DNA of 64,000 bases from a virus (lineage: Duplodnaviria > Caudoviricetes): IMG/VR virus record IMGVR_UViG_3300032038_000022, positions 54,860 through 118,859 of that record, one strand, 5' to 3'. Of the stretch, positions 1-64,000 are shown piece after piece. The stretch's first letter is position 1. Each line of letters starts with the position of its first letter. Made by a program: the position numbers and the translations under genes. The notes beneath the pieces were generated by a model. It had not been told where the DNA came from, did not search any database, and was given only the letters and a program-made list of their open reading frames with translations.

Positions 1-278
1 GTTCCTTCTGTTCCAGTAATATAAAAAACATCATTTTGGGGAATTCCCGGATCTGTTTCTATATTAGCAATACCTAAGAACACTGAACCTTGTGAAACAT
101 TCAATGGTATAAGTTTTAATGACTTAGCTTCGTGGATGCCGTCTCCGATTACAAGAGAATCATAACCCTTTTCACTTGAGTCTATCAGACATAGTTCGCC
201 CTTTTTTAGAATTGCAGTAGATGCATTAAGATCATCAAGCGTTCCTTTTAATAGAGTTACTCTTTGTTTTTCCGGCAT
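1..278 (-). CDS. Tail fibre protein, N-terminal part (runs off the window)
   Basis: Not in the ORF track. ATG at 278 reads MPEKQRVTLLKGT..LKKGELCLID..VIGDGIHEAKSL..FLGIANIETDPGIPQNDVFYI. The GE...IGDG...L motif is typical of fibre/hyaluronidase-type N-termini. Confidence 0.6.
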   Translation of the reverse strand, partial: MPEKQRVTLLKGTLDDLNASTAILKKGELCLIDSSEKGYDSLVIGDGIHEAKSLKLIPLNVSQGSVFLGIANIETDPGIPQNDVFYITGTEG

Positions 279-283
279 AGCTT

Positions 284-631
284 TTAATTAACGTTAAATA
301 TAGTTACACCATTTAATACTATTTTCTTAAGGAGTTTTGTTTCTCCATCAAGAATTAAGTATAGTTTATTAATCTCTGGGGTTTCTGGTTCTTCAGTTAC
401 CCACTCAATTCCAGTACAGGTTTGTGATCTTTGAACAGTATCATCTACACTTATCACCTTTTCACCTGTTTTACTGTCATTAATAGAAACTCCATCACCT
501 TCAATAATTTCCTCGCCTTGAAGAGCGTTATTATAAAGATCATTAAGGGCTGATTCAATTTTATTGAGATTTCGGGCATTTACAGGAGTTCTATTATCTA
601 CCCATTTAGTTTTGTTATAAGAACTTTTCAT
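284..631 (-). CDS. Small tail-fibre-associated protein
   Basis: YNKTKWVDNRTPVNARNLNKIESAL is a common phage fibre N-terminal motif; tail cluster context. Confidence 0.5.
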   Translation of the reverse strand: MKSSYNKTKWVDNRTPVNARNLNKIESALNDLYNNALQGEEIIEGDGVSINDSKTGEKVISVDDTVQRSQTCTGIEWVTEEPETPEINKLYLILDGETKLLKKIVLNGVTIFNVN

Positions 632-1206
632 TTAAGATCTTTTAGGTTACCACAATCTACATATCCTACTTGTAAGCCTTCATCACCTACTACTATACTA
701 GAATTATCAGTTAAGACATCAGCTTCTAATACCCACGCATCAGTAACTTCATCTCTTATAGAAGATATTTCTATTGAATTTGATTTCTTTCCAGTTATTA
801 TTAGATTTTGAGTAATACAGATCCATATCCCAGAGTGATACACGTATACAACATCTCCTCCTCCAGGAGTATGAATAACAGCCATTTCTCCTTCTTTAGG
901 TTCCCTGCCAAAAGAGTATCTATTTAGCGCCTCTTTATCACTTTCTTCTGGGCTTAATTTAGTAATATCATAAATTTTTATTCCACTACTAGGTCCACCT
1001 TCTCCAGAGTCATAGTTAATAGTATAATCTCCTTTTTCTTCACTCTTATAAAGAGCTAAAATAACTTCAAAAGAATCTCCTTTTTTGTATTTGATAGCTA
1101 CGTTTTCGGCGTAATATCTTGCAGTTTTGTTTAATTTTTTGATAGCCTCGTCCCGTGTTTCAAAAACCTCAGTAAAACGAGTATATCTAAATTTGTCTCT
1201 TGCCAT
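628..1206 (-). CDS. Hypothetical virion protein
   Basis: 192-aa ORF with a 4-bp overlap with the next gene; N-terminus resembles that of 18218..19762. Confidence 0.5.
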   Translation of the reverse strand: MARDKFRYTRFTEVFETRDEAIKKLNKTARYYAENVAIKYKKGDSFEVILALYKSEEKGDYTINYDSGEGGPSSGIKIYDITKLSPEESDKEALNRYSFGREPKEGEMAVIHTPGGGDVVYVYHSGIWICITQNLIITGKKSNSIEISSIRDEVTDAWVLEADVLTDNSSIVVGDEGLQVGYVDCGNLKDLK

Positions 1207-1211
1207 AATCT

Positions 1212-1622
1212 TTAGTCTAATTCAGGTCCATCTCCACAATTACAATCACAATCACAATCTGTCGTAGGTTTCTTAATCTCATCTCTCGTTCTGCCATAAA
1301 GTCCTTGTCCATATCCACATATAGATTGTCCACAACAGAATTCACCACAAATAGAATCTTTATAAAGTGTCAAATCCACACCAGTAACTTCTAGGTCTTT
1401 CCAAGCAAACACTCTATCTACTCCATCTAGGTGAATAGAAGAAATACATTTTCCATACGAATTTAATCTGAATTTTATATCAGAGATAGTATAGATTTTA
1501 GAATCATCAAAGGAGAATAGACTTGATACGGGTAGAGATTTGATATGTACAGAAGCCCCGATAAGAGAATTATGGTCCCAGACTCCAGCAGGACTTGTTA
1601 CGGCAATTCTTCTACTTTCCAT
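1212..1622 (-). CDS. Hypothetical protein with Cys-rich C-terminus
   Basis: 136 aa; CGEFCCGQSICG and DCDCDCNCG motifs. Confidence 0.5.
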   Translation of the reverse strand: MESRRIAVTSPAGVWDHNSLIGASVHIKSLPVSSLFSFDDSKIYTISDIKFRLNSYGKCISSIHLDGVDRVFAWKDLEVTGVDLTLYKDSICGEFCCGQSICGYGQGLYGRTRDEIKKPTTDCDCDCNCGDGPELD

Positions 1623-1625
1623 GTA

Positions 1626-2921
1626 TTATTCCCCCTCATTTGTTGTAGAATTAGGATCAATATAGTTTACAAAATCAGCAACTTTATTGAGTTTAGTAAA
1701 AACTTCATCAATTCGAGTTAAGATATCAGTTACAGCAGTAGTTATTACCACTTCCCTAGCATCGGCATCTTCTTTAAGTTCTGAAAGACTAGCAGCTACT
1801 ATTTTTTGAAGACCCTCAATTGAGTCTACAGTTACTTTATCAGTATTAGACATTAATCCGTGCCCTTCTTGAGTAGCAACAGGCATTTCTACATAAGATT
1901 CAGAACCATCACCATGAATTAACGTAGTTTGTGCTCCATTATAAGAGATATCAGCGATATAAGTAGATGTAATTTTTTGTCCGTCACCATCATGTACTGC
2001 ACTATTTACGTCTTTATCAATATCTGCAGTATTGTCAACATTTTCGAGACCGATCTGCTCTTGAGTTACCAAGTGTGGATTTTCAGTATTAATAACGTGA
2101 TTATTGAGAGCACTAAAAGAAGCACCTAGTTCATCATTAGTTGGAAGATTTGTAAGGTGCTCAATTTCCGTATTTAAAACGAGCGAATAACCTTCTCTTT
2201 TATCAACCTTTCTATTTAAAGCTTCATTTTGTGCAGTAGAAACTGGTTTTTCAACATCACTTGTGTTATCAACTCTATCTAATCCAATATCATCTTTAGT
2301 AAGAACTAAATCCCCATCAGCTAAAGGATGACCATTGATATCAATATCTCTAGTAACCATTACATCCCTAACATCATTAATGGCAGTTGCAACAGCTAAA
2401 TTAATATCATCTAATGCTTCTTTTAATTCAGTAATAGCAGCAGTTAGAACTTTTTGAGCTTCTTTTACTTCTTCCTTTTCAGCTTTAGTATTTCCTAAAT
2501 TTTCAATAGATTCCCCAAGACTAGTTGTTGTTGTTTCTAGAGCTGTAATCTTTGTTGATAGATTTGTATTTAGAGTATCAATTTTTGTATTAAGTGTATT
2601 ATTAAAAAGCGATAAAGTTGTAGCTACTGTTGTTTCTTCATCTCTAAATTTTTGTAAAATGACTTTATTTTGAACTGGATTTTCAGAGGATTCGTTCAGT
2701 GCGGTGTCTACTATAAGTCTCCATTTTCCCGTAGTACTATCAATACTATTAGAGGCGGAGAACTTATATCGTTTTCCATCAGCTAAGCATAGGGAAATAT
2801 GTCCTTCATCTATACTAGTTTCTGGATAACTTTTCATTTCATCCAAGGTATTAAAAGTGTCCCTAGAAAAATTAGGTTTTTTACCTTGATAATTAAAATT
2901 ATCACCTATTTTTAAAGCCAT
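1626..2921 (-). CDS. Tail fibre-like coiled-coil protein
   Basis: Heptad stretch (LNTKIDTLNTNLSTKITAL) and two GLxxVDNTxDxxK repeats (one preceded by ENPHLVTQEQI), typical of phage fibres. Confidence 0.6.
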   Translation of the reverse strand: MALKIGDNFNYQGKKPNFSRDTFNTLDEMKSYPETSIDEGHISLCLADGKRYKFSASNSIDSTTGKWRLIVDTALNESSENPVQNKVILQKFRDEETTVATTLSLFNNTLNTKIDTLNTNLSTKITALETTTTSLGESIENLGNTKAEKEEVKEAQKVLTAAITELKEALDDINLAVATAINDVRDVMVTRDIDINGHPLADGDLVLTKDDIGLDRVDNTSDVEKPVSTAQNEALNRKVDKREGYSLVLNTEIEHLTNLPTNDELGASFSALNNHVINTENPHLVTQEQIGLENVDNTADIDKDVNSAVHDGDGQKITSTYIADISYNGAQTTLIHGDGSESYVEMPVATQEGHGLMSNTDKVTVDSIEGLQKIVAASLSELKEDADAREVVITTAVTDILTRIDEVFTKLNKVADFVNYIDPNSTTNEGE

Positions 2922-2926
2922 AGTAA

Positions 2927-3883
2927 TTAACTATAAATTTGTTTAAATCCACTAATAGTAGTTGGTTCAATTAATGTATATACATAATAGTCTACTCCAT
3001 CAATATTAAGCTCAGTTTTTGTATATGAATTTATATATTCGAAACCGTTAGCATCTTTAATGGAGTTCAAAGTGCTAAAGTATTTAGGATAAGCATAGAA
3101 AACTCTACCACTTGTTGGGGAAGATGCATCTAGATTAATTTCACTCCATGTAGAATTACGGCTTCCTTGTTTTAGTTTTGTTGTTGTTTTAATATCCTCT
3201 ACACTTGGTATCCAAGAACTTCCAACAATTCCTCTATAACAAGGATCGACAAAAACTACCGATAAACTTTTTGAATTATAAATTCCTTCATACGTTCCAG
3301 TGATTATATAGGTTTCCGTAGAGTATGAATTTTCAGTAGTAATTATTGTTTTTCCAGTAGTTCCTGAAACATCTACTAATGATCCTGCCCTACCAAAAAG
3401 AACTTTAGAATCAGTTGTGACATTTCTTCCTCGTCTACTAATCTCCCAAGTAAAGTTTAAAGTTGTTTCGGTTTTTGTATACTCTAAAGTACTACAATTG
3501 AGACTAATAGTAACTGGGAATACAGATTCCTGCAATTCTTGAATTACCCCAGAATCAACTTCTCTCCAGCCATTTTCATTATCAAAGGAAAAATTAGAAC
3601 TAAAATATTCCCAGACTTGAAGATTTCCATTAGATCCTATAAATTTAGCTTTTACACCGGGAACTTTAACTGAGTCTTCTAGATTATCTACAAGAGTGGT
3701 TATAGCAGTTAGGAGAGTATATTTTTCTCCTTCCCCAAGTGGCCAGAGAACATCTAAGTTATATTCTTCTAAGAGAAGGGTAAGTTTTTTCCTAGATTGA
3801 GTATGCATTATAGCATCAGTCAATGTACCAGGATATATATATTCTCCCTCCTCTGTAAAAATAAAAATGTTATTCTCTTCCAT
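2927..3883 (-). CDS. Putative tail/virion structural protein
   Basis: 318 aa, beta-rich; C-terminal YAYPK..L..I.D..G..Y...IDGVDY.VY module shared with 18218..19762. Confidence 0.5.
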   Translation of the reverse strand: MEENNIFIFTEEGEYIYPGTLTDAIMHTQSRKKLTLLLEEYNLDVLWPLGEGEKYTLLTAITTLVDNLEDSVKVPGVKAKFIGSNGNLQVWEYFSSNFSFDNENGWREVDSGVIQELQESVFPVTISLNCSTLEYTKTETTLNFTWEISRRGRNVTTDSKVLFGRAGSLVDVSGTTGKTIITTENSYSTETYIITGTYEGIYNSKSLSVVFVDPCYRGIVGSSWIPSVEDIKTTTKLKQGSRNSTWSEINLDASSPTSGRVFYAYPKYFSTLNSIKDANGFEYINSYTKTELNIDGVDYYVYTLIEPTTISGFKQIYS

Positions 3884-4481
3884 AATTGTATTCTATATTG
3901 AAATAATCACAGATTCCTTTAATAATTATTTCGCACAATGTTTCTTTACCATTATCACTTAAAAGGTAATTAACATCATCTTTATTATCCATGAATAGAT
4001 TTTCTACTAGGATAGCTGGCATTGAAGTTTTCTGCAAGACTGTAAATTTAGCTGTCCAATATTTATGATTTGGATCTGGGACTCTAACTTTTATTCCTCG
4101 TATACCGGCTTCAATAGCCATTAGTGATGCAAGTTTTTTGGAATTAGAGCTTGCTGTAGGACTAATAAAAACTGACCAGCCTCTAGCATTCATCCATTTT
4201 CCATTTCCAGCTGCATTTACGTGGGGACTTATAAAAATTGATTTTCCATTATGTGCTTTAGCAAAGGCATTAGCTCTTTTACATCTATTTAGTAAACCAA
4301 TTTCTTTTCCATTATCCTCACTAGGAGGACTTGTTCTTACGTGCTCGATTCCAATTTCATCGAGTCTTTTCTCAATCATACCTATAAGTTCTCGTGACCA
4401 AAGGTATTCCAGAAGTTTTCCATCAGGACTTCTTTTACCTGCAACTAATTTTTGATGTGCGGGATCTAAGATTACTAACAT
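3870..4481 (-). CDS. N-acetylmuramoyl-L-alanine amidase (Amidase_3 family), endolysin
   Basis: VILDPAH, LLEY, FISPHVNA and PAILVENLFMDN are the Zn-binding and catalytic motifs of Amidase_3. Confidence 0.9.
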   Translation of the reverse strand: MLVILDPAHQKLVAGKRSPDGKLLEYLWSRELIGMIEKRLDEIGIEHVRTSPPSEDNGKEIGLLNRCKRANAFAKAHNGKSIFISPHVNAAGNGKWMNARGWSVFISPTASSNSKKLASLMAIEAGIRGIKVRVPDPNHKYWTAKFTVLQKTSMPAILVENLFMDNKDDVNYLLSDNGKETLCEIIIKGICDYFNIEYNYGRE

Positions 4482-4484
4482 ATA

Positions 4485-5630
4485 TTACTTAATTTCGATT
4501 ACTATTGAACTACCTGTTTGAATAAATCCAGTTCTGAGTTGAACGTAAGGGATAACAACCCCTCTCTCATTAATTATATTTATATTTGTCTGATTAAAAT
4601 CTGAATTATAAAACCCTCCGACATACGTATTATAAGAAGTTTTCCAGAAAGTTTCCGGCACTAAGATATAAGCATACTTACCTCCTGAACAGTCAAATGA
4701 GTTTGCTGACATTGTTCCAGTTTCAGTATACCAAGAAGTAAATTCACTAAGGGAAGTATAAGAGATATTATTTCCTAAACTTTCACTAGATGAAGTTCCG
4801 ATGAAATACTTATACCCAAATTTAATATATGCATTCGTCGTAGCTGAATTTTTATTATTTAGCCAAGAAGTGATAGTAAAGGTATAAGTTTTATTCGTAT
4901 TACTTTCTAACCCTTCTTTACCAACCCATCTATTTAATTCAGTTGTTCCGATAATAGGGGCAGTAACTGTGGATCTGATAGAAGTACATTCTTCTCCTTT
5001 TTTATTTAATGTCCAAGTTATTTCTGGAAGTATCCAAGATCCAGCAGGTATCCAATAAGTTTCTGAAGTGCCTTTAGGATTTTGTTGTAAGGATACTCGT
5101 TCATTTTCTATTAATGTCTCCATTAAAATAATATCTTGCTCATTAATAATTCCATCTTCATTAAAGTCACAATCATCTGAGTAAGTATTATTTGTAATGT
5201 GATTAATAATATTTTCTGTAAAGTCTTGTTTTACATTATCAAGTTCTCCCGTTCCTGTATAAGCCGGTCCTATGACAGCAGCAATACTAGGAGGGAACAG
5301 TTTATTCTCGAGTTCATCAACAGTTTCCTGAAGGGTGTCCACTGTGGCATTTATATCATCAGCATAATCTTTAACGGCGCCAACAGAAATAGCACGTTGG
5401 TAACTATCCGAATCAATAGAGTCACTAACTCTTGTAAACCAATGTCCAGTTTCTTCATTCTCTCTGGAACTGTCGTAAATATACCAAATTCCATCAATAC
5501 ATGTTTCAAAACCTTCAGGTATGGGAGTATCCCAATTCTTTAAGTCAGATGATCTTTTACATTGATTTTGACGAGAATCTAAGAATTCCTCACCTTTATA
5601 TGAAAAGTTTGTTGCAATAATTGCTGACAT
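4485..5630 (-). CDS. Virion protein with dockerin/EF-hand-like motif
   Basis: Start moved to ATG 5630 (MSAIIATN) because the upstream extension lies within a terminator hairpin. DFNEDGIINEQD is a Ca-binding loop. Confidence 0.55.
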   Translation of the reverse strand: MSAIIATNFSYKGEEFLDSRQNQCKRSSDLKNWDTPIPEGFETCIDGIWYIYDSSRENEETGHWFTRVSDSIDSDSYQRAISVGAVKDYADDINATVDTLQETVDELENKLFPPSIAAVIGPAYTGTGELDNVKQDFTENIINHITNNTYSDDCDFNEDGIINEQDIILMETLIENERVSLQQNPKGTSETYWIPAGSWILPEITWTLNKKGEECTSIRSTVTAPIIGTTELNRWVGKEGLESNTNKTYTFTITSWLNNKNSATTNAYIKFGYKYFIGTSSSESLGNNISYTSLSEFTSWYTETGTMSANSFDCSGGKYAYILVPETFWKTSYNTYVGGFYNSDFNQTNINIINERGVVIPYVQLRTGFIQTGSSIVIEIK

Positions 5631-5644
5631 ATTATTTAATTTAT

Positions 5645-5690
5645 AAAAATAGAGAGGACTTCCTATCAAAAGGTAAATCCTCCCTAAAAA
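5645..5690 (-). terminator. Intrinsic terminator/attenuator
   Basis: Minus strand TAGGGAGGATTT..AAGTCCTCTCTA followed by TTTTT, just after the stop of the 2676-aa gene. Confidence 0.65.
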
Positions 5691-5695
5691 TTATT

Positions 5696-8600
5696 TTAAT
5701 TACCACTAGTACCTAAATTGTAGTTCGTAGATAGATCAATATACTGTTCCTTTGCATGTTCGTTGCTATAACCGTAGTATAGATATCGAATCCAAGAACT
5801 CTTAATTGAAGTTTGTACAGATTCTGGGAAATTATTATTCCAGGATATCTTCTCATTTATAGTCTCTTCCTGATAGGTACCTGATGTAATATTAATACGA
5901 TTTGTCTTAGTATCTTTAATAGGACTAACAGCTTTATAACAGAATGCACCAGCAATATCTGTAAGTTTATTAGTACTAAAAATTCCTGAGATTGAATAAG
6001 TATTTTCATCTTGATCATCGTATCTACAAGCAGCGAAGATTCCTCTAATATCCAAACTATTATTTTTAAGTGAATTAAAAACTCCGAGAAATGGATTATT
6101 GCCAAAGTAAACTCCTTGGAATGTACCATTTAGTGTTGTAATCTTTGGAGCATAGGAGAAGAAATCTTTAGGGATTAAGTAAGTTTCTTCTTCTCCTTTG
6201 TTATCCTCATCCAACTTAGCTAAGCTTGAAAGACCTTTACAATTATAGAAGAATTCACTAAAGTCTCTAACCTCATTAAGATAGACTAGAAGATATGGAC
6301 AAATACGACCACGCATCCAGCTACTTATATCAATACCATTTGTAGCTTCACCACTTCCACACCACTTAAACATACCAATTACATTAGCTGATTCAGTGCT
6401 TGTGTTTTTCATATACGATAGAAGATCTGGAGCACAGAAGAAATTAAGAGTGGAACCTTTCTTCTCGCTGTTACTTCTTGCTGGAGTAAGGTCTGTGCTA
6501 ATATCTTCATAGCAGAATACTTGATCAATATTAGTGTCTCCTAGGAAAGCCTTAAGTTTATCTTGTTTTCCATCATAAATTTTGGAAATATCAACTAAGA
6601 CTGTTTCTTGTTTGGAATCTTTTCTTATTTTCCACATACCGCTCTCTTTCGAGATTGTATATTTGAATGGTATATATGAAGTATTTACATACTCGATATT
6701 TTCCCAAGGAGTTCCTTCAGTAGTTGTAGTTGGTGTCAAGCGATCAATTAAGTTTTGAGCATTACCATAAGTCGTGACGTAATTTACATCATATTTTTCA
6801 ATACTACCACATCCATAGAATGCTTGAAATGCGTAACGAATCTTTCTATTGTAATTAGCAAAGTAAACTGTCTTTATGTGACTTGAGTCGTTAAAATCAA
6901 ATTCCTTTTTTGTTTTCCAAGTAATAACTCCTTCAGCATTCTTTGTATATGCCTCATCTGGATCGTCTGTTCCGTAATAAACTTTTGACGTTTTAACATG
7001 TCCATGATAGAATAATTTAGCAGGAATTTGACCCTCTAATTGTGAATTATTATTATTGGATACATCGTGGTAGAATATCTGAGTAATATTCTCAAGCTTA
7101 GTACAATCTTTAAAACCTTCAGAAATTAGTTTATAAGGGATATTACAGTTTTTAAGAAATGCTGCTACATTCCTCAATTGCCTACATTCAGAGAATAAAT
7201 CTCCTGGGAATTCAAATGGAGTAATACCAGCATAATCCCCTCCATCAATAAGTTGTATATCTTGGAATAATCCAGGACAATTAACTAAGACGTCTTTACA
7301 TGGATCAAAAATCTTGTATGGGAATTCACTTTGATTAATATATTTCCTTAAACCACTACCATTAAATCCAGTTATAGTGTTGGGATTACCTGTCCAATTA
7401 TCTACAGTTATGTTAGTAAATCCACCATTATTATCTACTGTATCGTGATAACCTATATTCTGTAAATTAGTGAATCCGTTAAACATTCCAGAGGTAATAG
7501 GGAATTTAACTTTTCCATCTCTATCCCAATGGTTATAATCGGTACTTGCATTGGAAACTTTAAACGAATTAGATATTGTATCCAAATTTCTTTTGTTGCT
7601 GAATATTTTTTGGAGATCAATTGTTCCTCTACCATAGCTGGTATTAAATGAGTTTATTACGGTTGTTACTCCAGTTAAAATCTTTAAGGTATCATAATTT
7701 AGGTAGGATGGTGAACAAATAGCGTTAATTGATGTGAGCTTTGGCAGATCCTTAAAGAAATCAGTCATGTTACCCATCTTTTGTATAACTGAATCATTAT
7801 GCGAAGATATTTGCTCTTCTAGCGAATTAACTCTACTATAATCTAATGAATCAATCTCATCATAAATATATGGAAAATCTTGATAACTTATATTAGTTAA
7901 ATACGGATAAGTTGGATGAGTTGTATCATTCTTACGTCTAAAGAAGAAACGACTGATATAACCACCCACATCAAATAATCTAGCAAAACTTGTTAAATTA
8001 ACCAGAGGACTAATAAGACCATTATCAATAGTTACATTACCTTCAGCATCATGATCAGGACATGGAAATTTAGTATTATCAGAGCCCGTAATCATTTCAC
8101 TAATGCTGGTAATACTAGAGCATCCATAGAACATATAACGATTAGGTTGATTGCCTTCATTAAATGCAAATCTCTTTTCTCCACTATTATTACCCCAGAA
8201 TGATCTATAACCTAATTGATCAACCTTCATATTACTTAAGGCTAATGCATTAAGAATATAGTAAATATCAAACTGTGTACAAGACGTATCGTTGCAGATC
8301 TGGTCAAGAACTTTTTTCTTTCTATCAAATTGAATATTAGTTACATTATCACCATCCTTCCACCAACCCGATGATGTATTATAGAAGATCGGATTAGATA
8401 CATTAGGATCTTGATTATTATTATAACTAATGAGTCCATTAAGTTTTGCTACTATAGTATCATGATCATCAGAAGTTCCAATATTTGACAGAATTTCAAG
8501 TGGCATAAGAACTACACCATTACTTCTAGTTTTAGCACTATTACCCCATGCCTCAGACGTTTTACCATGAATAGAGAATCTTGTTAGACCTTTGAAGCAA

Positions 8601-11600
8601 GAGTCACAACCTATAATTAAATTACCATATACCCTCTCAAGATACGTACAGTTTTCAAAAGGGGTGTAAATCGGAATAGGTCTAAGTCGATTATTAGCAA
8701 AACGAATTTTAGTTACGACAGGATTATTTCTAATAGTAACACTACTTAAACTTGTCATAGGAGATAAGTCAAGTAATGTCGAATCTGTATTAGGAATGTT
8801 ATTATATGTAATACTAGAAAGTTTAGCAGAATCAATATTAAAGGTAGTAAGTTTATCACAAGTTCCATTTATAGTAAGACTCTTCAGGTTTGAACATCCT
8901 CCAAGATTGAGAGTTACCAAGTTTGTAGCATTAATAATTACATTTTCAAGATTATTTGCTGAATTCTCAGAACTAACTGCCAAAGAAGTAATGTATGGTC
9001 CGTCAACAGTTATTTTCTTAAGTTTTGTACAAGTTTCTATAGTAACTCTTTCAAAATTAGTAAGCGTAAGTTCTTCAAGTGCACTATCTGCAATAGTGAG
9101 ACTAGCATTCCTTTTTTCTTTTGCATCTAGAGTAAGATATTTAATTCTATTTCCTCTTAGAATAATTTCATTTGTCCATATAGGATTAATAATACACTCA
9201 CTTATGGTTGAATTTCCAAAAGTAACAGTTTTTAAAGCATTACAGTCAGAAAGTTTCACTGATGAAGTATTTATATAACTTAAATTAACAGTTTTTACAT
9301 TTTCTGCAACTACTTTCAATTGAATCCTACTATTACTAATATCAATGTTATTAAGATTAGGGAAATTATCAACAGCACTTGCATCAAAGACTAACTCTCC
9401 TTGATAATCAGAACTTGTTAAAGATACGTCCTGAAGAGCAGGCATATTTAAGTTCCAGCTTCTAACAGTACCAGAATTACCATTTAATGTCGTAAGGCGA
9501 TTTGTACTAATATTAAAAGGAGTTCTAACAAAACTATTAATACTATCCAAGTAGGTCCAAAGTGCAGAACCACCAAAGATCCACTTATTATTACCAGTAA
9601 TATCAGTAGTTGCAATTTTATATTTATTTGTAGATTTCTTCAATAAATATCTATAATATAGACTATCTCCCATCTTCATAATAAGAGGAGAATAATCTGG
9701 TGCTTTAATTATGAAACTGAGATTATCCTGATAAGATTGATCAGATCCAAAAATATCCTTGATTACATAAATATCATTATTAGTTGTATCAGTTACGTTT
9801 GCATTAGGGTAAGCCTCATAATATTGCTTATCACGGCTTAAGTATTCCTTTCCATCTGAAATTGTAATAGATGTATTACCGATAATATTAAAATAAGCAT
9901 CAAGGATATGTAAACGACCATTAAGCCATTCTCTGACATAAGAAATACGTCTTCCTTTGAAACGGCTAATTTCAGTACTAAATCCAGTTTTATCAGCATT
10001 CGTTAAGAGATATTTATGACGATAATTAAAGTTAAACATTAATTCATCAACATTCTTCATATAACCAGAATAATAAGTTTCCATGAACTTATCAGCATTA
10101 GCAAGTGGTCCCGTCCCTTGTCTCCACGTAGCCCAAAGATTCTGAGGAGATTGAAGATCAGCCTCCTTTAAGAATTCATCTTTATTATTCATTGCTCTAG
10201 CATACTTAGCAACAGCAAAAGCATATGAACTGGCAATATCATAACCGACAATACCATCAGCCTGTGATTTATCAAAGTAGTCTCTGTATACTTCTACAGG
10301 TTTTGCATTATAGTAATCCTCTTCACTATCTTTAACTGATTTATCTTCCCAGAAATCACTAAAAGCAAAATATGTACTATCTTTACCATCATTATCAATA
10401 CCAAGACAGGTATCCATATCATAGAAGGCAAAGTAGAATGTACCACCGGAATTCCATGTTTTAATATTAAGGTTCTTTTGTACTGAGTCTAGAAGACCAA
10501 ATGCCATACAAACCGTATAATATTCAACTAAGCTTGGAAAGTCTACATAAGGTGCAACAGTACCAGTGCCAGACGTTTGTCCACTAATGTAGTAAATAAG
10601 ATCATTTTGTGTAGGATCTTCAGGAGTTCTAGAATCATCTTTCTTATAACTAGGAACACCAGTAGAAGACACACTCTTATTATATTGATCATAAACATTA
10701 GGAACTGATCCTTTTTCACGATAACTATTTTTATGAGATCTCATCCTTTTCCCAATAGCATAGAATACATAACCGCCAGCACGAGCTGTATGTTCAACAA
10801 ATGCTTGAATTCTTTGGTTTGTAATAGATGGGTCTGCACCAGACTCTGTATCATCAAACATGAACTGCTTATCAACACCACTTTCTACTGTGAATAGAAT
10901 CGAACTACCATATTCAGAGAAATCCCAGTATATATTATTATCTGAAATTTCAGATACTGTTAGATTTGGTTTAAGAGCATATGCTGAATCTTGGATTGCA
11001 CAAACACAGAATCCATTATCACTTACTCTTAAGTCATCAGGAAGATTACTTGTTGCACAATATCCTAAGTTAAAGTAGCTAGAGCGACCGAGGTTACAGT
11101 TATAAATTCCGAGATAGTAACATTCGGTCTTATCAGCTTTGCCACCTGGATTATTAATTTGAACAAATACAAGAATTGGAAAACCAGTAAGACAGTTCTT
11201 CACGTAATTTGTATACTTTCCTGTATCACCTACAGTAGCTTGAGTGAATTTAGAGGTATTAGCATTAACAAAAGCACCCATACTTGTATTATTAGAGTGA
11301 CTTGAGTCAACAACGTCGGCTTTTAATGTAAATGCTTTCTCAGGAAGGTAAGTATTCGTGTCATTAGGGTTAAACCTTGGAGAGAATAGTGGAGTATATC
11401 CAGCAGTACTGTCCGCAGCTTGAATACCTAAAGTATAGTTCTTAGCATGATAAGTTCTTGTAGTAGAACCCTGAATATCGAGAGTAAACTGTGCTGCGAT
11501 AGAACCATTTCCTGCAGCAATATTACTAATATCAATGTCTTGAACTTCAGAATTACCATTACTCCAAGCAATACCAATATTTAGTTTACTACTATCATTA

Positions 11601-13726
11601 GAGTTAGCACCGTAAATCTTATCACTCCATTCAATAAATCTTGGGATACTAGTCTGTCCTTCTCCTGGATTAGGATTATATCCAGCTTCATCATATTTTA
11701 GAACAAGAACTGGAACATCTGTAGATCGTGCAATACTATTAATACTACCAACAGTTACTTCAACGTGGTTATCATCAGATAGAGAGAATCCATTTTCAAT
11801 ATAGTTAAGCAATTTTGTTTCTATACTTGTTTGACCTTGGATTCTTTGCTTATATGTATACCAGTATCTTACAATACCAGCGTCAGTCATATAAGTATAT
11901 TGTTTATCTTCTGGACTATTATGTTTAAAGTATGAAACTTCAAGAAGATTTATGAAGTAGTTACTTGGACTAAGCTTAATAGATCTATAGATCTCCTGTG
12001 TAGTGATATAGTTAGGATATACTAATTCAAGTACACCATCCATATATACACAGAGCTCAGAAAGTTGATCTCCTGTATTATCATTACGTCTAATAAATCG
12101 ACGATATATTGAGATAAGGTGATAATTAGAAGCAATAGTTGCACCGTATGTCTCTTCCTTTCCAAGATACATACTACCTAATTCAGTTACTCCGCGAACA
12201 ATTTTATTCTGATAGATTATAATACTATTAGCATCATTATCTGAATTAATAGTTAAGATCGGCTTAGTATCATCATTTGTAGCACTATATTGAATACCAA
12301 TACAAATTAAACAATCATTAGCTTCAGATGGAGTATCGTCAATATCAATATCTCGTGCATCTGAGTTAGCATACATTGTTATAATTCCATTGACCTTACT
12401 TTTGGTACCGTTATCGTTATAGGAAAAACCACTAGTAGTTTGGTCAGTAATACCTTGTTTATATATGCTTTTATGAACAGGAGGTCGGACAGGATCGTCT
12501 TCTTCATCAGGATTTATAGGATACCAGTTAAGGTCAGATTTAAGCTCCTCAGTATAAATCCAGTATTTATAGGTTTTTGTAGTTGCAGTACTTGAATCTG
12601 TAATTGTAAAAATTACTTCATGCCATCCAGTTGTAGTAAAGTTAAGAACACAATTTGTAGCCTTTCTTTCCTCAAGGTTGTTAATTTTTTCCTCCTGGAT
12701 AACTCCATCAAGCGAAACAGTATATGGGAAAGAGCGACCTTGGTTAGTACTTCCGTTATAGGGTGTGAGGGCAAAAGACTGAGAACCGGTGTAATACTCG
12801 TACCAATTTGATGTCGGTTTCTCATCTTGATAGATTATTCCCTTTTCTGGCACTACTTTAAGATATAATCCTTCTGGAATAAGGTTAACTGATAAGGTTT
12901 TATTAGTTCTAATACCATTAACTAAGAATTGAATAGTAAATTTATAATTACCTGCACTATTATTAGTAACGGAACTAATATCAGTAAATGCATCAAGTAA
13001 AATAGTTCCCTCACTTGATGTAGAAGAGTCAATACTACCTGATCCTGTATCATCATTAAAGTTTGTGTATGAATAATTTACAATACCTAAACTAGTAGTG
13101 GCCAGATAGTAATTAACAGCAACCTTTAAACCACCTGCTTTAATAGTTGAGATAAAGAGTGAATTATCAAGAACTGTATACCCAATACCTTGATTATCTG
13201 CGAAAAAACAGTTAAATGAGTAGGAGTTAGTAATATAGTATCCTGTAATACTCTTATCAACACCATTACCATCTAATGCAGTAATAGTAATACTAGCATT
13301 GCCTGAAATAGAAATATCTTTTTCAGCAGTCCAGTTATTATCCTGTGTCAATCTTACAGTCTTAGTTTCTTTTACGTTATTATACGTATAAGAATAAGTT
13401 ACTGTAAAAGTATCACCTCCTGGGTTATTAATATGAAGATATAACTTATATGTTCCAGCTTCAGGGAAATTAATAGGTTCTGAATTATTTATTAAAACCT
13501 GATCTCCCAAACGAGCTGAAATAGACCAAGGGGAGGAGGTGCCTCCACCGCCACCAGAGCCTGAGCCGACACCCCCGTATTGGTATATCCATTTGACATT
13601 ACTACGGAGTTCTTTAATAGCTTTATCCTGAGCTTCTAATATCTCTCTAAGATTTTTGCCTTTATTAGAACCACTTTCAATGGTAACATCATCTGAAAAT
13701 ATAATATTATTTCCGTTTCTTTTCAT
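5696..13726 (-). CDS. Giant tail-associated protein with CotH-kinase-like domain and leucine-rich repeats
   Basis: QGSTTRTYHAKNY, TLKADVVDSSHSNN, YLGIYN, DSVQKN and FYDMDTCLG (approx. 9900-11500) fit CotH-family motifs. LxxLxLxxCxxL repeats at approx. 8550-9620. Confidence 0.65.
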   Translation of the reverse strand: MKRNGNNIIFSDDVTIESGSNKGKNLREILEAQDKAIKELRSNVKWIYQYGGVGSGSGGGGGTSSPWSISARLGDQVLINNSEPINFPEAGTYKLYLHINNPGGDTFTVTYSYTYNNVKETKTVRLTQDNNWTAEKDISISGNASITITALDGNGVDKSITGYYITNSYSFNCFFADNQGIGYTVLDNSLFISTIKAGGLKVAVNYYLATTSLGIVNYSYTNFNDDTGSGSIDSSTSSEGTILLDAFTDISSVTNNSAGNYKFTIQFLVNGIRTNKTLSVNLIPEGLYLKVVPEKGIIYQDEKPTSNWYEYYTGSQSFALTPYNGSTNQGRSFPYTVSLDGVIQEEKINNLEERKATNCVLNFTTTGWHEVIFTITDSSTATTKTYKYWIYTEELKSDLNWYPINPDEEDDPVRPPVHKSIYKQGITDQTTSGFSYNDNGTKSKVNGIITMYANSDARDIDIDDTPSEANDCLICIGIQYSATNDDTKPILTINSDNDANSIIIYQNKIVRGVTELGSMYLGKEETYGATIASNYHLISIYRRFIRRNDNTGDQLSELCVYMDGVLELVYPNYITTQEIYRSIKLSPSNYFINLLEVSYFKHNSPEDKQYTYMTDAGIVRYWYTYKQRIQGQTSIETKLLNYIENGFSLSDDNHVEVTVGSINSIARSTDVPVLVLKYDEAGYNPNPGEGQTSIPRFIEWSDKIYGANSNDSSKLNIGIAWSNGNSEVQDIDISNIAAGNGSIAAQFTLDIQGSTTRTYHAKNYTLGIQAADSTAGYTPLFSPRFNPNDTNTYLPEKAFTLKADVVDSSHSNNTSMGAFVNANTSKFTQATVGDTGKYTNYVKNCLTGFPILVFVQINNPGGKADKTECYYLGIYNCNLGRSSYFNLGYCATSNLPDDLRVSDNGFCVCAIQDSAYALKPNLTVSEISDNNIYWDFSEYGSSILFTVESGVDKQFMFDDTESGADPSITNQRIQAFVEHTARAGGYVFYAIGKRMRSHKNSYREKGSVPNVYDQYNKSVSSTGVPSYKKDDSRTPEDPTQNDLIYYISGQTSGTGTVAPYVDFPSLVEYYTVCMAFGLLDSVQKNLNIKTWNSGGTFYFAFYDMDTCLGIDNDGKDSTYFAFSDFWEDKSVKDSEEDYYNAKPVEVYRDYFDKSQADGIVGYDIASSYAFAVAKYARAMNNKDEFLKEADLQSPQNLWATWRQGTGPLANADKFMETYYSGYMKNVDELMFNFNYRHKYLLTNADKTGFSTEISRFKGRRISYVREWLNGRLHILDAYFNIIGNTSITISDGKEYLSRDKQYYEAYPNANVTDTTNNDIYVIKDIFGSDQSYQDNLSFIIKAPDYSPLIMKMGDSLYYRYLLKKSTNKYKIATTDITGNNKWIFGGSALWTYLDSINSFVRTPFNISTNRLTTLNGNSGTVRSWNLNMPALQDVSLTSSDYQGELVFDASAVDNFPNLNNIDISNSRIQLKVVAENVKTVNLSYINTSSVKLSDCNALKTVTFGNSTISECIINPIWTNEIILRGNRIKYLTLDAKEKRNASLTIADSALEELTLTNFERVTIETCTKLKKITVDGPYITSLAVSSENSANNLENVIINATNLVTLNLGGCSNLKSLTINGTCDKLTTFNIDSAKLSSITYNNIPNTDSTLLDLSPMTSLSSVTIRNNPVVTKIRFANNRLRPIPIYTPFENCTYLERVYGNLIIGCDSCFKGLTRFSIHGKTSEAWGNSAKTRSNGVVLMPLEILSNIGTSDDHDTIVAKLNGLISYNNNQDPNVSNPIFYNTSSGWWKDGDNVTNIQFDRKKKVLDQICNDTSCTQFDIYYILNALALSNMKVDQLGYRSFWGNNSGEKRFAFNEGNQPNRYMFYGCSSITSISEMITGSDNTKFPCPDHDAEGNVTIDNGLISPLVNLTSFARLFDVGGYISRFFFRRKNDTTHPTYPYLTNISYQDFPYIYDEIDSLDYSRVNSLEEQISSHNDSVIQKMGNMTDFFKDLPKLTSINAICSPSYLNYDTLKILTGVTTVINSFNTSYGRGTIDLQKIFSNKRNLDTISNSFKVSNASTDYNHWDRDGKVKFPITSGMFNGFTNLQNIGYHDTVDNNGGFTNITVDNWTGNPNTITGFNGSGLRKYINQSEFPYKIFDPCKDVLVNCPGLFQDIQLIDGGDYAGITPFEFPGDLFSECRQLRNVAAFLKNCNIPYKLISEGFKDCTKLENITQIFYHDVSNNNNSQLEGQIPAKLFYHGHVKTSKVYYGTDDPDEAYTKNAEGVITWKTKKEFDFNDSSHIKTVYFANYNRKIRYAFQAFYGCGSIEKYDVNYVTTYGNAQNLIDRLTPTTTTEGTPWENIEYVNTSYIPFKYTISKESGMWKIRKDSKQETVLVDISKIYDGKQDKLKAFLGDTNIDQVFCYEDISTDLTPARSNSEKKGSTLNFFCAPDLLSYMKNTSTESANVIGMFKWCGSGEATNGIDISSWMRGRICPYLLVYLNEVRDFSEFFYNCKGLSSLAKLDEDNKGEEETYLIPKDFFSYAPKITTLNGTFQGVYFGNNPFLGVFNSLKNNSLDIRGIFAACRYDDQDENTYSISGIFSTNKLTDIAGAFCYKAVSPIKDTKTNRINITSGTYQEETINEKISWNNNFPESVQTSIKSSWIRYLYYGYSNEHAKEQYIDLSTNYNLGTSGN

Positions 13727-13731
13727 TGTAA

Positions 13732-16700
13732 TTATTTAGATATAGATATAATTGCGGTTTCTGTAGTAGTCCAGCTGCCATACTTCCAAGTGCTGTCTGT
13801 TGCAACCTTACTAATAACATCACCAGAATCAATCTGCCAAGTAGTACTTGCCCAATTATAGTTCTCATACAGATACTGTTCTTGAGTAGCATCAGTTCCG
13901 TATTCATATTGACTAAAGAGCTTAGTAGGAGCAGATTGAATATTCTTAAGTCGAATTAATTTAACTGTAATATTAGAGTTTCCAAGATCTACAATAACAT
14001 ACATAGGATATCTCTGTTCTGGACTAGCCTTTGCAGAAGATCCGCTATAAGTTGACTGAGGTAGCAATCTTGAAAATGCTTGATTAGGGCTAGGGAGCTC
14101 CTTATTAGACATCAGCTTAAATCCAGTAGCTTGACACATTAGATAAATAACACCCGCATTACCACCAGCAAATTCACTAACATACTTCATAGGATAGAAG
14201 AATCCAGCTCCAGCACCAGGGTTATTAGGTCTCTTAGTTAATGGGAACTTGCTCAAGTGAGCACCAGTATAGGTGGTAGCTGTATTAATAACAACATCAC
14301 CAATCCAATTTACTAAATCGTCATGCTCCAAAGTTTGAGTCATTGTCATAGGGCCATGATTTAAGCTTGACTTATAAGTACTATCTGAAGCAGAATCTTT
14401 ATAAAGATAATTTTCCATTACAGGATAAGTACATGAATAAGTATGTTTATGTCCACCAAGACAAAGACGAATACCTCTAAATTCAAGTAGACGACTAAAC
14501 CAATAAATACCAACTGTATCATTAGCATTTAATTGATTAAGATGACTACCAACAAGAGAGGTTCCACTTAAGCTTCTACTTGCACTTTTTATTTTAGCTG
14601 TATCCTCAAGATTTTCTTTTGTGATAACTGTAAATGGCATTTCATGACAAGCAACAATCATCTCCTTTGTTGTATTTGTCATGTTATACAACATTGTATA
14701 TACTGAAGTGAAACCACCATAGAATGTAGGTTCACCTGTAGTAGGAACAGTCCAACCAGTATACACATTAACTACTTGTCCATTATTCTTTACATTAAAC
14801 CAGTTATTACAATTTTCATATGTAATTTCACTATTGACCATGATAAGACGATAATTCTTAAAGTCAATATAATAGAGTGAAGGAACATACTTTCCGTTTA
14901 TAATAGGAATACTTCCTGCAGTTGTATCTACCTCATAACAATAGAATACATGGAAGTAATATGAGTTTGATTTACCAATATCATCACCTGTACCAAGAAT
15001 TGTGAAATCTGTTCCACAAAGGTCATTATTACCGACAACATTGACTTGTTCTAAGTGATCAAACAAATTAATACCTGCATTATAATAGTCAACCCATTCA
15101 TTGATGCGGGCACCCGATTGTGTCATATCACCTGTATTCATAAGAACAGGGAGAATATTAGGACTTGCAGTTTTATCAGCATTAATTCTCTCATTAACCT
15201 TTTGAGCTGCAGCACCCCAAGATTGATATTCAATCCAGTGAAAACCCTGTTGATCAGTTGTTTGGTAAATCCTAGGAATATAGGAGTCTGGATATAGAGT
15301 AAACGTCATCTCATTTGAGCAATGGTCTGTATCAGGTGCATTGCCATCTTTATTAGCTCTACCTACAACATAAGTGTAAGTTTCCGGAGAACTTGGTGCA
15401 TCTGCTCTTAATGCAATAATACATTTATGAGCAGTATATGAACTAGCTTCATCTCCAGGGAAATGACCATACATTCTAGCATAGATGATATTGTTAATAT
15501 CTATACTGAATTCTTTACGTCTAGGATATGAAGTTCCTTCCGTATTTGCTGTTGTAACTTTTGTATAAGAGCTAAATTTTGTCCAACTACCTTCATTCTT
15601 AATCCAAACATACTCATCAAATAAACCAGCACTAACCCAGTTAAACGTTCTTGTAGTATAAGGATTGATACCAAATGAACAAGTAACCATATTTGGTTTA
15701 TTAGGATCAAGTTTATTTTTGTCTGTTAATACATTCTTCTTTTCGAAAGATGCCTTTGGTGTAAATTTGGAAACAGGATAAGTTTCTGTAGTTTTTGGGA
15801 ATGAAATAACCTCTTTATCCAATCTTACATATTGATAGTCATTTGCACTTCCATGACGAACTCTAGAGCTATCATATGTATTTAGAGATTGGTATGCTTG
15901 TTTAGCAGGATCAAGTTCAAATGTATTTTTATAGATCGCATCAACAAAAACACCATCTACGATCATATTCATGTTCATATTAGCAGTTGTCCAATATGCT
16001 CCAGAAGTTGAAGTAATAGCACTATTGTAATAAACGCTATCAATATAATATGATTTATATAAATATGGTGCTTTACTCTTATTATCACTATCATTATTAG
16101 ACCAAACTGATGTTGAATAGTCTAAGTCTTCTTTTCCATAAGTTAAACAGAAACCATGAGGATCCGAACCAATTTTAGAACCACTAGCGTTCTCAGTTAC
16201 GATACCATTATGAGAGAAATCTATTAATTCTCCATTTTCGTACCATTCCATATCATAGGTACCTACTTTAATGAAGACATTAGGATCATTTAGGTTTGCG
16301 TATTGTTTACCGCGAATCAAAAAGGTTCCGCCAGCAGGAATAGTTCCTTTAAGAGGGAGATGTGATACTCTATATACATTATCAACACTTCTTACATAGT
16401 GCATAAAGCATCCATCGAGTTGGAAATCAGCATCACTAGTATTCTCTAACTCGATATATCCATGTGAACAACCAAAAGTAGTATTGGTTCTTGCTGGAGC
16501 ATAAAAAGCACCAATTTTCACACGATCACTATAAAGACCGATATCCTGAGTCTGTGTAAGAGCAGATTCTCCAGTCTCTACAGACTTATTATTTTGTTCT
16601 TTAAGTCTAAGTTGTCCTACCAGTCCTCGCCAAGTATTATCAGCTAGAGTCACCTTACTAGATTCTATTCTTCCAGCAAGAGTCTCTCCACCTATTTCAG

Positions 16701-18225
16701 TTGATTTGAGGTCACCGTAGGCATCAACTTCAAATTTAAACATCTTACCAGTATCTTCATGTATAAATGTGATATCGGAAAGAGTAGCAATAGATAATTC
16801 GCCGGTATCTCCATTTTTGGCGACAATACCCATTTGAGCAAGTAAATTCAATACTTCTTCTTGTGTCATACCAGTATCTTCAGGGTTAGTACTACCGCCT
16901 ATTGCGATAAGTGTATAATTATTTTTTATATAAAGTCTCTTTAAATCTTCTACATAAATCAACTCATTTTCAGGCAATTGATTCTGAATACTACTAAGAG
17001 TTGTAAATTTATCAACTGACCTAATAGTAATATGAGCTGCTTTGTAGGTATAATTATCGTCTGTTGGTTTGCTAGGAATAACTTCTTTACTAAAATCTTG
17101 ATACTTAGAATAAAATCTACATTTACTAAGTTTAAGATCGCGGAATTCTACCTCAGAGAATGTAAATCTAGTATCAAGTTCTTTTAAGTCACTAACAATA
17201 TCACCATTATTATAATATCCTTCAACAATTGTAGAGTCTGTTTTAGGATTGCCAATAGAGATCCATACGTAATTTTTTCCTTTATATGAAATTGAGCCAT
17301 CTCTATCGTCCTCGATTTTTTGTTTTCTACTAAGAACAATTAAGTAATTATAGATATCTAGAGTAGATACTCTAAGCTGTGATAAATCTATTTCAAAAGT
17401 TTCATCACCACCATCCATATCCTTCATCTTAATTGTTACAGTATTGCTATTAGTAGTAAGATATAAGAATAATTTAGGATCTTTAACATCTTCAACAGCT
17501 TTTGAACATTTAGAATCTAACCATGATGCACCCTCATTATTAATAACAAGTACACCATCCGTAGTAGCATTAACATTCTCAGAAGGATACAATATTTGGG
17601 CACCAGTTACATCCATAGCTAACGAGGCTCCATCAATTTCTGAAAGGCTATCCTCTTCAATTGACCAGAGTGGCTCTTCCTCGACATCACCTTCATACTC
17701 TCCTTCTACTCTTGACATTGCGGTATCTTTTCCTGTATATGAATGAATACCATAATCAAAAGCATTTCTAAGACGTGCTACCTCTGATTGAAGTTCACGA
17801 AGGGCTTTGAAAAGAATATCTACATAAGTTCCATTATCGGTAGTTGTATATGTATTATTTGTAATTTCCCCATTTAGATCAGCATCTTTATTAGGGATAT
17901 GTACATAATCTGGTTCAGCATCATCTCCTAGTTTATCAATCATATTTTGATCATAAACTGGAATACCTGCTCCAGGAACAAGTTTATTTCTAACCCAAGC
18001 TCCATTGAGATATTGATATGTATGTATACCAGATTCATCATTCTTAACATATACGAGCATACCCTCTTCTCGCCTAGCTTCTGGAATTTTATTAAGATCT
18101 GCAATAGTATTTACACTTCTATAACCACCCTTTCCATACTCCGCAAGATGGGTTGGATAGGTATCAGCAGAAGTAAATGGAGCTATAGGAGAAGATATAT
18201 TTGTACCTTTAATATTTTCAGCCAT
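13732..18225 (-). CDS. Large virion protein: lamin-tail-like domain plus purple-acid-phosphatase-type metallophosphoesterase
   Basis: YIELENTSDADFQLDG (LTD-like); TTRTFNWVS (PAP N-domain); TDQQG, TGDMT, VGNND, CHEMP and GGHKH calcineurin-like motifs. Confidence 0.7.
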   Translation of the reverse strand: MAENIKGTNISSPIAPFTSADTYPTHLAEYGKGGYRSVNTIADLNKIPEARREEGMLVYVKNDESGIHTYQYLNGAWVRNKLVPGAGIPVYDQNMIDKLGDDAEPDYVHIPNKDADLNGEITNNTYTTTDNGTYVDILFKALRELQSEVARLRNAFDYGIHSYTGKDTAMSRVEGEYEGDVEEEPLWSIEEDSLSEIDGASLAMDVTGAQILYPSENVNATTDGVLVINNEGASWLDSKCSKAVEDVKDPKLFLYLTTNSNTVTIKMKDMDGGDETFEIDLSQLRVSTLDIYNYLIVLSRKQKIEDDRDGSISYKGKNYVWISIGNPKTDSTIVEGYYNNGDIVSDLKELDTRFTFSEVEFRDLKLSKCRFYSKYQDFSKEVIPSKPTDDNYTYKAAHITIRSVDKFTTLSSIQNQLPENELIYVEDLKRLYIKNNYTLIAIGGSTNPEDTGMTQEEVLNLLAQMGIVAKNGDTGELSIATLSDITFIHEDTGKMFKFEVDAYGDLKSTEIGGETLAGRIESSKVTLADNTWRGLVGQLRLKEQNNKSVETGESALTQTQDIGLYSDRVKIGAFYAPARTNTTFGCSHGYIELENTSDADFQLDGCFMHYVRSVDNVYRVSHLPLKGTIPAGGTFLIRGKQYANLNDPNVFIKVGTYDMEWYENGELIDFSHNGIVTENASGSKIGSDPHGFCLTYGKEDLDYSTSVWSNNDSDNKSKAPYLYKSYYIDSVYYNSAITSTSGAYWTTANMNMNMIVDGVFVDAIYKNTFELDPAKQAYQSLNTYDSSRVRHGSANDYQYVRLDKEVISFPKTTETYPVSKFTPKASFEKKNVLTDKNKLDPNKPNMVTCSFGINPYTTRTFNWVSAGLFDEYVWIKNEGSWTKFSSYTKVTTANTEGTSYPRRKEFSIDINNIIYARMYGHFPGDEASSYTAHKCIIALRADAPSSPETYTYVVGRANKDGNAPDTDHCSNEMTFTLYPDSYIPRIYQTTDQQGFHWIEYQSWGAAAQKVNERINADKTASPNILPVLMNTGDMTQSGARINEWVDYYNAGINLFDHLEQVNVVGNNDLCGTDFTILGTGDDIGKSNSYYFHVFYCYEVDTTAGSIPIINGKYVPSLYYIDFKNYRLIMVNSEITYENCNNWFNVKNNGQVVNVYTGWTVPTTGEPTFYGGFTSVYTMLYNMTNTTKEMIVACHEMPFTVITKENLEDTAKIKSASRSLSGTSLVGSHLNQLNANDTVGIYWFSRLLEFRGIRLCLGGHKHTYSCTYPVMENYLYKDSASDSTYKSSLNHGPMTMTQTLEHDDLVNWIGDVVINTATTYTGAHLSKFPLTKRPNNPGAGAGFFYPMKYVSEFAGGNAGVIYLMCQATGFKLMSNKELPSPNQAFSRLLPQSTYSGSSAKASPEQRYPMYVIVDLGNSNITVKLIRLKNIQSAPTKLFSQYEYGTDATQEQYLYENYNWASTTWQIDSGDVISKVATDSTWKYGSWTTTETAIISISK

Positions 18226-19762
18226 AAATTTCGTCTATGCTATTAATTTTCTTTGTTCCTATTCTACTAAAGGGTTGTAAACTAGTTCCAGTCCATGAGT
18301 AGAAATCATTTTCATAAACATATATAATTTGAGATTCCGGAGTTACAAGAATGCCTTTAGTTGCAGATGTAGCTTTTAGAATTAATTTCTGTTCTTTACT
18401 ATAATATAACTCATCACGTAACATTCCGGATGTCGGAAATTCATCTTCAACAATACCAGCTAGTTTAGTAAATGTACTGGAAGCATTTAAGTTATATAGA
18501 TTCTCATCAATTTTACCACTAGTTGCATCAGTTACTACCAAGCCGGAACTAGCATTTCTATTTTTCCAAGCAGTAATAATCTCTAAAAGGGTAATCTTAT
18601 TATCTGCAGAATTTTCTAAACTTTCAGAAGTTGTAAAGACAAATGATTGATCCAAGTCAACAATACTTACAACATCTTTTTTTAGATAAACTAGATAATC
18701 AACTCCATCAATTTTAATTTTCTTATCAAGTGCTTCGTAAGTATAGATATAATCTAATCCATGTACGTCAAAAATATGTTCTAAGTTTCCATATTTATAT
18801 GGATAAGCTAATACATACCTCTGCTTTTCAAGGCTAATATCATTTACCTTAAAAGTTGCATTATACCATAACCTTCTCGTTAAATTTTGAATTGATGTTG
18901 CATTAGCTACCCAATCACTGCTCACTGGGCCAAAATAGAAAAAATTACCAAAAGTAATTCTAATTATATTAGATTTCAGATTTACATTAATCCCAGGTGC
19001 CAATGGGTAAATAGCCATAATAGAGTAATCAATAGTATTACTAATATTATTAACTACAAAAGATCCATCTTCTTCTGGTACTAAATCAATATCATTAAGT
19101 TTGTAAGTACAGCGGTTAGTAATATCTTCACCAGTAACAGTATTTGTAACTCTTACTTGAAATTCTATATCATTTATTGTTCCTTCTCTATAAAGTTGTC
19201 CTGAATTACTTTGTAAAACAACTTCAAAATTACTGTTTAGGGCACTTTCAATTAGATCGTGTGTTTCTTCAATAGTGAAAAAATCATCTGCCCTTTTCAT
19301 TTTTCCAGAGGTATAGAACCAAATATAACCATCTTCTAAGTTATAGAAAATAACATCTTTAGTTTCATCTAGATAATCTCTTACTAAACGGTTTGGTCCA
19401 TCTTCATTTTTGTAGACATACATCCACTTTTCATCTTCCGGATTTTTCCATACATAAATTTCACTATGTACAAGAGAAGAAACATCAGGGATAGACTCAG
19501 TTATATCTCTAACTACAGCTCGACCACCCAAGTCTATTACTCTATAGCAATCTTCTCCATAACCTTGTTTAATTCCAATTGCAAGAATAGAATCGACGTT
19601 CCCTTGAAATTTATCAGGACTTTCTTTTCTATAGCGAATCAATATTGGTTGACCTGGATAGTGTTCAATATCCTCATTCAATCTAATGATCGCTACTTCT
19701 CGACTAGATTCAATATACTTACTTCTTGAAATCTGGATTATTGATTGTTTAATATCTAACAT
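18218..19762 (-). CDS. Putative tail structural protein
   Basis: 514 aa; shares modules with 628..1206 and 2927..3883. Confidence 0.5.
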   Translation of the reverse strand: MLDIKQSIIQISRSKYIESSREVAIIRLNEDIEHYPGQPILIRYRKESPDKFQGNVDSILAIGIKQGYGEDCYRVIDLGGRAVVRDITESIPDVSSLVHSEIYVWKNPEDEKWMYVYKNEDGPNRLVRDYLDETKDVIFYNLEDGYIWFYTSGKMKRADDFFTIEETHDLIESALNSNFEVVLQSNSGQLYREGTINDIEFQVRVTNTVTGEDITNRCTYKLNDIDLVPEEDGSFVVNNISNTIDYSIMAIYPLAPGINVNLKSNIIRITFGNFFYFGPVSSDWVANATSIQNLTRRLWYNATFKVNDISLEKQRYVLAYPYKYGNLEHIFDVHGLDYIYTYEALDKKIKIDGVDYLVYLKKDVVSIVDLDQSFVFTTSESLENSADNKITLLEIITAWKNRNASSGLVVTDATSGKIDENLYNLNASSTFTKLAGIVEDEFPTSGMLRDELYYSKEQKLILKATSATKGILVTPESQIIYVYENDFYSWTGTSLQPFSRIGTKKINSIDEIYG

Positions 19763-19778
19763 ATTTATTAATTATTTT

Positions 19779-19839
19779 AAAAATAGGAAAGAATAGGTTT
19801 CGTCAACATTTTAATTGTTCTTCAAAATCTATTCTTTCC
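19779..19839 (-). terminator. Long stem-loop (terminator/attenuator)
   Basis: GGAAAGAATAG (19786-19796) and CTATTCTTTCC (19829-19839) form a perfect 11-bp inverted repeat, followed by a T-run on the minus strand. Confidence 0.5.
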
Positions 19840-19884
19840 ATAATCATATACAAGGATTTAAGTCTTGCTGAGGAGCATTTTTTA

Positions 19885-20586
19885 TTAATTCTTGAATTTA
19901 GATACGCTAATTGCATTAATTCTTGGAATAAATCCAGAAATTTTCTTTTTATTCACATCAATTTCTTCTGTATCATTAAGCCATTCAAGAACGATAAATC
20001 CAATTGGTTTTTTAACTCCCGGAACATGAAATATTGTAAATTGCAATGCTCCGTCATTTTGATTTAAAAGTTCAAAAAAACCATTAAATCTCATTCTAAA
20101 ACTTTTATCATGTGGGCCTCGACAAGTAAGTATATCACCTTCACTAAGTGAATTAAAAAGATATACATACGTACCAGATCCAATATCATTATAAGTCGAG
20201 CAGGGAACATCAGGAATTCCATATCGGGCATTTGAAATCATAAGATTGAAGAATTTAAATGGCAATCCATCTAAGTTTTCCTCTGAGTTATGAAATTCAA
20301 AATATAAAATTCTATCAGCTCCCGTCTCGGCTCTTAATTCTGATAACAGGGGAGTAAGTTCTGTCATATATTCATCACGTAATCTGAGCTTTTCATTATG
20401 TATCTCCCCAGAAATATCTATAACAAACTCAACTACTTCTTTAGTAATTGTATGTAAGTTAAATAAACAAAATATACCTAGTAAAACTAAAATATACTTT
20501 ATAAATTTTTTAAATCCAATTTTTTCATCAATCATAATGATTCCTTGGATGAAGTCTTTGAGTTTATTAATAATTAATTCAAACAT
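19885..20586 (-). CDS. Holin-like membrane protein (single TM plus GAF-like soluble domain)
   Basis: TM segment YILVLLGIFCLFNL, then ADRILYFEFHNS...PIGFIVLEW; architecture like T4 holin T. Confidence 0.45.
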   Translation of the reverse strand: MFELIINKLKDFIQGIIMIDEKIGFKKFIKYILVLLGIFCLFNLHTITKEVVEFVIDISGEIHNEKLRLRDEYMTELTPLLSELRAETGADRILYFEFHNSEENLDGLPFKFFNLMISNARYGIPDVPCSTYNDIGSGTYVYLFNSLSEGDILTCRGPHDKSFRMRFNGFFELLNQNDGALQFTIFHVPGVKKPIGFIVLEWLNDTEEIDVNKKKISGFIPRINAISVSKFKN

Positions 20587-20593
20587 TTTAATA

Positions 20594-23500
20594 TTATAAA
20601 GCTAATGATACTTTAATATTAAATTGCACAGCATCAGCTCGAGCAGCATCAATATCACCTTCTTCTGATACACTAAAAGTTTCAGCACCATTCAAAGTAT
20701 AAATGTAATCATTAGAAGTAGTTGATTTAGACTTAGTGAATTTACTACTTTCTAGCTCAAAAAGAATACCGACTCTATAGTTAGGATCTCCAATGTAAAT
20801 ACTAGAAGTAGTATTATCTATATATGTCCAATCAGAAGAAGGAGGATTTTCTGAAGCAAAATTATAATATTTTCGTATCGTTATTTCAGTTGATTCTGTT
20901 CCACTATTTATTATTTCAGTTTGTGTATCACTTGAATCTGTAGATATAAGTACTAGTCCTTTATTGCCAGAATAAAGATCATGAGAGAATGTAATAATTT
21001 TATATTCTCCACTCTTTGTTGAGGATAGTGGTTCCCATTCAAATCTTTTTAAATTAAGTTGAAAACCATTATAATAACCGTACTTAGCAAAATTTTTTCC
21101 ATATTTATTACTCCAATTTTCAATATAATTTTTTGTATTTGAATTTTTATACCTAATATAAATAGTATCATCAAACTTGAAAGTATCGTAGAAGTATGAT
21201 ATCTCATAATTTGTATTTGATGTAAATGTAGTACCTTTATAAGTCCAGGTACTAGTATATCCATCTCGCTCGCTGCTATCCTCAGTTCCAAAGTCAGGAA
21301 CATGTTTTATAATAGAACCATCATCACTGAGATATGTAAGGTAAGGACCGAGAATCTGAATATTACAACAACCGTAATATGCCATGTAATTTTTAATTAC
21401 TGAACTACCGTTAACTTTAATAGATAAAGTTCTAGAGTATGGATTATGCCCCATCCAATCAAGAATATTGTATTGATATTGATTATCGAAGAACCATGAG
21501 TGCCCATAGAAGCTAACAGTATTTATTTTTGAATACAATGTTATTCGATAAAGACGTCCAACTGTAGGTGAATTTTCTCTTACTGTATTTTCATTAAGTA
21601 ATGTTGTCTGAACTATTCTTTCACTCATTTGATATGATTGTCCATCGAATTTCTTTGTATTAGTAATATCTCCATCTACATAGATAGTAGGAGTATTATT
21701 ATCAGTATCGGATTCTATTATTGGTAAGCTATCACTTGGTGCGTCTGTCCATAAGTATACATAGCCTTTAGGAATTCTAAGATAGCCACTTGAAGAAAAA
21801 ATCAATGCTCTAGTGACATCTGAGTATCTCATAATATAGTGTCCATCTGAATCAATATCGTTCGGATTCCAGCTATTAAATAACTCTATCTCAAAATCTG
21901 ATCGTTTTTCTGAATAAATATCTATTGAAACGCTATTTCCATATCCATCAGTTATATATAAAGTATAGGGACCAAGTGTAGACATTCCAGAATTTCTTGG
22001 TAAATTTATACTAAGAGTATAACCATAGTAGTTATAGGAAGATCTATTATCTGGGTTAAGTGTATCCCCTAATACTATATTTGACTTTTCGAGACCATTA
22101 ATTTGAATATCAGTTTCAAGATTCGGTTTACGAACACTACTATACCTAGCATTATCATACTCCTCTTTAGTCATCTCTGTCTGCTTAATTGTTGTTGTAG
22201 TTGGTAAGTTAACAAAAGCAATTCGATAGGCAATAGATAAGTCATTATAATCTAAAGTACTAGAGATTTTGTTTCCTTCTCCTAAATAAAGATAACCATT
22301 TATAAGAATTCCTTGTTTCCACTCTTCTTGAACAACATTCTTAGTACTTACAGTTTCAGTTCCTACTTTAATACTAATATTAGTATCTGGTTGTCCCACT
22401 GAGTATTTTGTTATAGTATTTAAATAGTTTTGAGATATTACGAACCCAGAAAATCCACTTGGTGAGGTTACAGAGGTTGTTCCACTATATATTCCACTAC
22501 TATAACCTTCGCGAGCAATACGATTGCGATAAATTGCTGTAACAGTGTTAGTTAAGTTATTATATGTTAAATTTTGAACATAAGTTATATCTTGTGTTGG
22601 AATTGTTACTTCAGATTCTTGGTTAATTTTATGAATTGTATACTCACGAGTTTCCCCTCTTCGACTAATAATATCCATATTGCCATCAATAGAAGATTTA
22701 GAATTAGCTTTACTAAGTCGAATTATATTTATTTCAGTACTCTTTCTAGGAACTTTATCGTCTACAAAATCCTGATCATATTTACTCTCAAGTTTTATAT
22801 TTCCATCTATATCTCGTATAAATTTATCTTTACTTACGTAAGATTCAAATCTTAGAGTTCCTATAGTCATATTTTCTATAGCTGTAAGTTTATTTCCTTC
22901 AGAGTCTGTTTTATAATCTCCGTTCTCATCTATTTGCCATTCATAGTTTCTACCACTAACTTCCTCTATTCGATAAGCAAACTTTCTAGTTTCATCAAGT
23001 TCAGCTACTCTTATTATTTTAAACTTTTCTTTATTTTTTAATTCAACTGTAACTTCGTCTCCTGTAAAAAGAATTTCATCTCCACTAGTTCCATACTGCT
23101 TATAATAAACATTATAGAATTCTCCATCAGGAATTACAAAGAAGTTAGCAGTTTCTCCAGTAATGTATTGTAGTGTTATATTCTTATCTGCAGTATAATT
23201 TCCAATAATAGAGGTATTGATTCCAGGACAATCTAATAAGTGATATACTGGATATGTTTTTGCCTTTTTGTTAAAATTTACTGGATTTTGAATTTTTATT
23301 TCGCCTATTGGGAGGATCGGATAAGTTGCTGTTAAAGTACTACCAGGTACTGCACTAGTAGATATCTCGCTGATAGTATTAATATATCCTCTCGTATATC
23401 TATCCCCGCTTATAGTTGAGAACTGACCATAATTAAAAGTAACTTTTGAATTAATATCACCTTCTAAAATATCTACACTCTTATCTTCTCTGTTTTCATT

Positions 23501-26500
23501 TTTATTAAAGACAGTCTCAGATTCAAGATATGATAAATAATTAAAATTACTAGTTATAGCCTTTCCTTTTAAGAAAATATCACTTATATTATCTGAACCT
23601 AGTAGTGTTATATTAGTATTTAGATTATATATATAAGACTCATCAACTAAGTTATATCCTAAATAATACTTCCTATGAAGTGGAATAGTAATAGAATAAC
23701 CATCCTCAAGATTCATCACGTGAATACTAGTATTGAGAATTTGTTCGATTACGCTAAATGTATTTTCTTCCCAACCATAATATGCAAAACAAATTTCACG
23801 ACCATTATTTACATCAAAAGATCCCTCATCAATTGCTAGGATATTTTCTTTTGGTAGATTTTTATCAATATCGTAAAAATAGAATCCATCTCTTACGTTT
23901 GTGGCATCTAATGAAACTCTAAATTTATCATCACTTTTTACAAAAATCTTATAAAGACCTATATAATCAAGTTCAATAAAATCACCTTCATTAATTTTTA
24001 CAAATTCTCCATTTGGATTACATAATAGTACTGTTAATGACTCCTCTGGATTTTTAGCATCAATTTTTACAGGAAGTGTATAGGTTTCATCTTCTACTAA
24101 TTGATTTCTCCAATCTTTATATAGATCCAGGAGAGTAGAAACATGTCTTTCTGAAGTTGTTCTTATAAAGACGGTATTATCAAAAATAATGTCTTCTAGA
24201 ACTTTCCTAGATGTATATGTTGTTATAAAGCTAGGATAATTAGAAGTTACCCAGGCTTTAATTACATCAATGTCTTTTGCATAAATAAGCTGACCTGAGT
24301 TATCCCAAGTTATTGAAGATGCTCCATAATTCTTTACACTAATCTCATAATCCTTTGATAAAACAGCCCAATATGGAAACTCGCTTTCAATTGTAGAAGT
24401 TATATAAACTGTTTTATTATACTCACTGCTATTTCCACCGCTTCCTTTATCTTCTTCTAAGAAATTTATTTCTGATATTTCTGTTGGATCAAAACCAATT
24501 ATTTTTCCTTTATCATCCTCAACAAAAGAGCCTGTATAAAACTTAATAGTATCTTTTAAGTTTGGGCGATAGGCACAGTAAAATGTTTCTTGAAGAGTTA
24601 GATCATTATTTCTAATAGTTATTGGAATTGGATAATATTTTTTATCTGTTCCTTCTACTCTAGGGAACCAAGAAGAGGTATTATCACTTTCCTGCAATCC
24701 TTTTGATGTAATTTTTATAGTAAAGATATTATCGTTTCCCTGTCTTGCAGCTAAATTTACAGTCTTGTTAATATCAAAGTATGTTTTAAATAAAGTTTCT
24801 TCATCCTTATTTTCAAAAGATATCGACAAATCAGACTCTTTAGTGTGAATTTTAAATCCTTTTACCTCTCCACCTTCCTGATTAAATAAATATAATCTAA
24901 AATTATAACCATTCTGGTTTGTACAAAAATTCTCGGTTGGGTAATCCTGTGAACTTACTTCATCATCAACAAGTGGGTAAATATTCCAATCCTCTGTTCC
25001 AGGATCTTCTGTAGTTGCCAATATAGAGATATTATTGGGTTCACTACAATACATAACATCTTTCCAATTATGGTTATTATATCCACCTATACTGTTACGC
25101 CTTTTAAATGTAATTCTACCAAGATATCCCATTGAACCTGCATTTGTACAAGGAACCTTCGTATATGCAGTTATACCGTATTCCTGCGTAGGTGAAGTTT
25201 CTGTAGATATAATAGAATTTCTCTCATGAGAAAGAATTACTCTAGAATTATCATAATATGCTTCCCAGACACTATAATCCTCCAAGAATACGGGTGAAGT
25301 AATATATAAATTTGATGGATATTTTCTTAAACCAATAGAACTACTAAATTCAATCTTTTCCGGAGTAGACCAAGAATTGCCTATATAAGTAACTATTTGA
25401 AGTTTATTAGCAAATCGTTGAACGCAATAAAATTTAATTTCGTCTGCTGTTCCAACAATTCTTAACTTCATCAGAATTAGTGAACTCTCATTACCTATAA
25501 GAGGATACCACTTAAGAGAATCATTTTCTAATTTAGTAGATATAGTTACTACATATTCATACTTAGACAGATTTTTATTATATCCTTTATCTTCTATCTT
25601 CTTAGAAAAATATTCATTAAATATTATATCTTTTGATTCATCTTCAGAAGTTATAATAATATTTTCAATATTAACTGAATAATCAGAATATAATATTATT
25701 GTTCCAGGTCGCCTTGTAGGATTTTTATCTTCTGGCGTCCAACCATTATCCCCTGCTTTAGTATCAAACAATAAAACAGGAATATAATCACTTTCATTGT
25801 ATACATTAGTAGAATATTCAGCAGACCATCTTAAGAAAGTAATAAACTCTATAATGTTAGATTTAATTATTGTTTGTTGACCTCGTATATATCCATATTC
25901 TTCGTCATCAATTTCTGGAGTAAAAGTTAAACCAGCTATAAAATCTACTGTATAAGATTCTAATTCTTTCTTAAAATTAATTATCTTCGAAGATTGGTTA
26001 ATAATATAATTATCACTTTTTTCATCATCATCTACAATGATATCTGTTCCAAGTTTAGTTTGATACAGTGTAGTGTTAATTATATCTTCTCTAATATCTG
26101 AATCTACTAAAGTATAAATTCCATTAATCACTCGATATAGATCATAAATAACAACACCGGTTATTCCAATATCATTTCCACTTCCGACATAGTATCTAAG
26201 AATTTTTTCATTTTGCGTTCCAGCTAGATTTATAGCTTGAATATAGATACTCTTGTAATGACGATATGTTGTTATATTATAAACTTTTTCTCCATTTCTA
26301 TCTAAGAAAAGAGGAGTTATATTTTCGGAAGATACTTTATTTCTTCTGTACCTATAATATGAGTCCTTTGTTAAAAGATCATAATCATCAAAAACATCCT
26401 CTTCCCTAGCCAAGAAACTATTTATACCAACTTCTCTTGTTTTATCTTCAAGAAATATAGAAGATTCACTAGAAACTTTATTTACTAAATTTAAAGTAGT

Positions 26501-26824
26501 ATCTTCTGGAAAAAATACAGTTATATAATTAATACCATTATCAAAACAGAAATCTGAAGTATCCTCAGTTAGAGTAAATGCTAGTCCCTGTAGTTCACCA
26601 TTTAAGTTACCATAGTAAACATATATTACATCTAGACTTGTATCATACCCTTTTAGATTTAGAGTAATGGACATACTTTTTTCTTGATCATACCAAAGAG
26701 ATTCAAAAGTTCCATAATCACTTACAGGTCCATCTAGATTTCCGAGCTTAAAGTACTCTAATGTAACTGTTGTTCCATATTCTTTTAATAGAGAAGCAAA
26801 ATCTTCTTCAAATTTTACAATCAT
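20594..26824 (-). CDS. Very large beta-rich tail/baseplate-associated protein
   Basis: 2076-aa intact ORF rich in Tyr/Ile/Asn/Ser, downstream of the baseplate genes. Confidence 0.5.
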   Translation of the reverse strand: MIVKFEEDFASLLKEYGTTVTLEYFKLGNLDGPVSDYGTFESLWYDQEKSMSITLNLKGYDTSLDVIYVYYGNLNGELQGLAFTLTEDTSDFCFDNGINYITVFFPEDTTLNLVNKVSSESSIFLEDKTREVGINSFLAREEDVFDDYDLLTKDSYYRYRRNKVSSENITPLFLDRNGEKVYNITTYRHYKSIYIQAINLAGTQNEKILRYYVGSGNDIGITGVVIYDLYRVINGIYTLVDSDIREDIINTTLYQTKLGTDIIVDDDEKSDNYIINQSSKIINFKKELESYTVDFIAGLTFTPEIDDEEYGYIRGQQTIIKSNIIEFITFLRWSAEYSTNVYNESDYIPVLLFDTKAGDNGWTPEDKNPTRRPGTIILYSDYSVNIENIIITSEDESKDIIFNEYFSKKIEDKGYNKNLSKYEYVVTISTKLENDSLKWYPLIGNESSLILMKLRIVGTADEIKFYCVQRFANKLQIVTYIGNSWSTPEKIEFSSSIGLRKYPSNLYITSPVFLEDYSVWEAYYDNSRVILSHERNSIISTETSPTQEYGITAYTKVPCTNAGSMGYLGRITFKRRNSIGGYNNHNWKDVMYCSEPNNISILATTEDPGTEDWNIYPLVDDEVSSQDYPTENFCTNQNGYNFRLYLFNQEGGEVKGFKIHTKESDLSISFENKDEETLFKTYFDINKTVNLAARQGNDNIFTIKITSKGLQESDNTSSWFPRVEGTDKKYYPIPITIRNNDLTLQETFYCAYRPNLKDTIKFYTGSFVEDDKGKIIGFDPTEISEINFLEEDKGSGGNSSEYNKTVYITSTIESEFPYWAVLSKDYEISVKNYGASSITWDNSGQLIYAKDIDVIKAWVTSNYPSFITTYTSRKVLEDIIFDNTVFIRTTSERHVSTLLDLYKDWRNQLVEDETYTLPVKIDAKNPEESLTVLLCNPNGEFVKINEGDFIELDYIGLYKIFVKSDDKFRVSLDATNVRDGFYFYDIDKNLPKENILAIDEGSFDVNNGREICFAYYGWEENTFSVIEQILNTSIHVMNLEDGYSITIPLHRKYYLGYNLVDESYIYNLNTNITLLGSDNISDIFLKGKAITSNFNYLSYLESETVFNKNENREDKSVDILEGDINSKVTFNYGQFSTISGDRYTRGYINTISEISTSAVPGSTLTATYPILPIGEIKIQNPVNFNKKAKTYPVYHLLDCPGINTSIIGNYTADKNITLQYITGETANFFVIPDGEFYNVYYKQYGTSGDEILFTGDEVTVELKNKEKFKIIRVAELDETRKFAYRIEEVSGRNYEWQIDENGDYKTDSEGNKLTAIENMTIGTLRFESYVSKDKFIRDIDGNIKLESKYDQDFVDDKVPRKSTEINIIRLSKANSKSSIDGNMDIISRRGETREYTIHKINQESEVTIPTQDITYVQNLTYNNLTNTVTAIYRNRIAREGYSSGIYSGTTSVTSPSGFSGFVISQNYLNTITKYSVGQPDTNISIKVGTETVSTKNVVQEEWKQGILINGYLYLGEGNKISSTLDYNDLSIAYRIAFVNLPTTTTIKQTEMTKEEYDNARYSSVRKPNLETDIQINGLEKSNIVLGDTLNPDNRSSYNYYGYTLSINLPRNSGMSTLGPYTLYITDGYGNSVSIDIYSEKRSDFEIELFNSWNPNDIDSDGHYIMRYSDVTRALIFSSSGYLRIPKGYVYLWTDAPSDSLPIIESDTDNNTPTIYVDGDITNTKKFDGQSYQMSERIVQTTLLNENTVRENSPTVGRLYRITLYSKINTVSFYGHSWFFDNQYQYNILDWMGHNPYSRTLSIKVNGSSVIKNYMAYYGCCNIQILGPYLTYLSDDGSIIKHVPDFGTEDSSERDGYTSTWTYKGTTFTSNTNYEISYFYDTFKFDDTIYIRYKNSNTKNYIENWSNKYGKNFAKYGYYNGFQLNLKRFEWEPLSSTKSGEYKIITFSHDLYSGNKGLVLISTDSSDTQTEIINSGTESTEITIRKYYNFASENPPSSDWTYIDNTTSSIYIGDPNYRVGILFELESSKFTKSKSTTSNDYIYTLNGAETFSVSEEGDIDAARADAVQFNIKVSLAL

Positions 26825-26825
26825 A

Positions 26826-28643
26826 TTATAGATAATTTATTTTATTATTTATTCTATAGTATATTAAACCAGCGAACGCATCAATTATTTTAAAATCAGA
26901 TAAAGTACGGGGGAGTGTATTTCGTCTATAAGAAGACAGAAAACTCTTTTGTACTAGAATCGGAGAGTCTGTATTATTAAACCGAATTGAATTATCAATC
27001 ATCTCGGCATTACTATAAGTTCTGTAAGAAATTCCAAAAGAGTCCATTGAGATATCACTCTTATTTAAAGTTAGAAAATCTTTACAAGTTTTTGTAATAT
27101 AATATCCAGGTTGATCATAAATTATGTAAGAACCATCAGACTCTCTGGCAATTAATGTTTGATTATTAACGAAAATTGGTTGTTTTTCATCAGATCTCAT
27201 TTTAATAGCCTTTGTCATATTTGTATAAACTAAGGTTTGTTCATTAGTATCTTTAAAAATAAACCAATCTCCATGTTTTCTAATTGGAATAATGCCTCTT
27301 TGTCTTATAGCATCAAAGTCTATATAAGTATTGCTTAAATCACTACAATCTTCAATAGCTTTTTTATAGCTCTGCCAAGTAAAATCCTCTAATCTAATAA
27401 TTTTATTTCGTTTATCCATAGAATCTAAAATAAACTTATTTAAGTAGGGTTTATTTCCAATACCAATAATAGTTCCTACTGTTTTTTTAGATTCAGGGAC
27501 AATTCCAAAATTAGGATAGATATCTTCAGATGTTACTCCTAAAATAGCTTCTTCCCATTCAAGACCATTCCACCTGTAATAATCAATTGAACTATATTCT
27601 GAATATTTAAAATCTCTTATCCAACTTTGTGTAGGAATCTCAAGGATATAACGAAGATCCCCTGATAGAACTGATATGTATTTGCCAGCAAAATATTCTA
27701 TAGATTGTTCTTTGTCTTTATTAATTATTGGTAGAGTATAAATTTTAGTTTTAGATATTCCAACTTTAGGGACCGTATAAGGTAATGGTCTAACCTCTTC
27801 CCCAAAATCAATTATCTTAGTAAGGGAGAAAATTGAATAATTTCCAAAATCATCCCAAACATAAATTGATGGATCTCCTTCATAGTATCCAATTTGCTCA
27901 TGATTAAAATTAGTATACTCATCACCAAGTTCAAGATTTTTTCTAAAATTTAGTTTTGACATCTCTACAGTACCCTGAGCACTTACTTTTGCTATTGTAG
28001 TATCTGTAAAGAAGTCATGTGCAGGATCGCCATTTAAAACTGAACTAAGATAAATATTATAGTTATTATTAGTTCTTAAATTTACAAGATCCTTCTTTTT
28101 TGAAAAATTATAATTTTTATCTCCATAATAAATTCTTAATTCTTCATTAATAACATTATTATAAAGATTTATGTTATCCTTATCTACTCGTATTTCACTT
28201 CCATTTGAAGAAATAGTTATAATTACAGTTCCAATTCCAAACCACCTATTAAGACTATTATCTTCATTTTCATCAGTCGATATAGTATCAGCCTGAGTTT
28301 GTAATAAAATTGTATATCCAATAATCTCTTCGTCTGCCAAGAAGATTATAGTATTAAAACCTTGACCATTAATAGAATTTATAGTTTCATTATGAAAAAT
28401 AAATTCTTCATTTTCATTTTTTACTAACGGAGCAAATTCTTTATGTTGAATAAGAATATCATAAATAGTTTGTAAAGTAGATAGAGTTGCTTCGGTCTGT
28501 AAGATAAGTGCTTCCTTTTCCTGAAGACCTAAACTCTCTACTATATCGGAATTCCCGAATGTATTTGAGTTATATACGACAAGTCTGTTGCTATTCTCTA
28601 GTCCTCGGGTTCCAAGCAGTTCGGTTATCTTAGATGCAACCAT
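26826..28643 (-). CDS. Hypothetical tail/baseplate protein
   Basis: 605-aa ORF, tightly packed in the operon. Confidence 0.45.
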   Translation of the reverse strand: MVASKITELLGTRGLENSNRLVVYNSNTFGNSDIVESLGLQEKEALILQTEATLSTLQTIYDILIQHKEFAPLVKNENEEFIFHNETINSINGQGFNTIIFLADEEIIGYTILLQTQADTISTDENEDNSLNRWFGIGTVIITISSNGSEIRVDKDNINLYNNVINEELRIYYGDKNYNFSKKKDLVNLRTNNNYNIYLSSVLNGDPAHDFFTDTTIAKVSAQGTVEMSKLNFRKNLELGDEYTNFNHEQIGYYEGDPSIYVWDDFGNYSIFSLTKIIDFGEEVRPLPYTVPKVGISKTKIYTLPIINKDKEQSIEYFAGKYISVLSGDLRYILEIPTQSWIRDFKYSEYSSIDYYRWNGLEWEEAILGVTSEDIYPNFGIVPESKKTVGTIIGIGNKPYLNKFILDSMDKRNKIIRLEDFTWQSYKKAIEDCSDLSNTYIDFDAIRQRGIIPIRKHGDWFIFKDTNEQTLVYTNMTKAIKMRSDEKQPIFVNNQTLIARESDGSYIIYDQPGYYITKTCKDFLTLNKSDISMDSFGISYRTYSNAEMIDNSIRFNNTDSPILVQKSFLSSYRRNTLPRTLSDFKIIDAFAGLIYYRINNKINYL

Positions 28644-29415
28644 ATGTCAACATGCAATTACTGATTATACATTCATCTATCTTATCAGATTTTGGTATAA
28701 CTCTTATAATTCCACTAATATATTCAATATCAAAGTAGTCATAAGAACTAACAAAATCTGATTCTACTAAGACTGGATTATCTTGAGAAACGCCATTATA
28801 GGAAAAAGCCTCAAAGGTCAAATCTTTGCCATAAATAATACCATCTATTGTATAGTCAACAGTAAGATCGATCTTTCCAGATAACCCAACTTGAGCTACT
28901 TTTTTCTTAACATCTATTAAACTAATTGTATTAGTGTATTCATCAGGCTCAATTAAGTTTAGTGAAATAGAGCCGTCTAGAATATCAATAATAATTTTTG
29001 AAGTACTATATAAAGTCATACCAGCCTCTTTTTCAATTATATTTTTATACTCATCACCTATTGTTATATTCCCTGATATATATTTATTATCAAAATCATC
29101 TTCTATTTTTACATCATTTATTAACATGGAATTATCAATATTATCATTATAATTATAATATTCATCCTCTCCTAGATTTGATGTAGTATTAGAAAATTCA
29201 TCTTTTACTAAATAAAGTTTGTTATCAGAGATTAATTTACGGCTAACTACATGATATTCTCGGTTTTTTAGAATATTATCTAATTCACTAAGATATAATG
29301 GTCGGTCGTATGAACTTAGTCCTAAGACCTCAAAATTACCATTTATCAAGATGTCATTATTTATATATAAAGATCCTGATTTTGATAATGATGATACTAT
29401 ATCAAATTTGATCAT
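28630..29415 (-). CDS. Hypothetical tail/baseplate protein
   Basis: 261-aa ORF with 14-bp overlaps on both sides. Confidence 0.45.
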   Translation of the reverse strand: MIKFDIVSSLSKSGSLYINNDILINGNFEVLGLSSYDRPLYLSELDNILKNREYHVVSRKLISDNKLYLVKDEFSNTTSNLGEDEYYNYNDNIDNSMLINDVKIEDDFDNKYISGNITIGDEYKNIIEKEAGMTLYSTSKIIIDILDGSISLNLIEPDEYTNTISLIDVKKKVAQVGLSGKIDLTVDYTIDGIIYGKDLTFEAFSYNGVSQDNPVLVESDFVSSYDYFDIEYISGIIRVIPKSDKIDECIISNCMLTYGCI

Positions 29416-31024
29416 ATTTTATACAATTTATACTATATATACTTTCTAGTCCTGTTGTTACTACTTCATCATATCCATCCATTCTAGAAATTCCAATATC
29501 CTGATTTCCATTTTCATCAACTACTACAGGAACTATGTGAATAGTAGTATCATCTTTATAAACTTTTATCCGACTAACTTTCTTGAGGGATTCATTTATT
29601 ACATTAGTATAAATTTTCTCTTTAATAGATATATCTTGAACAGGAATAACAAATCTGTCCTGTTCAGTTGAGAAAAAGTGAATAATTCTATCTCCATGCT
29701 CATCCCAGGCTTCATGCTGTTCATCATAACATTCGACTAAGACATTAACCGTAATATCAAGATAATCATCATTTGTAATTTCCACCGTTCCACTATCATC
29801 TAAAAGAGTAGCCTCTGTAGGAAGTGTTGCTGAAGAATATTTTCCACTTTCCTCGTCAGTAGAAGTAAACTTAACACCGGCAGAATAATAATTATCAAGA
29901 TTTTCAGTAGTATATCCTAAAGTATAGTCTTTATAAGTTTGTTGATAGTATATGACTGAAATCTCTTCGGTGCCTTTTTCTCTCCTAATTACTATATTTC
30001 CTGAAGAATCGGTATTTAAAGAGAATATTGAATTTCCATCTGTACCATATTTTAATGTCATATGATCAAATATTCTTCTAATATCTGCAGTGAGAGAATA
30101 TGATCTTACGATGCCATCCGTTATTGATTCAGTACAAATCGTTATTATATAAGGATGACTACTACCTCCCATAGGAATATCAGTATTAAGCCTAAGTTTC
30201 CACTCAGCACTACCCTCTGTATGAATTCCAATAGTTGCTTTTTTAAACCTAAAATTATTCTTAATTTGATTTTTTTCATTATTGGTTTGAATTATCAAAT
30301 TAGTATAATAATTTTTTATAGTATTAATTTTAGAGACATAGGAACTGTTACAAGTCACACTTTCCCATTTAGTAGGAGACGAATAAGAATCAGAGGATGA
30401 CGCATATCTATACATAATATCATGCTCTTCATTATTGATTAACTCTTGGACACGTATATATATATCATCCTGTAAAGCTGTCTTCGCTGATTTCAAATAG
30501 GTATATTGTCTGAGAATTACCCAAGAATTAGTAGATTGATAAATATCTCCATATAAACTTTTAATTGCAGATTTGTCAACACGGAAAATAGTATTATTCA
30601 AGTCCTCAGAGATTAAAACTTGGTCTAGTGGCTCCGAATAAGCTCCTATATTTGTTGTATTTCCAAAATAATCACTAATATAAATTTCAAATTGATTAGA
30701 TCCATTGGAAATAATAGTATTACTTATAATGCCCTTTTCATCAAATCCAGACATATAGCGATTTAGAATTTTTCCTAAATATTTTGCATTAATAAACTTA
30801 TCATCACCAGTACCTTTTGCATATTTTTCAAAATCCCCAGCAGTGGCAATGTTATCACTTAGATATGCCTTAAAATAAGTTGGAGATTCTGAAGGGAGAT
30901 TTCCAATAGAATCAGCTTGACAGATATAAATTTTATCATCTTCAACTACGAAATCTCCTTTCTCAAAGTTTATATCTTCTGCATATATGAAGATACCTTG
31001 TATACTTTTATTATTAATTTCCAT
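29402..31024 (-). CDS. Tail protein with N-terminal CBM5/12-like module
   Basis: FEKGDFVVEDDKIYICQADSIGNLPSESPTYF resembles the Y..GD.V...G..Y......P...W small carbohydrate-binding module. Confidence 0.45.
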   Translation of the reverse strand: MEINNKSIQGIFIYAEDINFEKGDFVVEDDKIYICQADSIGNLPSESPTYFKAYLSDNIATAGDFEKYAKGTGDDKFINAKYLGKILNRYMSGFDEKGIISNTIISNGSNQFEIYISDYFGNTTNIGAYSEPLDQVLISEDLNNTIFRVDKSAIKSLYGDIYQSTNSWVILRQYTYLKSAKTALQDDIYIRVQELINNEEHDIMYRYASSSDSYSSPTKWESVTCNSSYVSKINTIKNYYTNLIIQTNNEKNQIKNNFRFKKATIGIHTEGSAEWKLRLNTDIPMGGSSHPYIITICTESITDGIVRSYSLTADIRRIFDHMTLKYGTDGNSIFSLNTDSSGNIVIRREKGTEEISVIYYQQTYKDYTLGYTTENLDNYYSAGVKFTSTDEESGKYSSATLPTEATLLDDSGTVEITNDDYLDITVNVLVECYDEQHEAWDEHGDRIIHFFSTEQDRFVIPVQDISIKEKIYTNVINESLKKVSRIKVYKDDTTIHIVPVVVDENGNQDIGISRMDGYDEVVTTGLESIYSINCIKYDQI

Positions 31025-32789
31025 ATACCTCTAATGTTAAATTTTGATTAATTTTTGATATATCTAATATATATCGTTTATTTTCAGGTCTGTAAGATAT
31101 ACAAAGAGAAGTACCAGGAACACCATCGAGACCATCATTTAATCTTACTGTATTTTGTTGATCTTCTTCTCCAAGGATTAATTTCTTTTCCTGATCACCA
31201 TTAATAACTATATTTATACCTCTTTTATTCTCATTGATAGGAATAAATGTTATATTAGTACTACCCCCTGGAATAACCTCTCTCTCTGTATAATCCACAT
31301 AGAATCCAGAATATTCAATTAGGGATATATAATACAGTGAATTAGATAAAGTATAATTAAATGTAACTGAACATGGTCTATCAAGAGTAAATGGAAATAT
31401 CATATCACTATTTTCTCCAGGCTTTAAAACTGAAATATCATATTCTACAGTTTCCATTATGTTCCCTTCTAAGACATACTCAACTATCAGACTAGTTATT
31501 GAATCGTGTCCGTAGAGTGGAAGTTTAATATTACTCTCTTCAGTCATATTTAATGAAACAGACTCTATAATTTCCCAATCATTGCCTGTATATTTTTTAA
31601 TTGTCCCAATACCTGATCCTACTACACATTCAAGAGGGATTGTATTTTGTCGTCCCTGTTTAGTAATTTTCAGATCAAATGCCTTTTTTTCAGTATAAGC
31701 ATAATAATTATCTTTTTCTGAGGCACTTAGTAGAATATATCCATTAATTGGTAAACAAGAGACTGTTTTTACTCCGCTTTTTGGAAATGTAAAGATATTA
31801 GGAGTAATCTGACAGCCATTGACATTTCTTCGGCCTGGCTGCCAACCCGGTCTAGGTGGTGGAACACGTATGTACGTAGTTATCATACATCTCGTTGTTC
31901 CAATTGGAATTTCATCTTCTATTTCCCAAGCATTAGATAGAAGTGGGTAATTTCCTCTATTATTATCAATTAAAGAGAGCCAAGTTTTGTCCCTCCAAGA
32001 TACTTTATCTCCTGCTTTATAAGTTATTCTTTTACTCCATATACCACTATCTTTAGAGGCATAATCTAATCTATTATCAATAATAGGGTGATTTTCTATT
32101 GTATTATTACCAACAATAGTATTAGAACTCAGATCCATCCATATATTATTGTCAACTTTCTCAACTACCTCTATACCAGCATCAACTACTGCTTTCTTAT
32201 CATTTCTTAAAAGATAGTCATTCATATTTCTATGAGGATTAATGTTCGTCAGCCAAGAAAAATAAGAAATATTTATATCTTCAACTACGGTTTCATCACC
32301 ATAAGTAATAATAAACCAAACCAATTTGGAGTATTTAATCTCATCCTCTTCAAATTTAGTGGTAAAGATTAAATGATCATCTTCATAGAATTCTGCAGAA
32401 CTGAACTTCTTCGGAACATTAACCATAAGAAGTTTTTGCTTATTTACAGAAATAGTACCAAAATATCCGAGCAATGAAGGATCTTCTTCAGTAGAACTTA
32501 ATGTCGGAAAGAATGTTTTTGATACTTTTTTAATATCATCTAAGTCTTTTCCTATCTCCTCTTTTCTTTCATCAACCAAGAAATCAAGGGGAGACCTTGA
32601 GTTATACTTTAATTTACGAACGAGGAAGTCCCAGCCATATTCATTAAAGTCATCAAGTTCTAAGAGGCTTGTATCGCTTCCATAATATTTAATTAATTCT
32701 CTATCCTCACCTTTTATAACAATCTTATTTATCGTTTTAAACTGAGGATTAGGATTCATTTTTTTCTCATCTTCGTAAATTACTTTCAT
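31014..32789 (-). CDS. Baseplate/tail protein with CBM5/12-like module
   Basis: WSKRITYKAGDKVSWRDKTWLSLIDNNRGNYP..AW. Confidence 0.5.
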   Translation of the reverse strand: MKVIYEDEKKMNPNPQFKTINKIVIKGEDRELIKYYGSDTSLLELDDFNEYGWDFLVRKLKYNSRSPLDFLVDERKEEIGKDLDDIKKVSKTFFPTLSSTEEDPSLLGYFGTISVNKQKLLMVNVPKKFSSAEFYEDDHLIFTTKFEEDEIKYSKLVWFIITYGDETVVEDINISYFSWLTNINPHRNMNDYLLRNDKKAVVDAGIEVVEKVDNNIWMDLSSNTIVGNNTIENHPIIDNRLDYASKDSGIWSKRITYKAGDKVSWRDKTWLSLIDNNRGNYPLLSNAWEIEDEIPIGTTRCMITTYIRVPPPRPGWQPGRRNVNGCQITPNIFTFPKSGVKTVSCLPINGYILLSASEKDNYYAYTEKKAFDLKITKQGRQNTIPLECVVGSGIGTIKKYTGNDWEIIESVSLNMTEESNIKLPLYGHDSITSLIVEYVLEGNIMETVEYDISVLKPGENSDMIFPFTLDRPCSVTFNYTLSNSLYYISLIEYSGFYVDYTEREVIPGGSTNITFIPINENKRGINIVINGDQEKKLILGEEDQQNTVRLNDGLDGVPGTSLCISYRPENKRYILDISKINQNLTLEVYGN

Positions 32790-33319
32790 TGTCCCTCTTC
32801 TTTTGCTTCATAATATTGAAATAAAAACGAACCTGAGTTAATGCTGGTTACTGCATTTCCATCAACCTCTGCTCTTATTTCACCGATGTCCAGTATAATA
32901 GATTTAAAGTATAAGAGTGCGCAGATAAATCCTTCAAAATATTCACAGAATAGTGTCTTATCTACACTTATACTTTCAACTGTCATACTTAATGTTCTTA
33001 CTGTATATGTTATTTGTGTAGTAGTATCTATATTTTCCCAGTCCTTCAAGATCCCAAAAGCTGTAATATAATCAAGAACCTTGTAAGTTCCTTTTACACT
33101 ATAAAAAAGAGTTGCTAGATAATTTATCTTTTCAATCTTTTTATCTTCTTCTCCAACATAAATTAGATTTAAAAATCTACGAACAGGATCAGTCTTCATT
33201 ATATATTGATAATCACTAAAGGAGTCTGTCTCTGCTGTATATTCATAATTTCTAATCATGTTGTATAACATATCAATAAGCTTTATCTTTCTTAAGTGCT
33301 TTGGTATATAAATTTTCAT
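32786..33319 (-). CDS. Baseplate wedge protein (gpI/gp7-like)
   Basis: Follows the gp6/J-like gene; LATLFYSVKGTYKVLDYI matches the 'y..KGT...l' wedge motif. Confidence 0.55.
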   Translation of the reverse strand: MKIYIPKHLRKIKLIDMLYNMIRNYEYTAETDSFSDYQYIMKTDPVRRFLNLIYVGEEDKKIEKINYLATLFYSVKGTYKVLDYITAFGILKDWENIDTTTQITYTVRTLSMTVESISVDKTLFCEYFEGFICALLYFKSIILDIGEIRAEVDGNAVTSINSGSFLFQYYEAKEEGQ

Positions 33320-34935
33320 TACACATTATTGTTTGTTAAAGTAACTGTTGCAGAAATACTATACTTGATATTAAAATAAGAATTATCTATGATATCATCT
33401 GCATTTACCGCTACATTATTTGGACTAAGATAGGAAATTGATAATGAATTGATCTTTTTAACGTTTGAAATTTTATTAATAAGTGATCTAATTTCATTAA
33501 TTGTAGATTCATTAAATTCTATATCAAATTTTCTTTGATACCCATCCTGAAGAATCTCTTTACCAATCAAAGTTTCCCAATCTTCACTACTATTATTAAA
33601 TAATTCTAAACTTATATCAAAAATTGCTGTATATTGATTTCCTTTTTTTATATCAATAGTATCTGTAACATAATAAGCTAGTTTTTCCTTCTTAAATTTC
33701 TCCTCTGCTTCTTTACTTAGAAGTTTGGATTCATTAATTGGAATGTAATAAATAACTACACTACTAGTTGTTACATTACCAGTTCTAAAAACATAGGTTG
33801 TACCTCCACTTTTGATAATATCGGGATAAGCCTCCTCTAACACAACACCAATGTCTGAATTTGATCTAAGGATAGAATTAACGTATCTATCTCGATTAGC
33901 TTTATAGTGAATAGTACCTAATCCATCACGAGGTACAGCATTAATAAAACAAAGCCCTTTAGATAATTGTTCTAAACCTTGTGATGTTAGCCACTCTTCA
34001 TCAAAGTCAATAAGCTCTGCTCCTTGAACTTTAAGACGGCTAAGTTCAACTTCATTGTATTCATCTAGTTCTGAGTATTTGAAATACTTTGCTTGAATAT
34101 TAGCGTTAGTCGTCATTCCTATAATTTCCTCTGAATTTCTTCCAGATATATCTTTATAGAAATCCGCAAAATAAAGTCTAGAACCAAAATTAGGAAGAGT
34201 AAGATCAAATATAGAATGGTCTAGTATGTGCTCAGCAAAGATTCTAGTCCTATTCTTCTTTTCTCCTTCAACAGTAACATACATATCATCACTAAGATTA
34301 TCTTCATAACAATCTTTGAAATATGTATTATAGGTATTTACAGGTTCCCATTGCGTCTCTACAGCCTCTTTTGCTAGAAATCCTATAATAGTATAACATT
34401 CATCATCTTGTGTTGCTGGATAAAATGTTTTAGAACCATAGATAAATTTTCCATCAATACTATTATAATCAATAGTAGCTGTTGTTGGAATATTGACATC
34501 TACAGTAGTCGTTGTCTGCGTTGAAGCTGAATTCATAACAACTTTAGAAGAGGATTCATTTAAATTAGAAAGCGACTCTTCATTAGACCAATATCCTAGA
34601 TAATAAACCCTAAAATTTTGACTTGTTATAAGCTCTTGATAAGGAACCAAAGTTAAGTATTTAGTTGGCTTAATCTTCAATACTACTCTTGGACATGACC
34701 CCCTAAATACACTATACATATCATCTACACAATGCTGTATTTTAGAATTCATTAGAGAACATTTTTCTAGAGATGCTTCCTTCATATAAGCTACATTCTC
34801 GACTTCACCTATGTAAGATGCATTAGCTAAGAGTTGTACTAAAACTTCTACTCCCTGGCCTGTATAACCTAAGTTTTTACCAACTTCTCTAAATTTTTCT
34901 ATATAATCTTGTAAACTTTTCATATCATTAACCAA
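33319..34935 (-). CDS. Baseplate wedge protein (T4 gp6/P2 gpJ-like)
   Basis: N-terminal YTGQGVEVLVQLLANASY...AYMKEASLEKCSLMNS resembles the gp6 N-terminus; position after the gp25-like gene. Confidence 0.65.
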   Translation of the reverse strand: MVNDMKSLQDYIEKFREVGKNLGYTGQGVEVLVQLLANASYIGEVENVAYMKEASLEKCSLMNSKIQHCVDDMYSVFRGSCPRVVLKIKPTKYLTLVPYQELITSQNFRVYYLGYWSNEESLSNLNESSSKVVMNSASTQTTTTVDVNIPTTATIDYNSIDGKFIYGSKTFYPATQDDECYTIIGFLAKEAVETQWEPVNTYNTYFKDCYEDNLSDDMYVTVEGEKKNRTRIFAEHILDHSIFDLTLPNFGSRLYFADFYKDISGRNSEEIIGMTTNANIQAKYFKYSELDEYNEVELSRLKVQGAELIDFDEEWLTSQGLEQLSKGLCFINAVPRDGLGTIHYKANRDRYVNSILRSNSDIGVVLEEAYPDIIKSGGTTYVFRTGNVTTSSVVIYYIPINESKLLSKEAEEKFKKEKLAYYVTDTIDIKKGNQYTAIFDISLELFNNSSEDWETLIGKEILQDGYQRKFDIEFNESTINEIRSLINKISNVKKINSLSISYLSPNNVAVNADDIIDNSYFNIKYSISATVTLTNNNV

Positions 34936-35257
34936 TATTAATTTCTATATTGTCACTCTCTTGGTTTACACTTACACTAACTCTAATGCGCGTTTCATCA
35001 AGAATTTCAATTTTTTCCAAATTTATACTAACACCAGACTTGAATTGATTGCTAATTTTACTAACTAAAGAACTTACTCGACTGTTAACTACAGATTCAA
35101 GCTCATCTTTTTTGGTGTCAGTAAGAATAAAGTCAAACCCTATTCCTTTATTCCCCGGTATATCACCTGGGAAAATCAAGAGATTTAGTTTAAATAAATC
35201 TAAAATATATCTCTCAATTTTTTCAGTAGTTTTTCCAGTACTAAGTAGGTATTTCAT
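34928..35257 (-). CDS. Baseplate gp25/gpW-like sheath initiator
   Basis: 109 aa; PGDIPGNKGIGFD resembles the GE.P..P.FG motif; synteny. Confidence 0.55.
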   Translation of the reverse strand: MKYLLSTGKTTEKIERYILDLFKLNLLIFPGDIPGNKGIGFDFILTDTKKDELESVVNSRVSSLVSKISNQFKSGVSINLEKIEILDETRIRVSVSVNQESDNIEINIG

Positions 35258-35259
35258 AA

Positions 35260-35766
35260 TTATAATATACTTGTAAATGATGCTACACCAATAAATGATT
35301 CATGAGATCCAGATGCTGTCGGAGTCGCTTTTTTAAGTCCATCAATTATCTCCTGACATACATGAGTCATTGCTGATTGCTGATTATCTGCCATACTTGG
35401 TGTAAATGTTATTGTAGGTATTACAAAAGCTGGAGATAATGCAAAGCCTGTTGGCCACTGAATTACCCATAAAGACGCATTGGCATTAAGAGTTGATGCA
35501 AAGGTAGATAATGCTGAAGCACAATCAGTAGCTCCACTCGGGGATAATGATCCAGAAGTTTTTATTTTCGCCTGAATCACTATCATAGGGTCTGGAACAT
35601 TATCTGGTGGAGGGGTTGTGGCTTCCCAAGCATAAAAAACTTGGGCATTAGCTTCTATATAATCACATAAACTTTTATAAAATTTATTATTCGCATCTAC
35701 AGCATCTGAAACCTGATTAATACTACCTATGATGGAACTTGCCATCGCACTTGCTACCATTGCCAT
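35260..35766 (-). CDS. Hypothetical baseplate-associated protein
   Basis: 168-aa ORF between the spike and gp25-like genes. Confidence 0.45.
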   Translation of the reverse strand: MAMVASAMASSIIGSINQVSDAVDANNKFYKSLCDYIEANAQVFYAWEATTPPPDNVPDPMIVIQAKIKTSGSLSPSGATDCASALSTFASTLNANASLWVIQWPTGFALSPAFVIPTITFTPSMADNQQSAMTHVCQEIIDGLKKATPTASGSHESFIGVASFTSIL

Positions 35767-35787
35767 AATTATTTAATTATTTAGTAA

Positions 35788-36477
35788 TTAAGTCCCGGAT
35801 ACGATCGAGGCTGAATGTGGCGCACCCGAAAAAATGCAATTTTTAAGTCCACAATAAGGACCTTGCATATCTGGTGCTGCAGTTCCTTTTGTTTTTAGCA
35901 TTCCACCAGTGATTTCTACTTGTGCACCATCGACTTTTATATTTGGGGATTTAACCTCCGTATTTCCGGAAACTTCTATATTAGCATTTCCACTTACTTT
36001 AATTTCAGCATTTCCACCAATTTCCACTTTCAAGTTTCCATCAATTTTTACTTCATCATCAGCAGTAATATGGACTTTACCTGCACCTTCCATTTCAATC
36101 TCTAAGTTTCCACTAGAATCTACTTTAATCCAAGAAGTAGGTTCTGGGGTAGTATCCTCTTTATTTTTATCACAATATTCAGCATCTGGATCATGTATTC
36201 CTAGACGCATAAAATCAGCTGAAAATTTAATTTGTTTCCCTCTTGTTCTAATTCCTACAAAGGAATTGTCTTTAATTCTTTCGTAGAGGTAATAAGACTT
36301 ATAATCAGGGTCAACCTCCTTAAGAAATACTATATCGCCTACTCGAGGCTCATCAATTTCACTACGTTTAGGAAATGCTGGTAATCTCTTATTATAGCCT
36401 GGAATATCAACCAAAACTGCATATTCATCTCGGTCTAAAATCTCTACAATTTTTCCAAAAAATTCACTATTTTCCAT
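35788..36477 (-). CDS. Baseplate central spike (gp5/gpV-like)
   Basis: N-terminal OB-fold motif (EPRVGDIVFL) and VxGN beta-helix repeats (IDGNLKVEIGGNAEIKVSGNANIEVSGN). Confidence 0.75.
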   Translation of the reverse strand: MENSEFFGKIVEILDRDEYAVLVDIPGYNKRLPAFPKRSEIDEPRVGDIVFLKEVDPDYKSYYLYERIKDNSFVGIRTRGKQIKFSADFMRLGIHDPDAEYCDKNKEDTTPEPTSWIKVDSSGNLEIEMEGAGKVHITADDEVKIDGNLKVEIGGNAEIKVSGNANIEVSGNTEVKSPNIKVDGAQVEITGGMLKTKGTAAPDMQGPYCGLKNCIFSGAPHSASIVSGT

Positions 36478-36487
36478 ATTATAAATT

Positions 36488-37603
36488 TTATTGATCTGTT
36501 GGATCTAATTCCGTTCCCAAAGCTAATGATCCATTTTCCTCTAGTCCCATTAAGTTCGATGTCCACGAAAATCTAAATCCGTTATCATCAAACTCGTTAC
36601 ACTCTTCAGTGGACATAAATAATTCGTTACTCCTTACCAAAAAAAGTTTATATGGCCAAGTTGTTATATTGGGATGTTGAACTATACCTTCCTTTTTATA
36701 AACAATTACATCTCCAATTTTATATCTCGGCATTTCAAAAATCCTAATCCTAAAGTTATTAAAGAAATTTGATCTCATATAAAGAAGATTGTATTTTCTA
36801 TTTTCTTGAAGTGGAAGATAATCCGTGTGTACTACTTTTATACCATCATACCTTTTTTGAAATCTAAGATTCTTAGGTTCCCATTCAGAATAATCCTCAC
36901 CCTCCTTTTCAGCATTTTCCCAAGGATTATAAGGAAGATGATATATCTCGGGGTCATACTTTCTGAAATTAGGATCAATCTGTTCAAGGTTAGCATCTTC
37001 TCTAAGCCATATTTTTGGAGGGTCTTTTTCATTTTCACCTTTATGATTAAGCTTGCCATAAGTCTCTTTTATCATAAACCCTTCCCAACCAAAGGCAAAT
37101 ACGGATTCACGCTTGTAAGAGTAACAAAGACGCTCTATAAAATCATGATCAGTTTCGTTATTCTGATAATACTTAAGTTCAGGATTTTGAATATCTGTTT
37201 CAACTCTGAATTCTTTCTTTCCAGGATACAAAGCATTAATGGTCTCCTTTATCTTTGTATATTCCATCTGATGAAGATCTGTTACAAACTTCTTATCCTC
37301 TACACAAATAAAATATAAAGTAACATAATTATTTTCAAAATTTCTATTAATGATGAATATAGGAATTTCATAAATTAATCCTTCAGGCTTCTCATCTTTA
37401 AGAATAATTTTTCCTTTATGTTCAGTTTCAATCAAATTTCTAGCTGTTGGACTTCCATCATTTATCATCTGTATCTCTCCATATGCAACCCGTCCACCAA
37501 GTTCTTCATACATATGAACATACAGTAATTTATGATGACCATTTTCTTTATCAAACCAAGGCAAGAAATCAATAGATACTTTATATGAGTTCGTATATTT
37601 CAT
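36488..37603 (-). CDS. Baseplate hub (gp27/gpD-like)
   Basis: YYQNNETDHDFIERL matches the Q..ETD..F..RL hub motif; upstream of the spike. Confidence 0.7.
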   Translation of the reverse strand: MKYTNSYKVSIDFLPWFDKENGHHKLLYVHMYEELGGRVAYGEIQMINDGSPTARNLIETEHKGKIILKDEKPEGLIYEIPIFIINRNFENNYVTLYFICVEDKKFVTDLHQMEYTKIKETINALYPGKKEFRVETDIQNPELKYYQNNETDHDFIERLCYSYKRESVFAFGWEGFMIKETYGKLNHKGENEKDPPKIWLREDANLEQIDPNFRKYDPEIYHLPYNPWENAEKEGEDYSEWEPKNLRFQKRYDGIKVVHTDYLPLQENRKYNLLYMRSNFFNNFRIRIFEMPRYKIGDVIVYKKEGIVQHPNITTWPYKLFLVRSNELFMSTEECNEFDDNGFRFSWTSNLMGLEENGSLALGTELDPTDQ

Positions 37604-37905
37604 AACTTCTCTAATACTTTATTAATTTCTTCTTTTGGTAAAAGGGAAAGTACTGTTCCCTTTGTGTAATTCTCAAAAGAGGTACCACACAATAAAAACA
37701 GTACTCCCAAATATTTAACATCGCCATATACTTCTTCAGCAATAAGATCTGGTCGAAATTCAAAGGTTGTAATTGTATATGTAGTCCAATTTAATTTTGG
37801 ATCATTAATTAACTCTATAATCTCTGCATTATATACATCAAATCCCTCTATATAATTCGACAAATCTTGTTTACCTGAGGTCGTAATATTCTTTTTCTTA
37901 TACAT
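37600..37905 (-). CDS. Baseplate wedge LysM-like protein (T4 gp53/gpX-like)
   Basis: FRPDLIAEEVYGDVKY motif. Confidence 0.75.
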   Translation of the reverse strand: MYKKKNITTSGKQDLSNYIEGFDVYNAEIIELINDPKLNWTTYTITTFEFRPDLIAEEVYGDVKYLGVLFLLCGTSFENYTKGTVLSLLPKEEINKVLEKL

Positions 37906-37909
37906 ACTT

Positions 37910-39112
37910 TTATAAAACTATTTTATCACCACTCTTTTGAATGTGTGTTCGTAGCTCATTATTAATTTTATCTTTAGTTTGTTTTAAAGACTGACCTATA
38001 TTGGTATTAACCAGCTCAAGATAAGATTTTGTTGCTGGATCTTTACCACTCTTAGCATCAACGAACTGAATAAGCTTATTTTTAGAATATTTAGTTGCTG
38101 GTCTTAAACTAAGAGTAACGTCGCAATACATAGGTGTAAGATCTGGACCAGTTATTGAAGATGGATTTTTAACCATAGTTTTAGAAAATGTAAGATTACA
38201 GTTATTTATAACTAAGTTATCTAATGCATAAAAAGTTCCAAATCTAAGTTTTAAAGTTCCTTTCTGCACTATATCTACATCTTGTATTTCTGATTCGAAT
38301 CCACCTGGAGGTAATTGCCATGATGCAAATTTTTTAACAAACTCACCAAGATCACCATCTCCCAACTCCGTAACATCTATATAATCACCTATAATATACG
38401 GCATTATACCTTGAACCTGATCAATGACCGAAACAAACGTACTTCCTTCCCATTTTGGAAATAATGTAAATTTCATAATAAGATTTCCAAAAGCAATACC
38501 AGTTCCAGAATAATAAGAGAATCTTGTACCTTTAACAATTAATGCCCTAGAAAGATATTTTGCTTGTTCATCTAGCTTTTTTGCTCCAAATTTACTAATT
38601 GCATCTATTAGTTGGAAAGCACCTTTAGAAAGATTAGACAACTTAGTATCTGTATTTTGCAAATATGATTCAGTTTTTGAAGATATGTCAGCGAGACCTT
38701 TAGCAAATTCTCTCATATACGGGGCTGAAGCCTTATTATCATTCCACATATTTCCAATAGGATCACCACCAAAATCTGTCCAAGTATTTACTATATCAAC
38801 AGAAAAATCTTCATTACATAAAGCAACGGCAATGGGGATTGTTGAATATTTCCACATTTCCACCTCAGGAATTTCTGTTGTTTCCTCTGGATAAGCAACA
38901 TGCTTCCATTCTCCTGCAGCTGCACCATCTGCTTTGACATATACTGTATTTGGGTGTAATGATACTCTAAGTACAGGATTCTCTAATTGTTGATCATAAT
39001 AAAATCCACTAATATTTCTAGAAAAGTTATTATCTTTTGTCTTTCCAGCATTATTATTAGTTATACTGTATTTATCATCTAGCCAAGGATTAGTTTCAGT
39101 AATTTTTGCCAT
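37910..39112 (-). CDS. Putative tail tube initiator (gp48/gp54-like)
   Basis: Lies between the TMP and LysM genes; C-terminal NLVINNCNLTFS...PMYCDVTLSL pattern. Confidence 0.5.
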   Translation of the reverse strand: MAKITETNPWLDDKYSITNNNAGKTKDNNFSRNISGFYYDQQLENPVLRVSLHPNTVYVKADGAAAGEWKHVAYPEETTEIPEVEMWKYSTIPIAVALCNEDFSVDIVNTWTDFGGDPIGNMWNDNKASAPYMREFAKGLADISSKTESYLQNTDTKLSNLSKGAFQLIDAISKFGAKKLDEQAKYLSRALIVKGTRFSYYSGTGIAFGNLIMKFTLFPKWEGSTFVSVIDQVQGIMPYIIGDYIDVTELGDGDLGEFVKKFASWQLPPGGFESEIQDVDIVQKGTLKLRFGTFYALDNLVINNCNLTFSKTMVKNPSSITGPDLTPMYCDVTLSLRPATKYSKNKLIQFVDAKSGKDPATKSYLELVNTNIGQSLKQTKDKINNELRTHIQKSGDKIVL

Positions 39113-39129
39113 AATATATTTATTTATTT

Positions 39130-42100
39130 TTATCCTAAACTTCTACCAGACATCGCTTTGGTAAAAGAGTCGTGTTCTCTTAAACTATTAATAACTGGCG
39201 GCGTTGGTCTATTACCTGCCCAAGTTTCATCAGCAACAGCAGCTACTCCTTTGGCAATAAGAGTTGAGATATCATTACCCTTCTTTAGCTCTTGAAGGAT
39301 AAGCTCATTATTTCCTCCTACTTTTCCTCCATCAGCATAGCCATTAGAATTCTTAGTTTTTATTCTTACGTTTTCAATAGAGTTAATTAATCTTGGATTA
39401 GCTTTAACAAGCTCAGCTGGAATTACGTATTCTCCTTTATGTACAATACCAGCAGGTTCATATTTACCACCTGGACCAGTATAACCACCGGAAGTAAAAC
39501 CCCCTATAACATTATCTCCTTCCGGTAATGTCCGTTGCCAAAATGGAATTTTACCATGATATTCAGTGTCCGGTTGCCTTTTCGTTACGTAATTTTTGTA
39601 TGCTGTCTTTCCCTCAGTCGTGGTAACTTTGCCTCTTTGATTCATTTTATATCCTTTTTGATTCATTTTTTTCGTAAGTATAGCTAACCGACGATTTCTA
39701 GCACCTTTATTTTTCCCATAACCACCATCAAAAATTTCTCTAATTTCATTTTTTGGCATACCAGTTACTTCAGAAGCTTCACGAATACTATTTTCTCTAA
39801 TTTCCCAGTTCTTAGATGAAATATAAGCTCCATCATGAGTATCCCAAGCATTCATAAAATTTTCAGCTCTTTTTCTATTAGCTTCCTCTGGAGTAATCTT
39901 TCCAAATTTTTCATCTAAATAGATTGCATTGCTTTTCTCGAAAAAGTTAAGTTTATCATACATTAGATCTTGTGTCCGGAGATAAGTTTCATTAAGATCT
40001 GACAATGCTATACCGAGGTGATTTAAAGCATCTTCACCATATTTTTCATATAATTTTCTAACTTCCTGTAGATATGTTTCACCAGCTTTTCCTATACTAG
40101 AGAATTCTTTAGCTAAGTCATTTCTATTTTGTTTTAGATATAGTTCATGCTTCGAATTAGCTTTTTTTATTCTTTCTACTTCTTCTTTACTTTTTCCGTC
40201 AATTTCTTGCATGTTTTTAGAAGCTATTTCTACGTCATCGCATACTTGTTTCCACATTTTATCATATAATTCTGCTAATTCCTGGGCAGATAACTTAGAA
40301 TTTTCTACAGTAATTTCAAAAAATTTATCAAAATTTTCTTTTTTATGTATAGCTTCAGCTAATTTAAGACGTGCAGCTGTTCTTTTTTTATTTTCTTCAT
40401 CAACCTTTCCAATAGTATAATTTGAATCACCTTCACGAGTACTTATCTCATTTGTCTGATAAACGTCACGCTTTCTCTCAAGTTCTCCTATTCTAAACTG
40501 GAGTTCTCGTTGAGTTGAAGAATCTTTTGAAACTTTTAACTCATCTTTTAAATTTTTTATCCCGTTAACAACTTCTTCATATTCGTCCCCATGAAGAACT
40601 CTAGCTTTAAAATCTTTATATTTTTCTTCTTCAGCATTAAAACTATTTCCTTTTCTATTTCCTTTTTGATACTCTTCAAAATAATTATCTCTAAATAATT
40701 TATCGGCACCCTCTGTATTTCCAGTAAGTAATAACTCATATAACTTGCCTATTGTATCTTTCTTAGTGCCAAAAGAATGCGATCCAAAATGACTTTTAGT
40801 TGCTAAACCATTTTTTGAAAATAAATTATCTGATATATTTAATAGTTTATCTTCTGCAGACGAGCTTATATTATATCCTCTTTCCCAAGCTTTAATATTG
40901 GAAATAAGATGTTGACGCTTATCTTTAGGCATTTCCTTCCAACCCTTTATAAAATCATCAAAAGATTGGGAAGAATTCTCTTTAAAATACTGAGAATGTT
41001 TTGTCCAAAGCTGGGCACCTTGATTTACAACCGCCATATCTTTATTTTCTTTTTCCACTTCTTTTGGAGATTTAACATCAAATGGTTTCCATGAACTTAC
41101 AGTCCAATTCGCTCCATCAGACGCATAAATATCTCCACCGGAAGAGTAATAGCCTCCACTACTTGAAATATAACCACTAGCATCGCTGTCAGGGAAATAA
41201 TCTTGTTGCAATGAATTTGTATAAGATCCAGCTCCTCCTTTAGCTACGGTATCAGCTATAAATTGAGCAATAATAGGATAATCCTTTCCTTGTGGATGAA
41301 ATCCTGGAACGGGAATCTTAAGCTTATCTTTAATCTGATAAAGATCTATAACTTCCCAACTGTTTCTTTTACACATCTCCACAATTCCAGCATTAAGTTG
41401 CTGTATTAAAGATTCTGGAAATCTATTATCTTGACATGGAAGACTTGTGATATAGTACACCTTTGCCGAGCCACAATTCTTTCCTATAGACTCAATATTA
41501 CTTAAAGCTTTTTGAAGGTTAATATCTGGACCTTCATTAAGGGCGTCACTAATTATAATTGTATTTGCTCCTTGACTAATAGCATATTTAACAAATTGAA
41601 TAATATGTTTTGCATTAGCACCACCCAAGAATGTTCCTTGTCTTGTTGGAGGGACCATTCCACTTTTGGATGCTTGTATACCTATTGGGGTAAATCCTTT
41701 AGCTTGTAATTTTTTCTCTAAATTACCATTAATCCAGTACCCTTGCATCCAAGAATCACCACAACAACCTATTTTTGCACCAGAAGAAACTGATCCTGCT
41801 GTAGCTGTAGGCATAGAAATATTTCCTAAACTAACTCCACCATTCGATGAAACTAATTCCTTATATACACCTGCACCAAATCTCATTCTCTTATTATAAT
41901 TCTGAGCACCTGTTACACCAGCATAAGATTTTCCTTGCCATACATACTGTAGGTTATCGTTATAGGCATCATAACCCATAAATTTTTCATAATGACGCCC
42001 CCAACCGATAGCAGCTAATCGAATACTATCTTGTTCTGATTTTCCTTGTGTTGCTTGTTTTATTATTCTTATAGCTTTATTAGAGTTATCACTTTGTCCA

Positions 42101-44676
42101 CTAACCAAGTACTGAGCTTGTGTCTCAAATTTATACCAAGGTAGCCCCTGCGAATCTGCCCATGCTTTGAGTCGTCCTAATTCGGTTCCTGGAGTAAATG
42201 GATTATTTTTGTTAGCACTACCTAAGAACCCAGCAATACCACCACCATATCCATGAACATCCCACGACAACTTGCCAGGATTTGCAACTAGAAGACCTTC
42301 ACCAATCAAATTTCCTATTACGCCACTAGCAGCGGCAGGAGATAGACCAGCCCGATTAACTAAAAGATCCATCATATATTTCTTTCTATAGGTCGCTTCT
42401 TCCTTAGACAAGCTACCTTTACTATGTATAGCACTTCCTATTATTCTACCTGCCTGATTAATACCACCTACAATAGTATTTACAGCATTATTAGCCATGC
42501 TCATAGTATTATTTTCAAGTGTATTCCATCTTTGACTGTAGGGATCTGTATTTTCTTCCATAGCAAATCCTTCTCTTTTTGCTTGAAATTCTCGTGTTTG
42601 GCGAAACTGCTCTTCTATATCAAAATCTTCATTACTTCCATCTCCTCTATATCGACTTCTAATAGCTTGTTCTCCACCACCATAGCTTATTAAGTGCTGT
42701 CTAATATTACGAACAAACTGTTCATTAGTAACATCTACTTTTTCTTGTCCTGTAAGTTTAGCACTTAGAACTCTTAGGGCAGTAGGATCAAGAGTATAAG
42801 CATTCCAAAAATACTTTTTTCCATTTACTTTTGCTGCAGGACGGGGATCCGTTGCATCAACTAGTTTAAGTTTATATTTATGAGAAAGCCCCTTATTAAT
42901 AGCAGAACCAACACCTGCTCCTGCAGCACCAACAATACCCAAGACATCACCAACAATACCTAAGTGGCTGAAGATTTCGTTCATAGTACTGATTCCATCG
43001 CCAAGACCTGCAGCTGTACCTGTAATCAAGTTACCCCCAGCACCGATGTATTCATTTAATTTTTCACCGGTCTTTTGTCCAGCATATGTTCTTAAGGATC
43101 CTTCCAAAAGACCCCAAGATTTTTCACGATCACGGTCTGTGCTATCCTTTTCTACCTGAATAAACTTCATTGGTCGAATTCGGATATGACCCTGACGTTC
43201 AAGACTGGCAGCATCAGAGCCAAACATTTTCTCTACAAACTCCTGATCGACAGTTACCTTTCCTCTTTTATCAGCAACATCTTGAAGTCTTTGTAAACCT
43301 GCTGACATTCTAGCAGTTTGTACTTTTCCGTTCTTAGTCTCATTAAGTGCTCCTATAATATCCATTGATTGTGATATCTCAGATGTGACTTTATCTGTAA
43401 GAGATGAACCATCAGAACTAATAGAGCCGTCCATCAGTCCATAATAACGTTGGCCATTCTTACCAGTATTGGCTAAGATTGCTTCACCCTGACTAGTATT
43501 ATCATCCATACCACTCTGAGTTGCAGCCATACCAATTCTAGTTATGAGACCGCTTTCTTTTTGCTGAGAGCTATTAGAGCTGTATATAGAAGCATTATTA
43601 ATATTTGCACGTAGGGCTGATTGAATACCTTTCTCTGGATCAACAATGGCAGTGAGAATATTTCCTAGGTAACCCGCAATACTGGAAATCATTGTAGTCA
43701 GATCACCACTAAAAGCTGGAAATTTGATAGCCTTTATTGCATCAGCTCTCAATTCCATTGCATGATCCAATTTCAACATTAAGTGATCAATAATTTCCTT
43801 ACCAATTTTTCTAAAAATAGCAAATAAATTATCTCTTCTAGGATCACCTCCAAAAAATCGTATTACATCTCCTCTAAATCCGCCTCCATTAGCCATGAGT
43901 CGACGACCCTCAGACGTTATTCCGAAATAATTCCCTGCGGCTGTGAGTTTATTCCCGATCCAAGCAAATACATTAAGAACTTTAGTCCAATGTTTTGCTA
44001 AGAATCGTACGGCAAATAACATTAAGAGAACCCTGAATTGATTACCAACACTTTGACCAATATTTTTAGGATTAAAACTAGCGGCCATCTCTTTGCTGGC
44101 AGACTCAATTCGTCTAAGCATCTTATTACTGCTTCTAACAAGAGCTGATTCTCTTTTATCAAATTCTTTTTCTCTTTTTGCAGATGCCTCTCTTTGTTGC
44201 AAGAATATTCCACTGAGCCATGTCTTAAACTTACTCGGATTATTATTACTACTATTGACCGATGGTTGTCTAAAAGAAATTTCTCTTCCAGCTAATGGTC
44301 CACCGGTGTTTGTTGTAGTATTATAATTATTAGTAATTGTTATATTTGGGGGAACAACTTTTACATCATGTCCCTCTTTTTTTATAACTCTAGGAGCAGT
44401 ATTCATTCCATACTTAGCAAGCGTTGCCTGCGTTCCAGGACCTGCAGCTTCAGTTACCATCTGTCCGGCTTGAGCAAGAACGGCATTTGTCTGAGCATCC
44501 GCATTATTTTGAGTCCTTTGTATAGCCAAGTTATTTCGTTGTTCATTCTGTATGGCTTGAAGTTGATTCTGTGCCATTTGCTGCTCAGATAACCCTTGGC
44601 CGGACTCTATCTTTCTGTTACTGAGCTCTTTTGTTCTTTTATCAATATTTCCACTATAGGAATCATTCTGTGCCAT
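39130..44676 (-). CDS. Tape measure protein with tail lysozyme and SGNH hydrolase domains
   Basis: 1848 aa after the chaperone. [18 protein letters not shown] (phage tail lysozyme), IGCCGDSW...GFHPQ (SGNH), and C-terminal [22 protein letters not shown] (TMP motif). Confidence 0.8.
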   Translation of the reverse strand: [1848 protein letters not shown]

Positions 44677-44688
44677 ATATGTTTATAT

Positions 44689-44931
44689 TTAAAAATCAAA
44701 AATATCAAATGGTTCGTTATCACCATTTTCACCTAAGACTTGTACTTTATTCTTTCCTTTGATTGTTGTACCCTTACTTCCAAAATCTATCATTGGGAAA
44801 TCTGGATCAACACCCTCAGTTTTCTCTAAGAATTCATCATAAGTTTTCTTAAGTGCAAATAGTGACTCTAATGTATAATCTTCAATTCTGTCTACTTTTA
44901 AAAATTTATTTAAATAGAATTTTAGATCCAT
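44689..44931 (-). CDS. Tail assembly chaperone, downstream (T-like) ORF; probably a frameshift extension
   Basis: Overlaps the end of 44906..45667 in the +1 frame and directly precedes the TMP; in-frame ATG at 44931. Confidence 0.55.
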   Translation of the reverse strand: MDLKFYLNKFLKVDRIEDYTLESLFALKKTYDEFLEKTEGVDPDFPMIDFGSKGTTIKGKNKVQVLGENGDNEPFDIFDF

Positions 44932-45667
44932 CAATTGGGCTATTGATATAGAGGTCTCGAAAGAAATCGACAATGAGACTATCAACGCTCACTGCCACAC
45001 TCCTCCTTTCTTCTGGTTTTAAGCCCTTATTGCACTCGGGACAATATAACTCAATTGGTTCAAGCCTATCATAATATAAGTCACGAAGAGCCATAAGAAG
45101 AGTTACATCACTGTATGTTGCCCCTAATACATCTTGCTCTACCTGATTACTTCTAGAATCAAAATCTTTAATAAGAGCAATCGTTTTAATCATCTTTAAA
45201 TCTTCAATTTTTCTATATCGTAGGTAAATATTAAAAACCTTCATAAACTCATTAACAGTAGGAATAATAGTATCATACGTATGACCACCTAATTCTATCC
45301 TAGCACCATTCATAATCTTTTCATCAATCTGCTTGAAATGAATATCTTTTTCAAAGCTAATAGATTTCTGAATCTCATGACCACAATGAGGGCATCTAAT
45401 ACTAATCTGATAAGAAAGATCCTGCGATATTGTACACAGTTTCTTAAAGAATATCAAAAAGTCTACATCCATTATGTAACAATTCTTAATATTCTCATCA
45501 TCCTTTTGAAGCATTCGTATATCATATAAATACTTTCCTAGGACATCATCTTTAGGCATATCCTCTAAGTATCTAGTAATTTCTAGAAAAGTTAAAGGAT
45601 TAATTCTGATACTACCAAATGAGTATCCATAACCTCCACTTGGGAGTTGCGATGTTAATATTTCCAT
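44906..45667 (-). CDS. Tail/baseplate hub assembly chaperone (T4 gp26/gp51-like, two CxxC)
   Basis: QLPSGG..Y, DVDFLIF, CPHCG, CPEC and ..DFF near the C-terminus; upstream of the TMP. Confidence 0.65.
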   Translation of the reverse strand: MEILTSQLPSGGYGYSFGSIRINPLTFLEITRYLEDMPKDDVLGKYLYDIRMLQKDDENIKNCYIMDVDFLIFFKKLCTISQDLSYQISIRCPHCGHEIQKSISFEKDIHFKQIDEKIMNGARIELGGHTYDTIIPTVNEFMKVFNIYLRYRKIEDLKMIKTIALIKDFDSRSNQVEQDVLGATYSDVTLLMALRDLYYDRLEPIELYCPECNKGLKPEERRSVAVSVDSLIVDFFRDLYINSPIDGSKILFK

Positions 45668-45702
45668 ATCTTATATTTTGCTATCGTTGCATCTACGACT
45701 TA

Positions 45703-45744
45703 AAAACAAAAATAGCTCTATGCTATCAACATAAAACTATTTTT
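45703..45744 (-). terminator. Intrinsic terminator after the GMPR/IMPDH gene
   Basis: Minus strand AAAAATAGTTTTATG-loop-CATAGAGCTATTTTT followed by GTTTTT; both mismatches are G-U pairs on this strand. Confidence 0.6.
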
Positions 45745-45805
45745 AATATACTACTTTAATCTTGTTCTTACTACTCTGAGAGTTTCTTCCAAACCTTCTT
45801 AGTCA

Positions 45806-46918
45806 TTATCTATTAACACTGTTATAAGTATTCTCACTAATAACTACTAAATCTTGTTTACCAATAAAATCTTCTAATGTATATGATCCAGTATACGACA
45901 TTGCACTCCTTAAGTAATCTTTGAAATTATTTGTCCAGGAGGACATTGTATATTCTACAGGAATCATCCTAGTAAGACCTTCTGATGTTTTTGTCTTTTT
46001 ACCACTTATAGCTATCTGGCCCTTTGCCGATGCCATACCATAAAACTCTTTTCTTAACTTAATTTCATCCCACATTCCAGTACTTGTATCTAAGTCATAA
46101 AACTTACCTGACTCATACTTATGATTAGAGGGATCAAATTTAAATTCTCGCCACTTGTCAGAATCAGGATAACAAAAATATGTCTTACCCGAGGACTCTA
46201 ACATCTTAGCAAATACAGAGCCAATCATAACATAATCAGCACCAAGAGCAAGAGCTTTAATAATGTCTGCATAACCTCTAATACCACCATCTGCAATAAT
46301 CTTACACTTACCATGTATTTCACTTTTTATTGCATATGTTTCTTCAATAAGAGATGCCATTGGATAGTGAACCGACGTGTTACTTGACGTAATACACCCT
46401 GCACCAGAACCAATTCCACATCTAACATAATCTACTCCAGAATCCTCACATACCCTATAAGTTTCTGGATTAGCAATATTACCAACCATTATTTGAATCT
46501 TATAGCCATGCTTATCTTTCGCCCTTTTAACTGCATTATATAAATCACTCATATGACCATTAGCAATATCAATTAGTGCACGAAAAATTCCAGGCTTGGT
46601 TTCCAATCCAAGATGGCCTCCACAAAAAGTATCCTTGAATTCTTGAAGACTAAATGCAGCCCATGAACCACTAGTTGAATGCTCTAAGCGAGATTGATAA
46701 TCAATGTTTCTAGGAAGAATAGGAATAATTCCCTGTTCCATAAATGATTCATAATTCTCCAAACTTACTACACTACTCATAGGAGCAGTAAAAAGAGGGA
46801 GAATAAACTCATGATCGACAAAAGGATCACACTCACTACGATGACTAACATCAGATACCTTTGACGGAACCAAAGAGATGTCATTGTAGCTATACTTAAT
46901 ATTATCTTTCTTTATCAT
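45806..46918 (-). CDS. IMPDH/GMP reductase family enzyme (GMPR-like, no CBS domains)
   Basis: YSYNDISLVP, PLFTAPM, DIANGH, GIGSGAGCIT (catalytic Cys), IIADGGI, FYGMAS, TSEG, LRSAMSY; start reset to ATG 46918. Confidence 0.9.
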   Translation of the reverse strand: MIKKDNIKYSYNDISLVPSKVSDVSHRSECDPFVDHEFILPLFTAPMSSVVSLENYESFMEQGIIPILPRNIDYQSRLEHSTSGSWAAFSLQEFKDTFCGGHLGLETKPGIFRALIDIANGHMSDLYNAVKRAKDKHGYKIQIMVGNIANPETYRVCEDSGVDYVRCGIGSGAGCITSSNTSVHYPMASLIEETYAIKSEIHGKCKIIADGGIRGYADIIKALALGADYVMIGSVFAKMLESSGKTYFCYPDSDKWREFKFDPSNHKYESGKFYDLDTSTGMWDEIKLRKEFYGMASAKGQIAISGKKTKTSEGLTRMIPVEYTMSSWTNNFKDYLRSAMSYTGSYTLEDFIGKQDLVVISENTYNSVNR

Positions 46919-46979
46919 ATCATAAGTAAGGATAGGAAGGGGAAATAATAGCAAATTATACAGTTTCAATGAGCTAAAA

Positions 46980-47265
46980 AGCGCCCAAGGGTCCACGATA
47001 GTGGCATTTCATTTAAAATCCCGGCCTGCCCGGATTCCATCCGCCACTCGCTTGCTACATTCGTCACTTCATTCCTCATTCCACTTAACGCTCCCACCCC
47101 GGCTCTATGTAAAGAAGCATTCCAAAGCTACTCATCGGTACTCGGGACAGATGCAGTCCCTCGTTTAACCCTCTTCGTTTAACGCTTTGGCAGCTACGCT
47201 ATTGAATAAGACTCCTGAGGAGTAAGCGGAACGACTGAAAGGAGTGAAGCGATAACGACGAAGAA
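46980..47265. other. GC-rich, highly self-complementary non-coding region (ncRNA or single-strand origin-like)
   Basis: Nested inverted repeats: 47000-47005/47043-47048, 47060-47093/47218-47262, 47122-47128/47184-47190, 47144-47148/47156-47160; palindrome 47211-47223. Confidence 0.55.
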
Positions 47266-47269
47266 AACT

Positions 47270-47415
47270 AAATGCACTTTTTTTTCTGTTTTTTTATGGG
47301 ATTACTATATTACATAAATAGTTAGTAAAAATAGTGCATTTTAAGTGGAACTTTTTTTCGGACTTTTTACGGGATTACTAATATACATGAATAGTCAGTA
47401 AAAATGTTCCACTTA
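47270..47415. repeat. Two tandem 72-74-bp units, each a 54-bp AT-rich core between inverted arms
   Basis: Cores 47279-47332 and 47352-47405 are 45/54 identical; arms are AAATGCACT/AGTGCATTT and TAAGTGGAAC/GTTCCACTTA. Confidence 0.85.
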
Positions 47416-47436
47416 GATTTTATTAGATTATCTATC

Positions 47437-47473
47437 CACCCTTACGGGTGACCCTAGGACATTTCTTAGGGTC
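47437..47473. other. Two adjacent hairpins at the helicase stop
   Basis: CACCC-TTAC-GGGTG and TGACCCTAGGA-CATT-TCTTAGGGTCA. Confidence 0.55.
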
Positions 47474-49526
47474 ATTTCTTCTTCACTATCTCAAAACCAT
47501 GAGTATTCTTTCCATTTTCTCTCCATTGAGTTGATTTTATTTCAAACCAATTTTCAAGATCAGTAGCCTTAGGTGGTTTTGTATATCCACATCTTTTATA
47601 GAGTTCTCCTAGGTCATTTTTAATTCTAGCACTACTATACTTCTCTCCAATTTGGAAATACCCTTGAACTAGTTCCTTAAGATCATTAATTGTAAACTTT
47701 CCCTCTTTAAGCATATTTTGTTTTACAGCAGTGACGTCATACCAGCATTCTTTTAATTTTTCAAGGCCAAGTTCAAGATAATATCGAGCAATAGCAGAAC
47801 CATTAAGTTGATTATCTATTAAAGTTTGTCTTTGCTTATCACTTAGTGGTGCTTCACAAAAGAACTTTAGTTTATCTCTTAAAGTTAGAAGATTATTATA
47901 TTTTTCTAAAAAGTCATTAATATCCTCAGTTTCACTTTTTAGATCAAACACTTCTCCGATTTGATTAAATACTGTAAATCTGTCTGCATAGTCGATTTGT
48001 TGTATATCGAATGCTCTTGAGTCTGCAATTTTAACAAGAGAATTAACTTTAGGAATATAATTAATAATATTTCCGTTTTGATCATATATTCTATCAACTG
48101 CTATATAATTATCCTTATAATTTAAAAGTTTAGAAATATGTTCATAATTTTTTGCTAATTCCTCTTTTGTATCCTCTGGTGCAAAATTATAAGCTCTTAA
48201 TAGTTTTTCAGAGGCATCCTCTCTTTCTTGAATCTTTTTACCAAGTTCTTTAGCATTTTCTTTAGTATCTTTATTAGGGAGAGTATAATAGAATTCAGCT
48301 TCATTTTTCCATGGGTTCTCTATTAATCTTTGTCGTCCTAGTATTTGTGGTAAGTCTAAGGAAATATCAATACTAAGACAACTTACATTAGCGTCGCTGA
48401 GAATATAAGATTTAGCACAGGTACTATAAAAATCAGCTCCTAAATATACCGTTCTAGTACACATTGTGAATTTCTTTTGTTTTTGTCCACTAGCAAGATC
48501 ACTTTTAGTTAATACTCTGCCAATAGTATAGGAGGATCCAAGTTTAGCTTTTATCTTATCTCTATTTTCTTTAGTATCCGCACAGAGAATATTTACGTCA
48601 TCTGGTTTTATTTTGTTATTTCTTATCAAACTTATTATATTTTTTACCGAGTTGACGTATATTACTGCTTCCTTTGATTGTATTTCAGTTACTATACCTG
48701 TCGTTTTATCTACAGAGAGTTTACTTGGGTAATTTCCTTCGAGATACTTTTTTATTATTGGTTTTATTGCCTCCCCTATACTTCTTACTTTTCGTATTAG
48801 TAGGCTTGGTTTCCCTGTTCTTCCGGGATCATCTTTTTCCCAATCTAACCAAAAAGCTGGTAGAGATGCAAACTCTGGCATCATTTGAAGGTATTTAGAC
48901 ATCATTGGAGTAGCACTAACGTATACTACCGTAGGAATTCCCTGTAGAGCTTTAACAAAAGAATTTTCTGTAGAGGACTTGAATACTGCATCTGTAAAAA
49001 TGCTCTGAAATTCATCTACAACTATATAGAACTGTTGCAAAATATTAGCTTTTATAAGAATATCCTTGATCAGGTAGAATGAATCATAAGTAACTAGAAT
49101 TTTAGCAGGTTTTCCATTTGCTTGACATGAATTCCAATACCAAGATATATCATTCTGTAATTTTATATATTCTTCAGCTCTTCTTTTATTAAACTCTTCT
49201 TCAGAGAATGTTTCTGGTTCTCTAATACTTTTAAATTTTCCTGGACTATCATTTGTATCCTTATCAACAGTTAGAGCTTCATCTAAGTTATTCTTTGCAT
49301 AATAAACTTCTCCTGGATGTTGATCTGTTTTATTTTGTAATAATATTCGTCTTGGAGAACATAAAATTATATTCATCTTGTTCTTAATACAAAATTCAGT
49401 ATATCCACAGCCAGGAATTTGTTTGTCTAGTATGTGTGGGAAAGGAAACATATAATTTTCTTCATATCCTTCCCAATCACTAATATATCTAATTCCTTTT
49501 GGTACAATTATAGGTGTTCCATTCAT
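47472..49526 (-). CDS. Superfamily 2 helicase-like protein, origin-binding-protein (UL9-like) type, with putative C-terminal DNA-binding domain
   Basis: PGCGYT (atypical Walker A), VVDEFQ, VSATP, IYVNSV, TVYLGADF and QILGRQR motifs. The UL9-like label is an inference. Confidence 0.7.
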   Translation of the reverse strand: MNGTPIIVPKGIRYISDWEGYEENYMFPFPHILDKQIPGCGYTEFCIKNKMNIILCSPRRILLQNKTDQHPGEVYYAKNNLDEALTVDKDTNDSPGKFKSIREPETFSEEEFNKRRAEEYIKLQNDISWYWNSCQANGKPAKILVTYDSFYLIKDILIKANILQQFYIVVDEFQSIFTDAVFKSSTENSFVKALQGIPTVVYVSATPMMSKYLQMMPEFASLPAFWLDWEKDDPGRTGKPSLLIRKVRSIGEAIKPIIKKYLEGNYPSKLSVDKTTGIVTEIQSKEAVIYVNSVKNIISLIRNNKIKPDDVNILCADTKENRDKIKAKLGSSYTIGRVLTKSDLASGQKQKKFTMCTRTVYLGADFYSTCAKSYILSDANVSCLSIDISLDLPQILGRQRLIENPWKNEAEFYYTLPNKDTKENAKELGKKIQEREDASEKLLRAYNFAPEDTKEELAKNYEHISKLLNYKDNYIAVDRIYDQNGNIINYIPKVNSLVKIADSRAFDIQQIDYADRFTVFNQIGEVFDLKSETEDINDFLEKYNNLLTLRDKLKFFCEAPLSDKQRQTLIDNQLNGSAIARYYLELGLEKLKECWYDVTAVKQNMLKEGKFTINDLKELVQGYFQIGEKYSSARIKNDLGELYKRCGYTKPPKATDLENWFEIKSTQWRENGKNTHGFEIVKKK

Positions 49527-49552
49527 ATTTTATATTATTATTTTGTTATTTG

Positions 49553-49605
49553 TTCCCATAGTTCTATTGAAAGATATTAAGCATATTTCACTTAAGCTAT
49601 GGGAA
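49553..49605 (-). promoter_or_regulatory. Stem-loop/operator in the helicase leader
   Basis: TTCCCATAG (49553-49561) and CTATGGGAA (49597-49605), with an inner TGAAA/TTTCA pair. Confidence 0.45.
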
Positions 49606-49765
49606 GTTTTCCGTATATAAGGCTTTCTTTTTATATTTATAGCTATTCCAGGTCATTCGTACTTGAGCTATAGCTATACCAGATGTAAGCACTCGTTTAC
49701 TTTTTATCTTTATTTTTGGTTTCTAAACTATTAAAGTCATCATAAGTTCTTCAGGCAAAAGTTTT

Positions 49766-50302
49766 CTAATCTTTACGTGCCTGTGTGAGAACATCTTTAA
49801 GGTCTTTCTTAGACGTACGACGAGCGTTTTGAGCTATCTTATTTCCAAGGTAAAACGCACCTCCACCAACAGCTACTGTAGTTCCTATTCTCTTTAACCC
49901 GGACCCAACTATAGCTCGTTTTATTGCCCTATTCTTACTGGAGATTTCTTTAATTGCTTTCTCGTGCTTGGCGATTTTGTCAGTAAATCTCTTTCTATCC
50001 TTCTGTAGCTGTTTATCAAACCAATTACCGCTACCTTCATGACCAAAATGATCCTTCTTAAAGAATTTTGAACTCTCTATACTGTCTTTATGATCAGCTA
50101 TTTGCGCTAGAGCCTCATGACCCTTCTTTGAGTCTACTGCGGCACCTAATAATATGGCTCCAGTACCAGCCCCAACTGCACGCTTGGACCACTTATTGAT
50201 ACCTTTCTCATAGTAAGGATCATTTGGAGCATTCTTATCGATATCTCCGTATGCCTCATACTTGTTCTCTTTAGAGAACTCCTTACTTCTTAATACTATC
50301 AT
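49766..50302 (-). CDS. Leader-family protein (MIVLRSKEFS), basic, with two glycine-rich hydrophobic segments
   Basis: AVGAGTGAILLGAAV and IGTTVAVGGGAFYLG. Confidence 0.7.
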   Translation of the reverse strand: MIVLRSKEFSKENKYEAYGDIDKNAPNDPYYEKGINKWSKRAVGAGTGAILLGAAVDSKKGHEALAQIADHKDSIESSKFFKKDHFGHEGSGNWFDKQLQKDRKRFTDKIAKHEKAIKEISSKNRAIKRAIVGSGLKRIGTTVAVGGGAFYLGNKIAQNARRTSKKDLKDVLTQARKD

Positions 50303-50421
50303 CGTCTTTCCTTTTTATTGATTATTATTTACCAAGAATAATTAATATTACTCTAAGTAATACAGAATATAATCTTTCTTTCGTATCACTCTCATTAAAA
50401 ATCTTCTAGAAGTTCATTTAT

Positions 50422-50985
50422 TTAGATTCTACAAAGACTAATGTATTTAGGACTTATATCCTCTTTAATACAAACACAATTTTCAGGAGAACCCCAATCT
50501 AAAGGTGTAGAAACTTTCATAATATCTTCCGTACTGATCATTCCGAATTTACTTGGGTGTGCTTTTCTTAATGACTCTGCTTTAGTTTCATTCCAATTTG
50601 ACACCTTTTGAGCAACCCACCATTCTGGATCTCCTTCAATTTTCTCCATTCTATTGTAAACATCAGTAGGAATTTTTATTGTTACTAGAGCATATCTTCC
50701 ACCAGGTCTTATTGGCTTCACTAATTTATTTTTATCTTTGACTAAATAGATTAATCCAGTATCTTTTATTCCAAGATACTTATTCTCCTCACGAGTTTTA
50801 AAATATTTAGTCTTCAAGCCTTCTTTTCTTATACTAGGCAGATTTTCAACTTTAGTAACATGATATAAAGTCACAAACCCTAACTTAGAAGGAATTTTAT
50901 GCGTTTTATTTCCCTTACCTTTTTCTAGTGGGGTCTTCTCTGGAAAATTTTCCTTAAATGTTTTTGTTTTTCTAAGTACTATCAT
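50422..50985 (-). CDS. Leader-family protein (MIVLRKTKTF) with ADP-ribosyltransferase/Tpt1-like NAD-binding fold
   Basis: TLYHVT..NLPSIRKEGL, GLIYL, LVTIKIP and EDISPKYI motifs. Confidence 0.65.
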   Translation of the reverse strand: MIVLRKTKTFKENFPEKTPLEKGKGNKTHKIPSKLGFVTLYHVTKVENLPSIRKEGLKTKYFKTREENKYLGIKDTGLIYLVKDKNKLVKPIRPGGRYALVTIKIPTDVYNRMEKIEGDPEWWVAQKVSNWNETKAESLRKAHPSKFGMISTEDIMKVSTPLDWGSPENCVCIKEDISPKYISLCRI

Positions 50986-51145
50986 CGTTTTTTTTTATAT
51001 TTATTGTGTTTCTAAGCTGATACTGCAAGGATCGGAGCACCTATTGTTCCCGTAATCTCCAACTCTTAACCATTTTTACAGCCCTAGTAAATCTATTTGA
51101 AACTTTTTAGCATGTTTGACATCCTTCTTTCAATTTACCTATTCT

Positions 51146-51472
51146 TCAACATAGGTATTTTATCCAGTTGTAATGTTTTCTAATTGTTAAGTACTTGGGA
51201 TTCTTTTCCCCTTCATAAGCTTCCTGCTCGAAACTAATTGCCCTATAGGATTTCTTCCACTTAAATCCAGAAATAATCCACCTAATTAAGAATTCTAGGA
51301 TATACCAAAGATAAAAACCGATAATCAGAGTTTCTTTTTCTTGTTCCCAGTGGATAGTTTCATGAAGAATATCATTCTCCTTCAGTATTTTCCCACGTTT
51401 CGCTAGAATCCAGGGACCTATCGTCATCGCTTTGTATCCTTTCGGTACTAGGTTCGTTTGAATTATCTTCAT
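51146..51472 (-). CDS. Small membrane-associated zincin-like (HExxH) protein
   Basis: ILHETIHWEQ, a hydrophobic helix, and ISFEQEAY. Confidence 0.65.
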   Translation of the reverse strand: MKIIQTNLVPKGYKAMTIGPWILAKRGKILKENDILHETIHWEQEKETLIIGFYLWYILEFLIRWIISGFKWKKSYRAISFEQEAYEGEKNPKYLTIRKHYNWIKYLC

Positions 51473-51554
51473 TTTCTTTATTTTTAAACTTTAGTGGTCT
51501 TCCCTTTACATCCGGCTCTCTAAACTTCAATTCTTTATTTCGAAGTATTATCAT
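51372..51554 (-). pseudogene. Possible remnant of a leader-family gene (MIILRNKEL)
   Basis: Leader is intact, but after ~27 codons the ORF runs out of frame into 51146..51472. Confidence 0.35.
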
Positions 51555-51574
51555 TTCTCTTAGTTATTTTTCTA

Positions 51575-52138
51575 TTAATTAATCCAAAATGCTTTCTTAA
51601 TTTTTTGAGCTAATTTAAGCACTTCATCTTTTTCCATAGTTAAAAACTCATCCTCTTCCTCTATCTGCCACTTAATATCGTCTTTAATATAATCCCGCAA
51701 AGTTTTTATGTACGGCTCTTCATCAACAAACTCATAATCATCACTTCCTATAGTTACGAATTTATTCTCGGTTATATTAAAACATAGTAACCAATAACCT
51801 TTAATATCCCACATAAGAGGATAAATTAATGTTGATTTGGGATATCCATCTGCGGCCATTGAAGGAACTATAATCTCACGATGAACATGCTCTACATATT
51901 TAGGATCTATACATGGCATAAAAGGAGTTACATCAGACACAACTTCTTTTCCTAGTTGCTTCAATAAAGATTGAACATCTGGCTTTTTCCACACTCTTTC
52001 AACTCCTTTTAGGCTTTGTTGCATATTAGTGGGAAGATCAGATATAGAAGGACATGTGTAGTCTGGAGTTTTTACTACAGATGATTTTTTCTTGCTAAAA
52101 TTAAACCAAGAAAAGTTTTTATTTCTTAGTATTATCAT
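51575..52138 (-). CDS. Leader-family protein (MIILRNKNFS), possible SMI1/KNR4 (SUKH)-like C-terminus
   Basis: IYPLMWDIKGYWLLCFNITENKFVTIGSDD...KTLRDYI resembles the SUKH core. Confidence 0.55.
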   Translation of the reverse strand: MIILRNKNFSWFNFSKKKSSVVKTPDYTCPSISDLPTNMQQSLKGVERVWKKPDVQSLLKQLGKEVVSDVTPFMPCIDPKYVEHVHREIIVPSMAADGYPKSTLIYPLMWDIKGYWLLCFNITENKFVTIGSDDYEFVDEEPYIKTLRDYIKDDIKWQIEEEDEFLTMEKDEVLKLAQKIKKAFWIN

Positions 52139-52139
52139 A

Positions 52140-52466
52140 CTATTTTCTCCAGGATTTATATTCTATAACATCTTTTATAGCCCCTAATCTTGGATTATTA
52201 TACTTAAACTCCATCTTCTTAGCCTCCCGGTGTCGTAGTTTAAGTAGATCTTTTTCAGCCTTGTCAGGATTTTGACCTTTGTATTGTGCCCATGCCCGAT
52301 TTCTATTTCTAACATCCTCTGGAAGCGTTTTAGATTTCATAGGATTGATTATATACTTATAAGATATCTCTTTTTCCCTAGGATCACGATACTCTTTTAA
52401 ACTACCATTATACTGATCCTTTATTCTCTGTATAGCTCCAAAATTTTTATTCCTTAATACTATCAT
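52140..52466 (-). CDS. Leader-family small basic protein (MIVLRNKNFG)
   Basis: 108 aa, Lys/Arg-rich. Confidence 0.65.
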   Translation of the reverse strand: MIVLRNKNFGAIQRIKDQYNGSLKEYRDPREKEISYKYIINPMKSKTLPEDVRNRNRAWAQYKGQNPDKAEKDLLKLRHREAKKMEFKYNNPRLGAIKDVIEYKSWRK

Positions 52467-52473
52467 AGTGTAT

Positions 52474-52860
52474 CTACATTATAGGATGTCCCATAGTTGC
52501 AATAGCATGAGAGTTGACGGCATCACGATGCATTTGATCGTGCATTGCTAAATTATTGTACATCATTGAATTATCGTGTGTCGCTAACCTATTGTGCTTC
52601 ATTACACTATGGTCAGCTAAGCGGCGAAGAAATCGTAATCTTTTTGGTTTTTTACTATCATCGTCTGAATATTTCTTTTCCTCCGGATGATACTTTTTCC
52701 AAATTTCTTCTGTAAGTTCCTTCATTTCTCCATTTTCATCTATGTAAGCCGGAATACATACTCGTTCTCCGTTTTTATTTCTACCATCGATATGAAGACC
52801 TGGTTTGAAAACAGGCCCTTTCTTACTTTCAGAGAAGTTTTTATTTCTTAGTATTATCAT
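52474..52860 (-). CDS. Leader-family protein (MIILRNKNFS) with His/Met-rich C-terminus
   Basis: Start reset to ATG 52860, which gives the leader; internal KKYS motif. Confidence 0.65.
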   Translation of the reverse strand: MIILRNKNFSESKKGPVFKPGLHIDGRNKNGERVCIPAYIDENGEMKELTEEIWKKYHPEEKKYSDDDSKKPKRLRFLRRLADHSVMKHNRLATHDNSMMYNNLAMHDQMHRDAVNSHAIATMGHPIM

Positions 52861-53230
52861 AATCTTTCTTTTTCTTAAGATAGGATAGTGCACCGAGAGT
52901 AACTCCTGCACCAATACCAACTCTCTTTCCTAATTTCATAGCCTTCATCGTTCTAGGACTTGTAATAGAGCGTTTTATCAACTCTTGTCTAAAAGCTTTA
53001 GGATTAGAATTAATACCTTGTAATGTTTTAGCTGCTTGTTCATCACCAGCTTTTATTTTATTTGGAAGATCAGCTATTCTTTTACCGACTTCTCGGGTTT
53101 GATTATTAGCACTAATACCACCAGCAGTCAGTGAACCTGCTTTTCCACCGAGATAACCTAAAGCGGCAGTATTAATTGCATGTTTAGCTTTACTAGGTTC
53201 TTCGGTCTTTTTCTTCCTCTTTACTATCAT
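52841..53230 (-). CDS. Leader-like (MIVKRKKK) basic glycine-zipper protein
   Basis: Start reset to ATG 53230; AALGYLGGKAGSLTAGG and VGIGAGVTLGALSYL. Confidence 0.6.
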   Translation of the reverse strand: MIVKRKKKTEEPSKAKHAINTAALGYLGGKAGSLTAGGISANNQTREVGKRIADLPNKIKAGDEQAAKTLQGINSNPKAFRQELIKRSITSPRTMKAMKLGKRVGIGAGVTLGALSYLKKKKDYDNTKK

Positions 53231-53231
53231 T

Positions 53232-53642
53232 TTATACACAAAGGCTAAATAAGTATGAATATTTTTGTATATTTTGGATAAATGTTTCGCACTCACTAGT
53301 TATCCCTTTGAATTCAACGCCTTCAGGAATAGATTCATAAAATTGTTTTGTTCTTTCCTCTACTTCATTAATTAGGGAGATAGCGTCAGATGCATTACAC
53401 GGAATTCCGTTGATTTCATTTGGTCCCATTTGTCCAAGGATTCCCATATACCCTTCTGCAAGACCATCTTCATACTCATCTATTATTTCCAGAAATTCAT
53501 CAAGGCGGGTATGTATATTATTTTTAGGAGCAGACCAATGAAGATTTTTAGTTCTTGTTTTAAATCCCTCTAATGAGCAGAGAAATTCAATAAAGACCTG
53601 TTTATCTACATCACTGTATATCTTTTGTTTAAATGTTATCAT
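53232..53642 (-). CDS. Dps/ferritin-like protein with leader (MITFKQKIYS)
   Basis: KNLHW..., IHTRLDEF, EDGLAE ferroxidase-type pattern; start reset to ATG 53642, downstream of the terminator. Confidence 0.75.
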   Translation of the reverse strand: MITFKQKIYSDVDKQVFIEFLCSLEGFKTRTKNLHWSAPKNNIHTRLDEFLEIIDEYEDGLAEGYMGILGQMGPNEINGIPCNASDAISLINEVEERTKQFYESIPEGVEFKGITSECETFIQNIQKYSYLFSLCV

Positions 53643-53655
53643 ACCAAAATTTATT

Positions 53656-53688
53656 AAAAAGAGGGACAAGCTATTACACTCATCCCCC
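53656..53688 (-). terminator. Intrinsic terminator after the tail tube gene
   Basis: Minus strand GGGGGATGAGT-GTAATA-GCTTGTCCCTC followed by TTTTT. Confidence 0.7.
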
Positions 53689-53696
53689 TAGGTTTA

Positions 53697-54290
53697 TTAA
53701 ATATTATTATGTTCTCTGTTATAGTGCTCAAATGTGAGGGTCAGAGATATATCTGCACGATCACTTTCACTATCGAGATCACCGTTTTCATTCAGCGGAG
53801 CGTCTTGGAATTGACAGTTATAGAAAGTAAGTGTCTTTACATCAATACGCTGAGCATTAGTAATAATCAGCTGAAGGTCGGCTACGAGGTCATCCTTACG
53901 GAAGCTGTAACGGGTCTCAGGATCAGCAATCTTATTACGCCAGTCAGTTACAAAATACGTAATAGAAGCATCCTCACGATCAACGAAGTTAAGGGTAATA
54001 GTTCCACTTGTACTTTGATTAGTACGTTGTTCAATACGCCATCCACCACGCATTTGTTTTGTAATACCGGTTGCTGAATAATCAATACCTACCTGAACAC
54101 TATTAAGACGAGCATTAATGATATCATCACCAGGATAGTAAACAATCTTAGGTGCATTGATAACCTTTAACTCATACATATCACCACGAAGGAATTCTTT
54201 GTTATTATCCTTGTAAGTGTTCTGATAGTCAATAAATTGCATACGGCCACTATATTCACTTGACCGTACCAGGCTTGCTACTGTTGCCAT
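53697..54290 (-). CDS. Tail tube protein (T4 gp19-like)
   Basis: 197 aa after the sheath-like gene; GTITLNFVDRED, TLTFYNCQF and ISLTLTFEH are tube-fold patterns; followed by a terminator. Confidence 0.7.
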   Translation of the reverse strand: MATVASLVRSSEYSGRMQFIDYQNTYKDNNKEFLRGDMYELKVINAPKIVYYPGDDIINARLNSVQVGIDYSATGITKQMRGGWRIEQRTNQSTSGTITLNFVDREDASITYFVTDWRNKIADPETRYSFRKDDLVADLQLIITNAQRIDVKTLTFYNCQFQDAPLNENGDLDSESDRADISLTLTFEHYNREHNNI

Positions 54291-56599
54291 ATTCTTTTAT
54301 TTACGTTTAAAGTTATGTCTAGAGTCATATGATTTTTGACTAAGTCGCTAATTTCTGTCTCTAGTGTTAATTCTATTTTGTTATTATAAAAGTTTGCCTC
54401 ATAGTTTGTAATTATAAGTTTTCTAATTACAGAGAAGTTTAGCTTAACTTTATTAATAACATTTTCTATTTTTTCTTGAATTTTACCAGTCATATGCTCT
54501 CCTAAGAAAAGCCATTTCTTTTTCTCTAATTCTCTAGCAACTTTTCCCAATACAAATCTCATAATACCGCTTGTTTCATACTTAGGACCATCTTGATAGG
54601 ATTTATAGAAGTACATTTGACCATTTTCAATTAAGTAGTTGGATTTTGATGCTTCTAAGTTTTCTACAAGGTTAGTATTTTCATAGGGATTATTTATAAC
54701 AATACCATCAGTTGTTTTATTTACTGCTGGGTTGGGCGGTTGATATAATACAACGTCTGTAGTAAGGGAGTATATATCACCAAGTATTGCTAATAGGTAG
54801 AGATAATATCCAGGTCTATAGTTACCATCACTGAGTATAAAGTTATTATAGAAGTATATAAGAAAGTTCTTTTTATCCTTGATATAGTTATAGGAAAAGT
54901 TAGTTTTAGTATTTTCTATTAGTATTTGACAATTTTTATCAATTGCATAATTTAATAGAGTTGTGTAAATACTATTATAATCTAATCCCTTTAAATATAC
55001 TTCTGGATTAGGAACTAGGAAATAGTCAAATAATATTGTAGAGTTGAATAATAATTCTGTTGATTTCCAATATGAATTTCTGGTAGTTGATTCGATATTA
55101 CTTCGTTTCATTACCCAAGATCCTTCTGGCAGAATATCATCAATAGTATAATATTTGATTTCTCCATTTTCATCCTTATATGTTTCTTTTACTTTACAAT
55201 ATACCAGGTTGCTTTCCTTAGAAATTATATAGTCTATTCTTTCTTCACCATTCTCAAATAAAGATCCTTCAAAGTATTCAGAGTAATCATATCTACTAAT
55301 AATAAATTGATAATAGTCGTCTCCTAATGAATTAATTTGAATACTAATATCTCCCTTTATTCCAGAATTACCAATTGTTTTACTCCAGAATTCAATTCTA
55401 GAACTACCTAATGTTATTTCTGATAATATGTTGTGTGTTTCTTCGAAATTAGGTTCTAGGATTAAACCTGGAATATTGTAGAAATAAGTTACCGGACAAG
55501 CAAAAGACGCCTTCATTAAACCATTTTCTAGAGTATAGCCAAGTTCTTTAAGTACTCTTTCGAATGATTCCCTGCTAGTGTACTGTCTTTGTTCGTCATA
55601 GTATTTATTCTTTCCTGATGAGTCAGGTAATAGGTCTGGTTCTTTTATATCACCTATAGTATTGGCAATAATAATTCTTTTTCCTTCTTTGTTTAGGAGA
55701 ATTATATAAGAACCTTTCTGAAAAAAGTCAGCATTGTCGAAGTTATAATTAAAAACTAACGTTTGGTAACCTTCATTAATTTTTTCCAAGTCAAGATTTG
55801 TAGTATCAATTACTTTAGAACTATACTCCCAATCTATTCTTGCAGTATCACCAACTTTAGGGTTTACTACTACTTCTTCAAGCTCTTTTAGACTATGCGC
55901 TGTATAATTTGGATTTTCAATAACTACGTCTGGTAATAAATTCCAAGTTCCTCTATTATAGTTGTAATAAAGTGTATAATTTTTTTCTTCAAATTGTTCT
56001 CCAAATTTTGGATAACAGTAGGAAATATCTGAATCGACCTTACAGATTCTAAGAACATCACGATTACTTAGGGATGCTGAGTTAACACCAGTATTTTGTG
56101 TTAGATCTTCTACATCTATATAATCATGACAGTCCTCTAACCATATAAGAAGGTCATATCTCAGAGAATTTAATCCTACTTCATATTTTCCATCATCATG
56201 AATAACTTTATATAATATTCCATTATCTCCTTCTTCAGGTAAACCAACAAAACTAAATTCTCCAATTACTTCCCCTATTATTTGTGAGTTATCCTCTATA
56301 TAATAGATTCCTTTTTCATTTACGTAAGTTGAGTAATCTATATAATCGGTTTGATATTTATTTGGTTCATCTGAAACAGGTTTGTAAAGAAATAGTGTTA
56401 CTCCAGACTCTAAGAGTTCATCAAAATAGTCCCTATCTTTAAAATTCCTACCAAACCATATATCAAGTTCATCTTTTGTATGTACTAAGATTGGTTTCTC
56501 ATAGGACATAGAGACATCAGGTACTTCTGCAAATATCATGAAATCATCATAATCCGGAGAAGTATAATTAATTTTTGTTTTTCCTAATCTTACATACAT
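54278..56599 (-). CDS. Tail sheath-like protein
   Basis: N-terminal KPILVHTKDELDIWFG and C-terminal RFVLGKVARELE..WLFLGE..NKIELTLE patterns; directly upstream of the tube. Confidence 0.6.
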   Translation of the reverse strand: MYVRLGKTKINYTSPDYDDFMIFAEVPDVSMSYEKPILVHTKDELDIWFGRNFKDRDYFDELLESGVTLFLYKPVSDEPNKYQTDYIDYSTYVNEKGIYYIEDNSQIIGEVIGEFSFVGLPEEGDNGILYKVIHDDGKYEVGLNSLRYDLLIWLEDCHDYIDVEDLTQNTGVNSASLSNRDVLRICKVDSDISYCYPKFGEQFEEKNYTLYYNYNRGTWNLLPDVVIENPNYTAHSLKELEEVVVNPKVGDTARIDWEYSSKVIDTTNLDLEKINEGYQTLVFNYNFDNADFFQKGSYIILLNKEGKRIIIANTIGDIKEPDLLPDSSGKNKYYDEQRQYTSRESFERVLKELGYTLENGLMKASFACPVTYFYNIPGLILEPNFEETHNILSEITLGSSRIEFWSKTIGNSGIKGDISIQINSLGDDYYQFIISRYDYSEYFEGSLFENGEERIDYIISKESNLVYCKVKETYKDENGEIKYYTIDDILPEGSWVMKRSNIESTTRNSYWKSTELLFNSTILFDYFLVPNPEVYLKGLDYNSIYTTLLNYAIDKNCQILIENTKTNFSYNYIKDKKNFLIYFYNNFILSDGNYRPGYYLYLLAILGDIYSLTTDVVLYQPPNPAVNKTTDGIVINNPYENTNLVENLEASKSNYLIENGQMYFYKSYQDGPKYETSGIMRFVLGKVARELEKKKWLFLGEHMTGKIQEKIENVINKVKLNFSVIRKLIITNYEANFYNNKIELTLETEISDLVKNHMTLDITLNVNKRIWQQ

Positions 56600-56600
56600 A

Positions 56601-59600
56601 TTATAATCCGACGACTTTTAATACAGGTGATAATGCAGTTGAAACTACACTAGTTGCCAATTTTACTTTGTCCTTCTTTTTATCTTTTTTTAGCTGAGCT
56701 TTTCTTTTTTTATTCGCTGCAGAGTATGAACTGGTAGTATTAAGTTCTGTAGTGGGGTTCTCACCTACAATACTAAAGACTAGGTTTAAATCACTACCGC
56801 CGGAATCAATATCACCAGTTCTCTCTTCTACAAAATCTCTAAGTACAACTAGAAGATCATATTTAGAAATAGTACTGAGTTGTGGAGTAAGACTATAAAT
56901 TATACATCTGAAAGTTACATTTTTGTATAATGCAGGACAAACATAAGATTTATCAATTGCCGTAATACCTGCTGGATCTGGATACTTCGTTTGAGGAATA
57001 TCACTAAATAATACTAATGAAGAACCTATGCCAAACCCTATTGATTCTTTACTATAGTAGTCTATCTTATGAGGTTCACTGCTATATATAGCTGCATCGG
57101 AACATCTTTCAAAGTAAGTTCTCCAAGATTTATAAGCATCATCAGCAATGGTTAGTCTTAGTTCGTTTGTAAATTCCATGGAAATAGGGTATACAATTTC
57201 ACCATCAAACAAGTTAAGACTTTTAGTAGACATTTTACTCTTACTTAAGTCAAAACCTGTAAAAGGTATCCATTTATTATATCCAGTATTAACTCCATGA
57301 TGTGCTGCATTCCATATATTAATTTCAGCTAATGATGGAAGATATGAATACCCACCATTTTCCTTACCACAAAAAGGTTCTAGAATAATTTCCCAGTGGG
57401 TGTTATCGTCTAGAGTTATTAAATTTCCTCCAGGATTTTGTTTAGATGCAGTAAATTTAGTAGGTTCATTCATATAAGGACTACTTTTAATAGCAGTGCG
57501 TAGATCTTCAACTGATTGTATATCATTTGGCTTAACCCCTGCTAAATCCTGAAGAGTAGTAGTTATGCCCCATCCTTGCATATAATTCGATTTAAAATCG
57601 TATTCTTTTTTTGGATGCGCACCAAGTAATGCTTCACCCGCAGCGGCAGCTAATGCATTTCCCAGTTTTTTAAGTGAAAAACTATTACTTTTATTTTTGT
57701 CCTTACTATTTTTATCACCTCTTGAAGTGTTTGTTCTATTATTACCATATTCCCAACCCTTTTCATCTTTCCATTTTTCTGGTCTATTCATAGGAAGGGA
57801 TGTGTCTATTTGTTGTGCACCAAAAGTAGAAGCTACATTATTAATTACTGATTTGGTTAATTTACTTGCAGCTTTTTTAGCTAATTCTTTAGTTCCTCCA
57901 CCAGCAATTACATCTTGTAAGATTCCGACATCTTTTCCTGGGAGTCTATCTCTATTCGATTTTGTAGAAATCTCAAGAACTCTTCGTGCTGCAACAAGTG
58001 TCATTAAGGTTGTATCAAGTAGTATTTGTCTTACGCTACTTTTTCCATAGGGGTTAGGACCAAATACCCAAGTCCCAGATGAACTCTTTACTAATCCAGC
58101 TGCTTGTTCGGCTACATATCTCAGATATTTACTAGCATTAATACCATTAGTCCAGCTTACACAAAGTTTATACTCTGCCATTTGAACATTTCCTTGATCA
58201 CCCAGAATAGTTTTAAAAAGTTGTTGTTCAAATTCATCTGCGCGTGCCTTTGTAACCTCACCTCCACTTAAGTAGGCACTCATTAAAGACTTAACTTTAC
58301 TTGCCCAACCTTTATCAAGTGCTTTATTATCTGCAAAGCGTAATATATTATTGTAGTATTGCTCTAAGCTTTTATTTCTAGAGTTTAATATTGTTTTTAA
58401 GTTTTCAGCAGTATTTTTTTCATCTTCTTCTGCCTGAATAGCCAAGTCGTATAGTGAGTCCGAATCTGGATCAAATTGTCTATGTTCATCTCCTTCTTCC
58501 TCTACGTCTTCTCTAGACTTACTAAGAGAATCTTGAAATCCAGTATGTTTATAATCATCTCTTGTCGGATCATCTTCTTCATCTCTTTTGTGATTAGGTC
58601 CATAGTTTATTTTATCTACATCATTATCCTTAGCTTTTTCAGCAGATCTATATAATGTATCTGTTTCTGGATTAAACTGTTTGTGATCTATGGACTCATC
58701 ATCTTTACTAGCATTTTCAAGATTATCTGATAATTCTTTATTCCAGGCTAGGTTTTCATTATCTGATCCTTGTTCAGTATTATCACTAAAATTAAATTTA
58801 TCAGTCTCGTTTATTCCCAAGTTAGTATCATAAAGGGACCCATTTTCCAGTGTTTCAAACTGTGCATGATCAGCCTTTCCTTCACCATTCAGCTTAGTAG
58901 TATCATCTTTAGCAGTTTTTATATTCTCTTCATAGAGTTTATCCTTTTCAGGGTCAAACTGTGCATGGGTTCCATCAGAGGATAAATTTGTTTTAGACGT
59001 ATCATCAGATTCTACATCTTCTCTAGACTTACTAAGGGAATCTTGAAATCCAGTATGTTTATAATCATCACGGGTTTCATCATCCTCTTCATCTCTTTTA
59101 TAATTAGAGCCATAATTTATTTTATCTAGGTCGTCAGGTGTAATATTTTTTCTAATATCACTAAGAGAGTCTTGGTCTTCTGTAGTTAAGTCTAATCTTT
59201 CTTTACTTAAACCTTCATTCTTAAAATCAATATTAGTATCTACCTGCCCTTCAAAGTTGTAAATATCTGTTTCAGTAACTGCCAAAGCAATATCATAAAG
59301 AGAATCAGTGTCTGGATTGAACTGTGCATGATCAGCCTTTCCTTCACCATTCAGCTTAGTAGTGCTATCGGGTAAGATAGGTTTTAATTCATCTTCGAGA
59401 TCTACATCCTCTGTATTTAAATCTAACCTTTCTTTACTAAGTCCTTCTCCCCTAAAGTCAATATTAGTATCTTCTTCACCTTCAAAATTAAACTTATCTG
59501 TTACCTCTAGGTCTATAAGTTTATTACTGAGTGAGTCAATATCGTTTGGAGAAATATCAAGTAAGATATCGCTTAGATCAACGTCCTCTGTAGTTAAATC

Positions 59601-61814
59601 TAGTCGAGTATTACTAAGATTATCTACTTCTTTCTCTTCAAGGTCAAGTCTAGTATTACTTAACTTATCAGGTTCAATATTTTCATTATTTACTACTTGT
59701 TCTTTATTATCTTCAAGTCTCTCAATTTCTGAAATATCTTCAACTGATACTAATTTTTTACTAAGTTCCTCTAGTTCAGTAGTACTTTCAGTTATATTTT
59801 CTAGATTTTGGCTTAAATCCTCTATTTCCTTATCACCATCTAGAACTTTAATTGAATTGTCACTAAGTTTATCTACTTCTTTCTCTTCAAGATCAAGTCT
59901 AGTATTACTTAACTTATCAGGTTCAATATTTTCATTATTTACTACCCGTTCTTTATTATCTTTAAGTGCGGATATCTTGTCCCCTGATTCTATAATTTTC
60001 TTAGCTGGTTGATCTGGAAGATTAATATCAACTTGTGGAGTAAGCGTTTCTAAATGATCATTATCTAAAGAATCAATTAACTTTGGATCAATTTTTTCAT
60101 GGGTTGTGCTAAGTTCTGGTGTATCGAGGATTTTTCCTTTGTCTTGAATTTGTTCTAGACTTGAATCAAGATTTTTTATTTCTTTAGTATCAATTCGATC
60201 AACTCTAGACTCTAATTCAGAAACTTCTTTATCCTCTAATTCCTTCTTAATATTAATAGCTTCGCCTGAAAGTTTTATTTTATCATCCTCTGGATCTGGA
60301 TAATCGATAACTTCTTCTTGCTTTGTATTAAGTTCTTGAACTTTATCACTGACTTCAATATTTTCTTTTTCTTGATTAAGTTTTTTCAGCTCAAGTATAT
60401 CTCCATTGATCTTTTCTTTTTTATCTTCTAAAAAGATATTCTTTTTACCTATATCCAAAAGTTCAGGTTCTGAATTTAACTTTTTTATTTCCTTAGCCTG
60501 CCCTATAATATTCTCTTTAGAAGTATTTAATTCATCTTTTCGTATTTTTCCCTGGACAGATTCTATATCTTTCTCCAGTTTTATTTCATCTTCCTCTTTA
60601 GGTTTATTGATAAGTTTCTTAGCTGGCTCTCCAATGATTTCAACCTTCTTAACATCATTAATGTCTTCTCGTTCCTTACTGAGTTTGACGCCTTTCTCAT
60701 CTTTAACCTTGATATCACTTCGAAAGGAAGACAATTCTGTTTTTTCTTTTATACCCAAGTTTTCACGATCCTTACTTAGTTTTTCTAGTTCTATTATATC
60801 TATATTTTCCCTAGTATCACTAAGAGGTTGATCTTTAATCTTACCTGGGATTGTAATATTCTTAGTCTTTTTTAATGTTTCAACTTCTCCGTTTTCATTA
60901 ATTGCTGAAGAAACTGGTTTGTTTTCACCTAAGGACTTAAGCTTTGGTAACTCACCTTCAATATTATTTTTAGGTTTCTTTAAAGATTCGATTTCTTTCT
61001 TCTCACCGCTTAACCAAATCAGTGATCCATTATCACTAGCACCTTTAATTATATTTCCTTCTTGCTGTTTTAATTCATTTTCAGAGAAATTTTTTCCTAT
61101 ATCTAGTAGTTTATTTTGCAAAGCATCAACAGTTTTCTCAACTTTTAATCTTTCTCTTAGATTATAATCAAGTTTCTGTTTTTCATCTATTTCTAGATCA
61201 ACAATAGTATCTTTTCCTCTTTTTAATGATAGATTTTTATCTATTTCTTTTGCAAAATAAACATTTTCTCTTTCCTTTTTTAGGTTGGGATCTTTAATTT
61301 CCCCTATATCTAAACGATCGTTACTGAGACTTGGATCTTTTTGATTATCTATAATTGAGTCTATGTAACCAGATAATGAAGTTTTATCATTTATTTTTAG
61401 ATCTTCTCTCTTAGTTCCTAATGAAGTATTCTTTTCACCTGGTGCAATATTTTCAATATCATCATCAAGAGTAGTTTCCTTTTTATTACCAAGGATAGTT
61501 TCTCTTTGTTTTTCCAGAGTCCCTACATTTTTATTTGTAGTTAATGTTTCTCTACTGTCCTTTAGTTTAGATATAATTCCAGAATTACCTCGGGTATCCA
61601 AGACTTCAACTTTATCACTTAAGGAGGTTATTTCCTTCAACGAACCAGATCTCCATCCTGGAACCCCTAGGTTATCCTTTCCAAGATTGATGCTATCATC
61701 AAGAGCTTGTCTTTTCTTTTTTAAATATTTACTTAAGGCAGATATTTCTTCCGGACTTGTAAATTGATCACAACCTGTTTGTACTTTATTTTCTTTTCTA
61801 ATCTCTGTATCCAT
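56601..61814 (-). CDS. 1737-aa protein: long charged repeat region plus C-terminal globular, possibly tube-fold, domain
   Basis: About 1130 aa of L-S-x-x-R/K-x-D/N-L/I repeats; C-terminal ELRLTIADD..WRTYF..LNLVFSIVGE. Confidence 0.6.
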   Translation of the reverse strand: MDTEIRKENKVQTGCDQFTSPEEISALSKYLKKKRQALDDSINLGKDNLGVPGWRSGSLKEITSLSDKVEVLDTRGNSGIISKLKDSRETLTTNKNVGTLEKQRETILGNKKETTLDDDIENIAPGEKNTSLGTKREDLKINDKTSLSGYIDSIIDNQKDPSLSNDRLDIGEIKDPNLKKERENVYFAKEIDKNLSLKRGKDTIVDLEIDEKQKLDYNLRERLKVEKTVDALQNKLLDIGKNFSENELKQQEGNIIKGASDNGSLIWLSGEKKEIESLKKPKNNIEGELPKLKSLGENKPVSSAINENGEVETLKKTKNITIPGKIKDQPLSDTRENIDIIELEKLSKDRENLGIKEKTELSSFRSDIKVKDEKGVKLSKEREDINDVKKVEIIGEPAKKLINKPKEEDEIKLEKDIESVQGKIRKDELNTSKENIIGQAKEIKKLNSEPELLDIGKKNIFLEDKKEKINGDILELKKLNQEKENIEVSDKVQELNTKQEEVIDYPDPEDDKIKLSGEAINIKKELEDKEVSELESRVDRIDTKEIKNLDSSLEQIQDKGKILDTPELSTTHEKIDPKLIDSLDNDHLETLTPQVDINLPDQPAKKIIESGDKISALKDNKERVVNNENIEPDKLSNTRLDLEEKEVDKLSDNSIKVLDGDKEIEDLSQNLENITESTTELEELSKKLVSVEDISEIERLEDNKEQVVNNENIEPDKLSNTRLDLEEKEVDNLSNTRLDLTTEDVDLSDILLDISPNDIDSLSNKLIDLEVTDKFNFEGEEDTNIDFRGEGLSKERLDLNTEDVDLEDELKPILPDSTTKLNGEGKADHAQFNPDTDSLYDIALAVTETDIYNFEGQVDTNIDFKNEGLSKERLDLTTEDQDSLSDIRKNITPDDLDKINYGSNYKRDEEDDETRDDYKHTGFQDSLSKSREDVESDDTSKTNLSSDGTHAQFDPEKDKLYEENIKTAKDDTTKLNGEGKADHAQFETLENGSLYDTNLGINETDKFNFSDNTEQGSDNENLAWNKELSDNLENASKDDESIDHKQFNPETDTLYRSAEKAKDNDVDKINYGPNHKRDEEDDPTRDDYKHTGFQDSLSKSREDVEEEGDEHRQFDPDSDSLYDLAIQAEEDEKNTAENLKTILNSRNKSLEQYYNNILRFADNKALDKGWASKVKSLMSAYLSGGEVTKARADEFEQQLFKTILGDQGNVQMAEYKLCVSWTNGINASKYLRYVAEQAAGLVKSSSGTWVFGPNPYGKSSVRQILLDTTLMTLVAARRVLEISTKSNRDRLPGKDVGILQDVIAGGGTKELAKKAASKLTKSVINNVASTFGAQQIDTSLPMNRPEKWKDEKGWEYGNNRTNTSRGDKNSKDKNKSNSFSLKKLGNALAAAAGEALLGAHPKKEYDFKSNYMQGWGITTTLQDLAGVKPNDIQSVEDLRTAIKSSPYMNEPTKFTASKQNPGGNLITLDDNTHWEIILEPFCGKENGGYSYLPSLAEINIWNAAHHGVNTGYNKWIPFTGFDLSKSKMSTKSLNLFDGEIVYPISMEFTNELRLTIADDAYKSWRTYFERCSDAAIYSSEPHKIDYYSKESIGFGIGSSLVLFSDIPQTKYPDPAGITAIDKSYVCPALYKNVTFRCIIYSLTPQLSTISKYDLLVVLRDFVEERTGDIDSGGSDLNLVFSIVGENPTTELNTTSSYSAANKKRKAQLKKDKKKDKVKLATSVVSTALSPVLKVVGL
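58501..59128. repeat. In-frame direct repeat of ~118 bp (58501-58618 / 59011-59128)
   Basis: Both copies encode DKINYG.N.KRDEEDD.TRDDYKHTGFQDSLSKSREDVE; offset 510. Confidence 0.85.
58858..59363. repeat. Exact 44-bp in-frame direct repeat (58858-58901 / 59320-59363)
   Basis: TTKLNGEGKADHAQF occurs twice; offset 462. Confidence 0.85.
59613..59962. repeat. In-frame direct repeat of ~100 bp (59613-59713 / 59862-59962)
   Basis: DNKE.VVNNENIEPDKLSNTRLDLEEKEVD.LS occurs twice; offset 249. Confidence 0.85.
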
Positions 61815-62257
61815 TATTCATCTAGTGTTTCAATTATACTCATCAAGGTGTAGTTATAAATTACGTTAGCAGTTTCAGAATAACCCTGTTTTAATACTAC
61901 TTTAAATCTATAAGTTCTCTTGTCTCTCGTATATTGTAGTTCATCACCAACTTCCAACGTACCATCATTAGTAATAACCTCCAGTGTATCTCTATTTCGA
62001 TTCCAAACATCTTTCATTTCGCTAAGATTCACTATTAGTTTTGTTGTAAACTGGTCGTAATCATTCTCTAAAGTACTATCAGAAGAATAAGTGCCTCCAA
62101 ATACATTTTTCCACTTAGAGTTATCCTTTGGTCTAAGAACTACAAAATCTGTACCAGCTAATGCTAACTGGATTTTTATGGCTTGTGCTCCAATAGAATA
62201 GAGTTTATTGGCTTTCTCTAATTGAGAAGACACCATACCTTCCTTATTACTTTCCAT
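61814..62257 (-). CDS. Putative head-tail joining/neck protein
   Basis: 147 aa, beta-rich, LEVGDELQY..YRFKV; upstream of the tail genes. Confidence 0.35.
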   Translation of the reverse strand: MESNKEGMVSSQLEKANKLYSIGAQAIKIQLALAGTDFVVLRPKDNSKWKNVFGGTYSSDSTLENDYDQFTTKLIVNLSEMKDVWNRNRDTLEVITNDGTLEVGDELQYTRDKRTYRFKVVLKQGYSETANVIYNYTLMSIIETLDE

Positions 62258-62623
62258 TTATTCATTAATTAATGAACAGAATCCTTCTTTATCGATAATA
62301 TAAGTAATCAGTTTATATATTTGAGACATTTGAAGTGTTCCGTTCAGTGACATTTCTAAGATATTTCTGTTTACCTGCTCAGTATTAGTTCTTACAAATC
62401 TAGCTTCTTTTCTCAAGAAGTCGTCTATTTCATACTGAGAGTATTCAAGGTTATTTGGGATATAGATTTTTACCTTACTTTGATCTGGTATAATACTAAT
62501 TACATCATTAGGAATTTTATCTACAACCTCATAGTCCTCAAATCCATTCTTATCTAGTTTTTCAATCAGTTTCTCTATCATCTTTCCTGACGAATAAGAA
62601 TAACATTTTTCAACTATAATCAT
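62258..62623 (-). CDS. Hypothetical protein with leader-like N-terminus (MIIVEKCYS)
   Basis: 121-aa ORF with an ATGA overlap. Confidence 0.55.
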   Translation of the reverse strand: MIIVEKCYSYSSGKMIEKLIEKLDKNGFEDYEVVDKIPNDVISIIPDQSKVKIYIPNNLEYSQYEIDDFLRKEARFVRTNTEQVNRNILEMSLNGTLQMSQIYKLITYIIDKEGFCSLINE

Positions 62624-63837
62624 TTTTCAAAAATATTTGGTTTAACTCCAGTACTCATAAACTTCTTAATGATAAATTCAAATTCATTTCTAGTCTTTAT
62701 TGTGTATGTATAAAGAATTACTTTTCCAGTATCTGATTTTATCATTAATTTTTTTATAGCATTATCTATATCTTCTAAATTTTCGCAATCTTTTGAAACT
62801 GAAATTACTAAAAGTCCACTTGCTAATCCTAATTGAATATCACAATCGATATCACCGGTAGAATAATTAAATCCTTCAATATAATGAAGTTTATTTAGCG
62901 TATCCTCTAAGAATTTATTATTAAAACTTTTTCTAGTAATAGCCTTAGGGAAACCAAGTCTAATAAGCTCATCATCTTTGAACTTGTTAGCTACTCCTTC
63001 TATTACAGTTTTAATTGCTTTCAATGCCATTTGTTTTCCGCCTTTTTGAAAAGAAGCAATACCTTTTCCAAGACCTGAAGTTAAAATCTTCATAAGGTCA
63101 TATTTATTAAGATCACTAACACTAAAGGTTTTTATATCTTCTGAAGCTTCTTGTAATCTTGAGGCTACAATTGCATTATTATCTAAGAGGTTAATTTTTG
63201 TTCCTAGTAATTCACTCATTTCCATAATAAAGTTGCAAATCACTTGATAATTTGTAAAAGTAATATCTACTCCATAGGAATAGACCTTAGGATTAATAGC
63301 TCTTGAACTATATTCCATTTTAGCATACTTCTTACAATAATAATCTAATGTTTTATCAACTTTCTCAAACTCTTCTTTGGACATTCCAAACGTATACATT
63401 GTTACAGTATTATCGTGGATTGCAAAATTAAGTTTATATTTGGAAACATCTCTGTCATTAAACTCAAATTTTTCATTTATATTTGCTCTCTTACTTATGC
63501 TATCCCCAATTGTAATACCTTGAATCTGGTAAACACCAAATTGTCTACGAATAGCCTTATCAACTTCTTGATATTTAACTCGATTCATAGGTTTATGAAG
63601 ATAATTTAAGAAAAACTTAGCAACTATACCAGTTAGAGTACCGTATTTGGCACCAGTTATTGCATCATCAAGTACCTGCCTATTTTCGCTAATTCCACCT
63701 ACAATAGCACCTATAGCAGTACCAGCCAGAGCTCCTTTTGTAGCCATTTCTACTACACCTGGAACTTTATCCATATCCTTAGGACCAGTATAATGTCCTT
63801 CAGGAATAGAAAATTCTTTACGTCTAAATACTATCAT
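62620..63837 (-). CDS. Leader-family protein (MIVFRRKEFS) with glycine zipper
   Basis: GALAGTAIGAIVGG and ITGAKYGTLTGIVA; internal IKTFS. Confidence 0.65.
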   Translation of the reverse strand: MIVFRRKEFSIPEGHYTGPKDMDKVPGVVEMATKGALAGTAIGAIVGGISENRQVLDDAITGAKYGTLTGIVAKFFLNYLHKPMNRVKYQEVDKAIRRQFGVYQIQGITIGDSISKRANINEKFEFNDRDVSKYKLNFAIHDNTVTMYTFGMSKEEFEKVDKTLDYYCKKYAKMEYSSRAINPKVYSYGVDITFTNYQVICNFIMEMSELLGTKINLLDNNAIVASRLQEASEDIKTFSVSDLNKYDLMKILTSGLGKGIASFQKGGKQMALKAIKTVIEGVANKFKDDELIRLGFPKAITRKSFNNKFLEDTLNKLHYIEGFNYSTGDIDCDIQLGLASGLLVISVSKDCENLEDIDNAIKKLMIKSDTGKVILYTYTIKTRNEFEFIIKKFMSTGVKPNIFEK

Positions 63838-63842
63838 AAGTT

Positions 63843-64000
63843 TTACCAGCCTCCTGCGCCGGATAATATACTGCCAGCCTTACTTGCGTTAAGGGCGACT
63901 TTATTAACTCCATATTCTAATTTTTGTCCAAACCTACTTGCCCTAGTAGCTCCATTATTCCTCATCATGCTTCTACCTACTTTTTGAACAGGGGCAGGAG
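63843..64000 (-). CDS. C-terminal fragment of a basic Gly/Ala-rich protein
   Basis: Not in the ORF track; open frame PAPVQKVGRSMMRNNG...SILSGAGGW*, ending 5 bp before the next ATG. Confidence 0.55.
   Translation of the reverse strand, partial: PAPVQKVGRSMMRNNGATRASRFGQKLEYGVNKVALNASKAGSILSGAGGW

Follow-up and report, generated by a model that had tools for sequence, protein, structure and literature searches.

What a helicase-like gene is doing among the structural genes of a phage, with short inverted repeats directly beside it, is the question raised by a module in the 64-kb stretch of DNA analyzed here (the window). The module lies between a tail-tube-like gene and the tape-measure gene, inside the tail operon, where an earlier sequence-only reading had placed it and had compared it to the UL9 protein and oriS of herpesviruses. 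We propose that the locus is one of several helicase-plus-cognate-site modules of a ~370-kb rumen jumbo phage. To our knowledge, how replication starts in phage genomes of 200-700 kb is largely unknown, and such modules may be pertinent to it. Copies of the module occur elsewhere in this phage and in its relatives, and the arms of their hairpins co-vary with the tip of a wing in the encoded protein.

The gene (47472-49526, minus strand; open reading frame and translation) encodes a 684-aa SF2 helicase-like protein, P0001, the first of three paralogues. Its AF2 model (pLDDT 81.6) has two RecA-like domains in tandem and was matched by VIA to Prp2, DbpA, eIF4A, DinG, and BLM (Z 15-18 over ~300-340 residues) and by Foldseek with an E value of about 1e-9, and the proposal of an SF2 helicase is upheld by this fold similarity. 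In structure, the core comes closest to DEAD/DEAH RNA helicases, among them DbpA in complex with a hairpin (7pmq, Z 17.8). Searches of Pfam and PHROG with P0001 gave no match, a profile search of PDB sequences returned chance matches only, and a search for longer, fused homologues found none; weak matches to DEAD (PF00270) were obtained for 10 of 34 relatives (best E 0.0013). Motif I reads PGCG(F/Y)TE in 113 of 121 proteins, with an aromatic residue at the lysine position, and the Walker (P-loop) lysine is absent from it in all relatives examined. Across 34 sequences, G39, C40, G41, T43, and E44 are invariant, as are K35 upstream of them, DEFQ (motif II), SATP (motif III), and QILGRQR (motif VI). 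Because motif I lacks its lysine, it is uncertain whether P0001 has ATPase or unwinding activity.

The end of the protein, approximately residues 614-683 (47478-47687, minus strand), is modeled by AF2 (pLDDT 81) as a winged-helix-like domain in the order helix-strand-helix-helix-strand-strand, with a beta-hairpin wing at residues 661-683 (47478-47546, FEIKSTQWRENGKNTHGFEIVKK). The best VIA match of this tail is a weak one to the RFX DNA-binding domain 1dp7 (Z 6.3, rmsd 2.7, 66 of 76 residues), and further matches are to Nse1, NrS-1, and RFX5; with the best Z below 8, these serve as a lead only. Judging by the model, the C terminus of P0001 is probably a nucleic-acid-binding winged helix. The C-terminal DNA-binding domain suggested earlier is thus retained as a winged-helix-like prediction, but its assignment to the UL9 type is not, as no sequence match to UL9 was obtained and the RVKNL motif is absent from all 121 proteins examined.

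All four boxes reported downstream of the gene (47079-47087, 47223-47232, 47342-47351, and 47406-47415) are present in the sequence. The pattern TAAGYGGAA matches the 64-kb window eight times, against 1.5 +/- 1.2 matches expected and with none of 100 shuffles reaching eight, and half of these matches fall within 337 nt (47079-47415). The clustering is therefore real, but the boxes are of two kinds rather than four copies of one site. The last two, TAAGTGGAAC (47342-47351) and GTTCCACTTA (47406-47415), are perfect 10-bp inverted copies of each other with a 54-nt AT-rich spacer between them, as had been pointed out, and are the arms of hairpin unit 2 (47342-47415, no strand assigned), which lies ~57 nt past the helicase stop codon. 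This unit is the second of two tandem 73-nt repeats (47269-47341 and 47342-47414) that are 77% alike. Hairpin unit 1 (47270-47341, likewise with no strand) has the arms AAATGCACT (47270-47278) and AGTGCATTT (47333-47341); the two units have loops that are 83% identical and arms that are unrelated. Both units are kept, with different arms, in the ortholog L086. Sequence comparisons suggest that unit 2 is likely the cognate site of the P0001 wing, and no cognate protein for the unit 1 arms was identified in the 119-kb phage fragment. Between unit 2 and the gene, two small GC hairpins (47437-47484, plus strand; CACCC-TTAC-GGGTG and TGACCCTAGGA-CATT-TCTTAGGGTCA) overlap the helicase stop codon, are nearly invariant in the ortholog, and are followed by a T-rich run on the plus strand only. 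We infer that they act as a terminator for plus-strand transcripts; a simple terminator scan did not call them.

The other two boxes belong with a conserved GC-rich non-coding element (47021-47216, no strand; 51% GC vs ~30% in the genome), the box at 47079-47087 lying inside it and that at 47223 in or beside it. Identity to the ortholog phage is 95.7% for the element and 80.7% for the helicase gene, and a second copy of the element, 96% identical, is found at C1:15630-15824, directly upstream of paralogue 3. A 1-nt indel between the copies and a stem, GGGAC...GTCCC, that is kept while its loop has changed argue that the element is non-coding. A purine-rich strand (47212-47268, no strand assigned) holds the box TAAGCGGAAC (47223-47232) and pairs with the pyrimidine-rich segment 47055-47105, and the boxes at 47079 and 47223 are opposite strands of this long-range pairing. 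Its duplex energy is -31 to -38 kcal/mol, compared with -20 +/- 3.5 kcal/mol for shuffles, and the pairing holds in both genome copies despite different purine strands. In the ortholog, neither box co-varies with the arms, and the proposal that all four boxes form one set fails for these two. The identity of the 47079 box with the unit 2 arm was also considered as an alternative pairing and rejected, as it is not conserved in the ortholog (TTTCACTTA vs arms GTGGAC). GGAATG-like repeats occur in all cassettes, and the motif is also found upstream of paralogues 2 and 3 and in related loci.

An exact-pattern scan of IMG/VR for the core of the GC-rich element, as well as BLAST and nhmmer searches against 80 related loci and a 367-kb relative, G001, found nothing, which points to an element specific to this lineage; a BLAST search against GenBank phages also gave no match. 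The region 46990-47270 folded as a single sequence is no better than shuffles (z -1.2 and -0.1 on the two strands). Rfam 15, searched at E values up to 1 with the window region and eight related or paralogous loci, returned no family at threshold; the locus itself gave a chance match to a miRNA-like hairpin (E 0.21), and the other loci gave one tRNA near paralogue 2 and otherwise chance matches. ARAGORN called no tRNA or tmRNA in the window.

Paralogues had been expected elsewhere in the genome, and they are present with the same kind of cassette beside them. The 119-kb fragment carries three helicase copies, all intact and ~45% identical, and G001 carries seven, six of them next to a structured cassette. 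The G001 copies are evenly spaced (gap CV 0.18 vs 0.83 for random placement, P about 1e-4, in a test that rests on this one genome). GC skew was tried as an origin marker and discarded, since it tracks the coding strand exactly. The family has over 4,500 member proteins, encoded on phage contigs of ~200-400 kb from gut and rumen; it goes unseen by Pfam and PHROGs, and its site can be predicted from sequence. Of 80 related loci searched with nhmmer, at least 34 have a related cassette of ~550 nt directly upstream of the helicase; in G001, every match adjoins a helicase gene. Among 60 distinct upstream regions, 31 have inverted repeats in which 11 or more arm positions match, compared with 4 of 60 when shuffled. 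Synteny of the module positions extends across phages with helicases that are 55-79% identical, and some modules stand as small islands on the opposite strand. A search for generic inverted repeats across G001 returned many unrelated matches and was uninformative.

The anticipated co-variation between boxes and C-terminal domain across paralogues was found for the hairpin arms, which change together with the tip of the protein's wing; this relationship is new here. In a partial Mantel analysis, wing identity was correlated with arm similarity given N-terminal identity (r 0.49, 0 of 5000 permutations); permutation of this kind removes shared ancestry only partly, and the arms of four downstream-type loci were assigned by eye. 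Individual pairs illustrate the relationship. In their N-terminal parts, paralogue 2 and its ortholog L112 agree at 97.5% of positions, yet their arms are TGTACCA and TGGAATA, respectively; a third direct arm copy 170 nt upstream changes likewise, and 14 residues of the wing account for 9 of the 25 amino-acid substitutions. L045 and L051 (arm AACAGAAC) are 93-95% identical to L066 (arm ATGTA..) in the N-terminal part and only 67% in the C-terminal part, and the cassettes are alike except at the arms. Conversely, the window's P1 and the non-orthologous L112 have the arm core GTGGAA and the wing QWRENGK in common on backbones that are ~47% identical, L026 and L066 have the same arm ATGTATAC at ~65% backbone identity, and L043 and L016 have the same arm TGACTA at 64%. 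Members of the ATGCATA and TACAAC arm groups, including a G001 paralogue, combine the same arms with the same wings across backbones. The exception is L019, with ATGCATA arms and a different wing, which may be a recombinant or an assembly chimera. This covariation implies specific recognition of the arms and supports the pairing of a helicase with its own inverted-repeat site, the arms of which enclose an AT-rich spacer. From these comparisons of sequences, we consider it likely that the wing binds the arms specifically. The pairs constitute a natural table of matched protein/nucleic-acid specificities and could yield orthogonal DNA- or RNA-binding parts.

With its perfect 10-bp arms, its 54-nt AT-rich spacer, and an initiator-like gene 57 nt away, the locus has an origin-type layout, and we tentatively suggest, by analogy and from the even spacing, that the module serves as a replication origin and encodes the initiator-like helicase for it. 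The 684-aa protein would combine an SF2 motor core, with a lysine-less motif I, and a winged helix at its end, and the tip of the beta-hairpin wing would read the inverted arms that flank a spacer of ~50 nt. At this locus, the site would be hairpin unit 2, with the structured, conserved GC-rich element beside the hairpins. The protein may bind both arms, or their hairpin once melted, open the AT-rich spacer, and then load an unwinding motor or act as one, with the neighboring structured element serving for priming or assembly. Modules of this kind, approximately seven in number and each with a wing/arm specificity of its own, would be placed evenly around the genome. If these are origins, a bacterial virus would have a multi-origin, multi-initiator system that compares with archaeal chromosomes and herpesviruses; otherwise, a seven-fold, evenly spaced feature of widespread gut phages is still to be explained.

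Archaeal Orc1/Cdc6 proteins offer one parallel to a proposed origin of this kind, as an ATPase with a C-terminal winged helix that binds inverted boxes flanking an AT-rich unwinding element, encoded by a gene that adjoins the origin, with several origins each having their own paralogue. Orc1/Cdc6 is, however, an AAA+ protein, whereas P0001 is an SF2 protein of a phage for which the origin role is only proposed. Lambdoid O proteins with their ori iterons and plasmid Rep-iteron pairs are another parallel: the DNA-binding part and the repeats co-vary, the site lies in or beside the initiator gene, and the specificities are private to the replicon. Unlike the module described here, those systems use initiators other than helicases and direct repeats as sites, with one module per replicon. 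The likeness to the origin of herpes simplex virus (HSV) is one of analogy only. HSV-1 OBP resembles P0001 in having an SF2 core and a C-terminal sequence-specific DNA-binding domain (predicted here), and HSV-1 also has inverted boxes around an AT-rich spacer and several origins per genome (candidates here). The complementary boxes of HSV can fold into a hairpin, to which OBP binds after melting (PMC12543377). The differences are considerable: the DNA-binding domain of HSV OBP has 316 residues, compared with a small winged-helix-like tail; the spacer is 18 nt rather than about 50 nt; and, unlike in HSV, motif I here has no lysine, the site adjoins the gene, and each of the ~7 sites has its own paralogue with its own specificity.

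As an alternative to an origin, the arms might be an autoregulatory operator, which we consider unlikely. The tail would bind arms that bracket the promoter region of the helicase gene and repress or activate it, and the cassette would be a long regulatory region. Winged-helix proteins are typical operator binders, and private specificities would prevent cross-talk among seven paralogues. In most paralogues, the cassette is upstream, and the hairpin is found on the sense strand 125-175 nt before the ATG, with a conserved TTTTGC after it. In the window and in its orthologs L086, L107, and L108, however, the cassette is downstream of the gene and convergent with it, which argues for a function that does not depend on being the promoter region of the gene. 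There, the spacer upstream of the gene is merely 33-239 nt and the cassette is nevertheless kept, its GC-rich part at the 95.7% given above. The hairpin loops gave no call of a sigma-70-like promoter, with a consensus scan of 47269-47415 negative in the window, where the promoter type of host or phage may differ from the consensus. An operator would also leave unexplained the even genome-wide spacing and a structured part of ~400 nt with covarying helices. The promoter-early stem-loops (PeSLs) of T4-type phages are similar in outline: they are short inverted repeats on either side of an AT-rich, promoter-like segment, lie between genes in large phages, and are associated with modular shuffling. 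Unlike PeSLs, the hairpins here are confined to the neighborhood of a single gene family, with whose protein they co-vary, and no sigma-70 promoter was called in their loops by a consensus that may not be this phage's.

Unlikely as well, in our estimate, is an RNA-tethered helicase in the manner of DbpA, with the cassette transcribed as a leader or as a separate non-coding RNA, the C-terminal domain reading the arm stem, and the SF2 core remodeling neighboring RNA. The related cassette of ~550 nt folds far better than shuffles (z -6.3) and has at least 12-16 pairs with compensatory changes, a covariation typical of a folded single strand that could be RNA. The long-range pairing is kept in two copies with different partner strands, the third direct arm copy of paralogue 2 could offer an alternative pairing, and the small hairpins and T-run would end a plus-strand transcript at 47484. 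The fold matches to DEAD/DEAH RNA helicases also fit, and in DbpA/YxiN, as in this proposal, a C-terminal domain reads a hairpin (hairpin 92 of 23S rRNA) and tethers the SF2 core. DbpA differs in having an RRM-like tail and an invariant rRNA hairpin, compared with hypervariable stems here and a target that may be DNA or RNA. The choice of strand is decided neither by the consensus energies, which are similar (-67 vs -75 kcal/mol), nor by wobble pairs, which favor one strand in some helices and the other strand elsewhere; the helices with clear covariation are strictly Watson-Crick on both strands. Contigs of rumen RNA fall mostly on the neighboring IMPDH-like gene, with a depth of 4-10 there against 2-3 over the element, and a 180-nt RNA contig at 47051-47231 probably reflects assembly breaks at the two-copy repeat; these thin metatranscriptome contigs are evidence neither for nor against an RNA. 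The absence of an Rfam family and the even spacing of seven RNA-helicase pairs also count against this explanation.

It is quite improbable that the module is at heart a selfish or mobile cassette, in which the helicase and its site, with a T5orf172/GIY-YIG-like nuclease in relatives, would form a homing or recombination unit and the arms would be its target. In L013, the helicase gene is followed by one with a T5orf172 domain, and the C-terminal 166 residues of this nuclease are 67% identical to the helicase tail, with a different wing, of the ATGCATA type. C-terminal modules have been exchanged among backbones, the opposite-strand islands would suit a mobile unit, and a GC-rich element 96% identical beside a helicase only 44% identical indicates recent copying. 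The positions of the modules are nonetheless syntenic and the paralogues old and all intact, the 119-kb fragment has no gene for a nuclease with this tail, and neither target-site duplications nor terminal repeats were found around the 196-nt copy. A tail-bearing nuclease would explain the swapping of tails, but not why arms 2 kb upstream match the current wing of the helicase, and its mobility is compatible with a housekeeping role for helicase and site. Returning to the suggested origins, a fuller but doubtful version would have ~7 evenly spaced origins, each licensed by its own lysine-less SF2 paralogue through a wing-tip/arm code, with the code rewired when mobile nuclease genes swap helicase tails and the arms then follow the new wing.

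True homology to UL9/oriS, or else a chance cluster of functionless short words, is highly improbable: the overall layout is alike and TTCCACTTA loosely resembles part of the UL9 box, but that box (CGTTCGCACTT) and its 8-9-nt cores are absent from the window, no sequence match to Herpes_ori_bp or in PDB was obtained even with a profile, and chance is excluded by the clustering statistics, the conservation in orthologs, and the covariation of arms and wing. The OBP entries 9HGI and 9HGJ are not among the 50 best structural matches listed for either model, and a similarity may still exist. The ~3-kb helicase matches, which might have held group I or II introns or inteins, owe their extra kilobase to a separate downstream gene that shares the tail.

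Beside the gene for P0001, a 684-aa SF2 helicase-like protein (47472-49526, minus strand), the sequence-only reading had described four boxes as recurrences of one site. The boxes are present: TAAGYGGAA has 8 matches across the window where 1.5 are expected, and four of these fall within 47079-47415. They are not, though, copies of one site. Positions 47269-47414 hold two tandem 73-nt units, 77% alike, each a perfect inverted repeat with a 54-nt AT-rich spacer between its arms. Two of the boxes are the arms of unit 2 (TAAGTGGAAC/GTTCCACTTA), and the arms of unit 1 are AAATGCACT/AGTGCATTT. The remaining two lie in or beside a GC-rich block (47021-47216, 51% GC), as opposite strands of a separate, long pyrimidine/purine pairing. 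A further 9-bp perfect inverted repeat at 49553-49605 (TTCCCATAG/CTATGGGAA, 35-nt loop), ending 27 nt before the start codon of the helicase, differs from this hairpin type in having neither T/A runs nor TTTTGC.

The GC-rich block has a second genome copy at C1:15630-15824 (numbered on the whole record), 96% identical and directly upstream of another helicase paralogue. In that copy the purine strand differs in sequence, but its pairing with the same pyrimidine partner is retained; pairing energies are -31 to -38 kcal/mol, compared with -20 +/- 3.5 for shuffles. A 1-nt indel separates the two copies, and the loop has changed where the stem halves around it are conserved; on these sequence grounds the block is non-coding. 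It matched no Rfam family. Identity to the ortholog phage is 95.7% in the block versus 80.7% in the helicase gene, and 71.9% in the hairpin units.

The hairpin loops remain alike, but the arms vary from paralogue to paralogue and even from one close ortholog to another. These arm changes follow the tip of the wing, the beta-hairpin of the helicase C-terminal domain. Covariation of the site with this domain across paralogues, raised in the sequence-only reading, is thus borne out, and the covariation of wing tip with hairpin arms is new here. This genome's paralogue 2 is 97.5% identical in the N-terminal part to its ortholog at locus L112, yet their arms read TGTACCA versus TGGAATA, and a third, direct arm copy 170 nt upstream is altered in the same way. 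Of the 25 amino-acid substitutions between the two proteins, 9 lie in 14 residues of the wing (SVLLSENGK versus EIQWRENGK). Similarly, L045 and L051, which have arms (AACAGAAC) and wing in common, are 93-95% identical to L066 (arm ATGTA..) in the N-terminal 575 residues and 67% in the last 100, with cassettes about 97% identical outside the arms.

Conversely, in the several groups compared, the same arms occur with the same wing on unrelated backbones. P0001 (arms AAGTGGAAC, wing STQWRENGK) pairs with L112 (arms GTGGAATA, wing EIQWRENGK), L026 agrees with L066 and L043 with L016, and the ATGCATA and TACAAC groups behave likewise, one paralogue from G001, a 367-kb relative, included. In its arm (GAGAACCT) as in its wing, L107 is similar to the AACAGAAC group. 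With N-terminal identity controlled for, wing identity and arm similarity correlated at r 0.49 (partial Mantel test), a value reached by 0 of 5000 permutations. At L013, the gene immediately following the helicase (L013:5026-6045) codes for 339 aa, with an N-terminal T5orf172/MUG113 (GIY-YIG-like) domain and C-terminal 166 residues 67% identical to the helicase tail; its wing is of ATGCATA type. The helicase has a TACAAC-type wing and arms of that type too, so the arms match the wing now carried by the helicase. A similar tail-only match follows one helicase paralogue at 131043-131456 of G001. The one exception to the match is L019, where the DNA downstream of the gene also differs. On this 43.8-kb contig the helicase is 96% identical to that of L011 in the N-terminal part and 47% in the tail, and L019 may have arisen by recombination between paralogues or by their chimeric assembly in the metagenome. 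The pattern is most simply explained if the wing tip recognises the arm sequence, which would make helicase and inverted repeat a cognate pair.

P0001 had no match in Pfam, PHROG or PDB sequences, and some of its relatives give weak DEAD-box matches. In its AlphaFold model (pLDDT 81.6), the predicted core is unmistakably SF2, with DEAD/DEAH-box helicases, DinG and BLM matching it at Z 15-18. Motifs II, III and VI are invariant in 34 sequences. Motif I reads PGCG(F/Y)TE, so that nearly every family member has an aromatic residue at the position of the P-loop lysine; this motif suggests caution for any model needing ATP hydrolysis. A separate model of residues 415-684 has a terminal helix-strand-helix-helix-strand-strand unit whose top-scoring structural match, at Z 6.3, is the RFX winged-helix DNA-binding domain, a lead, short of proof, that this unit may be a winged helix.

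Helicase relatives number more than 4,500; those listed with long records lie on contigs of about 200-400 kb, often in several copies per contig. This fragment has three copies, mutually 44-48% identical, and G001 (93% complete) has seven full ones, spaced far more evenly than chance in this one genome (gap CV 0.18 versus 0.83, P ~1e-4). At least 34 of 80 loci in related phages have an ORF-free cassette of about 550 nt immediately upstream of their helicase, and in G001 all matches to this cassette adjoin a helicase gene. It holds a hairpin of the window's type: 7-13 bp arms, a 40-55-nt AT-rich loop, then TTTTGC. At L007 and other related loci, the 16-bp inverted repeat GAAGACTARGGAWACC brackets the whole upstream cassette of about 480 bp at both ends; it is highly conserved and, unlike the hairpin arms, hardly varies between paralogue groups. 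No equivalent of it was seen in the window. Two tandem copies of about 1.1 kb with 89% identity (C1:47922-50534, outside the window) lie immediately past a tRNA gene upstream of paralogue 2. At L112:1-815, the second gene before the helicase, with a 178-aa ORF in between, is a reverse transcriptase (RVT_1).

We propose that the cassette is a candidate replication origin and the helicase its initiator-like protein. This putative origin reading is favoured by the layout of specific inverted sites around an AT-rich spacer adjoining the gene, by the private specificity of each paralogue and by the even spacing round the genome. A serious rival is an autoregulatory operator: the hairpin in relatives stands 125-175 nt before the helicase start codon, and paralogues 2 and 3 of this genome likewise have the cassette upstream. 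In paralogue 1 and its orthologs L086, L107 and L108, the cassette is just downstream, convergent with the gene, and the upstream spacer is minimal; its retention in a place where it cannot be the gene's promoter region also favours an origin. Also a serious rival is tethering of the helicase to structured RNA through an RNA hairpin, in the manner of DbpA. Compared with shuffles, the cassette has a far more stable fold (z -6.3), with at least 12 pairs showing compensatory changes, and both strands fold about equally well, so folding makes no choice among RNA, its strand, or single-stranded DNA. Descent from a herpesvirus-type initiator fares worst, since sequence, profile and motif comparison found no relationship of the P0001 family to UL9 and OBP is not among the 50 best structural matches listed, and the likeness of TTCCACTTA to a UL9 box is coincidental. 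The proposed mode of working of the origin and its initiator is nevertheless like that of HSV-1 OBP at oriS, outside any common family, and we count the binding of a box hairpin by HSV-1 OBP (PMC12543377) as part of the likeness. It is also like that of archaeal Orc1/Cdc6 and its recognition boxes, a family to which the phage helicase does not belong.

The IMG/VR viral record (118,859 bp, the window being its bases 54860-118859) is judged 32% complete, which puts the whole phage genome near 370 kb; its GC content is about 30%. Sister contigs, ortholog-holding samples and RNA runs with the region all come from the ruminant gut. All long ORFs around the helicase locus are on the minus strand. 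The placement inside the tail operon holds, as the helicase, the non-coding cassette and an IMPDH/GMP-reductase/FMN-dehydrogenase-like gene (45806-46996, minus strand; PF00478, E 5e-38) lie between a tail-tube-like ORF (53697-54290, minus strand) and the tape-measure gene (39130-44676, minus strand), whose 1848-aa product has a lysozyme domain. The IMPDH-like gene is syntenic in related phages, and contigs from rumen RNA runs cover it better than any other part of the region. The gene's called GTG start at 46996 overlaps a conserved non-coding motif, CCCTTGGGC, and the true start is probably an ATG about 27 codons further in (MIKKD...). Between it and the tape-measure gene, a 253-aa protein (44906-45667, minus strand) has several weak zinc-ribbon matches. 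Elsewhere, a 1737-aa ORF (56601-61814) encodes a very large, structural-looking protein with a repetitive segment, in which several direct repeats of about 75-120 nt (78-95% identity) are spaced about 230-510 nt apart at 58501-59967.

Follow-up and report, generated by a model that had tools for sequence, protein, structure and literature searches.

Why should a run of phage genes with otherwise unrelated products begin with nearly the same ten residues? The question arose in a 64,000-nucleotide stretch of viral DNA, hereafter the window, in which a first-pass annotation had noticed variants of one leader on about ten genes and had likened it to the capsid targeting sequence of T4. The window was the end of a 119-kb fragment (118,859 bp in the whole record, ~32% complete) of an AT-rich genome (~32% GC), and its parent was a jumbo phage of roughly 370 kb. 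Several studies of bovine gut metagenomes yielded the window sequence, and contigs (not reads) of RNA run X12 covered parts of the region with 100% identity. The genome size of the window phage (~370 kb), its GC content and an IF-1 gene were compatible with the Jug jumbo gut phages, whose predicted hosts are Bacteroides or Phocaeicola (PMC12880540).

Head genes and the protease were read from two contigs outside the window: the overlapping ENA contig k141_3288097, which was 99.9% identical to the window over 11.4 kb and extended the phage upstream, and G001, the contig of a relative. The tail tube protein, 90% identical between the window phage and G001, served as the anchor for locating relatives. 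The clade, which is uncultured, proved to be broad: its capsid and protease homologues numbered in the hundreds, and the contigs bearing them reached 427 kb. Neither the tube nor the sheath genes had a blastn match in the phage collection, where the only similarity was a weak C-terminal one to capsid genes from two E. coli phages.

The leader and the genes behind it

All ten leader starts were present, on the minus strand (Table 1). The expression MI[IVT][LFKVI][RKE], applied to ORF starts, matched 11 times in the 118,859-bp record, 10 of these inside 49766-63837; leader starts headed 10 of the 15 genes in this region versus 1 of 104 elsewhere (Fisher p = 3e-10). Seven starts were canonical (50302, 52138, 52466, 52860, 53642, 62623 and 63837) and three were degenerate at the [FY][SGAT] end (50985, 51554 and 53230). 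The count of about ten given by the first-pass annotation held for the starts, but one of them headed a doubtful ORF and two others lacked the cut-site end; because these 3 of the 10 window leaders have no [FY]-small end, they may escape cutting.

The leader core was L-[RK]-x-K-x-[FY]-[SGTA], and the full tag MI[IV]LRxKx[FY]S or a degenerate form. Fifty leaders, taken from three contigs and compared in a logo, had a modal length of 10 aa and a strongly conserved MI[IVL] start (I at position -7 in 29 of the 50); conservation ended directly after the small residue, and no Glu was conserved, the motif being K-x-[FY]-[SGTA]. The bodies were unrelated, as had been proposed: with the first 12 residues removed, no mutual BLASTP match fell below E = 0.05. 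The synonymous codon variation ascribed to the leaders was likewise found (TTA/CTT/CTA, AGA/CGA/AGG, AAT/AAC, TTT/TTC and TCT/AGT). As most leaders differed by synonymous codons, peptide identity exceeded DNA identity and, judged from these sequences, the leader is under selection at the peptide level. The 45 nt upstream of the leader genes held no common motif, and non-leader neighbours in the same operons began with quite different residues.

Table 1. Genes and segments of the leader-bearing region, in window coordinates
Feature	Position	Strand	Remarks
178-aa leader protein MIVLRSKEFS	49766..50302	-	Two Gly-rich hydrophobic segments
187-aa protein, near-leader MIVLRKTKTF-K	50422..50985	-	DUF7002 at 0.013, below cut-off
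108-aa HExxH metalloprotease-like gene without leader	51146..51472	-	phrog_15610, 2e-29
60-aa ORF with leader MIILRNKELKF, doubtful or decayed cassette	51372..51554	-	Overlaps next gene, other frame
Variable cassette segment	51555..52834		Replaced by 352 other letters in three other DNA runs
187-aa leader protein MIILRNKNFS	51575..52138	-	Missing in three other strains
108-aa leader protein MIVLRNKNFG	52140..52466	-	Missing in three other strains
128-aa leader protein MIILRNKNFS, His/Met-rich C-terminus	52474..52860	-	Body missing in three other strains
129-aa protein, degenerate leader MIVKRKKK, no F/Y-S end	52841..53230	-	Gly-rich segment
136-aa leader protein MITFKQKIYS, weakly Dps/ferritin-like	53232..53642	-	phrog_858 3e-7; DUF5856 1e-6
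Tail tube protein without leader	53697..54290	-	phrog_45, 2e-7; sits between two leader blocks
121-aa leader protein MIIVEKCYS	62258..62623	-	55% identical to 128-aa G001 protein starting MMILEKIYS
405-aa leader protein MIVFRRKEFS	62620..63837	-	Gly-zipper-like segment just after tag; PF13441 6e-4, below cut-off

Of the labels earlier given to these bodies, Dps-like, glycine-zipper and ADP-ribosyltransferase-like corresponded to weak matches, those to Pfam families lying below cut-off; SUKH-like found no support. The DUF5856 match of the 136-aa protein scored 30 bits, below the Pfam cut-off; the 129-aa protein matched no family in PHROGs or Pfam. Several cargo proteins carried Gly-zipper-like hydrophobic segments directly behind the tag. 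The 50985 protein is possibly ADP-ribosyltransferase-like by sequence: its G001 homologue matched DUF7002 at 3e-4, below cut-off, and one ESM-Atlas neighbour cluster, a lead only, was named DarT/PARP (score 0.93).

The 51554 ORF is doubtful as a gene because it overlaps the stand-alone metalloprotease gene in another frame, an arrangement that was the same in three other strains. The HExxH protein had 47 homologues, nearly all of 92-138 aa and one named DUF4157, none of which started with a leader; the gene has probably intruded into the cluster. The idea that a frameshift joins the 51554 leader to this protein was considered but set aside as unsupported: nearly all homologues are of that short length, all are leaderless, and the three other strains had no indel there.

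The set of tagged genes had been described as swappable, and its content indeed differed between strains and close relatives. Contigs of the DNA runs X1, X2 and X3, from three studies, joined 51554 to 52835 with 352 letters between, and three leader genes were lost by this replacement (52138, 52466 and the body of 52860). One breakpoint was the ATG of the 51554 leader ORF and the other lay inside the leader codons of gene 52860. Despite the 90% identity of the tube proteins, no more than 4 of the window's 10 leader proteins had a homologue in G001: besides the 121-aa protein, the 405-aa protein was 56% identical to a 431-aa protein starting MIKFRIKNYT, the 136-aa protein 60% identical to one starting MIKFKQTQYS, and the 50985 protein 28% identical to a 211-aa protein starting MILLRNKDFS. 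We propose that a cargo locus with fast turnover lies between the tube and tape-measure genes, where entire gene bodies would be exchanged behind a constant leader.

The head module and its protease

An eCIS or tailocin was considered while the 119-kb fragment showed no head genes; the overlapping contig then revealed a head module, and the idea was dropped. Its upstream continuation held head genes and about a dozen further leader genes in the 17 kb before the window. Most leader genes of the phage stand among head genes, and in G001 the tag occurred on 31 of 56 ORFs of a 44-kb virion module versus 4 of 202 elsewhere (p = 2e-20). The leader set first described was real, but the system is about three times larger, with about a dozen genes upstream and ~30 in the relative.

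The AF2 model of the G001 protease orthologue (pLDDT 80.6) matched T4 gp21 (5jbl) with a Z of 12.6 and an rmsd of 2.6 Å over 133 residues, followed by the proteases of VZV (Z 10.2) and HCMV (Z 8.5). Foldseek returned a probability of 1.0 for the model, and His49 and Ser134 were invariant. On this model, the phage encodes a prohead serine protease of the gp21/assemblin fold. Sequence profiles were silent: the Pfam S77 and S78 models did not match the protease in either phage fragment (32% and 56% complete), PHROGs and Pfam gave nothing for the protease, the capsid protein, a 564-aa portal candidate, the scaffold-like protein or the putative sheath, and profile searches against PDB sequences yielded no matches.

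The protease ended in a scaffold-like, helical C-terminal domain of ~150 aa, behind a linker with two to four copies of the motif. In the 429-aa protein of k141_3288097, KEFS, IRVKVFS, LKAKEFS and VKQKEYS lay at residues 197-272 in a disordered linker; in the G001 model, the linker sites fell in a low-confidence, partly disordered stretch. At least two copies of LK[AV]KxFS were present in most of 30 sampled homologues, of 120 listed (47-93% identical). A complex prediction for the protease domain with a 76-aa leader protein scored 0.00, a result uninformative either way. Candidate substrate peptides of the protease are MIILRNKNFSESKK and DLQQKLFSGYAETP.

The capsid protein of k141_3288097 carried the motif twice, as EYAKMFS and as LQQKLFS|GYAETPLL. 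Among its homologues, the N-terminal ~60 aa were variable, both motifs were kept, and the sequence was invariant directly after the second. This pattern suggests that the N-terminal ~60 aa would be a cleaved propeptide ending at the second motif. Pfam Gp23 (PF07068) was carried by 27 of the 30 nearest ESM-Atlas clusters, whereas the Gp23 model itself had no match in either phage fragment (32% and 56% complete). As AF2 modelled the capsid protein poorly (pLDDT 51) and this model was excluded from the fold search, the Gp23 assignment rests on these language-model neighbours and one weak tblastn match to an annotated capsid gene.

The [KR]x[FY]S site also recurred in the 812-aa scaffold-like protein (12 sites) and a 278-aa Zn-ribbon core protein (5 sites). 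The protease, the capsid protein and these two proteins together had 23 sites in 2,005 aa, whereas the tail proteins and other proteins of the window had 11 in 17,199 aa, an 18-fold difference (p = 2e-15). The internal recurrence of KKYS and KTFS, also noted then, did not stand out, as such sites occurred inside cargo proteins at about chance density. The motif was kept in relatives whose protease was only 49% identical.

Proposed function of the tag and competing explanations

Since the tag ends in a predicted protease cutting site, this phage probably packs its capsid with an exchangeable set of proteins. We consider it likely that the leader is a T4-type capsid-targeting and processing propeptide, fitted to a protease with a new specificity. 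The analogy with the T4 targeting sequence has been strengthened by the head module, as a predicted gp21-fold protease and a putative gp23-like capsid protein are encoded and the leader core is the motif of the protease linker, the capsid boundary and the scaffold. The leader would consist of Met, two hydrophobic residues and the protease recognition motif (L/I/F, R/K, x, K, x, F/Y, small residue). Tagged proteins would be built into the prohead core alongside scaffold and protease, and the activated protease would clip the tag; the P3-x-P1 pattern of its relatives makes K-x-[FY]|[SGTA] the most likely site. Once mature, the cargo proteins would remain in the head with the DNA and presumably be ejected into the host. 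From the T4 analogy, we thus infer cleavage, the scissile bond, the targeting role, and the packaging and injection of the tagged proteins.

If the tag works in this way, one could read directly from sequence which proteins the gut jumbo phages of a large uncultured clade inject or carry inside the head. A basic-aromatic specificity would be of use for understanding specificity evolution in the gp21/assemblin family; we found no description of one for a protease of this fold in the literature searched. A 10-residue tag with a known protease would also offer a compact means of bringing proteins into capsids. The hypervariable cargo locus is probably part of the phage-host arms race, as is T4 IPI.

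A further-reaching proposal, which we regard as possible but doubtful, makes the tag an address-plus-cut module. The protease-scaffold fusion would serve as the cargo receptor, binding substrates via the cut-site motif and retaining them within the prohead core until it is activated. Leader codons would at the same time act as recombination joints, so that any gene behind a leader would become an injected effector. If true, a widespread clade of gut jumbo phages would carry a sequence-readable, exchangeable arsenal of 20-40 proteins, and the leader would be a minimal portable delivery tag.

It is rather unlikely that the motif is a cut site only, with entry by the Gly-rich segments or by bulk capture and with a clip that unmasks or activates the protein without any address role; membrane-active or toxic proteins, for example, might be kept inert until inside the capsid. 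This would suit the Gly-zipper-like segments right behind several tags, as well as the fact that, past its first three residues (Met and two hydrophobic ones), the leader amounts to the protease motif found internally in the protease linker and the capsid propeptide. However, the MI[IVL] start is conserved, though internal sites need none, and activation is hard to justify for ~30 unrelated proteins that would all be cut ten residues in. The T4 tag is equally short, yet there targeting is the task of its N-terminal part and is separate from the cut-site residues (PMC9026906). T4 tags mutated at position 10 so that cutting is abolished are still packaged.

We think it very unlikely that the leader acts mainly as a DNA joint for cassette recombination, its peptide having no function of its own. 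Both replacement breakpoints described above fell at or inside a leader, and the leaders of 52138 and 52860 shared 29 of 30 nt, but the synonymous differences among most leaders argue otherwise, as does the presence of the same peptide motif inside protease, capsid and scaffold proteins, where a cassette joint is unnecessary. A joint role is more likely an added consequence than an alternative.

Even less credible is that the leader directs proteins into the tail lumen or some other export pathway, as the N-terminal packaging signals of PVC/eCIS effectors do. Eight leader genes do lie between the tube (phrog_45) and tape measure (phrog_24) genes, but most leader genes of the phage are among head genes, and the motif is common to head-core proteins and the head protease linker while being scarce in tail, baseplate and fibre proteins. 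Packaging signals of eCIS effectors are roughly 50 aa, far longer than the 10-aa tag. Translation-initiation bias, AT-rich codon bias or paralogue descent, for which the AT-richness of Ile, Lys and Asn codons in this genome might speak, deserves almost no credence, given the different starts of same-operon genes, the unrelated bodies, the F/Y and small residue at fixed spacing, the persistence of the motif in distant relatives and its head-core enrichment.

Comparison with known systems

In T4, gp21 removes a 10-residue capsid targeting sequence that brings IPIII, and foreign proteins too, into the head, and the ADP-ribosyltransferase Alt is a packaged and processed cargo (PMC9026906). Both phages have a ~10-residue N-terminal tag on unrelated, poorly conserved proteins, a tag with the motif cut by a gp21-fold protease at its end (predicted here), and a cargo locus that is hypervariable between relatives; one cargo protein of the window may be ADP-ribosyltransferase-like, as is Alt. 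By the same motif, again as a prediction here, the putative gp23-like capsid protein would lose ~60 N-terminal residues and the scaffold would be cut up. In T4, the N-terminal segment removed from gp23 has 65 residues. The codes differ, L-[RK]-x-K-x-[FY]-[SGTA] being basic and aromatic and the (L/I)-x-E of T4 acidic, and the K-x-[FY]-[SGTA] motif without a conserved Glu therefore suggests a T4-like working in a different code. The role of the tag, experimentally shown in T4, is predicted here from sequence and models. The window phage differs further in its ~20-30 tagged genes per genome versus a handful in T4, in the ~150-aa helical C-terminal domain behind the motif-bearing linker of its protease, and in the Gly-zipper-like hydrophobic segments of many cargo proteins.

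The jumbo myoviruses phiKZ, 201phi2-1 and SPN3US (gp175/gp245) resemble the window phage in having heads with many internal or ejection proteins and an assemblin-fold protease, which also cuts itself C-terminally and whose cut sites are predictable from a motif (PMC10052503, PMC5694885). Their propeptides are mostly of 111-254 aa, with two short ones of 20 and 24 aa (PMC10052503, PMC5694885). Unlike the window phage, they have no uniform 10-aa tag. Their cut motif, (S/A/G)-x-E, ends in Glu, and Ser is preferred at P1'.

L27-type leaders of Firmicutes phages, such as those of the 80alpha capsid and scaffold proteins, are cut by the host cysteine protease Prp at FF|A. They share with the present tag a short N-terminal leader, a Phe followed by a small residue, and (as a prediction here) removal before assembly is complete; Prp (PF04327) had no match in the two phage fragments (32% and 56% complete). 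The leader described here differs in being basic and in matching the linker of the phage's own protease and the scaffold. The eCIS/PVC systems differ more fundamentally, as theirs is a headless contractile particle, whereas here a phage carries capsid, protease and scaffold-like genes that share the motif.

Leader genes and exchange of their bodies

All ten leader starts listed by the first-pass annotation were present in the window, and seven of them carried the full motif; the aromatic-small end was missing from those at 50985 (MIVLRKTKTF-K) and 53230 (MIVKRKKK). Across the whole record, a loose regular expression returned 11 leader-like starts, 10 of which fell within this region (Fisher p = 3e-10). 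The tag-stripped bodies gave no matches to each other, as had been proposed, and codon comparison bore out the synonymous variation across leaders. The upstream 45 nt of the leader genes had nothing in common, and adjacent non-leader genes started with unrelated residues. Enrichment in the region, the unmatched bodies, and the codon, upstream and neighbor data therefore excluded AT-rich initiation bias and paralogy. The labels ART-like, Dps-like and glycine-zipper stood only in part, as matches existed but all were below family cut-offs.

The leader start at 51554 headed a short ORF overlapping the gene for an HExxH protein in another frame, within the cargo cluster; the same layout was present, with no indels, in three other strains. 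Homologues of the HExxH protein were stand-alone, one being named DUF4157 (Riemerella).

Three DNA runs, each from a different study, gave contigs that matched both flanks but carried 352 other letters in place of a segment holding the bodies of three leader genes. One breakpoint coincided with the start codon (ATG) of the leader at 51554, and the other fell among the leader codons of 52860, a gene whose leader matches that of gene 52138 in 29 of 30 nt. Replacement at leader breakpoints indicated that the population exchanges cargo bodies while keeping the tag constant, in agreement with the earlier description of the cargo as swappable. Judging from these junction sequences, the tag may double as a recombination joint.

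Location of the features discussed (G000, the 118,859-bp record; L-numbers, other contigs; L017, head-gene contig)
Feature	Location (strand)	Detail
Fibre-like protein	window 20594-26824 (-)	2076 aa, starts MIVKFEEDFA
IMPDH/GMP-reductase-like gene	window 45806-46996 (-)	PF00478, 5e-38
~670-690-aa paralogues	window 47472-49526 (-); G000 13328-15391 (-), 44546-46555 (-)	N-terminus ..(V/I)P.GIRYISDW in all three
Same family, other contigs	L004:16154-17488; L007:12179-14346	
HExxH protein	window 51146-51472 (-)	108 aa; phrog_15610 'protease', 2e-29
Leader ORF	window 51372-51554 (-)	60 aa
Replaced segment	window 51555-52834	
Acidic protein	window 56601-61814 (-)	1737 aa, internal repeats
AAA+ protein	G000 16040-18361 (-)	773 aa, peptidase M41 (FtsH-like) domain
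IF-1-like ORF	G000 33386-33664 (+)	92 aa, called by eye from N-terminal sequence
GNAT acetyltransferase	L015:185-541	PF00583 (precomputed table)
Zn-ribbon protein	L017:4231-5067	278 aa; five sites, two in first 22 residues
Scaffold-like protein	L017:5092-7530	812 aa; 12 [KR]x[FY]S sites, three of them in DYMxRxFSE repeats
Protease	residues 197-272	429 aa; KEFS, IRVKVFS, LKAKEFS, VKQKEYS
Capsid protein		486 aa; EYAKMFS, and LQQKLFS directly before GYAETPLL

Source phage and relatives

The window formed the final 64 kb of a virus record that was 32% complete (CheckV), indicating a genome of ~370 kb; GC content was ~32%, nearly all genes were on the minus strand, and several studies of the bovine gut yielded metagenomes containing the stretch. 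Following transcription, the gene order in the region began with leader proteins of 405 and 121 aa, a 147-aa protein and the acidic protein. A protein of 773 aa then occupied the sheath position and preceded the tail tube (phrog_45), after which came eight leader ORFs broken by the HExxH gene, a 684-aa protein, the IMPDH-like gene, the phrog_24 tape measure and, last, baseplate genes. The highly acidic protein, located between leader genes and the putative sheath, gave no match in family searches. The spot of the IMPDH-like gene, between cargo cluster and tape measure, is unusual for a metabolic gene. The IF-1-like ORF and the AAA+ protein lay outside the window, where the fragment carries non-structural genes.

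With the tail tube protein as query, one IMG/VR contig was recovered (G001; 207 kb, 56% complete), in which the tube protein was 90% identical and gene order was the same. Its tube-to-tape-measure block again consisted of leader genes (e.g. MILPRIKNFS, MILLRNKDFS, MIYLKRFS, MILRRLFS), with homologues of only 4 of the 10 window leader proteins, and ~25 further leader genes lay upstream, including the variants MYIRRKVFS and MATYxLKRKT[FY][SG]. The tag headed 31 of the 56 ORFs in the 44-kb virion module of G001 vs. 4 of 202 elsewhere, extending the enrichment to a relative. The counterpart of the acidic protein differed in length (1557 aa). On a closely related contig, the GNAT acetyltransferase started MILLRDKYT, so that an enzyme carries the tag.

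The ~670-690-aa paralogues, without a match in Pfam and PHROG searches, may represent a mobile or selfish gene family. In both phages, one copy bordered the leader-gene cluster on its downstream side, and of the G001 copies one was shortened and one split.

No head genes were found across the 119-kb fragment. An ENA contig (k141_3288097) encoding an identical 405-aa protein shared an 11.4-kb overlap with the window at 99.9% identity and belongs to the same phage. It continued upstream, adding the head core and some twelve leader genes; the head genes, outside the window, were read from this contig.

The motif in head-core proteins

Alignment of 50 leaders on the aromatic residue (position 0, F/Y) gave L/I/F at -5, R/K at -4, K at -2 (48/50, partly imposed by the search pattern) and S/T/G/A at +1, with conservation absent beyond. 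The leader heptad also occurred inside head-core proteins of the window's phage, at 23 sites in 2,005 residues compared with 11 in the 17,199 residues counted for window proteins (tail, baseplate, fibre and others), an 18-fold enrichment (p = 2e-15) that upheld the claim that baseplate and fibre genes largely lack the motif. The fibre-like start MIVKFEEDFA was a partial look-alike without Lys at -2, probably by chance. By their sequences, the scaffold-like and Zn-ribbon proteins look like core proteins diced by the protease.

At least two LK[AV]KxFS copies were found at matching positions in most of 30 sampled protease homologues (of 120 listed; 47-93% identical). Modeled with AF2 from a 42-sequence alignment (pLDDT 80.6), the G001 protease comprised an N-terminal domain (residues 1-185) and a helical C-terminal domain, joined by a partly disordered linker of low confidence into which the motif sites fell. 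The model's best match among all PDB representatives (VIA-align) was the T4 prohead protease gp21 (5jbl; Z 12.6, rmsd 2.6 Å, 133 residues), followed by the VZV (Z 10.2) and HCMV (Z 8.5) proteases, and Foldseek concurred with gp21 (probability 1.0). His49 and Ser134 were invariant and His85 nearly so. For the 484-aa capsid candidate, the 30 closest ESM-Atlas clusters included 27 with Pfam Gp23 (score 0.98), and tblastn gave a weak match to an annotated capsid gene; its AF2 model was too poor for use. In capsid homologues, the first ~60 residues were variable with both motifs kept, and sequences became invariant immediately past the second motif, as would be expected of a propeptide boundary.

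That the motif acts as a cut site only, with no address function, is possible but less probable. A host Prp-type leader was unlikely, as the motif sits in the phage's own protease linker and a Prp gene was not found in either fragment, both being incomplete (32% and 56%). A purely DNA-level role, a tail-lumen loading signal, and initiation bias or paralogy were contradicted by codon data and by a motif common to head-core proteins.

Proposed loading scheme and known systems

The simplest reading, by analogy, would be a T4-like scheme in which the code has changed, with a tag made up of Met and two hydrophobic residues followed by the protease motif. Tagged proteins would enter the core, possibly by binding to a protease-scaffold fusion protein, be clipped at maturation, stay in the head, and finally pass into the host upon ejection. 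Cleavage would most probably occur at K-x-[FY]↓[SGTA], judged by comparison with the P3-x-P1 patterns seen in gp21, phiKZ-type proteases and herpesvirus assemblins; a cut after the small residue is a possible alternative. The gp21 pattern is L/I-x-E, phiKZ-type proteases cut at (S/A/G)-x-E with Ser at P1', and herpesvirus assemblins cut at V/L-x-A↓S.

Our literature search found no paper on this tag or on a K-x-F/Y-S specificity of a prohead protease, and no cultured relative appeared in the phage collection searched. Of protease genes, the Jug-phage paper reports just divergent or fragmented ones (PMC12880540). In T4, the internal protein set differs between relatives, and processed cargo also includes the ADP-ribosyltransferase Alt (PMC9026906). 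As a kind, the system is already known from the T4 capsid targeting sequence; what is new is its code, its scale and its cassette behavior.
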